Shown: positions 1 to 64,000, counted from the stretch's first letter. The stretch: DNA of 64,000 nucleotides from an uncultured Spirochaetota bacterium (GCA_963745235.1 CAVUXE010000099.1:165431-229430); one strand, 5' to 3'. A program made the numbers and translations. The notes: generated by a model not told the origin, from the letters alone.

Positions 1-558
1 CTCCAGGAGCTGCGCGCTGAGCTCCCGCACCGTCCCCCGGAAGCGGATGTGACGGTCCGTCGTCTCCAGCACGATGCCGGCATCCGGGCCGCCATCTGCC
101 GCGTCCTTGACCGCTTCCACCTGGATCCCCGGGACGTTCTCTTCCACGATGCGCTTCGCATCCTGCGGCCGTATTCCCGACGCATGCACGACCACCGTTG
201 TGTCTTTGAACACCGGCGGCATGCGCTGCATCATTCCCCCGACGATGCGCCCGAGGTCCTCAGGAGCAAGTCGCGCGAAAAACTCCTCCAGTGCGCGGCC
301 GACGGACTCCTGGATGTGAGACAAGCGGGCGCGCATGAAGTCAAGGGGCAGGGATGCGCCAAGCTCCTGCCGGACGGCCCCGATCTTGCTGTCGCGGTCA
401 GCCTCAACCCTGCGGATATCCGCTTCCGTCCTGCGGCGCCACTCCTCGCGCAGCGCCTCGCATTCGCGGTCCGCCTCCGCCAACACGCGACTTGCCTTGG
501 TTCGAGCGTCCTCCAGGACTTGCTTTTCCAGCGCTTCGCCCGTCTTCACGACTTCCAT
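1..558 (-). CDS. atpE: V/A-type ATP synthase subunit E (3' end runs off the window)
   Basis: Not in the ORF track. Manual translation from ATG at 558 gives MEVVKTGEALEKQVLEDARTKASRVLAEADRECEALREEWRRR..., the typical subunit E N-terminal helix; lies directly downstream of subunit F. Confidence 0.85.
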   Translation of the reverse strand, partial: MEVVKTGEALEKQVLEDARTKASRVLAEADRECEALREEWRRRTEADIRRVEADRDSKIGAVRQELGASLPLDFMRARLSHIQESVGRALEEFFARLAPEDLGRIVGGMMQRMPPVFKDTTVVVHASGIRPQDAKRIVEENVPGIQVEAVKDAADGGPDAGIVLETTDRHIRFRGTVRELSAQLLE

Positions 559-618
559 CTCAGCTCTCTCCATCCCTGCTGCGCCGCTCCGCGCGTGCCG
601 GGCGCACCTCTTCCATCG

Positions 619-924
619 CTACACATGAATCCCTACCGCGTCACGGATGGAATCGATGAGGCTCCGCCGATCAGGCACGTGGCCGCCGATCCCCGGGACC
701 TCCACGATCAGCGGATACGACCCGTTCATCTGCCAATCCATCACTTCGCGGGCCAGGAAAGACGACACCTGTTCCGTCAGGATGAGGACCCGCGCCTTCC
801 CTTCTTCCGTCACGCTCGAAAAGGCTTCCCGGGCTTCCTCTTCCGTGCGGGCCACGCTCCCGGGGACTCCGACAAACCGGAAGCCGATGACCACCTCTTC
901 ATCGCCGATTACGTGGAACTCCAC
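619..924 (-). CDS. atpF: V/A-type ATP synthase subunit F
   Basis: VIGDEEVVIGFRFVGVPG...PLIVEVP...IRDAVG motifs, 101 aa, operon position. Confidence 0.93.
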   Translation of the reverse strand: MEFHVIGDEEVVIGFRFVGVPGSVARTEEEAREAFSSVTEEGKARVLILTEQVSSFLAREVMDWQMNGSYPLIVEVPGIGGHVPDRRSLIDSIRDAVGIHV

Positions 925-936
925 GCCTCGAACCGC

Positions 937-1245
937 CTATCCGGCCGAAGAAAGGATCATGAGGGCCACGATAAAGCCCCACAGACAAATTCCTTCCGCG
1001 AGCCCGACAAAAGGCAGGGCCTTTCCGGAAAGGTCCGGATTCTCGCTCATGGCCGCCATGGCAGCCGCCCCGATCTGCCCGACCGCGATCCCTCCGCCCA
1101 GGGTCGCAAGTCCGACCGCGATGGCCGCGGCCAGGAACTTGAGAATATTGGTCGTGCCCGCGGCGTTTCCAGCCGCCTGGGCAAAGACCGCCGGGACCGC
1201 TGCCACGACAAGGAGCGCCGCCGCAAGAAGAAACCTCTTTTTCAC
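937..1245 (-). CDS. atpK: V/A-type ATP synthase proteolipid subunit K/c (single hairpin, N-terminal signal-like extension)
   Basis: GGGIAVGQIGAAAM...SENP...VGLAEGICLWG with the ion-carrying Glu. Confidence 0.93.
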   Translation of the reverse strand: MKKRFLLAAALLVVAAVPAVFAQAAGNAAGTTNILKFLAAAIAVGLATLGGGIAVGQIGAAAMAAMSENPDLSGKALPFVGLAEGICLWGFIVALMILSSAG

Positions 1246-3242
1246 CGCACACCTCCCGAAGAGCGCAATGTAAATGGCTTGAACTCCTCTCCCGATTCCG
1301 TGAAGAACTTGGAGAAGAACTCGTAGTACTGGAGCCTGACCACCTGGATGGTCACGATCAGGCCTTCAAGGACAATGATGATGGAGTTTCCGATCAGGAT
1401 GACGAGGATTCGGAACACGATCCCTCCAGCCGCGCCGCCGACCATCCCGGCGAGGAGAAACACAATTGCGCTGAGCACGGTATGCGCCAGCGCGAAGGCT
1501 GCAACGCGGAGGAAAGAAACAGAGTTGGAAATGTAGTAGATACTGGATTCGAGGATCTCGACGATCCCCTCCATGATGAAGCTGAAGAGCCCGTCTTTCA
1601 GCACGGGCCGTTTCTTCTCGGCAAGGCGGACAATCGGCTCATGGAAGAACAAGGCGCCCAGCGGCACGGCCAGCACAAGGATGTCGATTCCGCTGAAGCT
1701 CCCCCCAAGGAGGATCCGAACCCCGATGGAGAGCAGGTACCAGAAGAAGATCGCGCCTGCCAGCCCTGTCTTGGAAAGAAATGCGTCTTCCCACCGCCGC
1801 ATGCGGATCTTGTTCATGAGGTTGATGATCAGTCCGACGGAATTGATGATTGCGCCCACCCCTATGGTGACGCCGAAAAATAGGATTATCTTCTGGAAAC
1901 CCACGAGTGAGATGATCCGGTCTACCGGTCGACCCGTGATGAGCCCCGTGATGAACCGGGAAGCCGGCACAAGGACATCGTCGTTGGCGAAGAAGGAACC
2001 GTAGAGGAGGCCCGTTATCATGGACGCCGCTCCGACCACAATGAAAACAGTGCCGAAGTTCTTCTGCCGATACGCTTCGAATGATTTCACCTTGCCGCTT
2101 TGAATGAGGAGCCCCAGGAGCAGTCCGACGAAGCCTTGCCCCACGTCCCCGAACATGATTGCAAAAAGCAGCACAAACATCACCGCGACAAAGGGGGTCG
2201 GATCCACGGTCCCGTAGAGCGGGACACTGTAGGAGAAAACCATGCGTTCGAAGGAACGCACGACCCGCCCGTGTCGAACGGATACCGGTACCTTCACTTT
2301 TCCGGAGCGCACCTCGGGAAGCTCTTCAGGGTCGTACGACTTGAGCGCCAGCCTTCCCTGGGATATTTTCTCCAGCTCCGCTGCCACCTCATCGAACTTG
2401 CGCCTCGGAATCCACCCGCTCAAGCGCATCACCGACCCGGTGGAGGCAAAGCCCTGCTTGACCGAATCCACGGTCACCGCCACGTCCAGGTCGTCAAACA
2501 GATCCATGATAAGGCTTCCTCGGGTCTCGCGCACCAGCCGCTTTCGCTCCTCCAGGCGTGAAAGGGCGGCCTCGGTCAGCAGGAGGTTGCGCTCCATCGC
2601 GTTCATGACGTCCGCGGGCACCCCGGTCGCGGAAGCCGGCAGCTCGAGGGGGTGAAAATCCACCTTCGCAAGCTCGCTGTCCAGCGCCCATTTCCCCTTG
2701 CGGTCCGTCACGGCCATGATGTGGCCCTCTTTCTTCAGCCCAACGATGACGGCCCTGTCCGCCAGGGTCTGCGTGAGCTCCTCCAGCTTTTCCTCCGGAA
2801 CGACGCCGAGACGGAAAGTGAGGTAGGTGAGGTTCGCAAGCTCAGCAAAAGGAACAGTGAGCTCGGAAAAAGCTGAAAGCTCTTCCAGGCTCCGCTTCAG
2901 GCTGAGCCGCTGCTGCACCAGGCGGCTTTCCTCCGCAACGAGGTCTGCAGTCTCGGAGATGATCTGGTCAGCCGCTTCACGCAGCACCTCTCGAGGCCTG
3001 GCCGGCCTGGACCGCTCCGCCCGCGTCCGGTCGCCCACGTGAAGGTCGAGAAAACGAGCCAGGGCCTCAACCCTGACTTTCATCTCGGCTGTCTCGCGCT
3101 CCGTGGGCGTCGGCTCGGTCTGTTCATGGCCTTCGATGATGAGCTGAAGGCAGCCGGCCTCCCCGAGGTAGCGCATGACGGCGTCCACGTCGCGCTTGAG
3201 CACCAGCAGCTCGAGCTTCTTCATCCGGTCCATGAAGAGCAT
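1242..3242 (-). CDS. atpI: V/A-type ATP synthase subunit I (a)
   Basis: DPTPF...FAIMFGDVGQG, SNSVSFLRVAAFALAH, LRLQYYEFFSKF-like motifs; 666 aa. Confidence 0.95.
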   Translation of the reverse strand: MLFMDRMKKLELLVLKRDVDAVMRYLGEAGCLQLIIEGHEQTEPTPTERETAEMKVRVEALARFLDLHVGDRTRAERSRPARPREVLREAADQIISETADLVAEESRLVQQRLSLKRSLEELSAFSELTVPFAELANLTYLTFRLGVVPEEKLEELTQTLADRAVIVGLKKEGHIMAVTDRKGKWALDSELAKVDFHPLELPASATGVPADVMNAMERNLLLTEAALSRLEERKRLVRETRGSLIMDLFDDLDVAVTVDSVKQGFASTGSVMRLSGWIPRRKFDEVAAELEKISQGRLALKSYDPEELPEVRSGKVKVPVSVRHGRVVRSFERMVFSYSVPLYGTVDPTPFVAVMFVLLFAIMFGDVGQGFVGLLLGLLIQSGKVKSFEAYRQKNFGTVFIVVGAASMITGLLYGSFFANDDVLVPASRFITGLITGRPVDRIISLVGFQKIILFFGVTIGVGAIINSVGLIINLMNKIRMRRWEDAFLSKTGLAGAIFFWYLLSIGVRILLGGSFSGIDILVLAVPLGALFFHEPIVRLAEKKRPVLKDGLFSFIMEGIVEILESSIYYISNSVSFLRVAAFALAHTVLSAIVFLLAGMVGGAAGGIVFRILVILIGNSIIIVLEGLIVTIQVVRLQYYEFFSKFFTESGEEFKPFTLRSSGGVR

Positions 3243-4237
3243 CAGCCGGCCCCCACCATGGAGAGCACCTCGTGCTCGGAAACCGAGAGCCGCAGCGCCT
3301 CCACGGCGATCTTGAGCATGCCGGTCTCCAACTCCTTGAGCTTGAAGTACGCAACGATCGGAGTCAGGGTGAAGGGGTCCTCGTGGAAAAGCTGGTGAGC
3401 CCGGAGGACAAGGCGCTGGGCCGCCTTCTGCTCGGCTCGAACGGGGTCCGGCGCTCTGAAAGTCTCCCCAAGCTGGTCACTCACGAGCCACGAGTATTTC
3501 CACGTGCGCCAGCCTTCCACGGAATCCGCCGGGATCTCGAATGCCTCCGCTATCGCTTTGCCGTGGGAGTCCACCATCCTGGGGAGCATGAGGGGTTGAG
3601 CGGACTGCGCGTCCAGGCCGAAGAAAAAGCGCAGCCGAAGGGCCCAGACAGCGTTGGCAAGCATCATTTCCAGGCTGACCAGGCGCACGACACCCGAGCG
3701 GTCTCGCGGCGCGAGCTTTCTGGCCAGCCCCAGGAGCCGGGTATAGTAGTCTCGGTCCAGCATGTTCTCGATCTCGAAAAGGGGCCTGGACCGAACAAGC
3801 GGGAGAACCCACGCGTAGGGGCTGGCTGCGATGACTTTCTGGATGTCTTTCCCCTTGCCGGGACGAAGCAGAGCGAACCTTCCCAGGTCCCAGATGACCG
3901 GTTGTTCCGCCCCTTCACGCGAAAGACTGCGTATCACGGACTTCACGCTCTGGTATTCGTACTTGCGCAGGATGTGCACCAGGATCTCCGGAGGATTGCC
4001 AAGGAGGGTAAGGATACGAGTCATGGACTCTATCCCCGCCTTCGCGATCCTCCCCTCCAGTTCCGCGGAGAGGGATTCCTCCGGCGTCGCCGCCCGCTCC
4101 CCCGGGAACAGAAGATCGAAGATCTCTTCCAGACGCTTCAAGCGAAGCAGGTCCTGGAAGTTGGCTCCAATGTATGTCTTCGCGAGGCTACCGTAGATCT
4201 TTGCAAGTATGAAGGCGTAGCGGAACGTGCGGATCAT
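3242..4237 (-). CDS. atpC: V/A-type ATP synthase subunit C (d/AC39 family)
   Basis: YAFILAKIYG N-terminus, LDRDYY, AYFKLKELE motifs; 331 aa; operon position. Confidence 0.85.
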   Translation of the reverse strand: MIRTFRYAFILAKIYGSLAKTYIGANFQDLLRLKRLEEIFDLLFPGERAATPEESLSAELEGRIAKAGIESMTRILTLLGNPPEILVHILRKYEYQSVKSVIRSLSREGAEQPVIWDLGRFALLRPGKGKDIQKVIAASPYAWVLPLVRSRPLFEIENMLDRDYYTRLLGLARKLAPRDRSGVVRLVSLEMMLANAVWALRLRFFFGLDAQSAQPLMLPRMVDSHGKAIAEAFEIPADSVEGWRTWKYSWLVSDQLGETFRAPDPVRAEQKAAQRLVLRAHQLFHEDPFTLTPIVAYFKLKELETGMLKIAVEALRLSVSEHEVLSMVGAG

Positions 4238-4539
4238 TTCTCGGGTTTTTCTATCAGCTGCTTTATGAGGCGGAAGAAGCCTTCACGGTCGACGGGTTGC
4301 GCCGAAAGCTTTGCCCGGTACTCTTCGTTCTTCTGGCGCCGTTCCTGCGCAGCGCGCTCCTTTTCCGCGGCAACCGCGCTCTCCGCCTCCGCGGCCTTCC
4401 CCTTCAACGAAGCGGCGTGCTGTTTCTGGGCCTCCGCGCGGACTTCTGTCTTGCGCCGATTGGCCTCCGCCTCGGCCGAAGAGACCAACTCCGCGGCGGT
4501 TCTTTCCGTCTTGAGAAGCTTGTCGAGCATGTCAGACAT
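4234..4539 (-). CDS. V/A-type ATP synthase peripheral stalk subunit G/H
   Basis: About 100 aa charged Ala/Glu/Lys helix (MSDMLDKLLKTERTAAELVSSAEAEA), first gene of the ATPase operon; ATG at 4539 chosen over 4587. Confidence 0.7.
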   Translation of the reverse strand: MSDMLDKLLKTERTAAELVSSAEAEANRRKTEVRAEAQKQHAASLKGKAAEAESAVAAEKERAAQERRQKNEEYRAKLSAQPVDREGFFRLIKQLIEKPEK

Positions 4540-4680
4540 ACTGTACCCGTCCTTGGGCCAAAACCGCGCTGCTCCACGGATTGCCATGGGGGCGTGGACG
4601 CCCTGATTCCTTGAAGCGGTCCGTCTCTATGAGCTCACCAACGCCGTGCTCGCCGTCGCACGCCCTGTCCTCGCTCGCCG

Positions 4681-5157
4681 TCACTGGGAGTCGATCAATT
4701 CCTCGTATCGGGCAATGATCCGGCTCACCTTCTCCGGGGTTCCCGCGCCAAGCACGTCACGGGAAAAACCGTCGTTCTCAACGAGGAGAGCGATCTTTTT
4801 CAGCACCGCAAGATGCGTTCCGGCGTCCTCCTCTGAGCTCACCAGGAGAAACAGGATCCGCACAGGCTCACCGTCCAGGGACTCGTAGTCGATGCCATGG
4901 TCCGAGACGCCAAGGACGCCGATCACGCCGCGGGTGAACCTGGTCTTTGCGTGAGGGATGGCTATTCCCTTCTTGATGCCGGTGGACATCTTCTCCTCAC
5001 GCCTGCGGATGGCATCCAGGATCTCGTCCCGGTTGTTCGTGCGATACTGCGTCACCAGCAGGTCCACGAGCTCTTCGAACACCTCGGCCTTGTCCTCCGC
5101 TTCCAGGTGGCACTTGATCCGAGGCGCGCTGAAAAGATCATGGAGCAGCACTCCCAC
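4681..5157 (-). CDS. PTS EIIA domain protein (fructose/mannitol/Ntr family)
   Basis: RREEKMSTGIKKGIAIPHA with the phospho-His; DYESLDGEPV. Confidence 0.9.
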   Translation of the reverse strand: MGVLLHDLFSAPRIKCHLEAEDKAEVFEELVDLLVTQYRTNNRDEILDAIRRREEKMSTGIKKGIAIPHAKTRFTRGVIGVLGVSDHGIDYESLDGEPVRILFLLVSSEEDAGTHLAVLKKIALLVENDGFSRDVLGAGTPEKVSRIIARYEELIDSQ

Positions 5158-5158
5158 C

Positions 5159-5618
5159 CTAGTTGCTCCCTTTTGCCGGCTGCGGGGAGGCAGGTGTAGT
5201 GGCAGCAGGTGCCTGCGCTCCGGCGGGCGGCGTGGCGCTGTTCGGCGACCCGGGCGTCAACGGGGATCCCGGCGTCAACGGCGACGCAGCGGGAGCGGCG
5301 GGGGTCTGAACCCACCAGCTCTGCTGCTGGCTTGTGCCCTGGAGTGACTCTGCCCGGGCTCTGCCGATGACGTTCCCTGCCTCGGGGGTCTTGTTGACCC
5401 ATGCAATGCCCGAAAATGCAGAAAAGGAACACGGCCGCAAGGATGGCCGTGAAGCGCGTGAGCACGTTTCCCGACCGGGAGCCGAAGGGAGTCGTGCTCC
5501 CGCCGCCGAAGATGCCGCCGATGCCCTCCCCCTGGTCGTCCTGCACGAGCACGACGAGCACCAGGAGAACGGCGCTGATAATCAGAATTACCAGAAGGAC
5601 GACGCTGATCAAACCCAT
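5159..5618 (-). CDS. secG: Preprotein translocase SecG with Pro/Ala-rich C-terminal tail (one apparent frameshift near 5410)
   Basis: LVLVVLVQDDQGEGIGGIFGGGS...FGSRSGNVLTRFTAILA; continues in the 5159..5440 frame (GIAWVNKTP...). Confidence 0.88.
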
Positions 5619-5633
5619 GCCTTGGAACCCCCC

Positions 5634-6389
5634 TTATCGATCGTACCGCACGATGGGAAGGAACGTTTCCGGCTTCAGGGAAGCCCCGCCCACCAGCGCC
5701 CCGTCGATGTTTTCCATCTTCATCAGATCCTTGATATTGTCCGGCTTGACGGACCCGCCGTACTGGATGGTCATGGCCTGCGCCGCCTTCTGCCCGTATA
5801 GACTTGGCCAGCACGCCCCGAATGAACGCGTGCACCGCGTCCGCATCCTGCGGAGTGGCGTTCTGCCCGTCCCGATGGCCCAGACCGGCTCGTACGCAAT
5901 TGTGACCCTGGCCAGGTCCTTTTCCGCCACTTCGGCGAGGCCCGCGCGGGTCTGCGTTTCCACGACCTTCTCCGTGACGCTCTTCTGCCGCTCATCCAGG
6001 GTCTCCCCGACGCAGAGGATGACCTCGAATCCTTCCGCGAGGGCCAGCCGAACCTTGCGGTTCACCAGCGCGTCGGTTTCACCGTAGACGTGCCGTCTCT
6101 CCGAATGCCCCAGGATGATGACCGCGACTCCCGCGTCCGGAAGCATCCGTGGGGAGATTTCCCCGGTGTGCGCGCCTTCCAGCTCGGACGCCGCGTTCTG
6201 CGCCCCCAGGAGAATCGGGGAGCCCTCCAGCACGTCCCGAACGGCATGCAGCGCCGTGAACGGCGGGGCGATCATGATCTTCCTGTTCTTCTCACCGGAG
6301 AGCTCCGTCGCAAGGATGGTTGCAACGGCTATGGCCTCTCCAGCGGTCTTGTACATCTTCCAGTTGCCGGCGATGAACGGTTGGCGCAT
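5634..6389 (-). CDS. tpiA: Triosephosphate isomerase (two compensating indels near 5800 and 5860)
   Basis: FIAGNWKM, GHSERR, AYEPVWAIGTG, YGGSVKP, LVGGASL; segment DADAVHAFIRGVL reads in the alternate frame. Confidence 0.96.
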   Translation of the reverse strand: MRQPFIAGNWKMYKTAGEAIAVATILATELSGEKNRKIMIAPPFTALHAVRDVLEGSPILLGAQNAASELEGAHTGEISPRMLPDAGVAVIILGHSERRHVYGETDALVNRKVRLALAEGFEVILCVGETLDERQKSVTEKVVETQTRAGLAEVAEKDLARVTIAYEPVWAIGTGRTPLRRMRTRCTRSFGACWPSLYGQKAAQAMTIQYGGSVKPDNIKDLMKMENIDGALVGGASLKPETFLPIVRYDR

Positions 6390-6394
6390 ACGGC

Positions 6395-7576
6395 TCACCT
6401 GTCCTTGAGGGCGACGACGCCCGGAAGCTGTTTGCCCTCCAGCAGCTCGAGGGACGCTCCGCCTCCGGTGGAAACATGCGTGATCCTGTCCGCCAGGTGG
6501 AACTGGTTGACGGCCGCAACGGAATCTCCGCCGCCGACAACCGTCGTTCCCTTGCAATCTGCCACGGCTTTTGCTATCTCCTGGGTTCCCTTGCTGAACT
6601 CGGGGAACTCGAAAACCCCCAGGGGCCCGTTCCAGACCACCGTCCTGGCCTTGAGGATCTTCTCACGGAAAAGGGCAACGGACTTCGGGCCGATGTCCAT
6701 GGCGATCTTGTCTGCCGGCACGTCTGCGCCGTCAACGATTTCGGCTTTGGCCGTTTCCGCAAACTCGGAACCCACCCGGTGGTCAACGGGGAGGAGAACT
6801 TCGGCGCCCGCGCTTTTGGCCTTCTCCAGAAACGACGATGCGGTTGCCATGAGGTCCTCTTCCACAAGCGAGTTTCCGACTGACCGGCCCTGGACCTTGA
6901 GGAATGTGTATGACATGCCGCCGCCGATAATCATGGTGCTGACTCTGGGGAGAAGCGACTCAAGCACGGCGATCTTGGTGGAAACCTTCGCGCCGCCAAT
7001 GATGGCTACGAAAGGCTTGGCCGGGTTCTCGAATACGCCGCCAAGAAACTTGATTTCCTTTTCCATCAGGAAGCCGGCCACGCCGGGCAGGATCCGTGCC
7101 ACTCCTTCCGTGGAGGCGTGCGCCCGGTGAGCGGTCCCGAAAGCGTCGTTGACGTAGACGTCTCCCAACGCCGCCAGCTGCGCGGCGAAGGCGGGATCGT
7201 TCTTTTCCTCTTCCGGGTGGAAACGCACGTTCTCCAGGAGAACGACGTCCCCGGGTTTCATGGCCTTCACAACCGCTTCCGCGGCTGGACCCACGCAGTC
7301 CGGCGCAAGCGTCACCTTCTTCCCAAGGAGCTCAGAGAGCCTTTGCGCAACCGGAGCGAGGCTGTTTTCCTTGTCAGGCTTCTTGGGCCTGCCAAGGTGG
7401 CTCATGAGCACCAGCGAGGCTCCCTTCTGATCCAGGACGTACGTGAGTGTCGGCAGCGCGGCCGTAATGCGGGTATCATCCGTGATTCTTCCTTCTTTCA
7501 GGGGAACGTTGAAATCAACGCGGACGAGCACCTTCTTGTTCCTTAGATCGATGTCCCGTACAGTTTTCTTCGCCAT
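6395..7576 (-). CDS. pgk: Phosphoglycerate kinase
   Basis: [36 protein letters not shown]. Confidence 0.98.
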
Positions 7577-7629
7577 GAGTGGTCTCCTTGGGCGTCAGTC
7601 CTCACAGGAAAGCGGGATTTGGCGGCGTT

Positions 7630-7658
7630 ACTATAGGAAAAAGGCGTCTGAGTGTCAA
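7630..7658 (-). promoter_or_regulatory. Sigma70-type promoter for pgk-tpiA-secG
   Basis: Minus strand TTGACA-17 nt-TATAGT. Confidence 0.75.
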
Positions 7659-7674
7659 TGGGAACGGGAGGCGC

Positions 7675-9651
7675 TTACGTGCCGATGCGCAGAAGTCGCG
7701 TGATGATATTTCCGCTTCTCTGAGCGGGCTGCACCTGAGGCCGCGGGGCCGGCTTCGGCGCAAAGACAACCTGGTCGCCTGGATTGACATAATCGAAGTA
7801 GCCCCTGATCCGGACCGTGCCTTCGGAGACGCCCTCGTCGACTCCGGTCACGAGAAAATCACCGACGACGTCCTTCCCCTCGAAGGACAGCCCGGGAGTG
7901 TCCGGGTTCAGACGCACCATCCCTTTCCTGACGATCACCAGCGCATCCTTGGCCTTCAGACCCTGGAATGAGCCGAGATCTATCAATCCCTGGTCAAACT
8001 TGCGGACAAGGAGGGTGGCCCTCAGGGGGAGAATGCCAGCTACCTGTGACCCGAGCTTCAGGAATGAGTCTCGAACCCGGTCATTTCCCGTGCGGAAAGC
8101 CGCAAAGCTGCCAATCAGGGCGGCCGTGCGTGACAGGTACATGTCCGCTGTTGCAGAAAAGCTCCTCTCCGCCTCATCCACCTGGAGAACAATGAAATAG
8201 TCGCTGGCGCCGGCGCGCGACCGGCGGAAAGCGTCATCGAAGCCTTCCACGAGAGTCGACCCTTCGGGCACGGAAATGGAGTCGACACCGCCGATCATGG
8301 AGGCGAAGTACCGCGCGACGTCCTCGCTGGCCAGCGTATGCAGGAACCTGTTCCTTGCGGGGATGGTGTACACGGGGATGAGGTACCGCTTGCGGTCCAG
8401 GTTGTGCTGGTCATACCCCCAGGCGCGCGATATCGAGTCAGACAGCGCGCTGGTCAGGCTCTCGATCTCGTCCTGAACGAAAGTGTCCTTGGTTCCGAGC
8501 TTGGCAAGAACGTTGAGCTCGCTCAGGTACTTGTCGGGGAACCCCTCGATGCGGAATATCCGCGCGTACGCGACGCGCGCATCACGGGAGGTCGGATCCA
8601 GGATAAGAGCCCTGCGATACTCGGCAAGCGCCCTTTCGAGGAAGTTCCTGTCCTCCTGCGCCTGCCCCTGCTGGAGATGGAAGGCCGCCATGCTCTTGCG
8701 CTGGGCGTCATCCATGGGAAGGGCGTCCACCGCGGTGTTCTCCGAGGCAACGCGCGCAATCTCGTCTTCCGGACGCACCCCCAGCCCCGAGGCAAAGCTG
8801 GCCAGGGACTTCGCGGTGTCACCTGCTTTCCTGTAGGCAAGCGCAAGCGAATACCACGCGAGGTTGTCATCCCTGTTTCTGGCCACCACGTCCCGCAGGA
8901 CAGAGGCCGCGTCCGCCGCGCGGTTTGTCTGCAGGTAGATCTCTCCCAGAAGGCTTCTGGCCTGGTCCATGTCCGGCGCCAGGGAAAGGGCGATCTGCGC
9001 GTGCTTTTCCGCCGTTGAAAAATCCCCAGTGCGGGCATACCAGCGCGCAGCGGCGAGCTGCACGTGAGGATCAGCGGAATGACTCTTGAGGGCGAGCTCG
9101 TAGTACTTCCCGGCGCTGGCAGGATCCCCCAGCTCATCGGAGAGCTGGGCAAGGGAGAGAATGGCCCGGGTGCTTTCCGGGGCGAGCTTGAGGCTCTGGG
9201 CGTAACCGCTGAGGGCTGTTCGCATCCTTCCGTCCGCAATGTCCGCCTCGGAAAGGCCCATGCGGGCTTCCACGTTGTTGGGCTGGTCCGCAAGAACAGA
9301 ATTGAAGAGCGAGCGCGCCGCGGCGGTGTCACCCTGCCCGATCTTTATCCTGCCTTCGAGCACGGCCAGGTCCGGATTGTTCCTGTCATGCACGAGCGCC
9401 ATGGCAACGTAGCGATACGCTTCATCGTACTCTCCCATGAGGAGGAAAGACTGCGCCAGACCCTCCATCGGCTCCGCGTACGACGGGTTGGCGGCCAGGG
9501 CTTCCTTGAACTTTTCAACGGCAAGCGGATAGTCCTCTGTCCCCTGGGCGCGCAGTCCGTCCTCGTACGCCGCGCGTGCGTCCTGGGCGAAAGTCGGGAC
9601 CCCTCCCGCGACGAGAACGAGGAGGCACACCAGGACAATCTGCCGTTTCAC
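7675..9651 (-). CDS. Exported tetratricopeptide-repeat protein (spirochaete type)
   Basis: GTG at 9651 overlaps the ybeY stop (GTGA); signal peptide MKRQIVLVCLLVLVAGGVPTFA; many TPR helices followed by a beta-rich C-terminus. Confidence 0.82.
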   Translation of the reverse strand: MKRQIVLVCLLVLVAGGVPTFAQDARAAYEDGLRAQGTEDYPLAVEKFKEALAANPSYAEPMEGLAQSFLLMGEYDEAYRYVAMALVHDRNNPDLAVLEGRIKIGQGDTAAARSLFNSVLADQPNNVEARMGLSEADIADGRMRTALSGYAQSLKLAPESTRAILSLAQLSDELGDPASAGKYYELALKSHSADPHVQLAAARWYARTGDFSTAEKHAQIALSLAPDMDQARSLLGEIYLQTNRAADAASVLRDVVARNRDDNLAWYSLALAYRKAGDTAKSLASFASGLGVRPEDEIARVASENTAVDALPMDDAQRKSMAAFHLQQGQAQEDRNFLERALAEYRRALILDPTSRDARVAYARIFRIEGFPDKYLSELNVLAKLGTKDTFVQDEIESLTSALSDSISRAWGYDQHNLDRKRYLIPVYTIPARNRFLHTLASEDVARYFASMIGGVDSISVPEGSTLVEGFDDAFRRSRAGASDYFIVLQVDEAERSFSATADMYLSRTAALIGSFAAFRTGNDRVRDSFLKLGSQVAGILPLRATLLVRKFDQGLIDLGSFQGLKAKDALVIVRKGMVRLNPDTPGLSFEGKDVVGDFLVTGVDEGVSEGTVRIRGYFDYVNPGDQVVFAPKPAPRPQVQPAQRSGNIITRLLRIGT

Positions 9652-10121
9652 GTCTCGATGATCCTCTCTTTTTTCAGCGCATCCAGCAGGCGTTCCTGGA
9701 GGATGAACATTTCTCTGCCCTTCCCGGATCCATGGTCCATTCCGGCACAATGCAGTATCCCGTGAACAAGGAGGCGTTTCAACTCCTCATCCTCGGTGAC
9801 ATCGAAGCTCCGGGCGTTCCGCCGCAGGGTGTCCATTGATATGGCGATGTCTCCCGCCACCACGCAACCGGGCTGGAAGCCGGCAGGCGAGGTCTCCCGC
9901 GGGAAGGACAGAACGTCTGTGGACTTGTCCTTGCCGCGGTAGCGGCCGTTCAGATGCCTCATCCGCTCATCGCCGCAGAGAAGGAGTGAAAGCTCCCATT
10001 CAGCCGCTCCGGCCTCCCGTAGGGCAAGCGAACAGAACCGCCGAAGCCTTCCCCGCCAGGGCGGAAACGGGATGCCCTCAGCCACGACCTCCACGCTGCG
10101 GGCCCGCCGGGACGCCTTCAT
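9648..10121 (-). CDS. ybeY: rRNA maturation endoribonuclease YbeY
   Basis: LNGRYRGKDKSTDVLSF, HGILHCAGMDH. Confidence 0.95.
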   Translation of the reverse strand: MKASRRARSVEVVAEGIPFPPWRGRLRRFCSLALREAGAAEWELSLLLCGDERMRHLNGRYRGKDKSTDVLSFPRETSPAGFQPGCVVAGDIAISMDTLRRNARSFDVTEDEELKRLLVHGILHCAGMDHGSGKGREMFILQERLLDALKKERIIET

Positions 10122-12347
10122 TTCGAAGCGACGCTCCTGGTCTGCACTATCTTCGGATACTCGATGCGGGTGTGGAAATAGCCCTCAAGGATGTGCACAA
10201 AGCTCTTCCTGATGGACTCCAGGTCCCGCAGGGTGAGACTTGAATCCCCGAGCTCTCCGGAGGAGAACTTTTCCATGATCATGTCCTGGACGAGGCTCTC
10301 CAGCCGCGCTTCCGTGGGCCTCTTCAACGTTCGGGAGGCCGCTTCCACGCCGTCCGCAAGCATCAGCACGGCTGCCTCTCTGGTCTTGGGCCTCACCCCG
10401 GGATACGTGTAGTCGTCCCGCGAGATCCGGGGATTTTTCCCCTCCTTGACGGCCCGGTTGTAGAAAAAGGTGATCAGCCCCCTGCCGTGATGCTGCGCAA
10501 TGATATCGACGATGGCCTGCGGGAGCTTCAGCTCTCGGGCCTTCTCGATCCCGATGCGCACGTGGCTCTTGATCACCGCGGCCGAGAGGCTCGGCTTCAT
10601 TTCGTCATGCCTGTTGTACGCTTTCTGGTTTTCGATGAAATAATCCGCCTGGTCCACCTTCCCGATGTCGTGGTAATACGCGCTCACGCGCGCCAGCAGG
10701 GAGTTCGCGCCTATTGCCTCGCAGGCGGTCTCCGCGAGGTTTGCGACGCTGATGGAGTGGGTGTAGGTTCCCGGCGCCTGGGAAAGCATCTTCTTGAAAA
10801 TCGGAGAATTGAGGTCCGACAGCTCCATCAGCTTGAACCGCGTCGGCGCGTTCAGGAGATACTCGAAGACGGGAAGAAACGCCAGGGTCAGAATGCTGGA
10901 CAGGAATCCGTTGGCCGCGCCCCAGACGACAAGAGGGAGGAGCCTGCCGGTTGCATCGTTGGCAAGCACGCCGAGCACGGTGAGAATGGCGGCTGACAGG
11001 ATGGAAAGCAGGAGACCCGCCCTGATGAGGTCCAGGCGGCGCTCCGCATCCAGGACCACCGCCGTGGCCGCGACTCCGCTGAGAAAAGCGAAGAGGAAGC
11101 CATGAACGCTCAGTCCTGTGAGCAGGAGCAGCGCGAGGGAAACGACCAGGGAGAAAAACACTCCGGCAGGTGTGGATACCAGGATGGCAATGAGCATGGA
11201 CATGGTGGCGGTGGGAATGGCCGCGGAGACCGGCACCCAATCCGGAAGCTCGACGAAGCGGGTGACCAGCGCGCTCACCACCAGGTGCGCCAGTCCCAGG
11301 CCCAGGAGGAGCAGCGCGCTGTTGCGGCGTATTGCGGGGCCTGCTCCCCGCATGCTGAGCAGGTACACGGCCAGGGACAATGTCGCGAGGAGGAACAGGA
11401 TGCTCCCGATGATCCCGTTCACATCCAGGGCTTTCGTATACGAGCTGAGCGCCTGGATCCTGAGCGCAATTGGCTCCGTGATGACATCTCCGCTCCTGAC
11501 CAGCACCTGGCCCCGCGCCAGTTTTTCCACCACCGGGTCCACGTTGGCACGGGCCGCGGCCCGTCTCTCGTGCGTCAGCTCCGCGTCGTAGAAGCAGTTG
11601 GCGGCCGCAAATGATCGAAGGAGCGCCAGGATGGCATGCTTTTCATCCGGGTTTCCCGCTTGCTCCCCGGCGCGAGCTTCCGCAAGGCTTGCGATGTTAT
11701 CCGGGGTCAGGACCTGGTCCAGCGGAACCTCCTCGGATTGAGCCAGGCCATCCTGCATGCGCCGCAGCTCAATGGCCCCCGCGGACATTGCCTCCTCACG
11801 ATACGGCGCCAGGTCCACGACCCCACGCGAAAGGACCACCTCGATCAGGCTGCGGGCGTCGTCCAGCAGCCGCGAGGAATCGCTGGAGCGCAGAAGCGCA
11901 AGGACGTCCCGGCTGATCCAGCCGGCCGGGGAAATCCGCCTGCACATTCTGGTAAATGATCGCCGGGGAAAGGGCTTCCGCCTGCCAGCGGGAAAAGGAT
12001 TGCACCAGTCTGTCGTAGGACAGGAGCGCGTCCCGCGTGACTGAGTCATTCAGGACGAAGACGGCGGGGACCAGCTTCTCCCGCGCATCCCGCTTGATCT
12101 CCGTGGCGCCGGCGTCCACATAGGGGAAGTCGCGCTCCACGACGTAGTCTCTCTGCGCCGGCGTGCCGACAGTGACGGCGGAGGAGTTATCGCTCCAGAA
12201 GAAGCTTCCCGACTGCGTCGCCGCAAGAACGACACCGACTGCCAGGATGAAGGTCACCACCACGGCGAGGGCGGTCCACTTCTCCCGGCCCAGGCGGCGG
12301 ACCAGGTCCCCGGCCCGGGCAGGCGCGAGACGACGATCACTCTTCAT
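10118..12347 (-). CDS. pgpH: 7TM-HD membrane phosphohydrolase (PgpH-like cyclic-di-AMP phosphodiesterase); frameshift near 11920
   Basis: N-terminal TM plus extracellular domain (11796..12347 frame), 7 TM, APGTYTHS...YYHDIGK...HHG...MLADGVEAASR; classic phoH-HD-ybeY synteny. Confidence 0.85.
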
Positions 12348-13305
12348 GTGCAGTTTCGTATGCGTGGACGATCTTCCGCACCAGCGGATTTCGTACGACG
12401 TCGCGCTCCTCGAAGAACGTGAAGCTGATCTCCCTGATGGTCTTCAGGATTGGTATCACGGTGAGGAGGCCGGAGTCGGACTTGCGCGGCAGGTCTATCT
12501 GGGTGATGTCACCTGTCACCACGGTGCGGGAGTTTTCCCCGATCCTGGTCAGGAACATCTTCATCTGTTCCCGCGTGGTGTTCTGCGCCTCATCCAGGAT
12601 GATGAACGCTTCCGACAGGGTCCGTCCCCTCATGTATGCCAGGGGAGCGATCTCAATGACCCCGTTCTCCTCCATGCGACGGAACGATTCCATGGGAATG
12701 AGAGACTCAATGGCGTCATACAGCGGGCGAAGGTAGGGATGAATCTTCTGGGTCAGGTCTCCCGGGCAGGAAGCCGAGGCTCTCCCCGGCTTCAACCACC
12801 GGGCGCGTGATGATCAGCTTGCGGCGCGACTGCCCGAGCACATGCTTGAGCGCCTGTGCCACGGCGAGGTAGGTCTTTCCTGTTCCCGCGGGGCCAACAC
12901 CGAAAATCAGCTCGTTCCTGTCGATTGCGTCGAGGTAGACCGCCTGGTTGTACGTCCGCGGGTACACCTTGCGGTGGCCGTTGGGGATGACCACGAGGTT
13001 CCGCTTCAGGAAGTCCGCCTTCTGGGACTCGCCGTTTGCCAGGGAGCTGTGCAGGGACCGGATGAGGTCCGGGCCGGGAGCTGGCCCAGCCGTACGTGCT
13101 CCTCGATGTGCTTGAGGAGGAGCTTGAAGGTCTTTTCTATTGCGTCATCCGACGTGTCGAGGAAAATCTCGTTGCCGCGGGAAAAAACCGGGACGCCCAG
13201 AAGCTCTTCGAGGACCTTGAGGTTGCTGTCGTTGGCTCCGCAGATTTCCGGCAGGATAGTCTCGTCGCTCACCACAACGGCCAGCGGCTTGTCCATTGAA
13301 CTCAC
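12337..13305 (-). CDS. phoH: PhoH family ATPase (split in three frames by apparent indels)
   Basis: ICGANDSNLK; GPAGTGKTYLA...TRPVVEAGESLGFLPG; APLAYMRGRTL...LDEAQN...GDITQIDLP. Confidence 0.92.
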
Positions 13306-13312
13306 TGCCTGT

Positions 13313-13342
13313 ATCGTAGTCGAATTTCTGGCCGCTCGTCAA
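13313..13342 (-). promoter_or_regulatory. Putative leaderless promoter for phoH
   Basis: TTGACG-18-TACGAT, then 7 nt to GTG 13305. Confidence 0.5.
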
Positions 13343-16300
13343 TTGAAAACGGTAACGCCCGTTGAGTCCCCCTGGACGGTGCTCTGCAGGAACGGCACGG
13401 CCAGCCACTTGACCTGGAACGTGAATGCGGGGGTCCACTGGATGGAGTTCGTGGTGGAGTTCAATTGCGGCGTGCCGGTGTACTCGAACGAAATGTCCCA
13501 GTCCCTCAGGTGGTGCACGAGCTTCACGGAAATGGAGCGTATCTTGAAGTTCGAGTCGTAGCGGTCCTGGACGTTGAAGAAGTTGAACGACTTGAGAAGG
13601 TCCGTCAACGGGTTCACGTTGTAGGGCGCAAAGTAAAGAAAGGTCTGGTTATTATACGAGACCGACGAAAAAGTGATGTCCAGAAACTTGTAGATGGAAA
13701 AATTGAGGTTGAACGTGAAGTCCAGCTCGTTGATCATCGGGGTCTGAAGGTTGATGTTGTACGAAGACTGCACGGAAGCGTCAATCTTGACCCTGTCCTT
13801 CCAGAACCACATGGGGTTGCTCCCGGTGTTGAGGCCGAGGTTCAACGTGGTGGGAATCAAAGGGGCGATGTCGGACGACGCCTGGGAAACGTACGATCCC
13901 GTGAGCCACCACAGCTTCCCCTGGAAGGTGGAGGTCTGCACCGCGGAGCTGGCGGCGAAGTACTGGAGGGCCTCGGAGAGCTCGATGTTTGGTCCGACAT
14001 CCAGGACGCTGGTCAGCACGAAGGGCTGGGGAGGACCGCTGGTTGGCAACGACCCCTGGGCCTGGACCTTGCCGGTAATGCTGGGTGTTCCCGCCTGCTC
14101 CATGGCGGTGTACAGAGAGCTTTGAGGCAGCACCTGGGCAGTCAGGCCAAGGTTGTTGGTGAACGCGCCCTCCTGGTACAACAGGGTGGAGAGCAGCGAG
14201 TTGTCCGAGACCGCGTCCGGCGAGCTGAAAGGCCCTTGCGAGGTGAGAGTTGGAGTGACCCCCATGTAGCTCAGCTGGTACAGGCGCAGCCCCAGGCGAT
14301 AGCCCAGCGTGGAGCCGGAGAGAGACGGGACGGTCAGCAGCGGCCGCACGGTGGTCTGCAAGGCCCCCTGGAGCGTCAAGCGGTCCTGCAGCAGGTCGCT
14401 TTGCAGCAGCCCCTGCCAGGGCTGGCTCAGATCGTTCAGCGCATTCTGATCGGGATTGAATCGCTGCCGATACTCACCATCGAAATTGAAGCTCGTCGAG
14501 ACGTCCGCCAGCCGATCCCAGAGGGACGCGGCAGCCGTGAGCTGACCCGACCCGCCCGTATCGAGGGTCTGGTACAGAATGCGGTAGTCGATGTTCTGCT
14601 GCGTGGTCCAGTTCGTGCTGTCAAACGTGTGCTGGAGAGTGGCGCGCGGCTGCAGCTGGTATGTCAGGTCAAGAGTGGAGCCCAGACCAGGCGCGCCCGC
14701 GTCGGTGTCCGGCCACAGGGAAGGCTCGTGGTACAGTGAACGCACGGGCTTTTTTTCCGGGGTGGTCTCCGGCTTAGGGGTGAGGGGGGTGCGAAGGCCC
14801 TTGCCCGGGATCTTTGACCTCTTGCTCCGCCGGCGGCTGCCCCCCCTGGGTGCCCGCGGCGCTTCCCTGGGCGCCCGCGGCGCTTGCTTGCGCGCCCGGC
14901 TGCCCAGGCGTTCCCGGCTTTGACTGGACTGTACCCGGCAACCCCTGCACCGGGCCTGGGGCAGACCCTTGCGGTGTCTGGCCCGGAACCTGGGTTGCAG
15001 CCGAACCCAATGAAGCGGGAGTTGCCGCTGATCCCGGGGAAGGCGTCGTCTGCGGCTGATTCGTGGTGGCCGAGGACGAAGCACCCACCCCTGTGCCGGT
15101 TCCCAGCTTCAGGATCTCCCCTGACACGGAGAAGGAGACGTTCGGAAACGTGATGCTCGAGGGATAGTAGAACGTGTGTCCGGGATCCGAGGCCAGGGGA
15201 TCAACCGACGCGCCGGGCACGTCCTTGCTTTGCCACGTCATGTTCATGTTGAGGGTCGGAAACGATATGGACTGGATGAGCGGAGACTTCACGACCTTCG
15301 TCAGATCCAGCTTGCTGACATAATCCCAGGACAGGTTCGGCTGCGTCGCAGTGGCAGCGGTCTGGACCGGGTTCTGCGTTGACTGCAGGACAGCTGAGAA
15401 ATTGAGGCCCTCACTCCGGTTGTAGAAGTCCGCAATGAATGTCGGGTCGGAGTAGTACGCGAACTTCCAGCTCATTGAATACATGTCCGAAGAAGTCTGG
15501 ATGCTTCCGTCCAACCCGAAGCGGAAAGGCAGCACGGTGCCGAGGATGGACGATGTATTCCAATACATGAGCCCGGTCTGGGAGTAGTAGGGAGTGTAGT
15601 ACTGCCCCGAGGAGTCTGAGAAAAGGAAGATGCTCCTGCTGAATCCCAGAGCCGCGCGGAAAGTGGCAAGGGGCGAGAAGTCCCCGCTCAGCCCGGTGAA
15701 GACTCCAAGCCGGGAGTATCCGTCAAGGAGGAGCTTCAGCGAGCCTTTGTCGGGAGGGGGGCTTTCGCCGGGGATCTTCCTCAGAAAAAGACCGCGAATC
15801 TCCTCCCGGAAAGCGCTGCCGCCGCCTGCCTCCGTCATCTGCAGGAAGGAGAACGGGTTGTCTTCCGTCTTCTTCCTTCCAATCAGGTACGTCGTTGTCT
15901 GAATGTACACGCCCGTCCTGTTGTCGTAGCCCGGGTTGGGGTGAAAAAAGAGCTCGTCACCAGGCCAGAAGAACGCGGGAATGTACAGAAGGGGGACTCT
16001 CCCCACCATCAAGACCGCGTTGTCCACGGCCCACTCGCTCGGCGCCAGGATCCAGACGTCGCTCGCCCTGATCTGCCAGAAGGGGTCCACCGGCTGGCTG
16101 GTTGTGAAGCTTCCATCCTGCAGAATGACCGTGTTGTTGGAAAGCCGGGAGATCGTGGTGCCCTCGAAGGTGTACGTCAGCTTCTGATCCGCCTGCGTCA
16201 CCTCTTTTGTCGTGCTGCCGTCATAGAAGACGCCTTCCGAGGAGTCCAGGTCGAAGGAGAAGCTGGTGCCCGTGTAGTTCTGCTTCTCTTTGTCCTTCGT

Positions 16301-16908
16301 GATGGTGTACGAGACATCTCCCTGGGCAGACATGGTGTGGCGGGTCTGGTTGTACGTTACACTGTCAGCCTTGACTTCCTGCACGGAGCCCTGGGTTTCA
16401 TCACGGATTTCTATGACGACGTCTCCGCGGAGCACCACGTACTTCTCATTCACGTCGGACAAGGTGAAGTACTGCGACTCTCGGGCGGATTTCACGGTGA
16501 CCACCCGTTTCCCGCGGATTGCCTCCAGGGGGAGCTTCACCTTGTAGTGCTCGGCGAGCCGGTTCTGCAGGTCTTTGCGGGAGCCGGAGTCGTCCAGCCC
16601 GAGGTTCCGGCACCACGCCACGAGCTCGTAGTAGCTTGCTGATCCGATGTCTGCGCCGAGTGTGCCCTCTTCAAGGCTCTCGGCCGTCGGGGGCGGAGAA
16701 GGACTGGCGGAGGCCGGCGGCTGGGGCGGCTGCGCGTTGGACGGGGGAACCGGCGAGGAGCGGGTGCCGCGGCGGAGCCGCTTCCCTGGGCGGCGGAGCC
16801 GCTTCCCTGGGCGGCGGAGCCGCTTCCCTGAGCGCCCCCTGCACTCGCCTGGGCGGCCGCGAAGCCGGGAAGGAGAACCAGGACAAGCGCAAGGGGCGCA
16901 ATCCTCAT
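13339..16908 (-). CDS. lptD: LPS-assembly protein LptD-like outer-membrane protein (spirochaete type), at least two apparent frameshifts
   Basis: ATG 16908 overlaps the uvrA stop; signal peptide; OstA-like N-domain ([11 protein letters not shown]...KADSVTYN...AQGDV); [18 protein letters not shown]...[13 protein letters not shown]; beta-barrel C-terminus [10 protein letters not shown]...[12 protein letters not shown]. Confidence 0.8.
16769..16831. repeat. Three tandem 21-bp repeats (GCGGCGGAGCCGCTTCCCTGG) encoding QGSGSAA in the LptD N-terminus
   Basis: Units start at 16769, 16790 and 16811. Confidence 0.9.
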
Positions 16909-19730
16909 TCTTTTTTCAGTGCGCGCTTGAGATACTTTCCCGTCCACGACCCGTCGGTGCGCGCAACCTGCTCGGGAGTTCCGCAGGCGATGATCTTTCC
17001 TCCTTCGTCTCCGCCTTCTGGCCCGAGGTCTATAACGTGGTCCGCGGAGGCAATGACGTCCAGGTTGTGTTCGATCAGGGCCACCGTGTTGCCGCTGTCT
17101 ACGAGGACCTGCAGCACCTCCATGAGCTTCTTCACGTCGGCGAAATGAAGTCCCGTCGTGGGCTCATCGAGAATATAGAATGTCCTGCCCGTGCTCTTTC
17201 GCGACAGCTCGAGGGACAGTTTCACCCTTTGCGCTTCCCCGCCGGAAAGAGTCAGGGCGGACTGCCCGAGGCTGACGTAGCCCAGCCCCACCTGCAGCAG
17301 GGTCTTCAGCTTCGGCTCCAGGGAGGGAATGTGCCGGAAAAATGCGTGCGCCTCCTCAACCGTCATCTCCAGGACCTCGTGGATGTTCTTCCCCTTGTAT
17401 CGCACATCCAGGGTTTCCCTGTTGTACCTGCGTCCCTTGCAGACGTCGCAGGTCACGTACACATCCGGGAGGAAGTGCATCTCGATACGGATGGTCCCCG
17501 CCCCCTGGCACTTTTCACAGCGACCGCCCCGAACGTTGAAGGAAAAGCGGCCGCTCTTGTAGCCCTTGGCCTTCGCCTCCGGGAGCTGTGCAAAGAGAGT
17601 CCTGATGGGTCCGAAAAGGTCGACGTACGTGGCGGGGTTCGAGCGGGGTGTGCGTCCGATCGGGCTCTGGTCAATGTTGATGACCTTGTCAATCTCTTCA
17701 ACACCGTCTATGGAATCGTAGCGTCCTTCCGGGAGCCGGGTTGTGCTCACCCGGTTTGAAAGGATGGGATACAGGAGGTCGGACAGCAGGGTGGACTTGC
17801 CGGAACCGGAGACGCCTGTGATCGCAATGAGCTTGCCGAGCGGGAACGACACCGTGATGTTTTTCAGGTTGTGCTCGCCCGCGCCCCCCAGCACGATCTC
17901 CTTCCCGCTGCCCTTCCTGCGCTCCCGGGGCCGGTCCATGGACAGCGTGCCGGCGAGGTACTGCCCGGTGAGAGAGTGCGGCGCGCGGATGACCTCGCTC
18001 ACGGTCCCCGCCGCCACCACGTGCCCGCCGTGAACGCCTGCCCCGGGGCCCAGGTCCACGATATAGTCGGCCGTGCGAAGGGTCTGCTCGTCATGCTCCA
18101 CGACAATCAGCGTGTTGCCGATGTCCCGCAGGTGCTTCAAGGTGTCAATGAGAAGGGCGTTGTCCCGCTGGTGCAGCCCGATCGTCGGCTCATCAAGGAT
18201 GTAGAGAACGCCCACAAGAGACGAGCCGATCTGTGTGGCAAGCCGGATGCGCTGGGCCTCCCCGCCGGACAACGTGGAAGCCTTGCGCTCCAGGGTGAGG
18301 TAGGAGAGCCCGACGTTTCGCAGGAAGGTGAGCCGGGAGTCGACTTCCTTGAGGATCTGGCGAGCGATCTTCTGAGCGGTGAGCGGGAGATCGAGCTTTT
18401 CGAAGAATGCGAGGGCCCCGGTTACGGACAGGCACGATACCTGGTGGATGTTCATACCCCCGACAGTTACGGCAAGGACTTCGGGCTTCAGGCGCGTGCC
18501 CCCGCAGGCGGCGCATTCCTTCTGCGACATGAAGCCCTCCATCCACTCCTTGACCTGCTCGGAGGTGGATTCGAGGTATCGCCTCTTCAAGTCATTCAGC
18601 ACTCCGCGAAATCCGGATTCGAACTCCCACTTCCCCCTGCCGTCCCTGCTCTGGTAGCGGAAGCCGATCTTTTCCCTGGTCCCGTGGAGAATCGCCTGCA
18701 GGACGGGCCGGGGGAGGTCCTTCAGGGGAGTGTCGAGTGAGAACTTGAAATGCCGCGCAAGGGATTCGAACTGGCTTCGATGCCAGTTCGCTTTCGGGTT
18801 GTACGGCGCGACTCCCCCTTCGTTGAAGGAGAGCCGCGGGTCCGGCATGACGAGATCCTGGTCGAACTCCAGCGTAACCCCCAGGCCCGAGCATTCGGCA
18901 CATGCGCCGAACGGGTTGTTGAAGGAGAAAAGACGCGGCTGCAGCTCCGGGATGCTGATGCCGCAGCTCGGGCAGGCGCTCTTCTGGGAATAGAGGATTT
19001 CCCTCTCGGTGTCCTTTTCCTTCACCAGCGCAATGACTGTCCCACCGGAGGTTTCAAGCGCGCCCTCAACCGACTCTGCAAGCCGCTTGCGCGCCTCCTG
19101 CGCGACTGTCAGCCTGTCAACGACAATCTCGATTGAGTGCTTCTTCTTGCGGTCAAGCGGTATGTCGCCGTCCAGCTGCAGGATCTCACCGTCCACTCGG
19201 ACGCGCACGTATCCCATGCGTCGGGCGTCATCAAGGAGCTTCTGGTGCTCGCCCTTCTTGGCGCCAACGATCGGCGCCAGGAGGACCAGCCGAGTTCCTT
19301 CCGGCAGCACAAGAAGGGAGTCGACCACCTGGTCAACGGACTGCTCCTGGATCTCCCGACCGCACTGGGGGCAGTGCGGGATCCCCACGCGCGCGAACAG
19401 CAGCCGGTAGTAGTCATAGATTTCCGTGACGGTTCCGACCGTCGAGCGCGGATTTCGATGGGTGGTTTTCTGCTCTATGGCAATTGCCGGCGAGAGGCCT
19501 TCTATCGAGTCAAGGTCAGGCTTGTCGAGCCTGCCGAGGAACTGGCGCGCATACGAGGAAAGGGATTCCACGTAGCGTCTCTGCCCCTCCGCGAAGATCG
19601 TGTCGAACGCCAGCGAGGACTTGCCGGACCCGCTGAGGCCCGAGATGACGACCAGCGAATCCCGCGGTAAGGTCAGGTCGATATTCTTGAGGTTGTGCTC
19701 CCGCGCGCCCCGTATCGTGATGGTCTTCAC
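16905..19730 (-). CDS. uvrA: Excinuclease ABC subunit A
   Basis: [23 protein letters not shown], two LSGGEAQR signatures, zinc fingers; 941 aa. Confidence 0.99.
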
Positions 19731-19933
19731 TGCCGCGAATCTCCGCTTTCAGCCTCAGCAGTCTCACGCGCATCGCTTTTTCTCCTCTGGCGCCCCGGAG
19801 CCTGCGCCGGCGCGCGGTCGTGGCGTTTCGCGGAAGCAATGAAGAAAATGAGGGGCAGGAGGAGCATGAAAAAAAGACATGCCGCAATCAACTCCCATTC
19901 GCCGAGGGCGCGCATGAGGCTCCCGTTTTCCAT
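19727..19933 (-). CDS. Small single-pass membrane protein, coupled to uvrA
   Basis: Hydrophobic [20 protein letters not shown] plus basic tail; stop overlaps the uvrA GTG. Confidence 0.6.
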
Positions 19934-19939
19934 CGCGCC

Positions 19940-19968
19940 ATACTAACGCGGCATGGTAGGCGTGGCAA
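19940..19968 (-). promoter_or_regulatory. Putative leaderless promoter for the small ORF-uvrA-lptD unit
   Basis: TTGCCA-17-TAGTAT, 6 nt upstream of ATG 19933. Confidence 0.55.
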
Positions 19969-19987
19969 GGCGGCCCGAATTCCGGGG

Positions 19988-22322
19988 CTATGACTTCAGC
20001 GTTACGATGGTCTTCCCGTAGCCGCCTTCCTCCGGCAAAGAGAACCTGAAATCCTCCACGGCCGGCATGCCGCGAAGGTAATCGTGAATGGCCCTTCGCA
20101 GTATCCCCTCTCCTTTGCCGTGAACGATGGCGAACTGATGAAGCCCGTGCGTCAGCGCGCTGTCCATCTGCTTCTCCACGAGCCGCATGGCTTCCTCCAG
20201 CCTCATGCCCCGCACATGCAGCTCCATGACCGGCGGTTCCATCGGCTCGGAGGGAGAGTAGCTCACACTCAGCGCCGGCGTGGCTGCGGCAGGGGCCGGG
20301 CCCACTTCACCGGGGAGAACGGAGAGGCGCAGGGTCTCCGTCTCCACAATCCAGCGCTTGCCCTTGTCCTTGCGGACCACCCTGCCTCTTCGCCCCGTGC
20401 GGCGAATGATGACATCCATCCCTGCGGTGATCTGGAACGATTCGGCGGGAGCAAGCGACTCGCTCTCCTGGGCGATCCTGTTCTCTTCCTGCTCTATCCT
20501 TTTCTGGATGCCTTCAAAGAGCTTTCCGGCGGCTGTGGATTCCCCGGTGCTCGGGACGTTCTCTCGAAGCTTCTCCCAATCCTTCCTGGACTGGGAAAGG
20601 AAATCACGCAGCTCCTTGAGGCCATGCCGGCGGAGCTCCAGCTCCTTCTGCCGGAGAGTGAGCTCTTTCAGGTCCGTGGTGCGCCTCTTCTCCCGAAGGT
20701 CATGCTCCCGGGCCCGCTGCTGTTCTTCTGCAATCGTGAGCTTCTGATGGCGCTCCGCGAGGCTCGACACCAGGCGGGAAATGTCCGTTCGCTCGTCATT
20801 CAGGTACGCGCGGGCATCCTCCAGGACGCCATCCGGCATCCCGTTGCGGCGGGCAATCTCCAGCGCGTGGCTTTCCCCCGGCACTCCCATGACGATGCTG
20901 AACGTGGGGGCAAAGCTCTCCCGGTCGAAGCCCATGGAAGCGTTCTGGGCGCCCCTGCGCGTCGCGCCGTAGTTCTTGAGGATGCCGTGGTGGGTGGTCG
21001 TTATCACGATGCAGCCGCTGTTGAGGAAAGCGTCAAGGAGAGCCATCGCCAGCGCAACTCCTTCCTCGGGGTCCGTGCCCGCCCCCAGCTCGTCCAGGAG
21101 AACCAGAGACCGCGGGCCGGCCGCGCGGACAATGCCGGCAATGTTCTTGACGTGCGCGGAAAACGTCGAAAGCGATTGCTCGATGGACTGCTCATCCCCG
21201 ATGTCGGCGTGGATCCCATCGAAGACGGGCAGCGTGGACCCCTCCCCGGCTGGGATCTCCATGCCGAACTGGTTCATGAGAGCCAGGATCCCCACCGTCT
21301 TCAGGGTGACGGTCTTCCCGCCGGTGTTCGGCCCCGTGACGATCAGGACCCGGGCATCCCCTCCGGCTTCGACGGAAACGGGAACCACCCTGCTTCCCAG
21401 GAGCGGGTGCCGGGCCTCCCTCAGGGAGAGCATGCCGTCTGATGGTTCCGCCCTGTGGCAGGAATGAAGGACGGCGTAGCGGGCACGGGCAAGAAAAACG
21501 TCAAGAAAGGCAACGTGCTCCATCAGCGTGTGGAGCAGGCCCGCGTTGCGCGAAACCTCGGCGGTCAGCTCACGGAGGATCCGGCGCACCTCCATCCTGT
21601 ACAGGTTCTCCTCCTGCACGATGGCGTTGTTCTTTTCGACCACTTCCAGGGGTTCCACGAAAACGGTGGAGCCGCTTGCCGACATCTCGTGCACGATTCC
21701 CTTCACGCGCCCCTTGTATTGCGTCTTGAGGGGAAGCACGACGCGCCCGTCTCTCTGCGTCGGCGTGGTGGTCTGCCAGTACGAGCGATACGTGGGATCC
21801 TCCAGCATGCCGCGCACCGCCCTGTCGGCCTCATCGCGGCTGCGCCGTGATGCGCTCTCGAATCGCCGCCAGGGCGGGGATCTGCCTTTCGCGCAGAAGC
21901 CCTTCGTGGTCCAGCATGTGAAAGATCGCGCGGGAAAGCGCCGAGAGATCCGGGATGGAGGCGGCGATGGGGGCGAGAACGCCTGCCTCCCCGACCTTGA
22001 GGATGTGCCGCCGGAGCTTCAAGCCGGAGAGGATGCAGCGCCCGATTGCGGCCAGCTCTTCCCCCTCGAGCTGGAGCCCTTCCTTCCCGAGCCGGGGCAG
22101 GACCTCCGAGACGTCCGGGAAGTCGAGGCCTGGCGGCTCTGATCCGTTTTCGAGCATCGACCGGAAGGCTCCGGCGAGCACGAGCCTTTCTGCAACGTCC
22201 TTTGCCGATGTCAGAACCTCCTGCCGGCGCAGGAGAGCCGTTCCCATGGGGCTGGCGCACAGGTCAGCCACTTCGGCAATGACCCTCGGGAACTCCAGGA
22301 GCGCGAGGGCATGTTCATCCAC
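19988..22322 (-). CDS. mutS2: MutS2 endonuclease with C-terminal Smr domain (frameshift near 21835)
   Basis: MDEHALALLEFPRV N-terminus, VTGPNTGGKT, IGDEQSIEQSLSTFS, LDELGAGTDP, HGKGEGILR...GGYGKT. Confidence 0.95.
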
Positions 22323-23349
22323 GGGTCTGCCTCCCGGAGTCCTGGAGCTCGCGGACAATCCGCAGGTAGCTCTCGTAGCGATCGCCGTGGATCTCCCCTG
22401 TCTCCACCGCGGACAGGACAGCGCAGCCAGGCTCGCCGGCGTGGAGGCAGGGCTGGAACTCGCACCCCCCCATGAAGGGCAGGAAGTCCCTGAAGTGAAA
22501 GCCCACCTCCTCTGGCAGGATTTCAGCGAGCTCCAGCTCCCTGACACCCGGTGTGTCGATGATTCGAAGGCGGTCGTCGAGAACGAGCAGGGAAGAGTAG
22601 TTCGTCGTGTGGTTGCCCCTGTCATGCTTCAGCGACAGGGCACCCACCTTGAGGTTGAGGTCAGGCGACAACGCGTTGAGCAGGGATGACTTGCCCACGC
22701 CGGACTGACCCACAAATACCGCGGTCTTTCCGCGAAGGACCTCCGCGAGCTCGGGGACCCCCTGGCCCGTCTTCGCGGAACAGGAATGCACCACGTACCC
22801 CATGCGCGCGTAGTGCTCGAGCCTCTCCGTTGTGTCCGGAAGGCTTGGCAGGTCCGCCTTGTTGAGCACAACCACCGGCGCGAGCGCGCCGGCCTCCGCG
22901 GCAACGATGACCCTGTCGATGAACCGCGGCCGAAACGGAGGAGATGCGGGGCAGGAGACGCAGACTGCAAGGTCCGCATTTGCCGCCAGGACCTGCGGCG
23001 CCCTACCCTTCTTGTTCCAGCGCGTCAGGTTGGTTGTTCTCTCACGGATCTCGGTGATGAGACCTTCTTTCGGATTCAAGGGATCACGAACGATCTCCAC
23101 GACGTCGCCGGGGGCTATGGGGTTGTACGCCTCTCGACGCGGGGTCCCGCGCTTCCTCTCCGGCGGCGGGGCCCCCTCCATTTCCTCCGGGAGCGGCACG
23201 GCGCTCAATCTCTCCCGGCGCGTCTTGGCAGACCAGGTGCCGCTCAGGACCTTGCCCTTGATCCTGCACTGAACCAGCGCGCCCTCCGCGCGGACGCAGT
23301 AGATCGTGTTGATGCCGTACAGCACCTCGGCGAGCACCGTCTCAGGCAT
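22315..23349 (-). CDS. rsgA: Ribosome small subunit-dependent GTPase RsgA
   Basis: NKADL, GQSGVGKSSL, RGNHTT, DTPG, CEFQPCLHAGEPGC. Confidence 0.95.
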   Translation of the reverse strand: MPETVLAEVLYGINTIYCVRAEGALVQCRIKGKVLSGTWSAKTRRERLSAVPLPEEMEGAPPPERKRGTPRREAYNPIAPGDVVEIVRDPLNPKEGLITEIRERTTNLTRWNKKGRAPQVLAANADLAVCVSCPASPPFRPRFIDRVIVAAEAGALAPVVVLNKADLPSLPDTTERLEHYARMGYVVHSCSAKTGQGVPELAEVLRGKTAVFVGQSGVGKSSLLNALSPDLNLKVGALSLKHDRGNHTTNYSSLLVLDDRLRIIDTPGVRELELAEILPEEVGFHFRDFLPFMGGCEFQPCLHAGEPGCAVLSAVETGEIHGDRYESYLRIVRELQDSGRQTRG

Positions 23350-23354
23350 CGAGG

Positions 23355-24211
23355 TCAGATTGCGCCGGCCAGGCGCAGGCCAAACTGCGCGGCGAAGTAT
23401 CCGTAGCGCTCCTCGATGGGGGATGTACCCGTGACATACAAGAGGTCGGGTTCCCTGCTGGACTCGCGGGCCGCTGGACTCCTGACCGCCGCCGCGTGGC
23501 CCTTGCGGATCGCCGCCGTTCTCCGCCCCCGCTCAGCGCCAGGAGACGCTGCACCTGGCGTGCCACCCCGTCGCGGGAATCCACCAGCGCTATCCCCTCG
23601 TCATTCAAGAGGTGCCTGAACTCCGGCTCCAGGTGAAGAAAATGCGTGCAGCCCAGCACCAGGGTATCGATGCCGGCGCTGCGGAAGCGCTCCACTTCCG
23701 TGCGCACCCGGGCCGTCTTTTCCTCCGGCGTGCAGCGCTCCATGGCCTGCTCGACGAACTCTACAAGGCCGGCCGCGGGGAGGCTCACCACCGTGCAGCT
23801 CGCGGCGTGCTCGTGGATCAGGGAACGCAGGTACTCACCCTCCACCGTCCTGCGCGTTGCAAGGACCCCCACGCGGCGGCGGCGTGAAAGCGCGGCGGCA
23901 GGCTTGACGGCTGGGACGACACCCACGAAAGGCAGGGGGAACTCCCGGCGCAGCACATCCAAAGCGACCACGGAGGCCGTGTTGCAGGCAACAACCACGA
24001 GCCGCGGGTGCTCGCGCTCCACGATCCGCCGGGTCAGGCCCGCTGACAACGTGAACCACGCGGTCCGCGCTTTTCTCGCCATAGGGGAAGTTCTCCCGAT
24101 CCACCGCGTAGACATATCGCTCGCCCGGGAGAAGAGAGCGGGTGCTTGCGAGGTAGGGAAGCCCGCCGATGCCGGAGTCCAGGAAAGCGATGGGCGGGCG
24201 GCCCGCGGCAC
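23355..24211 (-). CDS. murI: Glutamate racemase (apparent frameshifts; start uncertain)
   Basis: FLDSGIGGL...FPYGEKS (23835..24551 frame), VACNTAS and LGCTHF catalytic Cys motifs (23342..24211 frame); C-terminus reads ...FGLRLAGAI* in a third frame ending at 23355. Confidence 0.88.
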
Positions 24212-24217
24212 GGGTCT

Positions 24218-24551
24218 CTATCCCATTGCCGAAGAGCTGGTCGAGCTTCCGCCTGGCTTTTTCTTTCGCATCAGCGCCTGCGTCGGCACCGGGTGCCTTC
24301 TCCGGGGAGCTGCGGAAAACGAAAAATGTGCAGAAATTGGCCCTGTCCTTCTCGTTGACGGGCTCGTCGATGGTCTCGGCGCAGTCCCAGTGCGCGCCGG
24401 GGCTGTAGAAGCGGCAGTTCAGGCAGATCTTGAGGTCCCGCTTGCACGACGAGCAGGTCGACGAGCGGTACACCTCGCGCGGGTTTTCAACGGGTGTCCC
24501 GCAGAAATGACACGCCGGACCACCGGCGCCTTTTGCAGTTCCTTCCGCCAT
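24218..24551 (-). CDS. Cys-rich putative zinc-binding hypothetical protein
   Basis: CHFC, CSSC, CLNCRFY, C...EPVNEKDRANFCTFF; as assembled it reads through into the murI N-terminus. Confidence 0.7.
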
Positions 24552-24580
24552 GGGCAGGCCCAGTATATCCCGCGCTCCCG

Positions 24581-24609
24581 TTGCCTACAAGAGCAGCCAC
24601 GTGTACCCT
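24581..24609 (+). promoter_or_regulatory. Putative leaderless promoter for the pentapeptide-repeat gene
   Basis: TTGCCT-17-TACCCT, 7 nt before ATG 24617. Confidence 0.45.
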
Positions 24610-24616
24610 TGCGTCG

Positions 24617-25210
24617 ATGTACGTCCCTCGCCCCTGCGCGGAGAAGGGCTGCGGCAGGCCCGCCCTGGCGGAGTCCAACAACTGCGTGGTCCATCATCCC
24701 GATGCCGTCGCGCACGTGAAGGAGATACTGAAAGCCGCTCGAAGCTCATCGGGCCTGCGTGACCTCGACCTCGCGGGGATCACGATCCAGGATGAGGACC
24801 TGTCGGGCCTGCAGATCTCCGGCTGCCGCCTCACCGCGGCCACCCTCACGCGCGTCAAGCTTGCCGGCGCGTTCATCCAGCTGTCATTCCTGGACCGCGC
24901 GACCCTGCGGGAGTGCGATGTCACACGCGTAAGCATCATCAACGCCGTCTTCGCGGGGTCCCGCGTGGAAAACTGCCCCTTCGAAGACTCCGAGATCATC
25001 CAGGGCAATTTCCTCGGGATTCGCGGCGTCGCGGTTTCCTTCGACCACTCCGACCTGTATGGCTCGCGCTTCATCGGCTCCTGGCTGGACAAGGTGAGCA
25101 TGAGGGACTGCAACCTCACGCGCGCGCACTTCGATTCAGCTCACCGCGCAGTGGTTGACTTTCATATGTCCAACACCAACGAGGCCCTGTTCATCGAGGA
25201 AGAGCCATGA
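24617..25210 (+). CDS. Pentapeptide-repeat protein with N-terminal Cys/His cluster
   Basis: CAEKGC...CVVH followed by five-residue repeats (DLSGL, AVFAG, SDLYGSRFIGS, CNLTRAHF). Confidence 0.85.
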   Translation: MYVPRPCAEKGCGRPALAESNNCVVHHPDAVAHVKEILKAARSSSGLRDLDLAGITIQDEDLSGLQISGCRLTAATLTRVKLAGAFIQLSFLDRATLRECDVTRVSIINAVFAGSRVENCPFEDSEIIQGNFLGIRGVAVSFDHSDLYGSRFIGSWLDKVSMRDCNLTRAHFDSAHRAVVDFHMSNTNEALFIEEEP

Positions 25211-25776
25211 AGTTCTTTTCCCTCTTTTCCGGTGCCGGCATGGCAAACTCGTATCTCGTTGGCCCGGACGAGGGCGGGGATGCCTTCCTGGTCGACCCCG
25301 GTGTGTTCGACGCATCACTGCTGCAGGCCGTGGAGGACAACCGCCTGTTTGTCCGCTGGATCCTGGTCACCCACGCGCACAGCGGGCACATGAACGGAAT
25401 CAGGTCACTTCTGAAGGTCTATGACGCCGCCATCTACGCCAACCAGCCCAGCATCCTGGACGTTCCGGCGCGGCATGTCGAAGAAGCGCACCAGCTTTCC
25501 CTTGGTGACTTCCGGGTTCGCGTCATAGAAACCCCCGGCCATTCCATCGACTCCGTGTCGTATCTCCTGGGTCACATGCTTTTCACGGGAGATCTTCTCT
25601 CAGCGGGATCCATCGGAAAGACGCGTGACGGCTACGCCCGCGGGCTTCTCCTGGCGACGGTGCGAAAGAAGATCCTGCCCCTCGGGGACGAGGTCCTGGT
25701 GTTCCCGGGACACGGCCCGCCCTCGAAGATCGGGATCGAGAAGCTCTACAACCCCTTCCTGGGGGAGAAGCTCTGA
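25207..25776 (+). CDS. MBL-fold metallo-hydrolase (glyoxalase II-like)
   Basis: THAHSGH (variant of HxHxDH), TPGHS, FTGD, PGHG. Confidence 0.88.
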   Translation: MKFFSLFSGAGMANSYLVGPDEGGDAFLVDPGVFDASLLQAVEDNRLFVRWILVTHAHSGHMNGIRSLLKVYDAAIYANQPSILDVPARHVEEAHQLSLGDFRVRVIETPGHSIDSVSYLLGHMLFTGDLLSAGSIGKTRDGYARGLLLATVRKKILPLGDEVLVFPGHGPPSKIGIEKLYNPFLGEKL

Positions 25777-26702
25777 AGCTGATCCATCACCGCCCGCATG
25801 CGCGCCGGAAGCGGAGATTCGAAAACGCGCGGGACCTCCTCACCGGGGATGACAATGGTGAGCCTTCGCGCGTGCAGCATCAGCGTGACATCGGGGAATC
25901 CAGGGTCTCGCCGCGCGTACAAAGGGTCGCCCAGGATGGGCGTCCGCAGGTGGCGCATGTGCACGCGCAGCTGGTGCGTCCGCCCTGTCCGCGGAGCAAG
26001 GGCCACCAGGCTGTAGCCTTCAAACATGCGGAGGACCTTCCAGGAAGTGACGGCAACCCGGCCTCCCGTGCGGACGCAGGTAAACCTCTTGCGATTTCTT
26101 GGATCCCGGGCAATGCGGGTCTCCACGGACCCTGACGCCGGCGCGGGCAGTCCCTTCACGATGGCAACGTATCTCTTCTTCACCGTCCTGGCCTGGAATT
26201 GCCGCGCCAGGAAGTCATGCGAGGCGGCGTTCTTTGCAACGATGATCACCCCGGAAGTGTCCTTGTCCAGCCTGTGCACGATGCCGGGACGTGGGTCCCC
26301 CGGCTCGAACTCCTTCCGCAGCTCGTGCGCGCGCGCCGCGACGTGAAACAGGAGCGCATTCACAAGCGTGCCTGTCGGGTTGCCGCTGCCCGGATGCGTA
26401 ACCATGCCCTGCGGCTTGTCCACGACGATCACGTCAGAGTTTTCGAAAATCACCGACAGGGGGATATCCTCGGGTTCAAGGTCGGGCCCGGGCGCCTCGG
26501 CCCATGTCAGGGATATCCTGTCCCCCAATTTCAGCTTCTTTGCCAGCCGGACGGGCGCCCCATTCACGGTCACGGAGAGGATCCTGGCCCGCGCCTGGCT
26601 GCGGGAAAAGAGCGCGAGCCGCTCCGCCAGGAAGACGTCCAGGCGCATCCCGGAACAGGCAGGATCATGGACCGTGGCCTCAAGGCTTCTTGGAGGTTGC
26701 AT
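25746..26702 (-). CDS. rluD: RluA/RluD family pseudouridine synthase with S4 domain
   Basis: RLDVFL S4 domain, VDKPQGMVTHP, IVHRLDKDTSG, TGRTHQLRVH, LGDPLY. Confidence 0.93.
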   Translation of the reverse strand: MQPPRSLEATVHDPACSGMRLDVFLAERLALFSRSQARARILSVTVNGAPVRLAKKLKLGDRISLTWAEAPGPDLEPEDIPLSVIFENSDVIVVDKPQGMVTHPGSGNPTGTLVNALLFHVAARAHELRKEFEPGDPRPGIVHRLDKDTSGVIIVAKNAASHDFLARQFQARTVKKRYVAIVKGLPAPASGSVETRIARDPRNRKRFTCVRTGGRVAVTSWKVLRMFEGYSLVALAPRTGRTHQLRVHMRHLRTPILGDPLYARRDPGFPDVTLMLHARRLTIVIPGEEVPRVFESPLPARMRAVMDQLQSFSPRKGL

Positions 26703-27072
26703 TCCACCTGCCAACCATGAAGTCCACCGCCGCAACGGAAATGGAAAGACCCACCGCGGAGACGATGACCCAGGCCTGCTCCTGCGCCGTCAGGTTGATC
26801 GTGCTGCCCGTGTTGAAAGGCCACGGCGCGTACGGCGCGGCGAGCCCGGTGTTGAAGTAGCGATACATTTCATAGGACTCAAGGGAGAGGAAGAGGGTTA
26901 TCGGGAAAGACCCGACCATGATGACTTCCGCCCTCCACAAATCCTTCATCCACCCCTTGAACTCATCCGGGGAATATGGCTGCGGTTGATGATCCTGCGC
27001 GAAGAGCCCGACGGAGCCGCACGCCAGGAACACGCAGGCAAGCAGGAGGAGCACTGCGCGGCGTCCGCTCAC
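26680..27072 (-). CDS. Hypothetical membrane protein
   Basis: Signal peptide, PYSPDEF...DLWRAEVIMVGSFP, C-terminal TM; overlaps both neighbours. Confidence 0.7.
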   Translation of the reverse strand: MSGRRAVLLLLACVFLACGSVGLFAQDHQPQPYSPDEFKGWMKDLWRAEVIMVGSFPITLFLSLESYEMYRYFNTGLAAPYAPWPFNTGSTINLTAQEQAWVIVSAVGLSISVAAVDFMVGRWNATSKKP

Positions 27073-27798
27073 GCGGGTGCTCTCCGGCCGAACAAAGCGG
27101 TCCCGATCCTCACAAGAGTCGAGCCTTCCTCGATTGCCGTCTCGAAGTCCCCCGACATGCCCATTGAAAGAATGTCGAAAGCCGGAAACGAACCGCCCGC
27201 CCTGATCTCCTCGAAGAGCTCACGCAGGAGAGCAAACGATTTTCGCACAGCCGCGGTATCATTCGTGAGGGGGCCCACGGTCATCAGGCCGCGCAGCTTC
27301 AGGTGGGGCAGATGTGCCAGAGAATCGAGGGCCGAAAGCAGCTCTTCTCGGGAGTGAAACCCGGATTTTGAGGCCTCTCCGCTGGTGTTCAGCTCCAGAA
27401 GCATGTCCATGGATTTCTCCTGCTCCGCCATTCGCGACTCCAGTGCCGCGGCAGTCTCCTCCTTGTCGACGGACTGAATACAGGAAAAAAGCCCTATGGC
27501 CGCCCGGGCCTTGTTGCGCTGCAGGTGCCCGATGAGATGGAGCTCGAGCTCAGCGGTGATTTCTCCGTACTTCAGCTCTGCTTCCTGGACCCGGTTCTCT
27601 CCCAGGAGGGTGATCCCTGCATCAATTGCCGCCTCTGCCGTCTCTTTCGGGAAGCCCTTTGTCACGGCCATCGAGCCGGACCCGAGAGGGGTCCCTGCCC
27701 GCACGACGCGCCGCCGCCTCGATTCGGTTCCGCACCTCCGGGAGCGCGCGAGCAAGAAAAGCTCTGGACCCGGCGCCTGAGACAGCCTCTTCTACCAA
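27069..27798 (-). CDS. yggS: YggS/PLPBP pyridoxal-phosphate homeostasis protein (N-terminal frameshift near 27670; start approximate)
   Basis: VRNRIEAAARRAGRDPSRVRL in an alternate frame, then MAVTK...GENRVQE...HLIGHLQRNK...LSMGMSGDF...GSTLVRIGTALFG. Confidence 0.9.
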
Positions 27799-28331
27799 GA
27801 ATACCTCCGGATCTGCGGATACGCCTGCGCAACGGCGAAGGAAAGGGGCAGGCCAAGCACGACTCCGGCGGCGCTCTGAAGGACGTTTCCCGGCGCCTCG
27901 GCAAGAGCCGCTCGGATTCCTATGAGAAGGATCCCGCCGACAAAATACCCCGCGGTCATGATGACAACGCCGGCGAGCCCGGCTGCCGCCGCCCTGGGTA
28001 GCGCGACCACGGGCACGTTGCTCGGGCGGGCGCGGGCCACAATCCCAATGGCGAGGCCCTCGAGCCCATGCACGACAAGAGAGACAGGGGCCCACTGAGC
28101 ATATGACCCTATCAGGTCAGCGAGCCCGGTCCCGACGCCGCCCGCAATGAGCGCGGAGAAAGGACCGAAGGTGAACGCGATGAAGGCGATGGCCATGTCC
28201 CCGAGGTTGAAATAGCCCGTGGCGGGCGACGGAACCCTGATGAATATCGTAAAGACGGTGGTCACTGCCGCCAGGATGGCAACCGAGGCCACGCGAAAAA
28301 CGGGTGAAATGACCGACGCATCCTTCTGCAC
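27792..28331 (-). CDS. ECF transporter substrate-specific (S) component
   Basis: GYFNLGD...GGVGTGLADLIGSYAQWAPVSLVVHGLEG; about 5-6 TM; TATAAT and GGAGGT upstream. Confidence 0.88.
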   Translation of the reverse strand: MQKDASVISPVFRVASVAILAAVTTVFTIFIRVPSPATGYFNLGDMAIAFIAFTFGPFSALIAGGVGTGLADLIGSYAQWAPVSLVVHGLEGLAIGIVARARPSNVPVVALPRAAAAGLAGVVIMTAGYFVGGILLIGIRAALAEAPGNVLQSAAGVVLGLPLSFAVAQAYPQIRRYSW

Positions 28332-28449
28332 ACCTGACCTCCGGCCGCTGGATAATTATACCCGGGCAGGTTCCCTCCGGGAAGCCAGAGGCATTGCAGA
28401 CACCTTGCAAGCCGATGGAATGCGGGAGATGCAACAACAGTGTCGGCGG

Positions 28450-28614
28450 TCAGGGGGAGCGCGGAGGTGGCTCACCGCCGGGGGCCGGGTGGGCCGCCTT
28501 TGATTTGAGTTTTTTCGCCGTTTTCAGGAGCTTGACGACCCAGAAGGCAAACCACGACAGTGACAAAAGGAGGGGAACGCCGAGCAGGAGTATCTTGGCC
28601 AGGGTCGTGTTCAC
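28450..28614 (-). CDS. Small (54 aa) single-pass membrane protein, not in the ORF track
   Basis: GTG 28614 to TGA 28450: MNTTLAKILLLGVPLLLSLSWFAFWVVKLLKTAKKLKSKAAHPAPGGEPPPRSP. Confidence 0.5.
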   Translation of the reverse strand: MNTTLAKILLLGVPLLLSLSWFAFWVVKLLKTAKKLKSKAAHPAPGGEPPPRSP

Positions 28615-28657
28615 GGCTCATTCGACCATAGCGTAATCAGGCCCGCACAGCAACACA

Positions 28658-28681
28658 GAGGCCCCGCTTGCGCGGGGCCTC
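28658..28681 (-). terminator. Hairpin terminator downstream of the 28703..29263 gene
   Basis: Perfect 10-bp stem GAGGCCCCGC/GCGGGGCCTC with GCAA loop, followed by TGTGTT on the minus strand. Confidence 0.7.
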
Positions 28682-28702
28682 CAGGCTCGTTCAGAGCGTG
28701 GC

Positions 28703-29263
28703 CTACAGGTTGAACTTCAGCCCGACTCCGTACAGGGAGTAGAATCCGAAATAGGAGTAGTCAAGCAGCAGGGAAATGTTCTCGGAAAAATGCCATGCAA
28801 GGCCGTCTGCCGTGGCAAAGCCGAAGCCGGTGCCGGTGCCGTAGCTGTAGTAGCCGTAGTTCGCGGTAGATCCAGAGATGCCGAGACCCAGCCCACCGTA
28901 CCACTCGAACTTCAGCGGTCCGCCTCCGTCGATTCCCCAGTGCAGGGTCACGAGCGGGCCGAAGCCCCAGTCCGTCCACGTGAACCCGCCGAAGTTCGCA
29001 AACCCGACGAGGCCCTTTACCGCGATGCCCCACTCCAGGGGAATCCCTGAGACGTCGAAATTCCCAAGGATGAACTCTGGTCCGCCGCCCACGTCGATGC
29101 CGTAGTAGTAGAAACCGACCGCCGCGTAGAGGTTCACCTGCCCGGTCCTGTCAAACGACGCCATCCACGGATACGCCCTGCTCTTTTGCTCAAACGCAAA
29201 TGCGCCCACCGCGGAAAGCATCAGGAGCACCACAGCTGCCGCAAGAACGATTCTTCTGTTCAT
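28703..29263 (-). CDS. Putative small outer-membrane beta-barrel protein
   Basis: Signal peptide (…AVGAFA), Gly/aromatic alternating strands, C-terminal YGVGLKFNL. Confidence 0.7.
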   Translation of the reverse strand: MNRRIVLAAAVVLLMLSAVGAFAFEQKSRAYPWMASFDRTGQVNLYAAVGFYYYGIDVGGGPEFILGNFDVSGIPLEWGIAVKGLVGFANFGGFTWTDWGFGPLVTLHWGIDGGGPLKFEWYGGLGLGISGSTANYGYYSYGTGTGFGFATADGLAWHFSENISLLLDYSYFGFYSLYGVGLKFNL

Positions 29264-29338
29264 TCTCTACCCCCCTTCTGTCAGATGCTTTCAAAGATTT
29301 TCAGGATTGGCAAGCGAGTCAAGATAATTCTTGCAGCG

Positions 29339-30304
29339 TCAGCGGGTGCGATGCAGCAGCTTCTCGGTCACCGCTTCCAGCGCAGCCCGCGGCTGGCCGC
29401 AGGGAAGGTGGGAGATCTCCCGCAGGGAACGCTCCGTATAGCGTTCGGCGAGCTCCCGCGCCCTGGCGATGCCTCCCCTTTCCACGATGAGCGCGGCTGT
29501 CCGGGACAGGGACCGCCGGGAGCGGGGTCGGCGGGAGAGTGCAGCGGCCAGCCGTCCGTCGTCATTCTTCAGCCCGAGGATGGTCGGGAGGTGTAGATGC
29601 CTTCAGCAAGATCACGTCCGGTCGGCTTGCCCGTGTCCGCACCGGGCCCCTCGAAATCCAGGATATCGTCGATGATCTGGAATCCCATGCCCAGGCAGTA
29701 CCCCAGCCTGCGCAGCCTGCTGCACATCTCCGGGGGACAGCCGCTTTCATGCGCCCCGACATGGAACGACAGGGCAAAAAGGGCGGCGGTCTTTCCGGCG
29801 ATGCGCCTGAAGGTAGCGCCGGACGCTCGTGCTGACCCGGTGCCTGTCCGCGGACTGGCTGACCTCGCTCCCGCAGATGCGGGCGACCATCTGCGACAGG
29901 GCGCGGGAGTTTTCCACCGCGGCAAAGTCCGCAACCATTGAAAAGCACGATGCGAACAGCCAGTCGCCGACCAGGACGGCCGTTCGCGGCCCCCGCAGCG
30001 CGTGAAGCGTCGCCACCCCTCGGCGAAGCGCGGCGCCGTCTATGATGTCGTCGTGGGCGAGAGTGGCCATGTGGAGCATTTCGATTGCGGCGGCAATCCG
30101 CGTTATGCGGTCCGCCGGGGGCGCTCCGAACTGGGATGCCAGGATCACGAAAGCGGGGCGCAGCATCTTGCCGTTGGATTCGAGGAGCTGGCTGACTGAC
30201 GCCTGCACGTCACTGTCGTCGCTTTGCGCGCTGTCTCGAATGGCCTGTCGTACGTCTTCCAGCTGCCGGGCAAGCCCGGGATGCTCATCCCAGAATCCGC
30301 TCAT
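29339..30304 (-). CDS. Polyprenyl (heptaprenyl-like) diphosphate synthase, HepT/DmkB family (several apparent frameshifts)
   Basis: GKMLRP, HMATLAHDDIID..RRG, AVLVGD, GKTAALF, GMGFQIIDDILD, GKPTGRDL; ends ...EKLLHRTR* at 29339. Confidence 0.88.
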
Positions 30305-30307
30305 CTG

Positions 30308-32730
30308 CTATTTCGTCGGCTCATCCGCATAGAAACGTGTCCGCCGGGCCAGGCGCGTCCCGTTCCACCACCGTTTGAAAAGCGGAACCGTGAAGGAATC
30401 CAGCCCGAATGCCCTGCCCGCTCCGCCCATCATGAGGATTGCCGCGAAGACGAACCACAGCTGGTTCCAGGCGAACATGCCGGAGAGAGTGAAGATGATG
30501 CACAGCCCGATGGAGGCAACGGCGGCAAACCATGTGAAGAAACCGCCGAACAGGGCGAGCCCGATCAGCAGCTCCATCATCACGATCATGACCTGGAACA
30601 CGCTGTAGTGGAGGTGGGAGAAGATCCCGTCCATGAACGTGTGCCGGAACCACGTCACGAGGCCGGAGGCCGGATCCAGGATGTTGTGCGTAGTGTCCAG
30701 CCAGGGCCCCTGGACGGCATGGGCCTGGGCCACGGCATGAGCCGGCGCGGCAGAAGCCGCGGACGCCGCGGCGGCAGCGCCGGAGGCGGCAGCGCCGGAG
30801 GAGGCAGCGGCGGCGTTGGATGCGGCCCCTGCTGCAGCCGAGGCACCCGACACTGCAGCAGCACCGGCCGCGGGAGCCGCCGCCTGTCCGGCAGCCTGCG
30901 TCGCGGCGCTGGTTGCCGCGGCGGCAGCCGCCGAGGCGCCGGAGGTAGCAGCCGTTGCGGCCGTGACGCCGCTTGTCGCGGCAGCGGCACCGGAGGAGGC
31001 AGCGGCGGCGTTGGATGCGGCCCCTGCTGCGGCCGAGGCGCCCGACACGGCGGCAGCGCCGGCCGCGGGAGCCGCCGCCTGTCCGGCAGCCTGCGTCGCG
31101 GCGCTGGTTGCCGCGGCGGCAGCCGCACCCTGCGTTGCGGCCGGAGGCCTGCGGCGCCTGCCTGGGCGACAGCAGCGCCTGCCTGGGCACCCGAAGGTGC
31201 TGCGCTCCCCGCCTCAGCGCCCTTGACTCCCGCCTGGATGACGCCGGGTGAGAACATCCACCCCGTCTTGCTCTGACCGGTGCAGAAATCCAGCCAGCCC
31301 TCGGTCATCTTGTTCGTGGCCTCCACCACCCACATGAATCCGAGCCACACGCGCAGCAGCAGCGGCCAGTACCCGCGCACCTTGTAGGCGGCCAGGCCGC
31401 CGATGAAGGAGCGCTGGTTCTTCACGTCCAGGAACTCGTGCTTGACATATTCCCAGACCTGGTTCACCCCCGCAACGGTGAACAGGTGCACGATGTTGAT
31501 CATGTGCTTGACGCCGATTGCGAAGATCCCCGTAAGGGATATCCCCATGACGTGCGCCACGCCGGAAAAAGCGCCCAGGGAGACCATGATGCCGTGGTAG
31601 CTCGAGTGGAACGCCTTCATCTGCCCGTGCTCGATGTCGGCCACGATGTTGTGGGCGGCAGTCTCCCCCGTCTGCACCGCGGTCTCCACGATCTGCGGAA
31701 GCACCTTGCCTCCCTCCAGGTACCACGAGACATCGCCGACCACGTACACGTTCGAGTAGTCCACGGACTGCATGTATTCGTTGACGAGCAGCCTGCCGCG
31801 CTTGCCGACCACGTACTGATCCGGGGAGAAAGTGCAGTTCTTGACTCCGCACGTGCTCTGCGTGGCGGAGAAGCGGCAGGCACGGTTCACGCACCTCCCC
31901 TTGGTGAGCGCAAGGTTGCCGGCGAACTCCCGGCCCTGGATTCCGCAGGTCCAGATGAACGTCCTGGTCGGAATGGATGCGTTCCCGGCAAGGAGAACTT
32001 TGCCGTCCTCCGCTCCCACGATGGGTGAGCGGAGCATGATCTCCACGCCCCTGCGCTCCAGGTAGCGCCTTGCCTTTTCCTGGAGCCTCGGGGGGAGATT
32101 CGGAAGGATCCACCCCAGTGCCTCCACCACGATGATCCGCACCTCGCTCTCGTCGATGTGGTAGGCCTGGCACATGACCTTCCTGTGGTCCTTGAGCTCG
32201 CCCGCAACCTCGATGCCGGTGAAGCCGGCGCCCGCCACCACGAACGTGAGAAGCTCCGCGCGCTTGCGGGCGTCCTTCTCCGAGGCGGCCTGTCGGAAGA
32301 CGTCCTCGATGTGCGGTCGCAGCCGCAGGGCGTCCTCGAAGGACCAGAGCATGAACGCGTTCTGGCGAACGCCGGGCAGGCCGAAGTCCTCCGGCTCCGC
32401 GCCGACGCCGATCAAGAGGTAGTCGTAGTCATAGCTTGCCGCGTCCGAGACGAGCTTCCGCGCCTCGAAGTCGATGGTCCTGATCCTGTCCGCGACCACC
32501 GCAACCCGTGTGACGCCGAAGATCTTTCTGTAGGTGATGAGAACGGATTCCGGCTCCACGCGCCCGCACGCAACCTCGTGAAGCTCCGTCATGAGCGTCT
32601 GGAACGGGTTCTTGTCAATGAGTGTGATCTCGATGTCGCGGCGCTTGCCCAGTTTTGCATTCAGCAGCTTCGCTGCCTGAACGCCCCCGTATCCTCCTCC
32701 GAGGACAACGATGCGGGTCGTATCCGTCAT
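30308..32730 (-). CDS. ndh: Type II NADH dehydrogenase with C-terminal DoxX-like membrane domain (Ndh2-type); frameshift near 31150
   Basis: VVLGGGYGG, LMTELHEVA, VAGAGFTGIEVAGE, YVVGD; then LLRVWLGFMWVVEA..K...GW and ELLIGLALFGGFFTW...GAGRAFGLD. Confidence 0.88.
30795..31126. repeat. Near-identical ~137-bp direct repeat (copies at 30795 and 30990, 195-bp period) within an Ala/Ser/Gly-rich insert of ndh
   Basis: CCGGAGGAGGCAGCGGCGGCGTTGGATGCGGCCCCTGCTGC... occurs twice with a few third-position differences. Confidence 0.9.
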
Positions 32731-32750
32731 ATGTCTCCTTTCATTCTAGC

Positions 32751-33764
32751 TCAGGCCCTGGCAGGCGCGAAATACGACAGACAGAAAAATGCGCCGTATG
32801 CGAGATGGTGCAGCATGACGGCGGGAATGATCATGGTGCGCTGCCGGGCCGGACGCCCCATGAGGAGAAACGGCGGAACGACGAAAGGCAAGGCGAGGTA
32901 AAGGAACCACAGGCGCGGGAAGAGCCCCGCGGCAGCCAGGAGCACCGGGCTTGCGTACGCCAGGAGCAGAAGGGCGCAATACACGCGAACTGCCCGCGAA
33001 TACCCTATGCGCACCGTCAGGGTCCGTATCCCGTAGCGCGTATCAGCCTCGAAGTCCCGCATTTCATTTGTCAGGAGGATGAGGGAGACGAGAAAGCTGA
33101 CGGGGACAGAGATGACCACGATGTCCCAGGAAAACGACCGCGCAACGGCATAATAGGACCCCGAGATCATGATGATGCCCATGAGGAAAAACACAAGAGG
33201 CACCGCCAGGCCCCGCCTCTTGTAGTTCAGCGGCTCACCCGTGTAGAAGAAGCCGCCCAGGAAGCCCACGACTCCGAGGACCAGCACCGGCCAACCGGTC
33301 CGCCAGGCGATGAAAAGCCCCACCAGGCCGGCCAGGCCGAAGAGGGCAAGCCCGACAAGGAATATGAGCCATTCAAGTGTGATGCGGTCATCCCGCGAGA
33401 ACTTGAGGTTCTCCACCTTGTCGTCCACTTTTCCCTGCATGAACTCGAAGAAGTCGTTCACGAGGTTGACCCCCGCCTGCAGGGCAAGGCCGGTCACCAT
33501 GACTGCCGCGGCGTTGATCCAGTCCCCCCTGCCCGCCTGGAAGGCAAGAGCCACGCCCAGCGCGCAGGAAACGGCCGCTATCACGAGGGACGGGACGCGA
33601 AGGGCCCTCCATCCCGCTCGGTAGGAGCGCAGGTCGAAAGCAAGGGCCAGCGAGGTCCTGATGAACGCGGCAAGAGATCGTGGAGTGAGCACGAGCCAGA
33701 TGGTAGCAAACCGAGGCAAGCCCTGCAATCGGGCATCAGAAGCCGGGGAAGCCGCTCTCAGCAC
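32751..33764 (-). CDS. menA: UbiA-family prenyltransferase, MenA/DmkA-like (start uncertain)
   Basis: QAGVNLVNDFFEFMQGKVD, FYTGEPLNYKRRGL, LTNEMRDFEADTRYGIRTL; multiple TM. Confidence 0.85.
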   Translation of the reverse strand: MLRAASPASDARLQGLPRFATIWLVLTPRSLAAFIRTSLALAFDLRSYRAGWRALRVPSLVIAAVSCALGVALAFQAGRGDWINAAAVMVTGLALQAGVNLVNDFFEFMQGKVDDKVENLKFSRDDRITLEWLIFLVGLALFGLAGLVGLFIAWRTGWPVLVLGVVGFLGGFFYTGEPLNYKRRGLAVPLVFFLMGIIMISGSYYAVARSFSWDIVVISVPVSFLVSLILLTNEMRDFEADTRYGIRTLTVRIGYSRAVRVYCALLLLAYASPVLLAAAGLFPRLWFLYLALPFVVPPFLLMGRPARQRTMIIPAVMLHHLAYGAFFCLSYFAPARA

Positions 33765-33805
33765 GCGGCCTGTTCCAAGGCGAGCGTCCCTGCTATTATC
33801 GCAGC

Positions 33806-34318
33806 GTGATTGGCACCGTCGTGACTGTCGTCATCGTCTGCGCGGCGTTCTACCTCGTGTTCTACGTTTTCTTCCCCCTGGGCCGCGGAGCTATCTATGA
33901 TCCCAGCACCCATGAAGAGACCGTCACCATGGCGGACGTTGCTGCCGTTGCCGTGGGAGAGAAAGCCGCCGACCTGGGATCGGGGGACGGCCGCGTGGTC
34001 ATTGCGCTGGCGCGCCGAGGAGCAGAGGCTCACGGATTCGAGGTGAATCCCGTCCTGGTCCACCTCTCGCGCCGCAACATACGGCGGGCAGGCCTGGAGG
34101 GCCGCGCGTTCATCCACTGGCAAAGCTTCTGGCGGGCTGACCTTTCCCCCTTCGACATCGTCACGGTCTTCCAGGTGAGCTTCGTGATGGGCCGGCTGGA
34201 AACAAAGGTGAAGCGGGAGCTTTCTCCCGGGGCCCGCATTGTCTCCCACTACTGGCGGTTTCCCACCCTGCTTCCCGAGACAGCGCGGGGGGACATCTAC
34301 CGGTATCGCATCGACTGA
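33806..34318 (+). CDS. Membrane-anchored class I SAM-dependent methyltransferase
   Basis: N-terminal TM; ADLGSGDGRVV...GFEVNP; extended -10 TGcTATTAT 6 nt before GTG. Confidence 0.85.
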   Translation: MIGTVVTVVIVCAAFYLVFYVFFPLGRGAIYDPSTHEETVTMADVAAVAVGEKAADLGSGDGRVVIALARRGAEAHGFEVNPVLVHLSRRNIRRAGLEGRAFIHWQSFWRADLSPFDIVTVFQVSFVMGRLETKVKRELSPGARIVSHYWRFPTLLPETARGDIYRYRID

Positions 34319-34337
34319 AGGGATCGGGAGACGCGCC

Positions 34338-35073
34338 GTGCCCGCGGGAGCACCTGAGGATCTTATCCGGGCGTCCCGGCGCCTTGCTGCTGCCTGCGGC
34401 AGGATCAGGTTTCACGACCCGGTGCGTTACGTGTACAACCCTCTTGAGTACGCCAGCGGCGGACACGACGAGTACCTTCGCAGGTTCGGGGGCGGTTCGA
34501 AGCGCGTCGTCTTCCTTGGCATGAATCCCGGCCCGTGGGGGATGGCCCAGACCGGCGTTCCCTTCGGCGAAGTGGCATCCGTGCGTGACTGGATGGGAGT
34601 TTCCGCGCCGGTCCGTGCGCCGCGGCACATGCATCCGCGGGTCCCGATCACCGGGTTCGACTGCCGGCGGAGCGAAGTGAGCGGCTGCCGCCTCTGGGGC
34701 CTCATGCGCAATCGCTTCGGGAGCCCGCGGGAGTTCTTCCGTACCCATCTCGTGGTCAACTACTGCCCTCTTCTCTTCCTGGACGCATCCGGACGCAACA
34801 TCACCCCGGACAAGCTTTGCCCGGCAGGACAAAGAGCCCCTTCTGCGGGCCTGTGATGTCAATCTCGGCTCGGTTGTGGAAGTGCTTCAACCCTCATGGC
34901 TCATCGGCATCGGCAGGTTCGCCCAGGGCAGGCTCGAAGCGCTTCGCCAGGCCGAGGGTTGGAAAGGGATTACGATCACAGGCATTCCTCATCCCAGCCC
35001 CGCAAGCCCCCAGGCGAACCGGGACTGGGCAGGGAAGACCGCCGCCATTCTCCGGGAGGCCGGCATCTGGTGA
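34338..35073 (+). CDS. SMUG1-family uracil-DNA glycosylase (frameshift near 34820-34870)
   Basis: YVYNPLEYA, FLGMNPGPWGMAQTGVPFG, SEVSG, NYCPL, NITPDKL; HPSPASP in the second frame. Confidence 0.9.
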
Positions 35074-35128
35074 AGCATCCGGCAAAGCTTGACCGTGATG
35101 CGGCGTCGTCGCTACGTTTGATGGACGT

Positions 35129-36205
35129 ATGAAATACAGGACATTGGGCAAGACTGGTCTCGCCGTGAGCGTCGTGTCCCTGGGAACCATGCAGTTCGGA
35201 ACGAACAAGGTCGGCAACCTGGATCAGAAGGCAACGACCGCCATGGTCAGTCACGCGGTGGACAAGGGAATCAATCTCATCGACACGGCTGACATGTACA
35301 GCAGGGGAGAAAGCGAAAGCCTCCTGGGCAACGCGCTGAAAGGGATCCGCGAAGAGATCGTGCTCGCAACGAAAGTGCGGCTCCCCATGAGCGGGAACAT
35401 CATCCGCAGCGGCACGACGCGGGTGAACATCATGCGGGGGGTCGAATCCAGCCTGAAGAGGCTCCAGACGGATTACATCGACCTGTACCAGGTGCACAGC
35501 TGGGATTCCACCACGCCCCTCGAGGAGACTGTCAGGACCCTGGACGACCTGGTCCGGCAGGGCAAGACCCGTTACGTGGGATTCAGCAACTACATGTCGT
35601 GGCAGGCGGCAGCTGCCATCGACTTGCAGGAAAGGCTTGGCCTGGAGAAGTTCGTGACGGCTCAGATGTACTACAGCCTGGTGGGCCGCGGGCTGGAGCA
35701 CGAGTTCCTGTCCTTTGCGCAGTACTACGGGATCGGAATCCTGGTGTGGAGCCCCCTCGCAGGCGGCTTTCTCTCAGGCAAGTACACGCGCGGCAGCCCG
35801 CCTCCCCGAGGCACCAGGTTCGCCGAGGCCGGCGCCTTCGTTCCTATCGAGCTGGACCAGGGCTACCGGGTCATCGATGCGCTCCAGGAGGTGGCCAGAC
35901 GTCATGGGGCCACGGCGTCCAGGGTTGCCCTTGCCTGGCTTCTGGCCCGTCCCGCAATCTCAAGCGTCATCATAGCCGCCAGAACCGCCACGCACCTTGA
36001 CGACAACATTGCCAGCGTGGAGCTGGAGCTGAGCGCCGACGACATGGCGGTTCTGGATGCGGCTTCTGATCCCGGTATCCCCTACCCCCGATGGATGGTC
36101 CTTCAACACGATACGGTGGAGGACCCGCGGCTATCGACGCTGCATCCCGAGATGTTCAAGGATGGCGGTCCGTGGAAGGACCCGAGCAGGGAGTGGCGGG
36201 GTTAG
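35129..36205 (+). CDS. Aldo/keto reductase
   Basis: LGTMQFG, IDTADMYSRGESE, SLKRLQTDYIDLYQVH, WSPLAGG. Confidence 0.93.
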   Translation: MKYRTLGKTGLAVSVVSLGTMQFGTNKVGNLDQKATTAMVSHAVDKGINLIDTADMYSRGESESLLGNALKGIREEIVLATKVRLPMSGNIIRSGTTRVNIMRGVESSLKRLQTDYIDLYQVHSWDSTTPLEETVRTLDDLVRQGKTRYVGFSNYMSWQAAAAIDLQERLGLEKFVTAQMYYSLVGRGLEHEFLSFAQYYGIGILVWSPLAGGFLSGKYTRGSPPPRGTRFAEAGAFVPIELDQGYRVIDALQEVARRHGATASRVALAWLLARPAISSVIIAARTATHLDDNIASVELELSADDMAVLDAASDPGIPYPRWMVLQHDTVEDPRLSTLHPEMFKDGGPWKDPSREWRG

Positions 36206-36867
36206 AAGAATACCTCGAAAAAAACTCGTGACCCGGGAAACCGCTCATCCACGATGCTCGTGACGTCCCTGACCATCTCCCGTCTTCCGCACAGGTAGAA
36301 GTCGAGCTCACCGGGGGAGAGATCCGCTCGAAGGAAATCCGTCACCCGTCCCCGGTGCATCCAGGGTGGGCTGGATGGACCGGGCGCTTCCCGCGAAACG
36401 CAGCCAACGTACCTGAGCGCGGCTGGCTGCAGGACCTCACGGTAGTGCAGGTCCCGGACGGTTGCCGCCCCATGCAGGAGCGTAAACCCGCTGACGCCGG
36501 AACGGACCATTGACACGAACGGCGCGATCCCTGTTCCCGTCGCGACGAACACGGCAGGGCGAGCCGCGGACTGAAATGTGAAGTATCCGTGAGGTCCACT
36601 GAATGACAGGATGCTTCCGACCTCAAGGGTCGCGAGCGCGGGGGAGAAAGGACCCCTTTCCACCACCTGCACGCAGAGCGTGAGGCGAGGATCCGCCGGG
36701 CCGGAAACGATGGTATATTCCCGCTCCAGGTCTCCGCGGCGGAGCCTGATCCCCTGCCCGGGGACGAACCAAAAGCTGCCGGGCCGCTCGAGATCCAGCT
36801 GGACGGTGTCCGCGGAGAGGCGAAATATCGACAGCAGCCGGGTCGTGAACTTCCCGACCTCTGTCAC
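36202..36867 (-). CDS. FAD/NAD(P)-binding oxidoreductase (ferredoxin-NADP reductase family)
   Basis: REYTIVS, GPFS, ATGTGIAPF, FYLCG; GTG 36867 overlaps the upstream stop. Confidence 0.88.
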   Translation of the reverse strand: MTEVGKFTTRLLSIFRLSADTVQLDLERPGSFWFVPGQGIRLRRGDLEREYTIVSGPADPRLTLCVQVVERGPFSPALATLEVGSILSFSGPHGYFTFQSAARPAVFVATGTGIAPFVSMVRSGVSGFTLLHGAATVRDLHYREVLQPAALRYVGCVSREAPGPSSPPWMHRGRVTDFLRADLSPGELDFYLCGRREMVRDVTSIVDERFPGSRVFFEVFF

Positions 36868-37434
36868 GCCTGCCACGTGCTCTCGGTGACGCCGAGCAGC
36901 TTGTTGCATGCGCGGGCCACTGCAAAGAGAAGGCTGGACAGCCTGTTCAAGTACGCAATGGCGTCACCGAGCGCCTGCCCCTGTTCCGCCCCCTCGGACT
37001 CCTGGGAGCACCGCACCACGCGCCGCTCTGCCCGCCGACAGACCGCTCGTGCAAGGTGCGCCCAGGCAGCCGTGGGATGCCCGCCGGGCAGTATGAAGCC
37101 CTGCAGCGGAGGGAGCCCTGCCTCGAGCCGATCGATAACGGCCTCGAGTCGACGCGTGTCCCGCGGCCCGAACTCCGGGAGCAGGGCGGAAGCGGGAGAG
37201 CCAGAGACAGTTGCAATCCGTGCGCCGAGGCGAAAAAGGCTGCTCTGCACTTCCAGCAGATCTGTCCGCAACCCAAGGTCCTCCGGGGGCAAAGCGGCAA
37301 GGAGCGCCCCAAGAGCGCAGTTGAGCTCGTCCACGTCGCCGCACGCTTCTATGCGGCTGTGGTTCTTGCGGAACTCGTTCCCCGCTGAGAAGGCTCGTCT
37401 TGCCGAGGTCTCCTCCGCCGGTATATGCCTTCAC
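36864..37434 (-). CDS. pduO: PduO-type ATP:cob(I)alamin adenosyltransferase (frameshift near 37375)
   Basis: YTGGGDLGKTSLLSGERV, DELN, FILPGG, HLARAVCRRAER, YLNRLS. Confidence 0.9.
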
Positions 37435-37904
37435 GACTTCCTTCCTCCCGGTGAGCGTGCGTAGGTGATAAAGTCCGTATTGACCGGGATGCCGCCACCG
37501 GCCCTCAGGAGGACCGCGATCTGCCCCCGGTGATACGAGCCGTGGGTGCTGACATGAAGGATGATGTCCTCCAGCGTGCTTTCGAACCTCTCCCCTTTGG
37601 TGTTCGCGTAGCTGACAATCCTCTGCGGGCTCCCTTGATCCGCGGGACCGACAAGCCTCCTGAAGGCATCCGCATTCCTCAGGTGCAAGGCTTCGCAGTC
37701 AGCCAGGGAAAGATCAGCCCACACGGGCAGGGCGCCCCCGGGGTCGTTCCTGACCCTGCTGATCCACACCTGCTCGGCTGCCAGCACATGAGAAAGTATT
37801 TCCATCACCCGGGCGGGAAGCTGTTTCTGTGACTTCAGGGATTCGATCACCGCGCCGTCTGCCCAGACGAGGTGCTCGACAAGGCGCACCAGTGCCTCAC
37901 TCAT
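37431..37904 (-). CDS. DinB/DUF664-like metal-dependent protein
   Basis: HVLAAEQVW, LHVSTHGSYHRGQI. Confidence 0.88.
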   Translation of the reverse strand: MSEALVRLVEHLVWADGAVIESLKSQKQLPARVMEILSHVLAAEQVWISRVRNDPGGALPVWADLSLADCEALHLRNADAFRRLVGPADQGSPQRIVSYANTKGERFESTLEDIILHVSTHGSYHRGQIAVLLRAGGGIPVNTDFITYARSPGGRKS

Positions 37905-37915
37905 CCCGGGCGAGT

Positions 37916-39820
37916 CTATTCGGGCGGGAGCGGGATGTCCATAAGGGGCACCGAGGGCCCCGCTGGCTCACCGATCAGAGGCAGGTATACGCTGACAGAG
38001 GTGCCCAGCCCGACCGTGCTTTCCACGATGACAAAACCACCGAGCTGCCGGATTATCCCGTCCACGATGGAGAGTCCAAGGCCGCTCCCCTGCCCCACGT
38101 CCTTGGTCGTAAAGAACGGCTCGAAGATATGAGACATGGTGACGCGATCCATGCCGATGCCCGTGTCCCTCATCGTGATGAGCGCGTAGTCTCCCGGACC
38201 CATGTCTGCCGGCATCCCCTGGGCTTCAGGTCCGATCCTGGCGGCGTGCCCTTCGATCCATAGTCTTCCCCTGCCGCTCATGGAGTCCCGCGCGTTGGCC
38301 GCGAGATTCAGGATGACCTGCTGAAGCTGGCTCGGGTCCACATTCACCCAGATCGGCTGGTCTCCGGTCCCCAGGACCAGCTCGATCTCTCTCCCCAGGC
38401 AGTTCCTCAGCGCCTCCTCCGCGTTTCGAAGGAAATCGTTCAGGTCCCGAACGACCGGCTGGATCATCTGCTTTCTGCTGAAAGCGAGCAGCTGTCGCGT
38501 GAGGGATGCCGCCCTTTGCGCGGCGTCGTTGATCACGCCGACGCTGCGAAGCACTTCCCGTTCGTCGCCGATCCGGTGCCTGATCAGGTCGCAGAAGCCA
38601 ATGATGGCCTGGAGAATATTGTTGAAGTCGTGCGCGATCCCGCCGGCCAGCCTGCCGACCGCCTCCATCTTTTTCGCCTGGGCCACCTGCTCTTCCAGCC
38701 GTCTGCGTTCGGTAATGTCGCGCGCAACGACAATGAAATGCGCATCCGGCGAGCGATGATCTCCGATTGCAGAGATGGACGGCTCAAACCACCTCTCTTC
38801 CCCGTCAAAAAGTACCGAGTATGTTTCCCCCGTGTGCTTCCCGGACTTCACCGCTTTCGAAAGCGCTCCCATGCCGACCGCGGCGGCGTCCGGGGGAAGT
38901 ATGTCTTTCATCGTCCTGCCGACAAAGACTTCGGGCGGGGCGACGAGCCGCTCCCGATGAGGCGTGGGCAATCCATAGAAGCGGCCATCCCGGTCGACCT
39001 CGAAAAGGAGATCGGGAACCGCGTTGAGCACCGCCTCCAGGTGCGCATGGCTGTCCAGCAGCGCCAGCTCCGCGCACTTCTGCGGAGTGACGTCCATGGC
39101 AAAGCAGAGCACCGCCGGCATGCCCTCCCACGCCATCTCTCTGGCCCTGACCTCGAGCCACCTGGCCGCGCCGCCCGCGCCGAGCATCCGAAGCGTTGCG
39201 GCTTCTTCCCTGCCGTTTCCTTCCAGCGCATTCCTCATCAGCTCGAGCGATGCCTGATGATCCTCCGGATGGAACAGCGACGCGAACGGCAGGCCTTTCA
39301 GGCTCTCTTCCGAGCGGGCCACTGACCTCACCATTCCTCTGTTGATGAGCACGAGGCGGGAGTCCCGGACCACGCAGATTGCCTGCGGAGCCATTTCGAT
39401 CAGGTCCCGATATCGCTTCTCCGCATCATGGGCAGCCTTTTCAGCGAGCTCCCTTTCGTGGACCGTCCTTTTGAGCGCTCGCAGGCTGTCACTGAGCTTG
39501 CCGACGGCAACCGCGATGACCAGGTAAGCGAGGGAGGTTTCCAGCGCGGACATGATCCATACCGCGTCCAGCCCGTGGTGCCGCAGGAGGAGATACTCCA
39601 GGGAGAAAGCCAGCCGTATGAAGACTATCCCCATCAGGGCAGACAGGAACCCGGCGCGCTGACCCCATCTCCACGCAATCAGTATCAGCGGCACCGTGAA
39701 CAGGATTGCGAAAGTCTGGCCGCCGGGCAGGAAATGTATGGAGATGAGAAAACCCACAACGAAGATGGCCACGCACGACAAGGTCAGGGCCCCGTACCGC
39801 ATTGCGGGAAGCGAGGTCAT
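37916..39820 (-). CDS. Membrane PAS-PAS sensor histidine kinase (CckA/NtrB-like, no receiver domain)
   Basis: N-terminal TMs, two PAS domains, LAGGIAHDFNNIL, NLAANARD, DTGIGMD, FEPFFTTK, GSGLGLS. Confidence 0.92.
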   Translation of the reverse strand: MTSLPAMRYGALTLSCVAIFVVGFLISIHFLPGGQTFAILFTVPLILIAWRWGQRAGFLSALMGIVFIRLAFSLEYLLLRHHGLDAVWIMSALETSLAYLVIAVAVGKLSDSLRALKRTVHERELAEKAAHDAEKRYRDLIEMAPQAICVVRDSRLVLINRGMVRSVARSEESLKGLPFASLFHPEDHQASLELMRNALEGNGREEAATLRMLGAGGAARWLEVRAREMAWEGMPAVLCFAMDVTPQKCAELALLDSHAHLEAVLNAVPDLLFEVDRDGRFYGLPTPHRERLVAPPEVFVGRTMKDILPPDAAAVGMGALSKAVKSGKHTGETYSVLFDGEERWFEPSISAIGDHRSPDAHFIVVARDITERRRLEEQVAQAKKMEAVGRLAGGIAHDFNNILQAIIGFCDLIRHRIGDEREVLRSVGVINDAAQRAASLTRQLLAFSRKQMIQPVVRDLNDFLRNAEEALRNCLGREIELVLGTGDQPIWVNVDPSQLQQVILNLAANARDSMSGRGRLWIEGHAARIGPEAQGMPADMGPGDYALITMRDTGIGMDRVTMSHIFEPFFTTKDVGQGSGLGLSIVDGIIRQLGGFVIVESTVGLGTSVSVYLPLIGEPAGPSVPLMDIPLPPE

Positions 39821-39903
39821 TCACAATTCTCCTATTACGCAAAATCTTAACCCAGGTTTTGGAGAAATGCAAATGAAATCGAGAGAATAGAGTTATTTTC
39901 TCG

Positions 39904-40755
39904 CTAGGCTTTCAATCCAGTCATTGTAATGCCCTGGACGAAATACTTCGAGAGAAACATGTACAGCAGGAGCAGGGGGACGCAGGCAATCACGCTTACC
40001 GCGAGCTGCTCGGGGTACGGGGTGTTGTAGCCTCCCTTGAAGAGGGCAATCCCCTGGGGAAGCACCCGCATGTCGGGATTGGAGATGACGATCAGCGGCC
40101 AGATGAGCAGGTTCCACACCCACTGGGCATGAAAGATCACCAGCGCCAGGAGAGCCGTACGGGCCATGGGAATGGCGATCCTGCCGAAGATGACATATTC
40201 ATTTGCCCCATCCATGCGGGCACTTTCGACGTAGTCGTTTGGAAGAGAATAGAAGAACTGTCTCATCATGAACACGCCGAAAGCGGTCAGACCCTCGGGG
40301 ATCACAAGCCCCCAGTAGGTGTTCTGCAGTCCCATCCGCCGCACCAGGATGAAAAGCGGCACCACGATGGCCTCGAAGGTGATCATGAGTGTCGCCAGCA
40401 CAACGGTGAAGAGCAGCGTGTTGCCCCGGAAGCGGTACTTCGCAAAACCATAGCCGGCCGTGGCGGACAGAAACAGGCAGAGGAGGACTGCCAGCGCGGT
40501 GACGATGACGCTGTTCAGGATGAACCGGGGAAAATTGAAGTCGGGAAACGCGGTGAAGACGTTGTAGTAGCTCTTCCAGTTCCAGACAGGCGGGAGGAAC
40601 CTGATGGGGATGGCCAGGACGTCTTTGTTCAGCTTCACCGAGGAAATGACCATCCAGAAAAAAGGAAAGACGAAAGCCAGCCCGAGGATGATGAGAACAG
40701 CATAGAGAACGGTCCTCTGGATGCGCAGCGTGGTTCGGTAGGAAGGGGCAGCCAC
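39904..40755 (-). CDS. Carbohydrate ABC transporter permease (MalG-like)
   Basis: 6 TM, ESARMDGA EAA loop, WNLLIWPL. Confidence 0.93.
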   Translation of the reverse strand: MAAPSYRTTLRIQRTVLYAVLIILGLAFVFPFFWMVISSVKLNKDVLAIPIRFLPPVWNWKSYYNVFTAFPDFNFPRFILNSVIVTALAVLLCLFLSATAGYGFAKYRFRGNTLLFTVVLATLMITFEAIVVPLFILVRRMGLQNTYWGLVIPEGLTAFGVFMMRQFFYSLPNDYVESARMDGANEYVIFGRIAIPMARTALLALVIFHAQWVWNLLIWPLIVISNPDMRVLPQGIALFKGGYNTPYPEQLAVSVIACVPLLLLYMFLSKYFVQGITMTGLKA

Positions 40756-40758
40756 CGG

Positions 40759-41646
40759 TCATTCCCCCACTGTGCCCGACCTGAACAGCCGGAGCTGAAA
40801 GATCGAGAACACGAGGAGCGTCATGAAGAAAAGCACCGAGATTGCCGCGGAATAGCCGAACTTGCCGAACTCGAAGGCCTGGCGGAAAAGGAGCAGGGAG
40901 AGGATTTCCGTGGACCTGCTCGGGCCGCCCTTGGTGATGACGTACTGGATTGAGAACTGCCCGAAGGTGAAGATGATGCTGGATATCACTGCCAGGGCGA
41001 TGGTGTTCCTGATGGAGGGAAGCGTGACATACACGAGCTGCTGCCAGAAACCCGCGCCGTCCATGCGGGCGGCTTCGTAGAGGCTTACCGACACATCGAG
41101 AAGTCCCGCGATGTAGATCACCATGTAGTAGCCCACGGACTTCCAGACATACGTGATGATGATTGCGTAGGGGGCCGCCGCCGTGTTCGTGAGCCACGCG
41201 GGGCTTGCCCCGAAGACCAGGCGCGTGAGGATGGAGATCAGGCCCGTGGACTGGTACATGAACTCCCACACCACTCCGACTGCCACGATGGAAAGGATGA
41301 CGGGAAGAAAGATCAGGGACTGCAGGAGGTTCTTGTGACGGATCAACCTGCTGCCGAACATGAGCGCAAACGCGAAGGCAAGCACGTTGATGGCTGCAAC
41401 GCTGACCGCGCTGAAGTGCAGGGTGCGCAGGTACGAATTGACGACCCCTTGATCGAAAGCCATGGAAACGAAGTTCTTGAATCCGACGAACTTCTGGGGA
41501 GTGAGCAGGTTCCACTCGAAGAGCGAGAGCCGAAAAGCGCTGACCATCGGGTAGATCAGAAAGATCGAAAAGAAGATGAGCGTTGGCAGAATGAACACGT
41601 AGCCGTGGCGCTGCAGACGCGCCACCGAATAGCTGGCCTTTCGCAT
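40759..41646 (-). CDS. Carbohydrate ABC transporter permease (MalF-like)
   Basis: WKSVGYYMVIYIAGL...LYEAARMDGA, TKGGP. Confidence 0.93.
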   Translation of the reverse strand: MRKASYSVARLQRHGYVFILPTLIFFSIFLIYPMVSAFRLSLFEWNLLTPQKFVGFKNFVSMAFDQGVVNSYLRTLHFSAVSVAAINVLAFAFALMFGSRLIRHKNLLQSLIFLPVILSIVAVGVVWEFMYQSTGLISILTRLVFGASPAWLTNTAAAPYAIIITYVWKSVGYYMVIYIAGLLDVSVSLYEAARMDGAGFWQQLVYVTLPSIRNTIALAVISSIIFTFGQFSIQYVITKGGPSRSTEILSLLLFRQAFEFGKFGYSAAISVLFFMTLLVFSIFQLRLFRSGTVGE

Positions 41647-41668
41647 GTCCCTCCCCGCCGGGAAACCG

Positions 41669-41699
41669 GCGTCCCCGGAGAGCCTTCCTCCGGGGACGC
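41669..41699. other. Intercistronic stem-loop after the solute-binding gene (likely mRNA stabiliser)
   Basis: GCGTCCCCGGAG-7 nt-CTCCGGGGACGC perfect 12-bp stem. Confidence 0.7.
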
Positions 41700-41713
41700 G
41701 CGGATGACAATCC

Positions 41714-43007
41714 TTACTGGTAGATTCCCTTGATATCGCTCTGCAGCTGCGTCACGGAGTCTTCAACGCTCATGTTCTGGAAGATCACCCTGGAGATCGC
41801 GTCCCAGACCGCTGATGGTGACCTGGTTGCCCTTGGTGGAAGACAGCCACACCGCGGGTTTCGCCAGCTCTCCCTTGAACACCTGGTCGTAGTAGGGGAT
41901 GTACTTCCTGGCCAGGGTCGGGTCCAGGGCCTGCTTTCCGTTGGACAGCGTCACGCGGGGCTGGTGATAGCCCTGCTTGATGAACTCGTTCGGCTGGCTT
42001 GCCATGGTGTCGAGCCACTCGAAGGTCAGCGTCGGGTCCTTGGCCAGGCGCGACACGTAGAGGCAGTAGCCATAGCCGACTCCGCCAATGTCCTTTCCAT
42101 CCGTGAAGCGCGGATACGGGAAGGGCTGGACGTCCTTGCGCTTCACGGAGTAGGTGTCAAGCACGCCCCAGTACCAGGTTCCGCCCGTGAGGAACATCCC
42201 CGACTTCCCCGTGCCAAAGCCTTCGCGGTCGTTGCTCGCCAGCGCGGGGTCCCAGATCTTGTCCGTGGTCACGAAGTCCGTGTAGGTCTTCAGACCACGC
42301 ACCAGCGCATCTGTCTGGTCCATGGACGCGATGAATCCCTTCTCCGTCCCCCAGTCCAGCCCGAGCTGCTCCATCATGGCCAGGATCACGAGGAAGTTGA
42401 AGATACCTTCCTTGGAGTTGCACATGAACCCGTTGCGGACGGTGACGCCGTTTTCCACCTTGACCAGCTTCTTTGCCACCGCAACGAAATCTTCCCATGT
42501 CTTGGGCATATCGGTCTTCGGGTTCAGACCGGCTTCCTTCATGAACGCGGTGTTGATCCAGCCCACATAGTCGGACAGCTCGAAGGGGATGCCGTAGTAC
42601 TTCCCATCCCAATACCCGCCGCAGGTTTCGATTGCCCCCGGGGTCCACATCTTTACCACATCGTCGACGGACTGCTTGCCGAACCCCTTGGGGTCGATCG
42701 GAACAGCCTGTCCGGCGGAGAGAAACTCCGCGGATTCGCCGTTGCTCAACGCGAAGCTGTCGATCTGCCCGTTGGCTGCCAGGACCGTCCTGATGATATT
42801 CGCCCGGTCCCCGTCCGGCAGGAGCAGGAGCTTCACCTCGACGTCAGGGTGCTTCTTTTCGAATATTTTCACCGCGTTGAGGTTGATCGGATCGTAAATG
42901 GTTTCCGTCCAGTGATAGCTGACGATCACCTTTTTTGCGGGGGCCGCCCAACCGAAACTCACAAGGGTCAGCAGCGCTACAAGACTCACGACAGCCCGTT
43001 TTGTCAT
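41714..43007 (-). CDS. Sugar-type ABC transporter solute-binding protein (C-terminal frameshift near 41815)
   Basis: Signal peptide, GKYYGIPF, PKTWEDF, FGTGKSGM; true end in an alternate frame ...SVEDSVTQLQSDIKGIYQ* at 41714. Confidence 0.9.
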
Positions 43008-43082
43008 ATCCTCACCTCCGTGCCGTGGCAGATGCCCGTGCGGCCAGGGATTTTCCTCGGTCCCAACGAGACCGTTCCGCCC

Positions 43083-43916
43083 CTAGAGCTTTCTTTTCTC
43101 CAGGGTTTTTTCTGCCAGCTCCACGTATGTCATCACGGTCGCCTCGAAGTCAGCCTTGCCCTTTTCCGGGGTGGCGTCCCGGGGGTCCGTCTGCACGACC
43201 CTTCCCGGGCTGGGATGCTCGCTGAAACCCGCCCCGTCCACGACGGAGAAATCCGGATAGCGGATCGGCACGCTCCGCGGGGGGAGCGCGGAGAGATCCA
43301 CGATCTTTTCCCCGCCAAGAAACTGCTTCGCGATGTACAGCATGATGGAAGTCTCGGAAAGATCGGCGTGTCCGGCCAGGTCCTTTTCCGACACGTCGCG
43401 GGCGATTGCCAGCTTCCAGACGACGGTGGTGTCCGTGGTGTTGCTGTAGTGTTTCGCCAGGCGATCCAGGGTCTGCAGCTGGTTCCAGGCGCCGTGGCCG
43501 TTCACGATGACGATGACCTTGTAAGCCTGGGAGATCAGCATCTCCAGGGTGCTCGCCACCATGAGACCAAAGAGGTGCTCCTGGTAGTAGTGGCTCTTCC
43601 ACGTGGCCGTCGGGAAATCCATGCCGACGACCCACTGGTCTCTCTTGAACCCCAGGCTCTCCAGCATCCACTCCGGCCGCTCCCGCTCAGTCCCCATGTA
43701 CAGCGTGGGCATTACCACTCCCCTCCCCAGCCTGCGGCAGACCTCCAGCGCGCACTGGGTGGCGTTGATCGGATCCGTGCCGACGGGGAGATGCGGCCCG
43801 TGGTATTCGAGGGGCGCCACGGGAAGGAAGACGATGGGGCAGCGTTGGAGCTCCTCCCGCAGTGACGCGGGCCGGAGCATCTCGAACCGGATCTCACGAG
43901 CGCTCACTCTCCCCAT
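43083..43916 (-). CDS. Creatininase-family amidohydrolase (paralog 1; start uncertain)
   Basis: APLEYHGPHLPVGTD, VNGHG, GHADLSETS, DATPEKG. Confidence 0.9.
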   Translation of the reverse strand: MGRVSAREIRFEMLRPASLREELQRCPIVFLPVAPLEYHGPHLPVGTDPINATQCALEVCRRLGRGVVMPTLYMGTERERPEWMLESLGFKRDQWVVGMDFPTATWKSHYYQEHLFGLMVASTLEMLISQAYKVIVIVNGHGAWNQLQTLDRLAKHYSNTTDTTVVWKLAIARDVSEKDLAGHADLSETSIMLYIAKQFLGGEKIVDLSALPPRSVPIRYPDFSVVDGAGFSEHPSPGRVVQTDPRDATPEKGKADFEATVMTYVELAEKTLEKRKL

Positions 43917-43970
43917 CCTTTCACGCCTATCCAAAGATAGTATCCATCCATCATCAGGTCGAATCTCCCC

Positions 43971-44786
43971 TCACTGACCGCCCAGCGCCTCGCGCGCGCG
44001 GCGGAGCGAATCTCCCGGTTCGAGAGTCGGCCAGTACTCGAGGCCGAAGCAGCCGGTGTATCCCAACCGGTCCACCTCATGCACGATTGCCGGATAGTTC
44101 AGCTCTCCCCGGTCCAGCTCATGTCTTCCCGGCACTCCGGCCAGGTGGAAATGGCCGACCCAGGAAAGGTTCTCCTTGAGGAAAGTAAGGATATTTCCGC
44201 CCATGATCTGCATGTGGTAGACGTCGAACAGCATGCGGGCGCTCGGGCTGTTCACCGCGCGGAGGATATCCACGCACGCCTGAGGATCATCAAGGAAGCA
44301 ATCAGGGTGATCTATCTTCGTGTTGAAAGGCTCGAGGAAGAGGGTCACCCCGCGCTTCTGGCAAACGCGGGCTATGGCGGACAGGCTCTCGATGAGGCAT
44401 TCCGTTGACTCCTGCCGGGACTGGCCGGGCACCCTGTTTCCGCTGCCGCTGATGAACGCCTTGCACCCGATGCTTTGCGCCCTGTCGATCATCCCCTCGA
44501 TGGAGTCCAGGAGCATCCCACGGTCTTTCCTCTGGACGAGGGACGCCCTGATCCCCCCGTCGGGGTGATTGAAAACAAGGGCGGCTGTCGTCAGGCCATA
44601 CTTCGCATTGAGCTCTGCGATCTGGCGGAAATCCTTCTCTTCGGGCACCAGTCCCTTTCCGTCGTAGCGCCTGTCATGGAACCAGAACTCGTAGGTGGTG
44701 AAACCCAGCTCCGCGACCTTGCGGATGCGGTCCGCGTAAGGGAGCCAGGAGAAAAACGGCTCAATGCAGACACTCAGCTTCACCAT
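43971..44786 (-). CDS. Hyi/xylose-isomerase-like TIM-barrel isomerase/epimerase
   Basis: YEFW, LEPFNTKIDHP, LFDVYHMQIMGGN, HFHLAGVPGRHE...GELNY, GLEYWP. Confidence 0.88.
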   Translation of the reverse strand: MVKLSVCIEPFFSWLPYADRIRKVAELGFTTYEFWFHDRRYDGKGLVPEEKDFRQIAELNAKYGLTTAALVFNHPDGGIRASLVQRKDRGMLLDSIEGMIDRAQSIGCKAFISGSGNRVPGQSRQESTECLIESLSAIARVCQKRGVTLFLEPFNTKIDHPDCFLDDPQACVDILRAVNSPSARMLFDVYHMQIMGGNILTFLKENLSWVGHFHLAGVPGRHELDRGELNYPAIVHEVDRLGYTGCFGLEYWPTLEPGDSLRRAREALGGQ

Positions 44787-44794
44787 GAAAGCTC

Positions 44795-46081
44795 CTACAG
44801 CACCACCGAGGCGACCTTTCGGATGGCTTCCACCATCTCCCGGCAGTCCCTCTCGGACAGCTGGGGAGGAATGTCCAGGTGTACCGATCTGCCGAGCCAT
44901 TCCATGGTCTTCGGGCAGTCGTCCGGACGGTAGTCGGGCACGGGGCCGCTCAGGGGGCAGTTGAACGGGCAACCTTTCGGGACGGGCATCATCTTCTCTA
45001 TGAGCATCTTCCAGTGGGGATAGACATGCCAGTCGGGGACTCCCTTGTCGTAGATGCCGCCCGCCTCAACGCCTTCTGCGTGCAGAGCTTCCACGAACCG
45101 CTCCACCTGTTCGGGCCGGGGCAGAAAGAAGATGAGACAGATGGCCGTGTCTCCCGCGGCATCCGTCACGTCCCGCATCTGGAGCTTCGACAGGTCGGAG
45201 ATGCCTTCCTTGATGATCTTCTTGTTGTGCCGCATGCGCGACACCAGGGAGTCCAGCTTCCTGAATTGCGCCAGGGCCACGGCGCCGGTCAGCTCGCTCA
45301 TGCGGTAGTTGACGCCGAAGAAGATCTCCCCCGCGAACTCCGGCGGCGCGAAGCGATCCTTTCGCCAGCAGGCGGCCACGTCGTGGTAGGCCTGGGCGCG
45401 GGTGTACAGCAGGTCATCGTTTGTGCAAAGGATCCCGCCCTCGCCGGCGGTGATGACCTTGTGGAATTGCAGGGAGAAACAGCCGACATCGCCAATCCCG
45501 CCGAGGGGTTTGCCCTGGTAGCTTCCCCCGTTCGCCTGCGCAACATCTTCAATCACGCTCAGCTTTCGTCGTCTGGCGATCTCCATGATCCGGTCCATCC
45601 GTGCAGGCATGCCACGCATGTGCACGGGAATCACCGCCCTGGTGCGCGGGGAAATCTTTCTTTCCAGGTCGGCCGGGTCCATGGTGAGGGACCCATCGAC
45701 CTCTGCAACAATGGGAATGGCCCGCGCTGCAACAACTGCGGCGCACGTGGCGAAGAAAGTGTAGGACGGGACTATCACCTCGTCTCCCGGTCCGACCCCG
45801 ACGGCTACAAGCGCGGTGATCAGGGCCGAGGTGCACGAGTTGAGCGCAAGAGCGTGCTCCGAGCCGACGTAGGCTGCGTACTGCTCTTCGAGGGCCTTTA
45901 CCTTGGAGGGGGCGTCTTTCGGTCCGTAATAGCGGAAGAGATACTTGTTGTCCAGGACTTCCATCACCTCCCGCTTTTCCTCAGCGCCTATCTCCAGTCC
46001 GCCGGGGAACATCGGGTAGTTCGGCGATTTCTTTGCCTTCGGTCCGCCATTGATGGCCAGGTCTGACTCAGTGTAGCCCAT
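44795..46081 (-). CDS. DegT/DnrJ/EryC1/StrS PLP aminotransferase (paralog 1)
   Basis: LAINGGP N-terminus, GPGDEVIVP, IEDVAQANG, FSLQFHKVITAGEGG (PLP Lys), NYRMSEL. Confidence 0.93.
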   Translation of the reverse strand: MGYTESDLAINGGPKAKKSPNYPMFPGGLEIGAEEKREVMEVLDNKYLFRYYGPKDAPSKVKALEEQYAAYVGSEHALALNSCTSALITALVAVGVGPGDEVIVPSYTFFATCAAVVAARAIPIVAEVDGSLTMDPADLERKISPRTRAVIPVHMRGMPARMDRIMEIARRRKLSVIEDVAQANGGSYQGKPLGGIGDVGCFSLQFHKVITAGEGGILCTNDDLLYTRAQAYHDVAACWRKDRFAPPEFAGEIFFGVNYRMSELTGAVALAQFRKLDSLVSRMRHNKKIIKEGISDLSKLQMRDVTDAAGDTAICLIFFLPRPEQVERFVEALHAEGVEAGGIYDKGVPDWHVYPHWKMLIEKMMPVPKGCPFNCPLSGPVPDYRPDDCPKTMEWLGRSVHLDIPPQLSERDCREMVEAIRKVASVVL

Positions 46082-46154
46082 GGAATCAGCTCCTCGGTTA
46101 ACTGCAATTTCGATTCCAGAACTTTGGTCTTGGAATCACCGCCCTGGCAATTAC

Positions 46155-46187
46155 GTTGAACTTAAGCTCAACTTCTCGGGCGGTCAA
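46155..46187 (-). promoter_or_regulatory. Promoter (TTGACC-17-TAAGTT) overlapped by an 18-bp palindromic operator candidate GTTGAACTTAAGCTCAAC
   Basis: Palindrome at 46155..46172 (16 of 18 positions symmetric) covers the -10; -35 at 46182..46187. Confidence 0.6.
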
Positions 46188-46216
46188 GTTTTTCTCCCGG
46201 GGATAAAGTCTCTTTT

Positions 46217-47053
46217 TTACGAAAGTCTTTGTCCCGAAAGAAAGCGGCGAATGTCCGCTACCGCCTCTTTGGCTGCCTCATCAACGAGCGTCATCCCCGT
46301 GGCCCGGTCTGTATGGCGACGAGGATCCTGCTCTTCCCGCACGGTGAAGTCTTTCGTCGGAGAGCCATCAAAGGTGTCTCCATCCACGATGGCGTGGTCG
46401 ATGTTGCGAAGCGGCCCGGTGGCCGGCAGCCGGGACAAATCCACGCAGTCCGGCCACGTTGCGCTCAGCATGGAGGACTCCTCAGCGGTGGCGTGACCGA
46501 TTGATCCTGCCACGAGGGAACGGGGAAATCCCGGATAGACCCACATGAGCCGGCTCTTCCCGCGGGAGTTGTATTCCGCGCAAAGCCTGTCCAGCACTCC
46601 CTTCTGGTTGTCAGCCCCGTGACCATTCACGATGACCACCGCCTGAAATCCCATTCTTTCCAGGAGCGAATCCACTGCGCCGCGCACCGCGATGCCGAAC
46701 ACTTCCTCTTTCACATAAGCGCTTTTTATCGGGTTGGCGGGGAAATCCATCCCCTCGATGAACTCGGTGCCCGTGAACCCCAGAGACGTGAGCGTAGCGG
46801 GTCGGCGCTCCCGTTCCGTGCTCAGGTAGAGGGGCGGAAAGTAAGGACAGCGCATCTCGCGGGAAATCCTGCGCGCAAAGGCGTGAGCCAGCAGTCCGTC
46901 GCAGCCCATGGCAAGGTGAGGGCCGTGCCACTCAATCGGAGCGACAGGCAGGACGACGAGGCCCGTCCGTGATCTCGCCTCTTCCACTTCATCAGGGAAG
47001 AGGAACGCCATGTTCCAGTCACCCTCATCAACAGGCCTCTTCATCGCTCCCAT
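46217..47053 (-). CDS. Creatininase-family amidohydrolase (paralog 2)
   Basis: APIEWHGPHLAMGCD, VNGHG, GHATAEESS; ATG 47053 follows AGGAGAGGTG. Confidence 0.9.
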   Translation of the reverse strand: MGAMKRPVDEGDWNMAFLFPDEVEEARSRTGLVVLPVAPIEWHGPHLAMGCDGLLAHAFARRISREMRCPYFPPLYLSTERERRPATLTSLGFTGTEFIEGMDFPANPIKSAYVKEEVFGIAVRGAVDSLLERMGFQAVVIVNGHGADNQKGVLDRLCAEYNSRGKSRLMWVYPGFPRSLVAGSIGHATAEESSMLSATWPDCVDLSRLPATGPLRNIDHAIVDGDTFDGSPTKDFTVREEQDPRRHTDRATGMTLVDEAAKEAVADIRRFLSGQRLS

Positions 47054-47081
47054 GATCACCTCTCCTTCTCCTGCAATCGAT

Positions 47082-47099
47082 GGAGTTGATATCAGCTCC
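47082..47099. promoter_or_regulatory. Palindrome GGAGTTGATATCAGCTCC in the divergent intergenic region
   Basis: 16 of 18 positions symmetric; lies between creatininase 2 and aminotransferase 2. Confidence 0.45.
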
Positions 47100-47150
47100 C
47101 CGAGCATTGCAATATGGGGTAATTCGCACAGGAAGAGGGAGGCTGGAAAT

Positions 47151-48383
47151 ATGCCGGGACCCGGTTTCGAATGGATAGGAGCCGAAGAAGAAAAGGAAGT
47201 CCTCGACGTTCTGCGCTCGAGGTGGCTCTTCCGATATGGCGACGAGAAAGACCCGCAGTTCAAGCGAAAAGTCAAGAGCCTGGAAGAAATGGTCGAGAAG
47301 GACTTCGACACACGGCATGCTCTTGCGGTCACCTCCGGAACAGCCGCCCTGATCACGGCGCTCTCAGCGCTGGGCATCGGGCCGGGGGACGAGGTCATCG
47401 TTCCCGGCTACACCTTCATCGCTTCGATCTCCTCCGTCATCATCGCTCGCGCGGTCCCCGTGCTTGCCGAAGTGGATGAAAGCCTCACCCTGGACCCCGA
47501 GGACATTGAAAAGAAGATCACGCCCCGGACCCGGGCAATCATGGCGGTTCACATGCTCGGGAATCCGTGCGACCTGTCCAGGATCGAAGCTGTGGCGCGC
47601 AAGCACAACCTCATCCTCATCGAGGACGCCGCGCAGGCGTTTGGCGGGTCCTGGAAGGGAAAGAAACTGGGGACAATCGGACGCATCGGGATCTATTCGT
47701 TCAACATCTTCAAGACCATCAACGCCGGGGACGGCGGGATGGTAGTGACCGACGACGACGAGCTGTACTTCCGCGCTTTCGGCTATCACGATCAGGGCCA
47801 CTTCCCCAGCCGCTCAGGGGTGGAGGTTGGCAACCGTTCGATCATAGGACAGAACTACCGCATGAACGAGATCACCGGTGCAGTGCTGATCGCCCAGTTC
47901 CGACGGCTGTCGAATATCATTGAGCGCCTCAGCTACATCAAAGCGCGGATGAAGAAGCAGCTCCAGGGAGCTGCGGGAGTGAGCTTCCGCCGCATCAACG
48001 ACCCCGAGGGGGAATGCAATACCCTGCTCACAGTGTTTCTCCCCAGCAGGGACGTCGCTGAGAAGGTGGCCGTCAGGCTCGGAACCGTGACCATGACGAA
48101 ATCCGGCTGGCACGTATACAACAACATGGAGCAGATCCTGGGCAAGAAGATGATCACGGAGCACGGCTGCCCGTACAACTGTTCCTGCTACCCGGCCGCA
48201 ACGGACTACCACAAGGGGATGCTCCCCCGGACGGACAGGCTGCTGGAAAGAGCAATCAACATCTCCGTGGGCGTGGTGGACAAAGGCCTGGGCTCGGCGT
48301 TCGGAATCCACCCTCACTCCACGGACCAGGAAATCGACCAGAAGGCCGCGGAGCTCATCACAGCGGTGAAGGAATCCCTGTAG
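47151..48383 (+). CDS. DegT/DnrJ/EryC1/StrS PLP aminotransferase (paralog 2, KdnA-like N-terminus)
   Basis: MPGPGFEWIGAEEEKEVLDVL...LFRY, IEDAAQAFG, YSFNIFKTINAGDGG, NYRMNE; GGGAGG ribosome-binding site. Confidence 0.93.
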   Translation: MPGPGFEWIGAEEEKEVLDVLRSRWLFRYGDEKDPQFKRKVKSLEEMVEKDFDTRHALAVTSGTAALITALSALGIGPGDEVIVPGYTFIASISSVIIARAVPVLAEVDESLTLDPEDIEKKITPRTRAIMAVHMLGNPCDLSRIEAVARKHNLILIEDAAQAFGGSWKGKKLGTIGRIGIYSFNIFKTINAGDGGMVVTDDDELYFRAFGYHDQGHFPSRSGVEVGNRSIIGQNYRMNEITGAVLIAQFRRLSNIIERLSYIKARMKKQLQGAAGVSFRRINDPEGECNTLLTVFLPSRDVAEKVAVRLGTVTMTKSGWHVYNNMEQILGKKMITEHGCPYNCSCYPAATDYHKGMLPRTDRLLERAINISVGVVDKGLGSAFGIHPHSTDQEIDQKAAELITAVKESL

Positions 48384-48471
48384 CGCGGGCTGGCGCCTGC
48401 CTGCAATGCCTTGACGCGAAGCGCGGGTGGCCCGAGAATAGCCGTGCACCGCGGACGGAAAGGAGAAGGTC

Positions 48472-48936
48472 ATGAAGGGAAACCCAAGGCTTATCGAGAC
48501 TTTGAACTCGCTGCTCGCTGATGAGCTCACGGCTATCAGCCAGTACATGGTTCACTCGGGGATGTGCGAAAACTGGGGCTACGGCAAGCTTCATGACCAC
48601 TTCGAAAAGCGGGCCATTGACGAGATGAAGCACGCGGAGAAGCTCATCGGCAGAATCCTTTTCCTGGAGGGGATTCCCGTTGTCAGCCGGCTGCTGGACA
48701 TGCACATCGGGCCGGAGGTCCCCCAGCAGCTTGAAAACGATCACTCGGCCGAGGCGGGCGCCATCAAGGCGTACAACGCGGCGATAGTCGTTGCCGGTGA
48801 GGCCGCGGACTTCGCCACGCGCGAAGTCCTCGAAAGCATCCTGAAGGACGAGGATCGGCACATAGACGACATCGAAGCCCTGCAGGACCAGGTTCGCCAG
48901 ATGACAGTGCCCGTGTTTCTCAGCATCCAGGTTTGA
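48472..48936 (+). CDS. bfr: Bacterioferritin
   Basis: MKG...ELTAISQYMVH, DEMKHAEKLIGRILFLEG, EDRH ferroxidase and heme Met motifs. Confidence 0.95.
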   Translation: MKGNPRLIETLNSLLADELTAISQYMVHSGMCENWGYGKLHDHFEKRAIDEMKHAEKLIGRILFLEGIPVVSRLLDMHIGPEVPQQLENDHSAEAGAIKAYNAAIVVAGEAADFATREVLESILKDEDRHIDDIEALQDQVRQMTVPVFLSIQV

Positions 48937-48939
48937 CCC

Positions 48940-49542
48940 ATGTGGCTGTCCGCCGAGAAGCGAAGAGCTCTCGCAAAAGAGACGTCCGGGTTGCCCTACC
49001 TCTCCGGCTCAAAGGAGCAGGCAGAGAAAGCGACTCAAATCCGGGAAGAGATTCTTGAAAAAGTCTTCGATCAGTACATCAAGCCGGATCAACCGGACGC
49101 CGATGTTTCCATGCCGAGCCGGTGGAACAGGGCGCGGCGCCTGTGGAAGGCGTTGCTGACGGAAAAGCGCGCGTCCTACTTCATCGAGTTGAAGGCCTCA
49201 AAATACCTCGAATGGATCGAAACCGGTGAGCCGTTTGTCCTGCCCTGCACCGCGGAAGAAATTGAGAGCCTCAACAAAGCCATGCCGGAGCTTGTCGGCG
49301 AAAAAACGGTCGTGCAGCTGGCGAAGGAAGTCCGCGCCGCCCTGCTGAAGTCCTCCGACGCCCTTGAGCAGCGGCTGCTGCAGACCGGGGTGCAGGCGGC
49401 GAAGCGCCTCAAGCTTCGGGAGATTCGTGATACGCTGCGGAAGGTCACAGACCCCCAGTGGTTCATCAAGAGACAGCCGAAGGTGTTTGTGAAATATGAA
49501 GACCTCTTGCGGAGCTGGCTGGAAGGCAAGAAGAGCTCGTGA
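48940..49542 (+). CDS. Hypothetical protein with an internally duplicated helical module
   Basis: 200 aa ORF starting 3 nt after bfr; LPYLSGSKEQAEKATQIR...ASYFI and MPELVGEKTVVQLAKEVR...PQWFI. Confidence 0.7.
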   Translation: MWLSAEKRRALAKETSGLPYLSGSKEQAEKATQIREEILEKVFDQYIKPDQPDADVSMPSRWNRARRLWKALLTEKRASYFIELKASKYLEWIETGEPFVLPCTAEEIESLNKAMPELVGEKTVVQLAKEVRAALLKSSDALEQRLLQTGVQAAKRLKLREIRDTLRKVTDPQWFIKRQPKVFVKYEDLLRSWLEGKKSS

Positions 49543-49564
49543 TAAGCGCGCTCCGCGATCGTCG

Positions 49565-50068
49565 TCAAAGGCTCAGCTTCATGAATACCCAGTGCTTCCT
49601 GTATTCCTCTGGTATCTCACTCCCTCCGTAGGGCGGGATCTCAGAAAAGCCATGCGCGCGATAGACGCGATGGGCGTCGTTCATGAAATCCGCGCTGTCC
49701 AGACGCATCTCCGAGTACCCCATTTCTCTTGCCCGCGCGATCGATTCACCCACCAGGAGCGCTCCGATGCCCTTGCGGCGGTGGCCGGGCCGCACAAACA
49801 TGCGCTTCATTTCCGCGATTCCTTTGCCAATGGTTCGAGTGCAGGCACACCCCGCAGGAAGGTCGTCCTCGAATGCCAGGAGAAGGAGTCCGCCCGGCGG
49901 AAGGAATGCGCCAAGCTTTTCCATGTCATGGACGATCATGGACTCCGCGTCGAAAATCACCTGGTATTCCTGGTAGATTCTCTGGCAGACCCACCGAAGG
50001 TAGTCGGCAAAGAGATCATGAACCACGCTCTCGTGCGTGGGCATCACCGCCTGGATGACGCGCACCAT
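49565..50068 (-). CDS. GNAT family N-acetyltransferase
   Basis: AEMKRMFVRPGHRRKGIG, MRLDS...AHRVYRAHGF. Confidence 0.9.
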   Translation of the reverse strand: MVRVIQAVMPTHESVVHDLFADYLRWVCQRIYQEYQVIFDAESMIVHDMEKLGAFLPPGGLLLLAFEDDLPAGCACTRTIGKGIAEMKRMFVRPGHRRKGIGALLVGESIARAREMGYSEMRLDSADFMNDAHRVYRAHGFSEIPPYGGSEIPEEYRKHWVFMKLSL

Positions 50069-50077
50069 GGGTGAGGG

Positions 50078-50494
50078 CTACGCCTTGGGTGCCGCGATGT
50101 TTACCAGCCACCCGATGCCGAACATGTCCGTGAGCATGCCGAACGTGTCGCCCCAGGCGGCTTTCGTCAGGGGCATGCGTATCGTTGCGCCCTTGGAAAG
50201 CCTGTCCCAGTAGCCCGTGAGCTCCTTTTCGTCGGTTCCGCTCAGTGACATGCTGATGTTTGTCCCGGGCTTGTACTCCATTCTGTTGGGTGTGTCCGAG
50301 GCCATCAAAACCATGCCGTTGTCGGCTTCCAGCACGGAGTGCATGATCTTGTTGGCCTCCGTGGGATCCGGCGAGGCGTTGTATTCCTTGAATGTGCTCA
50401 CCGTCAGGTTGCCGCCAAATACCCCCTTGTAGAACTCCATGGCGCTGCGGGTGTTGTCCCGAAAGTTCAGGTACGGGCTGAGCCTGCTCGGCAT
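50078..50494 (-). CDS. VOC/PhnB-family protein
   Basis: PYLNF...AMEFYKGVFGG, KIMHS, WGDTFGMLTDMFGIGW. Confidence 0.9.
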   Translation of the reverse strand: MPSRLSPYLNFRDNTRSAMEFYKGVFGGNLTVSTFKEYNASPDPTEANKIMHSVLEADNGMVLMASDTPNRMEYKPGTNISMSLSGTDEKELTGYWDRLSKGATIRMPLTKAAWGDTFGMLTDMFGIGWLVNIAAPKA

Positions 50495-50656
50495 GCTACC
50501 TCCACGATTCTGGCATCAATGTGCCGCCTCTTCACTGGATAGTCGAGGGAAATCCAGGTTTTCGACAGGTCCGGCCGTTGGACACGCTTCAACAAAGAGT
50601 GGCCATCCCGTTCGGGCGGTAGTATTCTTCCCTCTGAACTCCGAGGGAATCGTAGA

Positions 50657-53614
50657 ATGGCATCCCGAGGAAAGAAGACAAAGTCGACAGGTCAAAAAGA
50701 CATCCTTCTTGGCCGTCAGGCTGAGATGGACCTCATCTTGCATCGCCTGGAGGAAGCACGGGCAGGAAAGGGCTGTTTCCTGGCCATCAGCGGCGAGCCC
50801 GGCATCGGCAAGACTCGGCTTGCTCAAGCAGCGACCATCGCCGCGAAGAAAAAGGGATTCCATGTATCCTGGGGCCAGTGCCACGATGGCCAATACATTC
50901 CACCCTACTGGCCATGGAAGCAGCTCCTGAGAGACACACTTGGCCTTCTGCCACAGCGCGCTTCGGCACAGAGCAGGGGAATTTTGAATGCTCTGTCGGA
51001 GATCGTCGCAAGCGCACCCCGAGACCACTCGAGAACGCCAGAGATGCCGAAACCGATCTCCCAAAAGGCGAGGTTGAAGATTCTTGAGTCCGCGACGCTT
51101 CTTGTTCGCATGATCTCGGAAAACGACCCCGTGCTGCTGGTTCTCGACAACCTGCACTGCGCGGATGTGCCGTCACTCCAGCTTCTTCAGGTCATGTCGA
51201 GCGAAACGAGTGGTTGCCCTGTTGTCATCATCGGTTCCTACAGGGAGCCCTCGGCCCTGGCAGGCGGCGCGTTCCGTGAAATCATAGGCGCGCTCGCGGG
51301 GCAATCCTTCTTCGAAAGCATCCCTCTGGCGGGATGGGATGCCTCTGGAGTTCAGGAATGCCTGATACAGCATGGGATCGAGAACCCTCCCCTGCAATTG
51401 ACCAGGGCGGTCTTTGAGCGCACCAACGGCAACCCGTTGTTCGTGCTGGAAGTCGTACGACTGCTCCGCCAGAGGGGGCTGCTCGACTCGTTGTCTGGTG
51501 CCCGACCGTGGGAAACTCTCATTCCGCAGAAAGTCCGCCTGGCCATTCTAGGCCTTTTCGAGCGCTTGACCGCGCCTTGCAAGAACGCGCTTGCCGCTGC
51601 GGCACTGGTTGGACGGGAGTTCGAGAGTCGGTTCCTGCAGGAAGTGGCAGGAGAAGATGGTTCTTCCATCGAGCCCCTTTTCGAGGAAGCTCTCGCCCAT
51701 GGCTTGATCCAGGGGATCGATGAGAGGCCGGGGTTCTTCCGATTTGTACACGCCCTCGTTCAGGATGTCATTCGGGAGGAAACCCCCGTTCTTCGAAGGC
51801 CCTTGCTGCACGTAAAGATTGCGGAGGCCTCGGAACGCCGCCTCGGAAAGGATCTGGAGGCTCACGCGGGAGAGTTGGCACGGCATTTCCAGGCGGCGGG
51901 AGGCAATCACGCGGAGAAAGCGATTCATTACTACAGCATTGCTGGAGAAAACGCTCTTCGGATGTGCGCTTACGAGGATGCACACGAGCAGATTACTCGG
52001 GCCCTCCACCTTGCCGGAGGAGACATTCTCCCGTCGAAAATGGCACGCCTTCTGTTCGGGATGGGTCAGTCACTGCACGGGCTGGGGAGGGTCATGGAAG
52101 CTGCCGAGTGCCATGCGAGGGCTTTTGCGCTGTTTGTGAAAAGCGGTGAGATTGACAACGCGGTGCAGATCTTCGAGCAACCGCTGATCCTCATGGAGAA
52201 GCCTGCCAATCTCACAAAGGTCCTGGAAGAAGCGATATCGCTTGTTGGTTGGAGCTCCCTCCGGGGGGAGGCGCTTGGCGGAAAGTACGGACTTGCCGTC
52301 TATCATGACACGGGCGACTATTCGAGAGCTGCCGCGATTTTCGAGAAAGCCGTCAGGTCGGCACGAGCGTCGGGAGATGTCCAGCAGGAAATGACCGCTT
52401 TGACGAACTGGGGACGAATCGAAGCCGACCAGCTCCAGTTCGAGACGGCGTTGTCGATTGAAAAGGATGCCATGCGCGTCGCAACGGAGAACGGCGAGCT
52501 TTGGATAGAGGCCATTGTTCATATTACAAGCGCGCTGGCGTCTCTTGGTCTCGGGCGTATCCAGGAAGGAGAAAATCAAGCCCGATTGCTCAGCGCGCTG
52601 GCCGGTCGCCTGCAAACGGGCCTGTGGAACGCAATATCCTCGGTCTTGTCCTCTGCTATTCATCGACAGAAAGGCGAGCTCCGATCCGCCTTTGATGTCA
52701 CCGACCGCGCGATTGCCTCGGGAGAGCCGAGTTTCCTGGTTTTGAACCAGGCCATCAGGACTCTGCTGCAATACGAGATCGGAGAGGCGGACGCCGCGAA
52801 AGAGCTTCTTCAGAAAGTCATCGCGGGAGCCAACCAGGCAGTGCGGCCTTTCCACTGGGAGGGCCTCCTGGCCGTGCTGATTCCATTCGTCGCGTGGGCG
52901 ACGGGCGACGCCGTGCCCCTGGAGATCGCGGAGAGAGCCGCGGGAGAAGTTCCGCTCTACGGCGGCCTGCGACGGGGCGACGCGGTGACTGTGAGTCTCG
53001 GGCTGGGCTTGATAGCAGCGATTCGCAAGGACCGCGAATCTGCAAGACGGCATTACGAAGAGCTGCTCCCGTTTCGAGGGCTGGTGGCGCACCCCTATCT
53101 GGGCCTGGCGACGGATCACGTCCTGGGGATCCTGGCGTGGACCGTCGGAGACACTGCCGAAGCGCGCACGCATTTCGACTCTGCAGTCGATTTTTGCCGC
53201 GCCAACGGGCTTCGCATCGAGCTCGCATACACGTGCCGAGACTATGCGGAGTTTCTGCTGCAAGTCGCGGGCAAGGCGGAACAGCAAAAGATCCTCCACC
53301 TTTGCCGAGAGGCAATTCCCATTGCGGAGGCTTCGGGTCTCGTTCATTTGACGGGAAGGCTCGCACAGGTTCGTGACGCCGCGGGTCATGGCAAACCCGG
53401 TCGGCCCGAGTTCCCCGACTCACTCAGCGAAAGAGAGGTCGATGTCCTTCGACTCATCAGCCAGGGCTTGAGCAACGCGCAGATCGGGGAGCGGCTTTTC
53501 ATCAGCCTGCATACCGTTGCCAACCACGTTCAAAGCATTCTCGAAAAAACGGGCGCAGCCAACCGCACCGAAGCCGCGGCCTACGCGATACACCACCACC
53601 TGACGAGCGACTGA
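50657..53614 (+). CDS. STAND-type (MalT/LAL-like) ATPase-TPR-LuxR transcriptional regulator
   Basis: GRQAE, GEPGIGKT, LLVLDNLH, RTNGNPLF, FVHALV, TPR-like helices, LSEREVDVL...GLSNAQIG...TVANHV. Confidence 0.9.
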   Translation: MASRGKKTKSTGQKDILLGRQAEMDLILHRLEEARAGKGCFLAISGEPGIGKTRLAQAATIAAKKKGFHVSWGQCHDGQYIPPYWPWKQLLRDTLGLLPQRASAQSRGILNALSEIVASAPRDHSRTPEMPKPISQKARLKILESATLLVRMISENDPVLLVLDNLHCADVPSLQLLQVMSSETSGCPVVIIGSYREPSALAGGAFREIIGALAGQSFFESIPLAGWDASGVQECLIQHGIENPPLQLTRAVFERTNGNPLFVLEVVRLLRQRGLLDSLSGARPWETLIPQKVRLAILGLFERLTAPCKNALAAAALVGREFESRFLQEVAGEDGSSIEPLFEEALAHGLIQGIDERPGFFRFVHALVQDVIREETPVLRRPLLHVKIAEASERRLGKDLEAHAGELARHFQAAGGNHAEKAIHYYSIAGENALRMCAYEDAHEQITRALHLAGGDILPSKMARLLFGMGQSLHGLGRVMEAAECHARAFALFVKSGEIDNAVQIFEQPLILMEKPANLTKVLEEAISLVGWSSLRGEALGGKYGLAVYHDTGDYSRAAAIFEKAVRSARASGDVQQEMTALTNWGRIEADQLQFETALSIEKDAMRVATENGELWIEAIVHITSALASLGLGRIQEGENQARLLSALAGRLQTGLWNAISSVLSSAIHRQKGELRSAFDVTDRAIASGEPSFLVLNQAIRTLLQYEIGEADAAKELLQKVIAGANQAVRPFHWEGLLAVLIPFVAWATGDAVPLEIAERAAGEVPLYGGLRRGDAVTVSLGLGLIAAIRKDRESARRHYEELLPFRGLVAHPYLGLATDHVLGILAWTVGDTAEARTHFDSAVDFCRANGLRIELAYTCRDYAEFLLQVAGKAEQQKILHLCREAIPIAEASGLVHLTGRLAQVRDAAGHGKPGRPEFPDSLSEREVDVLRLISQGLSNAQIGERLFISLHTVANHVQSILEKTGAANRTEAAAYAIHHHLTSD

Positions 53615-53633
53615 GCCGGGGAACGCAAAGCGT

Positions 53634-54134
53634 TCAGCGTCCCTGCTTTGCCCTGGCCGCGGCGGATTCCTCCCGTGAGGGGCCGTAGATGCTGGGCACA
53701 ACGAGGCCCGCAGCCCGCAACAGGACCGTCATCTGTGCCCGGTGGTGTATCTGGTGACGAACGAGCGCCTGGAGCAGGCTCGCCACCGTCATGGAACGTC
53801 CAAAGGCGTTGATTTCCGTTGCGAGCTGCTCATCCTTCAATTTTACCGATGCCTGCTCCGCCATGCTTCGAGCCGCGGTCTCGTATGCATCCGCAATTGC
53901 CGCCGCGGCGCCCGGCGGCTCCGTTCCGCGCGCCGGAGCCTCGATGCTCAGCCCGGCCGGGGCTCCCATCCCCCCGATCATCTGCACCATGTGCCAGGCG
54001 ATCTTGCCGAGGGGATTGCCCTCCGGGTCGGACTTCTGCTGCAGCGAAGCGTCAGTGAGGGCCCGCTCCACCTTGAGACTGGTTCCACTCTCTCTGGTCC
54101 AGTCCTGGACAAACTCGGAAATGGTCGTGTACAT
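53634..54134 (-). CDS. DinB family protein
   Basis: IAWH, HQIHHRAQMTV. Confidence 0.88.
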   Translation of the reverse strand: MYTTISEFVQDWTRESGTSLKVERALTDASLQQKSDPEGNPLGKIAWHMVQMIGGMGAPAGLSIEAPARGTEPPGAAAAIADAYETAARSMAEQASVKLKDEQLATEINAFGRSMTVASLLQALVRHQIHHRAQMTVLLRAAGLVVPSIYGPSREESAAARAKQGR

Positions 54135-54140
54135 GTACCT

Positions 54141-54169
54141 ATCGTACAGTCCTGGCGCCGGGAAGGCAA
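54141..54169 (-). promoter_or_regulatory. Putative leaderless promoter for the DinB gene
   Basis: TTGCCT-17-TACGAT, 6 nt before ATG 54134. Confidence 0.55.
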
Positions 54170-54192
54170 ATGCCTGCGACAGGGAGAGACGA

Positions 54193-54618
54193 TTATCGCC
54201 AGACCGCTACGATCCCGCCGAACACGACATAGGTCACCAGGTAGAGGCAGTTATTGATGAGCAGCAGGCCGGGCTTTCGGCCTTCAAACTGGGTGTTCAG
54301 GCTGTGGGTCACCACGAAAGCAAGCCAGACAACAAGGCCGACTATGGCGCCGGTTCCGAAGTCAACTGCCTTGATGCTGTGAATGACAAGCTGCAGTCCA
54401 TAAGAGAAGAGAAGCGTAGCGACGACGGCGCCTCCCATGAGTCGCGGCATGGCCTTCCTGTCCGCCTCTGTCATCTGCCTCTTGTTCGGATCCATCCCGG
54501 TGTTGATCTGCCAGGCCTTGAACCAGGGCATGGCGGGGGAATAGTAGAGCCAGCTCACAAAGAAGTTCGCCACGGCGACTACGACGAAAGGCAGCCACGA
54601 AAAGCTGAAGTCCAGCAT
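54193..54618 (-). CDS. DUF1761-like membrane protein
   Basis: WLYYSP..WFKAW, 4 TM, FEGRK..LLLIN. Confidence 0.8.
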   Translation of the reverse strand: MLDFSFSWLPFVVVAVANFFVSWLYYSPAMPWFKAWQINTGMDPNKRQMTEADRKAMPRLMGGAVVATLLFSYGLQLVIHSIKAVDFGTGAIVGLVVWLAFVVTHSLNTQFEGRKPGLLLINNCLYLVTYVVFGGIVAVWR

Positions 54619-54721
54619 TGTATTCCTCCTCGCGGAAAAAGCTCGCCGCAGAAACCCGGAAAGTCAAGGCTAGGCCCAAGACCGACAAATGAAGCGATTG
54701 ATTCCCCTGCTGCTCCCCGTG

Positions 54722-55192
54722 TTACCCCTGGCGGCTTTCGCGCAGAGCCCCGTGGTTGTACGCGTAGTCCAGAAGATACTTTGTTTCAGCGTTGGCTGGA
54801 TCGTTTGTCGTGTCAGTACCGATGAAATACAAAGGGAAGCTCACGGGCAACGACAAAGCCCCGCAGAGATAATCTACAAAAGGCTCGGCGCGAGCAAAGT
54901 TCACAAAGGATGGGGAGATTGTGCCCATCATATCTTCTGCGCGCAGGCCAAACCGCACAATCGTCGTATGATTCAGCTTCAACGCGTAATAGCCATTGAC
55001 ATACGGATCCGGCACCAGATTAGCGCCACTCGTGATCGCAGTTGCGACCCCCGGTTTCTGCTGCGCAGAAGAAAAAGCGTTGAGCGAGGCACCGAGAGCG
55101 CCAATCTCAAGCGTTATTCCCTCTGCGAATATGGGGTAACCCGCGAAAGGACAGAGACAAGCGATCAAAATGACGAAACGGAGAGGCTTCAT
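54722..55192 (-). CDS. Secreted hypothetical protein, possibly a truncated outer-membrane protein
   Basis: Signal peptide (…YPIFA), beta-strand-like segments, abrupt end. Confidence 0.45.
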   Translation of the reverse strand: MKPLRFVILIACLCPFAGYPIFAEGITLEIGALGASLNAFSSAQQKPGVATAITSGANLVPDPYVNGYYALKLNHTTIVRFGLRAEDMMGTISPSFVNFARAEPFVDYLCGALSLPVSFPLYFIGTDTTNDPANAETKYLLDYAYNHGALRESRQG

Positions 55193-55257
55193 GTGAGCTC
55201 CTTTCCAAAAACCTCTGCTGCTCGAAAAGCGTCACTGTTTGCAAAGTTCCGCTGCGG

Positions 55258-55641
55258 ATGGCCCGCAACGTCGCTATTTCCGTGAGGTTCTTCGATACCT
55301 CCTCGATGCATGCATCTCTGTGGCCAGGTCAGCTGCGCGACTGCGGGTATACCGTTTTGGAGGCTTCCGATGGCGGCGCGGCCATTCAGACGGCTGACAC
55401 ACATGCCGGTCGCATCGATCTGCTGCTTACCGATGTCGTCATGGAGGGAATGACGGGGAGCGAGTTGTACGGCAGACTCATTCACGAGAGGCCGGGGATC
55501 AAAGTCCTCTTCATGTCTGGACATGCACGCGAAGTCGTCAGCGGGCACGGGATTGCGCATGAGAAAATGGACATTATCCAGAAGCCCTTCACGAAACGGG
55601 CGTCGTCTGAGAAGGTGCGAGAGGTACTGCAACGCGCTTGA
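55258..55641 (+). pseudogene. Orphan receiver-domain fragment of a hybrid kinase (first beta-strand and acidic pair missing)
   Basis: GYTVLEASDG...IDLLLTDVVMEGMTG...VLFMSGH...IQKPF; no ILLVED N-terminus. Confidence 0.7.
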
Positions 55642-55717
55642 TGCGCCCGAAAATATCTTGACAGACTCACGACTGATGATGTCTTGTTGAGCATCCGCTC
55701 AGCCCAAAGGAAGCCTC

Positions 55718-56878
55718 ATGAACACCACATCAAAGGTTGCACTCGTCAGGTGCGAGAATTATGAATATGAGAATGTCCGGAGCGCCGTCCGCAGAGGCGT
55801 CGGCCTGCTTGGAGGTCCGGGGTTGTTCGCCAGATCAGGGGAAAAGATCCTTTTCAAGCCCAACTGGCTGGTGGCAGATCGCCCGGAAAAGCTTACCACG
55901 ACACATCCAGCAGTCTTCAGAGCCATGGTCGAGGTTTTCAAGACGACCGGCGCGGTATTGTGCTTCGGGGATTCCCCTGCCATCCAGAGCCCGGAGCACG
56001 CCTCCCGGATGACCGGCTTTCAGCCCATAGCTGAGGCGGAAGGAGTCGCGCTGGCGGATTTCAAGCAGGGAAGGGAGATCGTCTTCGACAAAGGCGTCCA
56101 GAACAAGAAGTTCATCATAGCGAACGGCGCCCTCGATTGTGACGGCATCATAAGCCTGCCCAAGTTGAAGACCCATGGGCTTGAGCGCTTGACCGGCTGC
56201 GTGAAGAACCAGTTCGGCTGCGTCCCGGGAGCTTTGAAAGGTGAGTTCCACGTCAAGCTCGCCAGCGCGATCGACTTTGCAAGGATGCTCGTCGACCTGA
56301 ACGCATTCCTGAAGCCGAGATTGTATGTCATGGACGGCATCATCGCTATGGAAGGAAATGGGCCTCGAGGCGGCAGGGCAAGGCCCATGAAAGTCCTTTT
56401 GTTCTCCGCTGATCCCATCGCCCTGGACGCAACGGTTTGCAGAATGGTCGACATAAGCCCGGAGTTCGTTCCAACGATCAGACTCGGAATGGAAGCAAGG
56501 ACAGGAACCTGGAAAAAGGAAGAAATCGAGCTGATCGGTGATCCCTTGGAAAGCTTTGTCGACAGGCAATTCGACGTGAAGCGGGAGCCCGTCCTGCCCT
56601 ACTCCCGCGGCAAAGGGAGCGGCTTTCTCCGAAACGCCATTGTCCCGAGGCCGTACATCATAGCTGGGAAGTGCACCCAGTGCGGGACATGTGTGAAGGC
56701 CTGCCCCGTGGATCCAAAGGCCGTGGACTGGCATACGGGGGACAGGAGAATCCCTCCGTCGTACAAGTATGACCGTTGCATCCGCTGCTATTGCTGCCAG
56801 GAACTGTGTCCTGAAGGCGCCGTCGAGCTGAAGGTACCGTTCCTTCGCAGGCTCCTCGGAGGAGCCGCAAAGGAATAA
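55718..56878 (+). CDS. DUF362 protein with C-terminal 2x[4Fe-4S] ferredoxin domain
   Basis: ILFKPN, TTHP, LPKLKTH, GCVKNQFG, MEGNGP; CTQCGTCVKACP and CIRCYCCQELCP. Confidence 0.92.
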   Translation: MNTTSKVALVRCENYEYENVRSAVRRGVGLLGGPGLFARSGEKILFKPNWLVADRPEKLTTTHPAVFRAMVEVFKTTGAVLCFGDSPAIQSPEHASRMTGFQPIAEAEGVALADFKQGREIVFDKGVQNKKFIIANGALDCDGIISLPKLKTHGLERLTGCVKNQFGCVPGALKGEFHVKLASAIDFARMLVDLNAFLKPRLYVMDGIIAMEGNGPRGGRARPMKVLLFSADPIALDATVCRMVDISPEFVPTIRLGMEARTGTWKKEEIELIGDPLESFVDRQFDVKREPVLPYSRGKGSGFLRNAIVPRPYIIAGKCTQCGTCVKACPVDPKAVDWHTGDRRIPPSYKYDRCIRCYCCQELCPEGAVELKVPFLRRLLGGAAKE

Positions 56879-56884
56879 CCGCAT

Positions 56885-58720
56885 CTACGTTCGGCCGCCG
56901 CGTCGGCTGTAGACACGGTCCTGGGCAAGCAGGATGGTTTTGCGAAGGCGAATGGACTTCGGGGTGACCTCGACCATCTCATCGTCCGCTAAATACTGGA
57001 TTGCCTTTTCCAGGGTCATCGGCTGCACCGGCGTGAGCGTCAGGGCTTCATCATGGGAGACGGAGCGCATGTTGGAGAGCTTCTTCTCCTTGCACGGGTT
57101 GACGTTCAATTCCGAGTCGAGGTTGTGCTCGCCGACGATCATTCCCTCATACACACGCTCACCCGGGACGACAAAGAGCCGTCCCCGCGGCTCCAGGTGA
57201 TACAGGCCGTAGATGACGGCGGCGCCGCTGCGGTCAGACACCATGGAACCGGTGAACCGGTCCACAAAGTCGCCCCGGTATTCTTCGTATCCCGAAAGAT
57301 ACGAGTTCATGATGCCTGTCCCCTTGGTGTCAGTCAGGAAGAGATCGCGATATCCAATGAGGGCGCGCGACGGAACTGAAAACTCCAGATGGACGCGGCC
57401 TCCCTCGTGACAGGTATATGCCAGCATCCTGCCCTTTCTTGCGGACAGCTTCTCTGTCACAACGCCCACAAACGCTTCGTTGCAGTCCACAAAGAGGTGC
57501 TCGATGGGCTCGAGCTTCTTCCCGTCCTCGAACTTGAAGATCACTTCAGGCCGGCTCACGCAGACTTCGAAATCCTCGCGCCGAAGCATTTCGATCAGGA
57601 TGACCAGCTGAAACTCTCCCCGGCCCCGAACGAGGTATCCAGCCTCGCCTTTCACTTCCTCGACCTGGATGGAAACGTTGTTGAGGGTCTCCTTGCGAAG
57701 CCGCTCGAAGAGCCTCCCGGACTGGACGTTCTTTCCTTCAAGGCCTGACAGCGGCGAGGTGTTCACGTAAAAGCGCATGGACACCGTGGGCTCATCGATG
57801 ATGATCCGCTTGAGCGCCTTCGGGAAATCCCGGTTGCAGATGGTGTCTCCGATGTGCACGTTCTCTATCCCGGAGAGCACGACGATGTCCCCGGGCTCTG
57901 CGCTGTCGCTTTCCACGAGCTTTGGCCCCGTGTAGGTATGCAGCTTGGTGATGCTCAACTCTTCACGAACGTCGCCTTCGCCGATGCACACCAGGGGGTC
58001 CTTGGAATGAGCCCGGCCGTTTATCACTTTGCCGATTGCCTGGCGGCCGAAATAGTCGGAGTAGGAAAGGTCCGAAACCAGCATCTGGAAAGGCTCCGAG
58101 GTCGTGTACCGGGGAGGCGCAATCTCGCGGATTATTGCATCGAGCAACGGGTGCAGGTTATCGCTCTCCCCGTCCAGCGCATCCTTGGCAATGCCCAGCT
58201 TGCCGACCGCATACAGGAGCGGAAACTCGAGCTGTTCCTCGGTCACCCCAAGATCGATGAACAGGTCGTAAATCTGCGCCAGCACCTCCGCAGGACGGGC
58301 GTCCGGCCGATCGATCTTGTTGATGACCACGATGATGGACAGGCGGCTTGCCAGCGCCTTGCTGAGCACGAACCGGGTCTGCGGGAGGGGACCTTCGGAG
58401 GCATCCACCAGGAGAACGGCTCCATCCACCATGGAGAGCGCGCGCTCGACCTCGCCGCCGAAATCCGCATGGCCGGGAGTGTCCAGGATGTTGATCTTGA
58501 CTCCCTTCCAGACCACTGAGCAGTTCTTGGCAGCAATGGTTATTCCGCGTTCGCGCTCCAGGTCCATGCTGTCCATCAGGCGTTCCTGCGTTTCCTGTCC
58601 GTCGCGGAATACGCCGGATTGCCTGAACATCGCGTCGACAAGAGTGGTCTTGCCGTGGTCGACATGGGCGATTATGGCGATGTTGCGGATCGCCGGGTTT
58701 GATGCATCTTTGTGGGTCAC
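56885..58720 (-). CDS. typA: Translational GTPase TypA/BipA
   Basis: [56 protein letters not shown]; GTG 58720. Confidence 0.97.
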
Positions 58721-58862
58721 TAGAGACGTCCTGACTTGCCTTGAAAGGCGGGAGATGAAGCCATCGTAGCGCAATTCGCGCTCTGCGTCTGCCCGTGGGG
58801 CACCTTTTTGTCGCTGCGGGTGCAAGCGATGCGCAGGGCAGATTCGATCTGGCGGCCGGGGA

Positions 58863-59705
58863 TCAACGCGCAGCCGCCGTCCGGCGGCCAAGCCACGCAA
58901 GGTCCACGGCTCCGGTCCGCTTCGCACTCACCCGCCCCTTCGGATCTACCACAAAGGTGGAAGGATAGGCCTGCACCTCCCAGGCTCTGGCCACGGCACC
59001 CGTGCTGTCCAGGAGCACGTCCGTAACAATCCCATATTTCTTCGCGAAGGCGCGCACCGCTTCTTCTGAGGTTTCCGTAGAGGTCTGGTTAACGGAGAGC
59101 AGCACGTCGCCAGCGGCGCCTTCCCCGCGCGCAAAATCGGCGAGCGCCGGAAGCTCTGCCCTGCATGGCGGGCACCATGTGGCCCAGAAGTTCACCACCA
59201 CAACCCGGCCCCGCAGCGACGCGAGGGACACGGGATTGCCGCTCAGCGTAGGCAGGGAAAGCGCAGGGGCAAGAGGCCCGGGCGTTGTAGAATGGGCACC
59301 GACCGCTCCCAAGCCAACTCCCGCCGCAACGACCGCGGCGAAGAGGAGGAGCGGCAGAAGGCCGGCCCGTCGCAGCCTGCGTGGTCGGACAAGGGCAAGA
59401 CCGGCATAGACTGACGCGGCCACAACGCCGACCACCAGTCCGGCGATTCCCGGCGCTCCCATCAGAAGCGAAAGAGGATCATGAAAGAAATCGAGAGGAC
59501 GCAGGATGATCGGCGTCAGCTTCCAGGCCGCAAGAAAGATAACCACGGCGTTCACCAGGCGTTCGGTGAGCACGGCGCGCAAATGCCTGTGCGTACGCAA
59601 CGGGACCCGGGCAACAAGGATGGCCGCCGAAAGGCACGCGCCGATGGCAAGGAAACGGAGCGGGATTGTGTAGTGGCCGAAAGAGAGGTCGCCGGATAAA
59701 TCCAT
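58863..59705 (-). CDS. TlpA/ResA-family thiol-disulfide oxidoreductase with N-terminal multi-TM domain
   Basis: About 4 TM, then VVVNFWATWCPPCRAELP, YPSTF. Confidence 0.88.
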   Translation of the reverse strand: MDLSGDLSFGHYTIPLRFLAIGACLSAAILVARVPLRTHRHLRAVLTERLVNAVVIFLAAWKLTPIILRPLDFFHDPLSLLMGAPGIAGLVVGVVAASVYAGLALVRPRRLRRAGLLPLLLFAAVVAAGVGLGAVGAHSTTPGPLAPALSLPTLSGNPVSLASLRGRVVVVNFWATWCPPCRAELPALADFARGEGAAGDVLLSVNQTSTETSEEAVRAFAKKYGIVTDVLLDSTGAVARAWEVQAYPSTFVVDPKGRVSAKRTGAVDLAWLGRRTAAAR

Positions 59706-59875
59706 CCACTCCAACGTAGCGCTTTCGTCCAAGAATAGGAAGAATGGCGCTTGCAAAAAACGCCGCTCCTTCATCCCATCTTCATCTCGCGGTGGATACA
59801 TTCTAGCCCGCGCGAGGAACAGCGTTGCTGACTCTCCCGCAGAACACACACGGTCCGTTTGGAGGAAAAGAGCAA

Positions 59876-60485
59876 ATGATAAGAGCTGTCACACCGATTC
59901 GGTTCGGCATCGTCCTGGCCCTTGCCGCCGCGGTCCTCGTGGCCTGCGGCAACTCAGGCGGCAAGACCACAAGCGCCAGCGCAAAGGCGTGCGGCGCCCG
60001 GCGGAGCCGCAGCCGCGGTCATGGTTTCGTATTCCGGATCCGACAAGATCCTGAAAATCAACATGGCCTCCAAAACGGTCACGATTAACCTCATTGCCGG
60101 CCAAGGCACTGACGGGAAGGGCTTCAACTTCAACGGATACTCGGATGGGGACATGCACATCCAGGTCCCCACTGGCTGGCGCGTGAAGGTGAGCATGGTA
60201 GATGAATCAAACACGCCGCACAGCTCGCTGATCGTTCCGTGGGGCGAGCGGCAGGGAGGTCCTTTCCATGCCGCGTTCGCGCATTCAGCTCCGGCGGATT
60301 TCCGTTCGGGGATCGAGAAAGGCGATGATCCTCAGAGGTTCGCTTTCACCGCCAGCAAAGCCGGCCAATATGCCATTGTCTGTGGCGTGCCCGGCCACGT
60401 GGATGCCGGCATGTGGGACGCATTCGACGTTGTTGACAACCTTGTCGCGCCGCGGGTCCTGGTGAATCAGAAGACGAAGTTGTAA
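59876..60485 (+). CDS. Sulfocyanin/rusticyanin-like blue-copper lipoprotein (frameshift near 59990)
   Basis: Lipobox VLVAC; FNFNGYSDG..I.VPTGW.V, PHS, and CGVPGHVDAGMW type-1 Cu ligands. Confidence 0.8.
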
Positions 60486-60731
60486 TCGGGGCGGTGAACG
60501 GAAATCAACTCAGGAAGTTCGAGATGCGGTCCCTGATGTGGGCTTGTCTCTGTCGACATGATGGCAATGTGTCAACGGGCCGCTGTCGCCGCTCGCCACG
60601 GCCCAAAGCGCCTCGCCGGGCACTCGGATCACCCCCGCGGGGTACGCAGGGGTCCGGCGAGGCACGCTCACCCTTCCGGCGTGCAGTCGACAGGAAATTG
60701 ACTTGCATTCGGCATCGGACGTGGAGGCAGT

Positions 60732-60960
60732 CCAGATGACCAGCTTCGCCTGATCTTCACTAGCTGTCACCCCGTGCTGCCGCAGGAAGGGCGAATTGCG
60801 CTCGCGCTTCGCGAGGTATACGGCCTTACCACGGAAGAAATCGCCCACGCCTTGCTTGTATCCCTTGATACCATCACCAGGCGGATCAGCCACGCAAAGG
60901 AGCGGAGAAGGACCGAGTGGATTCCCTATGAGGTGCCCTCCCGCGGGGAGCTCGCCGACT
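60732..60960 (+). pseudogene. Remnant of an ECF sigma factor (ECF42/DUF6596-like region 4)
   Basis: PDDQLRLIFTSCHPVLPQEGRIALALREVYGLTTEEIAHALLV...RISHAK...IPYEVP; no region 2 or C-terminal domain. Confidence 0.75.
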
Positions 60961-61330
60961 ACCATCCTGTGCATTCGGCTCGCGCGGCCTCAGGCAGTCT
61001 GACAATCCGGATGTCCGCAAGAGGCTCGACGAGATGAAGACGGCCGCCGTAATGTGATCGGGTCCGGACACGGTCCGGCCATCGCCGCAGTACAATCGCG
61101 AGGCGCCGGCTTTCATACAAACAGCACTCTCATCAGGGCTGGCCGCCGACTACCTCCCGGATTTCAGATTGGAGGCGCTCGAAACCTGCGCTACGCTTTC
61201 ATTGTGGCATTCGATCGGCGTAGGATAGAGGAAATCGCTGGGGCTTACAGAACACCGGCAGAAAGAGCACATTGAAGTGGCGGATTGGGTACAGCGCGCC
61301 GAAGACGCAGAGCCCTAAAGGGAGCCTGAG

Positions 61331-62350
61331 TTGAGCAATGCGGCTCTCTCGCTGTATAGGGTGAAATTCGCTTTGGCGGCAGCTTTGTTCCTGGCCGCTT
61401 TTCCGTGTTTTCTCAGCTCCGAGGAGATTGTGCTCCATCGATTCAGTTCCGCTCAGCCCGACCGGCAACTCGAAGAGGTTTTGTATCTTGCCGCAGGTGT
61501 AGCCCTCATGCAGGCCGGCCTCACCAGCGCACAGGAAGGAGACAGCGCGGATTACATTCTGGAGGTCCGCTACACTTCAAAGAAAGACAAAACAGAGCTT
61601 CCGTATACGTTATATCGGCCCCATTCACCCAAGGACGTCCTTGCGGAGGTGACGGTCGACTCACCTGTTGACGATACTCTGGATGCCCGGGTTGCGGCCG
61701 TTATACATCGGATTCTTCAGATAGCAGGAATAGAAGCGGCCCCTTCTCCTGAGGCGGACATCGAAGGCCTCCTGCCCACTTCGCCCCCTCCGGCGATTGC
61801 CGGCGAGAAAACGAAATCCGGCGTGATCGTCGCCGCGTCATCAAGGAATACGCCGGCGCGCGAGGGCGCGCCAATGACATTCGATTCTTCGATTTCGGCG
61901 GCAGGGGTAATCTTGTTCGGCGCGATAACCGAGTTCCTCCACTACGGTGTCGGGGGTTTGCTCCGTGCAGGTGTCACCTGGCCCCAGAAGTCGTGGAGCC
62001 CGACCCTGGGCATTCAAGTCTCATTCACTCGGGCGTTCAACGACACCGGAGTGATCGGAGGACCACTCTACCTTTCCACAGTGGGTCCGATGGTGCAACT
62101 CAGTACCGGGACAAGCACACCCTACAGCGTGGCGATCGCAGTCTCGGGCGGCGCGGCACTCATAACGGTCGAGGCGTCGGCCAAGACTATGACCAAGACC
62201 GCTCCTTACGCGGATGCAGCGGTGCAAGCTGCCTTTCCAGTCGGAGGAAAGATATTCCTGGGGGCCGACGCGCGTTTTCTGGCTGTCTTTGCCGATGACG
62301 TGCTGATCATCGCCGTCGCTCCCGCCCTCGTGGCGAGAGTGGAGCTCTAG
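61331..62350 (+). CDS. Exported hypothetical protein with C-terminal beta-barrel-like region
   Basis: Signal-like N-terminus, Pro-rich linker, alternating strands ending ...ALVARVEL. Confidence 0.65.
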   Translation: MSNAALSLYRVKFALAAALFLAAFPCFLSSEEIVLHRFSSAQPDRQLEEVLYLAAGVALMQAGLTSAQEGDSADYILEVRYTSKKDKTELPYTLYRPHSPKDVLAEVTVDSPVDDTLDARVAAVIHRILQIAGIEAAPSPEADIEGLLPTSPPPAIAGEKTKSGVIVAASSRNTPAREGAPMTFDSSISAAGVILFGAITEFLHYGVGGLLRAGVTWPQKSWSPTLGIQVSFTRAFNDTGVIGGPLYLSTVGPMVQLSTGTSTPYSVAIAVSGGAALITVEASAKTMTKTAPYADAAVQAAFPVGGKIFLGADARFLAVFADDVLIIAVAPALVARVEL

Positions 62351-62490
62351 CGTGCGCAAAGGTAATCTTTCCTGGGGCGTGTCTGCACATCCATGGCACT
62401 GTCCGTTGTGATGCAGCGTAGGAACGCAAAGAGGCCTCCACTGCGGCTCGGGTTGCTTTTTCGCTGGAGCCGCTGGGGTGGACCGCGGCG

Positions 62491-63423
62491 GTGACCGAGC
62501 TGGAACCCGCATTTTTTTCGGATGTCCGCACGATGCAATACGAACAGCTATGGATTCTCTTCGGCTCGGTCGGCGCGGTGGCGGTCTTCCTCTCGATATT
62601 CATCGGCCACATTCTGCGGCCCGCGGAACGACTGACCGCCACGATCGAACGTATCGCCGCCACGAACGATCTTACGTCACGGGCCGAGGTCGAGTTTGTA
62701 GATGAGATTGGCACCCTGGCCCGCGAGTTCAACACCATGATTTCGAACCTGCAGGCCAACTACAGCAAGCTGGAAGAGACGAGCCAGGCAGAGGCGCGGG
62801 CCAGGCAGCTGGCCGTTGAGCGTGAGGCGGAAACACTCTTCCTTCTCGGGAGGGTCTCCGATTTTCGAGACACGGAGACCGGGGCGCACCTGCGCCGGAT
62901 CGGCTCCCTGTCTATTTTGCTGACCACACTGCTCGGACTGGATGAGGAAAAGCAGAAACTGATAGGGAACAGCGCACCTCTCCATGACATCGGCAAGCTG
63001 GGGGTGCCGGAGTCAATCCTTCTGAAGCCAGGCGCGCTGAGTGCCGAGGAGTCAGAGAAGATGAAGCGGCATACGATATTCGGGCACGAACTCCTGAAAG
63101 ATGCGCGCAGCATATACCTGGTTGAAGGGGCTGAGATCGCGCTGACTCACCACGAGAAGTGGGACGGCACCGGATATCCGGCGGGCTTGAAAGGCGAGGA
63201 AATACCGCTCTTTGGGCGAATCGTGAGCATTGTGGACGTGTTTGACGCGCTCACTTCGGCCCGCCCTTACAAGGAGGCGTGGAGCTTTGAGCGCGTCCGC
63301 GATTATGTCGCGGATCAGCGAGGCAAGCACTTTGATCCCCGGCTAGCTGATCTTGTCCTGGATAACTTCTCGGCCTTTCAGGAATGCATCGTTGGCAGCG
63401 CCGCTGCTGCCGACGCTCAGTAG
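62491..63423 (+). CDS. HAMP + HD-GYP phosphohydrolase (c-di-GMP phosphodiesterase-like), probably 5'-truncated
   Basis: One TM, HAMP (DEIGTLAREFN), ETGAH, LHDIGK, HHEKWDGTGYP, DVFDALTS.RPYK. Confidence 0.88.
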   Translation: MTELEPAFFSDVRTMQYEQLWILFGSVGAVAVFLSIFIGHILRPAERLTATIERIAATNDLTSRAEVEFVDEIGTLAREFNTMISNLQANYSKLEETSQAEARARQLAVEREAETLFLLGRVSDFRDTETGAHLRRIGSLSILLTTLLGLDEEKQKLIGNSAPLHDIGKLGVPESILLKPGALSAEESEKMKRHTIFGHELLKDARSIYLVEGAEIALTHHEKWDGTGYPAGLKGEEIPLFGRIVSIVDVFDALTSARPYKEAWSFERVRDYVADQRGKHFDPRLADLVLDNFSAFQECIVGSAAAADAQ

Positions 63424-64000
63424 TGAACTGGCACGCCAGAACGCGACACTCGCCTTTTCCTGATACGTAAAATGCGGATTCGCTCAAGAGAAAAGCTGCT
63501 GAATCGGCTCGGGGGAAACCGAACCTGGCTCCAATCGACGTTATGAGAAATATCGAAGCCAGAGGCACTATCGGATCTCCTTCGCGGCCTTCCCGAGGAG
63601 GCAATTGCCGCTGAGTATGAGTCTGATCAGGTTTTTTGAGAGAGGTTGGAATACCAGGCGTTGTCGACAGGAAAGTCATTACAAGGCTGCCAAGACTGAT
63701 TCTGGCTCTCGTGATGAACGCGGACACGATCGGTCGGGAGTCATTCAACAAACTGTAAGCGGTCTTGATATCGGCGGTGGCAAGGGAGCCGACAACCCAG
63801 CAAGGGCTGTAGGCGGACACAATCACAGTCGTAGAGACGCGGACAGCGCAGCACGCTTTTTCAGCCGCCGGCTACCCGCGCGTACGCGAGCGCCATATTC
63901 GCCCTTTCGCTGCCCCGCGGCATGCCCGAACTTCTGCAGGATCCCGGCGTGCAGTCCGTCGGGATCATCCAATAGCTGGCTCATCACCGGTCCGCTCGTG

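Follow-up and report, generated by a model that had tools for sequence, protein, structure and literature searches.

Aminotransferases of the DegT family are mostly biosynthetic. One of them, KdnA, is a biosynthetic enzyme that pairs with the alcohol dehydrogenase KdnB in the Shewanella route to 8-amino-3,8-dideoxy-D-manno-octulosonate (Kdo8N). As far as the published account of this route sets out, KdnA acts on Kdo directly, before its incorporation (PMC4402001). The inositol pathway of Thermotoga maritima, in its published outline, consists of IolG, IolM, IolN and IolO, a ROK repressor and an ABC importer. Of these, IolO is described as a 5-keto-L-gluconate 4-epimerase (PMC12632266). Here we analyze a cluster within a 64,000-nucleotide stretch of DNA (the window) from an uncultured Spirochaetota bacterium, in which DegT aminotransferases accompany an importer, creatininase-family hydrolases and a TIM barrel. 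The cluster is real, widely conserved and uncharacterized, and a literature search found no published description of such a cluster. Enzyme families usually found in other roles most likely serve here in the uptake of a nitrogen-bearing sugar and the removal of its nitrogen.

Gene content of the locus

A sequence-only reading of the window had reported eight genes, and ORF, Pfam and NCBIfam analyses bore out their presence, domains and strands (Table 1). For Cre1, Cre2 and DegT2, ribosome-binding sites and alignments with relatives led us to place the starts inward of those of the longest ORFs, the start of DegT2 being set by its ribosome-binding site; before shortening, the long ORFs of Cre2 and DegT2 overlapped. 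For TIM we provisionally chose a shorter start, a methionine inside the ORF translation. The inverted repeat possibly forms an RNA hairpin inside the operon, and the gap holding the palindrome between Cre2 and DegT1 is the site of a ROK regulator gene in two related loci (L001 and L053).

Table 1. Features of the locus, numbered from the first letter of the window.
Feature	Position	Strand	Evidence
PermB, ABC importer permease, carbohydrate (CUT1) type	39904-40755	-	Pfam BPD_transp_1, 53 bits
PermA, ABC importer permease	40759-41646	-	Pfam BPD_transp_1
12-bp perfect inverted repeat, 7-nt loop, between SBP and permease genes	41669-41699	-	Repeat search
SBP, extracellular solute-binding protein	41763-43007	-	SBP_bac_1, 87.6 bits; also SBP_bac_8
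Cre1, creatininase-family hydrolase	43083-43916	-	Creatininase PF02633, 105.9 bits (cut-off 31.3)
TIM, Hyi/OtnI-group xylose-isomerase-like barrel	43971-44780	-	AP_endonuc_2 PF01261, 123 bits
DegT1, KdnA-like PLP aminotransferase	44795-46081	-	DegT_DnrJ_EryC1 PF01041, 272.6 bits
18-bp palindrome, Cre2-DegT1 intergenic region; candidate operator	46155-46172	.	Repeat search
Cre2, second creatininase-family hydrolase	46217-47053	-	Creatininase PF02633, 86.2 bits
18-bp palindrome, divergent Cre2/DegT2 promoter region; candidate operator	47082-47099	.	Repeat search
DegT2, KdnA-like PLP aminotransferase, divergent	47151-48383	+	DegT_DnrJ_EryC1 PF01041, 265.6 bits

The same reading had noted a lack of nucleotidyltransferase, NDP-sugar dehydratase and glycosyltransferase genes nearby, and none was found among 79 ORF translations scanned across the window. 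Neither a flippase nor a sugar-activating enzyme was present among the window ORFs scanned, and the 79 translations include no transport ABC ATPase, the sole ABC_tran match being UvrA. Searches by tblastn for the relatives' genes for GFO oxidoreductase, ROK and PIG-L gave no match at E<0.1 in the 64-kb window, so the local pathway may be incomplete or different, a point against the pathway proposed below.

In NCBIfam, PermB best matches a GlcU/UgpE/MalG-like model and PermA a GlcT/UgpA/MalF-like one, both under cut-off. Orthologues of PermB (56-82% identity) and of PermA adjoin Cre1 in relatives, as do SBP matches of 46-79% identity, several of them partial. The solved relatives of SBP are all distant and all sugar-binding, the best being the arabino-oligosaccharide binder 6rjy (E 1.6e-13). 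Their ligands are without exception neutral sugars, which counts against an amino sugar as cargo.

Two modules recur across phyla

Recurrence in other genomes had been put forward as a check on the cluster, and its parts do recur in many species of several phyla, indicating a grouping beyond chance. We compared 80 Cre loci, 29 with at least 54% identity to Cre1, 24 with 46-53% and 27 more distant. Of the 80, 31 have a DegT gene no farther than 10 kb from Cre, all of them among the 53 loci with at least 46% identity (17/29 and 14/24 in the two groups, with DegT no more than 300 bp away in 12 of these 14) and none among the 27 more distant. The 53 closer loci include Spirochaetota, Atribacterota, Planctomycetota, Kiritimatiellota, Lentisphaerota and some Chloroflexota rows.

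The conserved units are two modules, DegT2 with Cre1 and the ABC importer, and Cre2 with DegT1 and TIM. A "2+2 stoichiometry" of hydrolases and aminotransferases had been taken to indicate a compound with two N-substituted amino groups, such as a di-N-acyl diamino sugar or a streptamine-type cyclitol. Either may still be the substrate, but the argument from stoichiometry did not survive, as the modules are separable, the complete set occurs in 2/80 loci (L001 and L053), and the 2+2 enzyme set is not what makes up the conserved core. It is possible, but in our view improbable, that the eight genes are two or three independent neighboring modules (importer, Cre1 and DegT2; Cre2; DegT1 and TIM) handling different compounds. 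The rarity of the full set speaks for this, as do the presence of Cre2 in just 5/80 loci, the DegT1-TIM pair that shifts as a unit in place and orientation relative to Cre1-ABC (L011, L014, L015), and the occurrence of Cre2-Cre1-ABC without any DegT in L016 (DNA examined including about 9 kb upstream). However, in the 8 loci where DegT1 has an orthologue no more than about 6 kb separates the modules, and the pairing of paralogous enzymes suggests a single chemistry with variations. Homologues at E<=1e-10 number 809 for Cre1 and 908 for Cre2 (best 120 at 64-99% identity), and at least 10 longest-contig sizes, including sizes of 2,097-6,949 bp, are common to the best-120 lists of the two, which implies frequent close linkage.

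Cre1 and Cre2 share 37% identity and DegT1 and DegT2 42%; both are old paralogue pairs. In the Cre tree, Cre2 forms its own 5-row clade (SH-aLRT 100) and the DegT-linked Cre1 sequences a single 46-row clade (SH-aLRT 99), and Cre2 is a distant lineage rather than a twin of Cre1. Tandem Cre-Cre fusion proteins were also found, and a pair of Cre genes therefore does not have to imply two distinct deacylation steps.

Cre proteins as putative metal hydrolases

The AF2 model of Cre1 (pLDDT 94.7) matches exclusively creatininase-fold structures (TM 0.60-0.64), identity to solved family members being only 17-22%. All 84 Cre sequences compared agree at the metal-ligand and catalytic-His positions, which align to those of creatininase, whose E-x-H...D, G-H and H...E positions are kept. 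On these grounds Cre1 is predicted to be a binuclear-metal hydrolase of a new creatininase-family clade. None of the 84 proteins reaches the cut-off of any characterized creatininase-family NCBIfam equivalog, and the chemistry of Cre is therefore extrapolated. Where creatininase has Glu122 the Cre clade has Ala, which counts against an amidase, and nothing in creatininase aligns with a conserved Cre segment (alignment positions 75-110).

Cre1 scores 52 bits against the NCBIfam creatininase model, 45 against MftE and 30 against IolN (cut-off 245), to which Cre2 scores 21; the IolN model matches 76/84 Cre proteins (best E 3e-14). According to NCBIfam, IolN, one characterized member of the family, is a C-C hydrolase and no amidase, a point against reading Cre as an amidase.

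The main rival explanation, which we regard as unlikely, is a Thermotoga-type cyclitol pathway adapted to aminocyclitols, with Cre as an IolN-like ring-opening C-C hydrolase. DegT with GFO (in relatives) or with a second DegT (in the window) would convert an inosamine or 1,3-diaminocyclitol to a 1,3-diketo-cyclitol, Cre would open this to a keto-aldonic acid and TIM would act on the product like IolO. It draws on the NCBIfam models concerned, the creatininase-like one being IolN, a 3-dehydro-scyllo-inosose hydrolase, and the TIM-barrel one IolO. Those matches are weak and far under cut-off (30 versus 245 and 61 versus 300 bits), they cover the N-terminal metal motif only, and Cre1 scores lower against IolN than against creatininase and MftE.

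KdnA-like aminotransferases and a TIM barrel

Both DegT proteins carry the Schiff-base lysine motif, and for both the best solved relative, in alignments of almost full length, is KdnA (5k8b), at 259 bits for DegT1 (7.7e-76, residues 26-423; next structure 8gyh, 185 bits) and 279 bits for DegT2 (residues 4-373; next best 168 bits). Scores against the DegTs are 167-168 bits for NDP-sugar perosamine synthetases, 142-154 bits for scyllo-inosose and 2-deoxy-scyllo-inosose aminotransferases, and 89 bits for the distant NtdA. A C-x3-C motif near the C-terminus is found in DegT1, DegT2 and some closer orthologues and is absent from the aligned KdnA segment. TIM follows the DegT1 orthologue in 8/8 loci having DegT1; its best solved relatives are 3ngf and YgbM, and its NCBIfam scores are 131 bits for hydroxypyruvate isomerase and 124 bits for 2-oxo-tetronate isomerase, both under cut-off. 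The inosose aminotransferases among the solved relatives count in favor of the rival cyclitol-type pathway, as does the fact that the best matches of TIM (Hyi/OtnI) and of the DegTs (KdnA) act on sugar acids.

Neighboring genes in relatives

Transporters (ABC or SSF), sugar-type regulators and glycoside hydrolases surround the Cre/DegT genes in relatives. Such surroundings, with importers, sugar regulators and genes for glycan degradation, argue for uptake and processing rather than envelope synthesis; to that extent, its 2+2 argument aside, the sequence-only reading of a recurrent, importer-linked processing module distinct from envelope-glycan biosynthesis stands. The lack of a dehydrogenase proved an oddity of the window, as 14/15 DegT2 orthologues in relatives have a GFO/IDH/MocA oxidoreductase next to them. 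The best NCBIfam match of these enzymes is levoglucosan dehydrogenase (103-353 bits, cut-off 650), the second-best for 3/4 scanned is inositol 2-dehydrogenase (IolG), and the order DegT2-GFO-Cre1 occurs in nine loci. The adjacency and the levoglucosan-dehydrogenase match suggest a keto-sugar intermediate.

Relatives hold the cast of the Thermotoga pathway plus DegT (ROK, GFO/IDH/MocA, Cre, TIM and ABC), and the order in the nine loci is the reaction order proposed for aminocyclitols, to which the IolG matches also lend support. However, the best GFO match is neither IolG nor IolM, the ORFs scanned included no genes of a uronate pathway, and loci with only Cre, DegT and SSF have nothing to make a 1,3-diketone; nor could Chloroflexota loci make one, their Cre contexts containing neither DegT nor a nearby dehydrogenase. 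The only role for Cre that suits these Chloroflexota contexts as well is that of a substituent-removing hydrolase, which supports the unmasking step proposed below.

NagC-like ROK regulators and BshB-like PIG-L deacetylases are hallmarks of hexosamine metabolism. They occur in 14/29 and 13/29, respectively, of the loci with Cre1 identity of at least 54% (Spirochaetota, Atribacterota, unclassified), and together with the GlmS-like and GlmU-like genes adjoining Cre in L016, L023 and L024 they point to hexosamines rather than aminocyclitols. With PIG-L already in many Spirochaetota loci, a Cre deacetylase would be partly redundant there. In PVC loci (Planctomycetota, Kiritimatiellota, Lentisphaerota, Verrucomicrobiota) the unit consists of a sugar-type LacI/AraC regulator, Cre, DegT and an SSF symporter, with GH2, 3, 4, 10, 20, 28, 59 and 127 genes nearby. 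ORF scans of 17 PVC loci found no deacetylase/amidohydrolase Pfam domain next to a DegT gene; the scanned loci contain a single weak tblastn match to PIG-L (L042, 26%) and, as the sole other match, an Asparaginase_2 gene in a locus devoid of DegT (L037).

The neighbors in L016, L023 and L024 could instead be a sign of salvage that feeds biosynthesis and not catabolism: the cell would deacylate an imported sugar or a recycled wall fragment, re-aminate or epimerize it via a keto intermediate and pass it into its own amino-sugar/envelope metabolism. We give this low probability. It accords with the mostly biosynthetic roles of DegT enzymes, with the GlmS-like and sugar-nucleotidyltransferase-like genes directly upstream of Cre2-Cre1-ABC in L016, and with the GlmU-like gene (NTP_transferase and Hexapep) between Cre1 and PIG-L in L023 and L024. 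The DegT and GFO/IDH/MocA pair also mirrors NtdC/NtdA, a pair with an oxidize-then-aminate logic, and NtdA is among the solved relatives. Against salvage, the window ORFs scanned include no activating enzyme, glycosyltransferase or flippase, PVC loci pair Cre and DegT with symporters and glycoside hydrolases, and sugar regulators of the repressor type (ROK, LacI, AraC with a periplasmic-binding-like domain) typically belong to loci for inducible utilization. A glutamate dehydrogenase gene upstream of the module in L051, adjoining its ROK regulator gene, likewise argues against salvage and is in keeping with a transamination that yields glutamate, from which ammonia is then released.

A proposed uptake and deamination pathway

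Our preferred reading, to which we assign a probability of roughly 45%, is that uptake of an N-substituted amino sugar is followed by its hydrolytic unmasking through Cre, by a DegT transamination that yields a keto sugar, and finally by isomerization. It builds on the gene content, the intact catalytic motifs, the two conserved modules with their Cre-DegT linkage, and the closeness of the DegTs to KdnA, an enzyme that uses a free sugar acid. The cargo, such a sugar by itself or within a small glycoside, would be free and without nucleotide activation, brought in by the binding protein and two permeases with an ATPase encoded elsewhere. Cre1 and Cre2, acting before the DegTs, would cut a carbonyl-nitrogen bond (N-acyl, N-formyl or lactam) to give a free amine, which DegT2 and DegT1 would pass to a 2-oxo acid, the presumed acceptor, leaving a keto or aldehydo sugar. 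TIM, Hyi/OtnI-like and always coupled to DegT1, would move the carbonyl to a metabolizable position. In most relatives the levoglucosan-dehydrogenase-like GFO/IDH/MocA enzyme beside DegT2, whose gene is missing in the window, would reduce the keto sugar instead.

Comparison with known systems

The DegT2-GFO pairs of relatives resemble known GFO/IDH/MocA and DegT pairs (such as NtdC/NtdA, kanosamine) and 3-keto-sugar catabolism by levoglucosan dehydrogenase. Unlike these systems, which are biosynthetic or act on nitrogen-free sugars, the window has no oxidoreductase, and NtdA is distant. With the amide-hydrolyzing PF02633 enzymes creatininase, ArfB and MftE, Cre1 shares its predicted fold and the metal and catalytic positions; it differs in its low identity, in missing every equivalog cut-off, in the Glu122 to Ala change and the extra segment, and its genomic context is carbohydrate rather than creatinine, riboflavin or mycofactocin. 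The T. maritima inositol pathway, as outlined, has in common with the window a creatininase-family hydrolase, a xylose-isomerase-like TIM barrel and an ABC importer, and with the window's relatives also GFO/IDH/MocA dehydrogenases and a ROK regulator. Unlike in T. maritima, Cre1 and Cre2 are no IolN equivalogs and TIM is no IolO, the DegT aminotransferases have no counterpart in the outlined pathway, and the window is without a dehydrogenase. KdnA of the Kdo8N route is clearly the closest solved relative of DegT1 and DegT2. The locus has no KdnB-type gene, and the DegTs are partnered instead by the importer, the creatininase-family hydrolases and the TIM barrel. Like KdnA, described as using a sugar without a nucleotide link (Kdo before incorporation; PMC4402001), they are proposed to act on a free sugar, but in the direction of deamination rather than biosynthesis.

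Gene content of the cluster

A sequence-only reading had placed an ABC importer, two creatininase-family hydrolases (Cre1 and Cre2), two DegT aminotransferases (DegT1 and DegT2) and a TIM-barrel isomerase (TIM) at 39904-48383 of the window. ORF listing, Pfam and NCBIfam recovered all of these genes on the strands it gave. Taken at full length, the Cre2 and DegT2 ORFs run into each other; we shortened both starts using ribosome-binding sites and the alignment of relatives, which leaves a divergent intergenic region of 97 bp. Cre1 and Cre2 are 37% identical and DegT1 and DegT2 42% identical, and both paralogue pairs are old.

Genes of the window cluster and the gene 3' of it
Gene	Coordinates	Orientation	Domain or best model
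PermB, permease	39904-40755		BPD_transp_1
PermA, permease	40759-41646		BPD_transp_1
SBP, solute-binding protein	41763-43007		SBP_bac_1
Cre1	43083-43916		Creatininase PF02633, 105.9 bits (cut-off 31.3)
TIM, xylose-isomerase-like barrel	43971-44780		best NCBIfam models hydroxypyruvate isomerase and 2-oxo-tetronate isomerase
DegT1	44795-46081		PF01041, 272.6 bits
Cre2	46217-47053		PF02633, 86.2 bits (cut-off 31.3)
DegT2	47151-48383	divergent	PF01041, 265.6 bits
Ferritin-like gene	48472-48936		

With one SBP_bac_1 protein and two BPD_transp_1 permeases, the importer has a CUT1-type composition, and the best NCBIfam matches of its components are GlcT/GlcU, UgpA/UgpE and MalF/MalG. No ABC_tran transport ATPase was found among the 79 ORF translations scanned across the 64-kb window; a shared ATPase encoded elsewhere is frequent in CUT1 systems. 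The solved relatives of SBP found by structure search are all distant and all bind neutral sugars, and do not indicate its specificity. In line with the earlier reading, which saw none nearby, the domain scan of the same 79 translations showed no nucleotidyltransferase, NDP-sugar dehydratase or glycosyltransferase in the window.

Three other long ORFs, at 41730-43865 (+), 40199-41710 (-) and 44879-46066 (+), were rejected as genes. They encode 711, 503 and 395 aa, run antisense or out of frame to real genes and are of the spurious type found in GC-rich DNA. A PAS/HisKA/HATPase sensor kinase (37916-39820) lies on the same strand as PermB, 83 bp downstream of it, and a large AAA/TPR/LuxR-type regulator (50657-53614) lies 2.3 kb past DegT2; because counterparts of both are missing from all 80 related loci, we place the two outside the conserved system. 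A promoter and terminator scan of the window gave counts close to the shuffled expectation.

Conservation across related loci

To follow the cluster in other genomes, we collected 80 loci by a scan with a Cre alignment, taking one genome per species, and used tblastn to locate in each of them the window proteins along with 14 neighbour proteins drawn from the loci. The loci come from Spirochaetota, Atribacterota, Planctomycetota, Verrucomicrobiota, Kiritimatiellota, Lentisphaerota, Chloroflexota, Actinomycetota, Methylomirabilota and a Bacteroidota bin. Co-occurrence of the genes in other genomes, on which the sequence-only reading had staked its proposal, was borne out in part, with parts of the cluster recurring across the 80 loci. 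Where Cre is at least 54% identical to Cre1, a DegT gene lies within 10 kb in 17 of 29 loci; counts for these 29 are lower bounds because only 15 of them extend 5 kb in either direction. At 46-53% identity the figure is 14 of 24, with 12 of these DegT genes within 300 bp, and it falls to 0 of 23 below 46% and to 0 of 4 among loci whose Cre best matches Cre2. Window-type importer orthologues adjoin Cre1 in 19 of the 29 closest loci.

In a quick maximum-likelihood tree (IQ-TREE, SH-aLRT support only), the DegT-linked Cre1 sequences form one clade of 46 rows (SH-aLRT 99). Cre2 forms a separate clade of five rows on a long stem (SH-aLRT 100), and all five adjoin a DegT1-TIM pair. DegT1 orthologues (at least 69% identity) occur in eight loci and are followed by the TIM barrel in all eight, whereas DegT2 orthologues (at least 57% identity) occur in 15 and are followed by a GFO/IDH/MocA oxidoreductase (GFO) in 14, the exception being the locus L012. 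The modules are separable, as would be expected of neighbours that are independent and do not form one pathway. This view is partly true; the modules nevertheless remain together, and as a full account we consider it unlikely.

The 2+2 enzyme stoichiometry from which a substrate with two N-substituted amino groups had been argued does not hold, given that the full window set occurs in only two of the 80 loci (L001 and L053) and Cre2 orthologues in five. The scan was seeded with Cre1 motifs and so underestimates the co-occurrence of Cre1 and Cre2. At least 10 equal longest-contig sizes, among them large (140,175; 193,069; 518,056 bp) and small (2,097 to 6,949 bp) ones, are common to the best-120 homologue lists of the two proteins, from which we infer that their linkage is commoner than the species-level scan shows.

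A new clade of the creatininase fold

Residues E37, H39, D48, H141, H183 and E188 are invariant across 84 family sequences and in a profile alignment line up with the metal ligands and catalytic His of creatininase, which in the numbering of that enzyme are E34, H36, D45, H120, H178 and E183. Both Cre1 and Cre2 retain the E-x-H...D, G-H and H...E positions, and the position of creatininase Glu122 is Ala in the clade. We tried the models of four characterised families, creatininase, MftE, IolN and ArfB, on the 84 sequences. None reached the creatininase cut-off (TIGR04448, 235 bits), Cre1 scoring 52 bits and Cre2 39. Scores against MftE (TIGR03964, cut-off 172) were 45 and 36 bits, and those against IolN (NF041098, cut-off 245), an enzyme of the Thermotoga inositol pathway, were 30 and 21 bits over a match restricted to the N-terminal 65 residues, with a best E among the 84 of 3e-14. 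ArfB (NF033501) gave weak matches in 7 of the 84 and reached its cut-off in none. The AlphaFold model of Cre1 (pLDDT 94.7) matched only creatininase-fold structures, at TM 0.60-0.64 and 17-22% identity. Because no sequence reached a model cut-off and all structural matches share the one fold, the Cre1/Cre2 group represents a new clade within a known metal-hydrolase fold.

This clade is large and strongly conserved. At E<=1e-10, Cre1 matched 809 database protein clusters (66-100% identity among the best 120 of 809) and Cre2 908 (64-99% among the best 120 of 908), the two lists overlapping; identity inside Spirochaetota is 65-85%. ESM Atlas matches were confined to "creatininase family" clusters, and the Cre1 query found only two distant matches, of 27-32% identity, in a plasmid collection.

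A search for fusion proteins linking Cre to a partner family found no Cre-DegT fusion. Five longer proteins contain Cre: two are tandem Cre-Cre fusions (P0241 and P0242, 580 and 594 aa) and three carry an extension with no Pfam domain and no match to neighbour genes. An apparent Cre/URO-D fusion in the locus L030 was discarded as an ORF-calling artefact, since the frames differ and the long ORF lacks the Creatininase match. Cre genes also occur as directly adjacent pairs (L055:9180-10792 and L016:8949-10825, positions within each locus). Together, the fusions and pairs suggest that two different Cre paralogues could form one hetero-oligomeric enzyme.

The transaminases and the TIM barrel

Both window DegTs carry the Schiff-base lysine motif, as do 37 of 39 among all DegT matches. 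Their closest solved relative is KdnA (5k8b), matched near full length at 259 bits by DegT1 and 279 bits by DegT2; the second-best structure for DegT1 (8gyh) scored 185 bits, and NDP-sugar perosamine synthetases scored 167-168 bits. None of the nucleotide-sugar aminotransferase models LegC, PseC, WecE, ArnB and DesI reached its cut-off for the window DegTs; the best score, 185 bits for the LegC family, compares with a cut-off of 420. A passage of one review describes the conversion of Kdo to Kdo8N as direct and ahead of incorporation (PMC4402001).

A G-C-P-[FY]-N-C (C-x3-C) motif lies near the C-terminus of DegT1 (residues ~366-376) and DegT2 (~337-347). It is shared by six of eight DegT1 orthologues, two of the matches being truncated, and by the closer DegT2 orthologues, and is missing from the DegT2 group of loci L006-L015 and from the aligned KdnA segment.

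TIM scored 130.9 bits against hydroxypyruvate isomerase (TIGR03234, cut-off 353) and 124 against 2-oxo-tetronate isomerase (NF043033, cut-off 325). By these scores it belongs to the Hyi/OtnI-type group, yet is neither of these two enzymes.

A fuller island in relatives

In Spirochaetota and Atribacterota, Pfam and NCBIfam annotation of neighbour genes revealed an island of a NagC-like ROK regulator, DegT2, GFO, Cre1 and the ABC importer, often with one or two BshB-like PIG-L deacetylases. Occasional members are a second xylose-isomerase-like TIM barrel and sulfoquinovose-isomerase-like, ceramidase-like, nitrilase-like and URO-D-like proteins. Among NCBIfam models the relatives' GFO matches levoglucosan dehydrogenase best, with scores of 103-353 bits where the cut-off is 650. 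GFO, ROK and PIG-L had no tblastn match at E<0.1 anywhere in the 64-kb window, where the ferritin-like gene directly 3' of DegT2 occupies the place of GFO. The lack of a dehydrogenase is thus a feature of the window but not of the system, in which GFO regularly follows DegT2; lacking GFO, ROK and PIG-L, the window carries the island in reduced form. The closest complete relatives, L001 and L053, have ROK genes in both gaps that are short in the window (46082-46216, 135 bp, and 47054-47150, 97 bp, compared with L001:4363-5580 and L001:6444-7700). Each short window gap contains one 18-bp palindrome, at 46155-46172 and 47082-47099.

Several loci depart from this arrangement. A compact variant (L012:2479-8342) has DegT2 and Cre1 directly adjacent without GFO; a URO-D-like gene and a GH38 alpha-mannosidase come next, and no ABC importer lies within 8 kb. 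On an Atrimonadaceae chromosome the order is ROK-GFO-DegT2-Cre1-ABC, with a glutamate dehydrogenase gene (L051:4755-6014) directly upstream of ROK. Elsewhere, GlmS-like, sugar-nucleotidyltransferase-like and methyltransferase genes precede Cre2-Cre1-ABC (L016:4556-8943), and a GlmU-like gene (NTP_transferase and Hexapep) lies between Cre1 and PIG-L (L023:981-2477 and L024:1190-2734).

Other contexts of the Cre clade

In Planctomycetota, Kiritimatiellota, Lentisphaerota and Verrucomicrobiota (PVC), a LacI regulator, or AraC with a periplasmic-binding-like domain, is repeatedly followed by Cre, DegT and an SSF symporter, with glycoside hydrolase genes of families GH2, 3, 4, 10, 20, 28, 59 and 127 nearby. 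Among the ORFs scanned in PVC loci, no second amide hydrolase lay beside DegT except for a weak PIG-L match in one locus (L042).

Chloroflexota and Methylomirabilota loci are without DegT. Their Cre is flanked by a DUF4380 protein and by a URO-D-like (MtaA-type) protein with a B12-binding corrinoid protein, the latter two fused in L071 and L074, and the loci also have a ribose-type ABC system, a ROK regulator and a xylose-isomerase-like barrel. These genes may form a corrinoid-dependent system that demethylates methylated sugars. The context was seen in L044, L045, L068, L071, L074, L077 and L078, over ~1-4 kb on either side of Cre (near position 10000). URO-D-like genes also adjoin Cre in L001, L012, L021, L030 and L053.

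Proposed pathway and alternatives

The features that stay constant are a sugar importer, a sugar-responsive regulator and a Cre hydrolase, joined in the Cre1 clade by a KdnA-like transaminase. The accessory genes around this set are of hexosamine type: NagC-like ROK, PIG-L, GlmS-like and GlmU-like. The best reading, to which we give a probability of about 0.45, is import of an N-substituted amino sugar, its unmasking by Cre, transamination by DegT, and isomerisation or reduction. From the gene content, motifs, linkage and context that we observed, we infer the substrate, direction, order and amino acceptor of such a pathway. The importer would take up the amino sugar or a small glycoside that contains it, and Cre would remove its substituent by hydrolysis or open a lactam. 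DegT would then convert the freed amine to a carbonyl, and the resulting keto sugar would be isomerised by the TIM barrel in the window or reduced by GFO in relatives. We place Cre before DegT because Cre is the sole hydrolase in the minimal PVC unit, and because only substituent removal fits the Chloroflexota contexts, which have no diketone-making gene nearby.

GlmS-like and nucleotidyltransferase-like neighbours might instead indicate that the compound is not catabolised but salvaged for the amino-sugar metabolism of the cell itself; hydrolases, symporters and a glutamate dehydrogenase at other loci argue against this, and we think it improbable. A further alternative is that the Thermotoga inositol pathway has a counterpart for aminocyclitols in which Cre acts, like IolN, as a C-C hydrolase. 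The set of ROK, GFO, Cre, TIM and ABC would suit such a pathway, as would the DegT2-GFO-Cre1 gene order of nine loci, and the best matches, Hyi/OtnI and KdnA, lean to sugar acids. However, scores against IolN and IolO, the latter also of the Thermotoga pathway, are far under cut-off and for Cre1 lower than the creatininase score; further counter-evidence comes from the minimal PVC and Chloroflexota contexts and from the hexosamine-type neighbours, and we regard it as unlikely. More doubtful still is the specific claim that Cre-clade enzymes open rings by C-C hydrolysis and that the cluster is an anaerobic route of aminocyclitol catabolism. Its substrates would be of the inosamine or streptamine type, products of the breakdown of aminoglycosides or mycothiol-type GlcN-inositol among them; DegT transaminases would stand in place of the Thermotoga inositol dehydrogenases, and in the window two transaminations alone would yield the 1,3-diketone for Cre to cleave.

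Significance and comparison with known systems

We found no description of such a system in the literature searched, which is weak evidence given that most subscription journals lie outside its coverage. The enzyme superfamilies are known, and the locus, as an importer-linked sugar utilisation island, is of a common kind. The chemistry, in which free-sugar DegT transaminases would work with a new creatininase-family clade, appears to be undescribed. DegT-family transaminases are the textbook biosynthetic enzymes for nucleotide sugars, and to our knowledge few or no catabolic routes exist for unusual amino sugars. If the reading as amino-sugar catabolism is true, DegT transaminases would also have a widespread catabolic branch acting on free sugars, and a large, strongly conserved and so far unassigned creatininase-family clade would take part in the turnover of glycans or necromass. 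The pathway would then explain how its carriers, uncultured anaerobes of the Spirochaetota, Atribacterota, Planctomycetota, Kiritimatiellota and Lentisphaerota, obtain carbon and nitrogen from such amino sugars. With a compact set of soluble proteins for biochemistry (the binding protein, Cre1, Cre2, DegT1, DegT2 and the TIM barrel), the cluster is a good target for enzyme discovery.

Two known systems invite comparison. In the Kdo8N system, KdnA works with the alcohol dehydrogenase KdnB; the window DegTs strongly resemble KdnA, but no KdnB-type alcohol-dehydrogenase domain was found among the window ORFs scanned. The Thermotoga-type inositol cluster has two GFO dehydrogenases and a ROK repressor beside its hydrolase, a combination that is absent from the window but present in its relatives.
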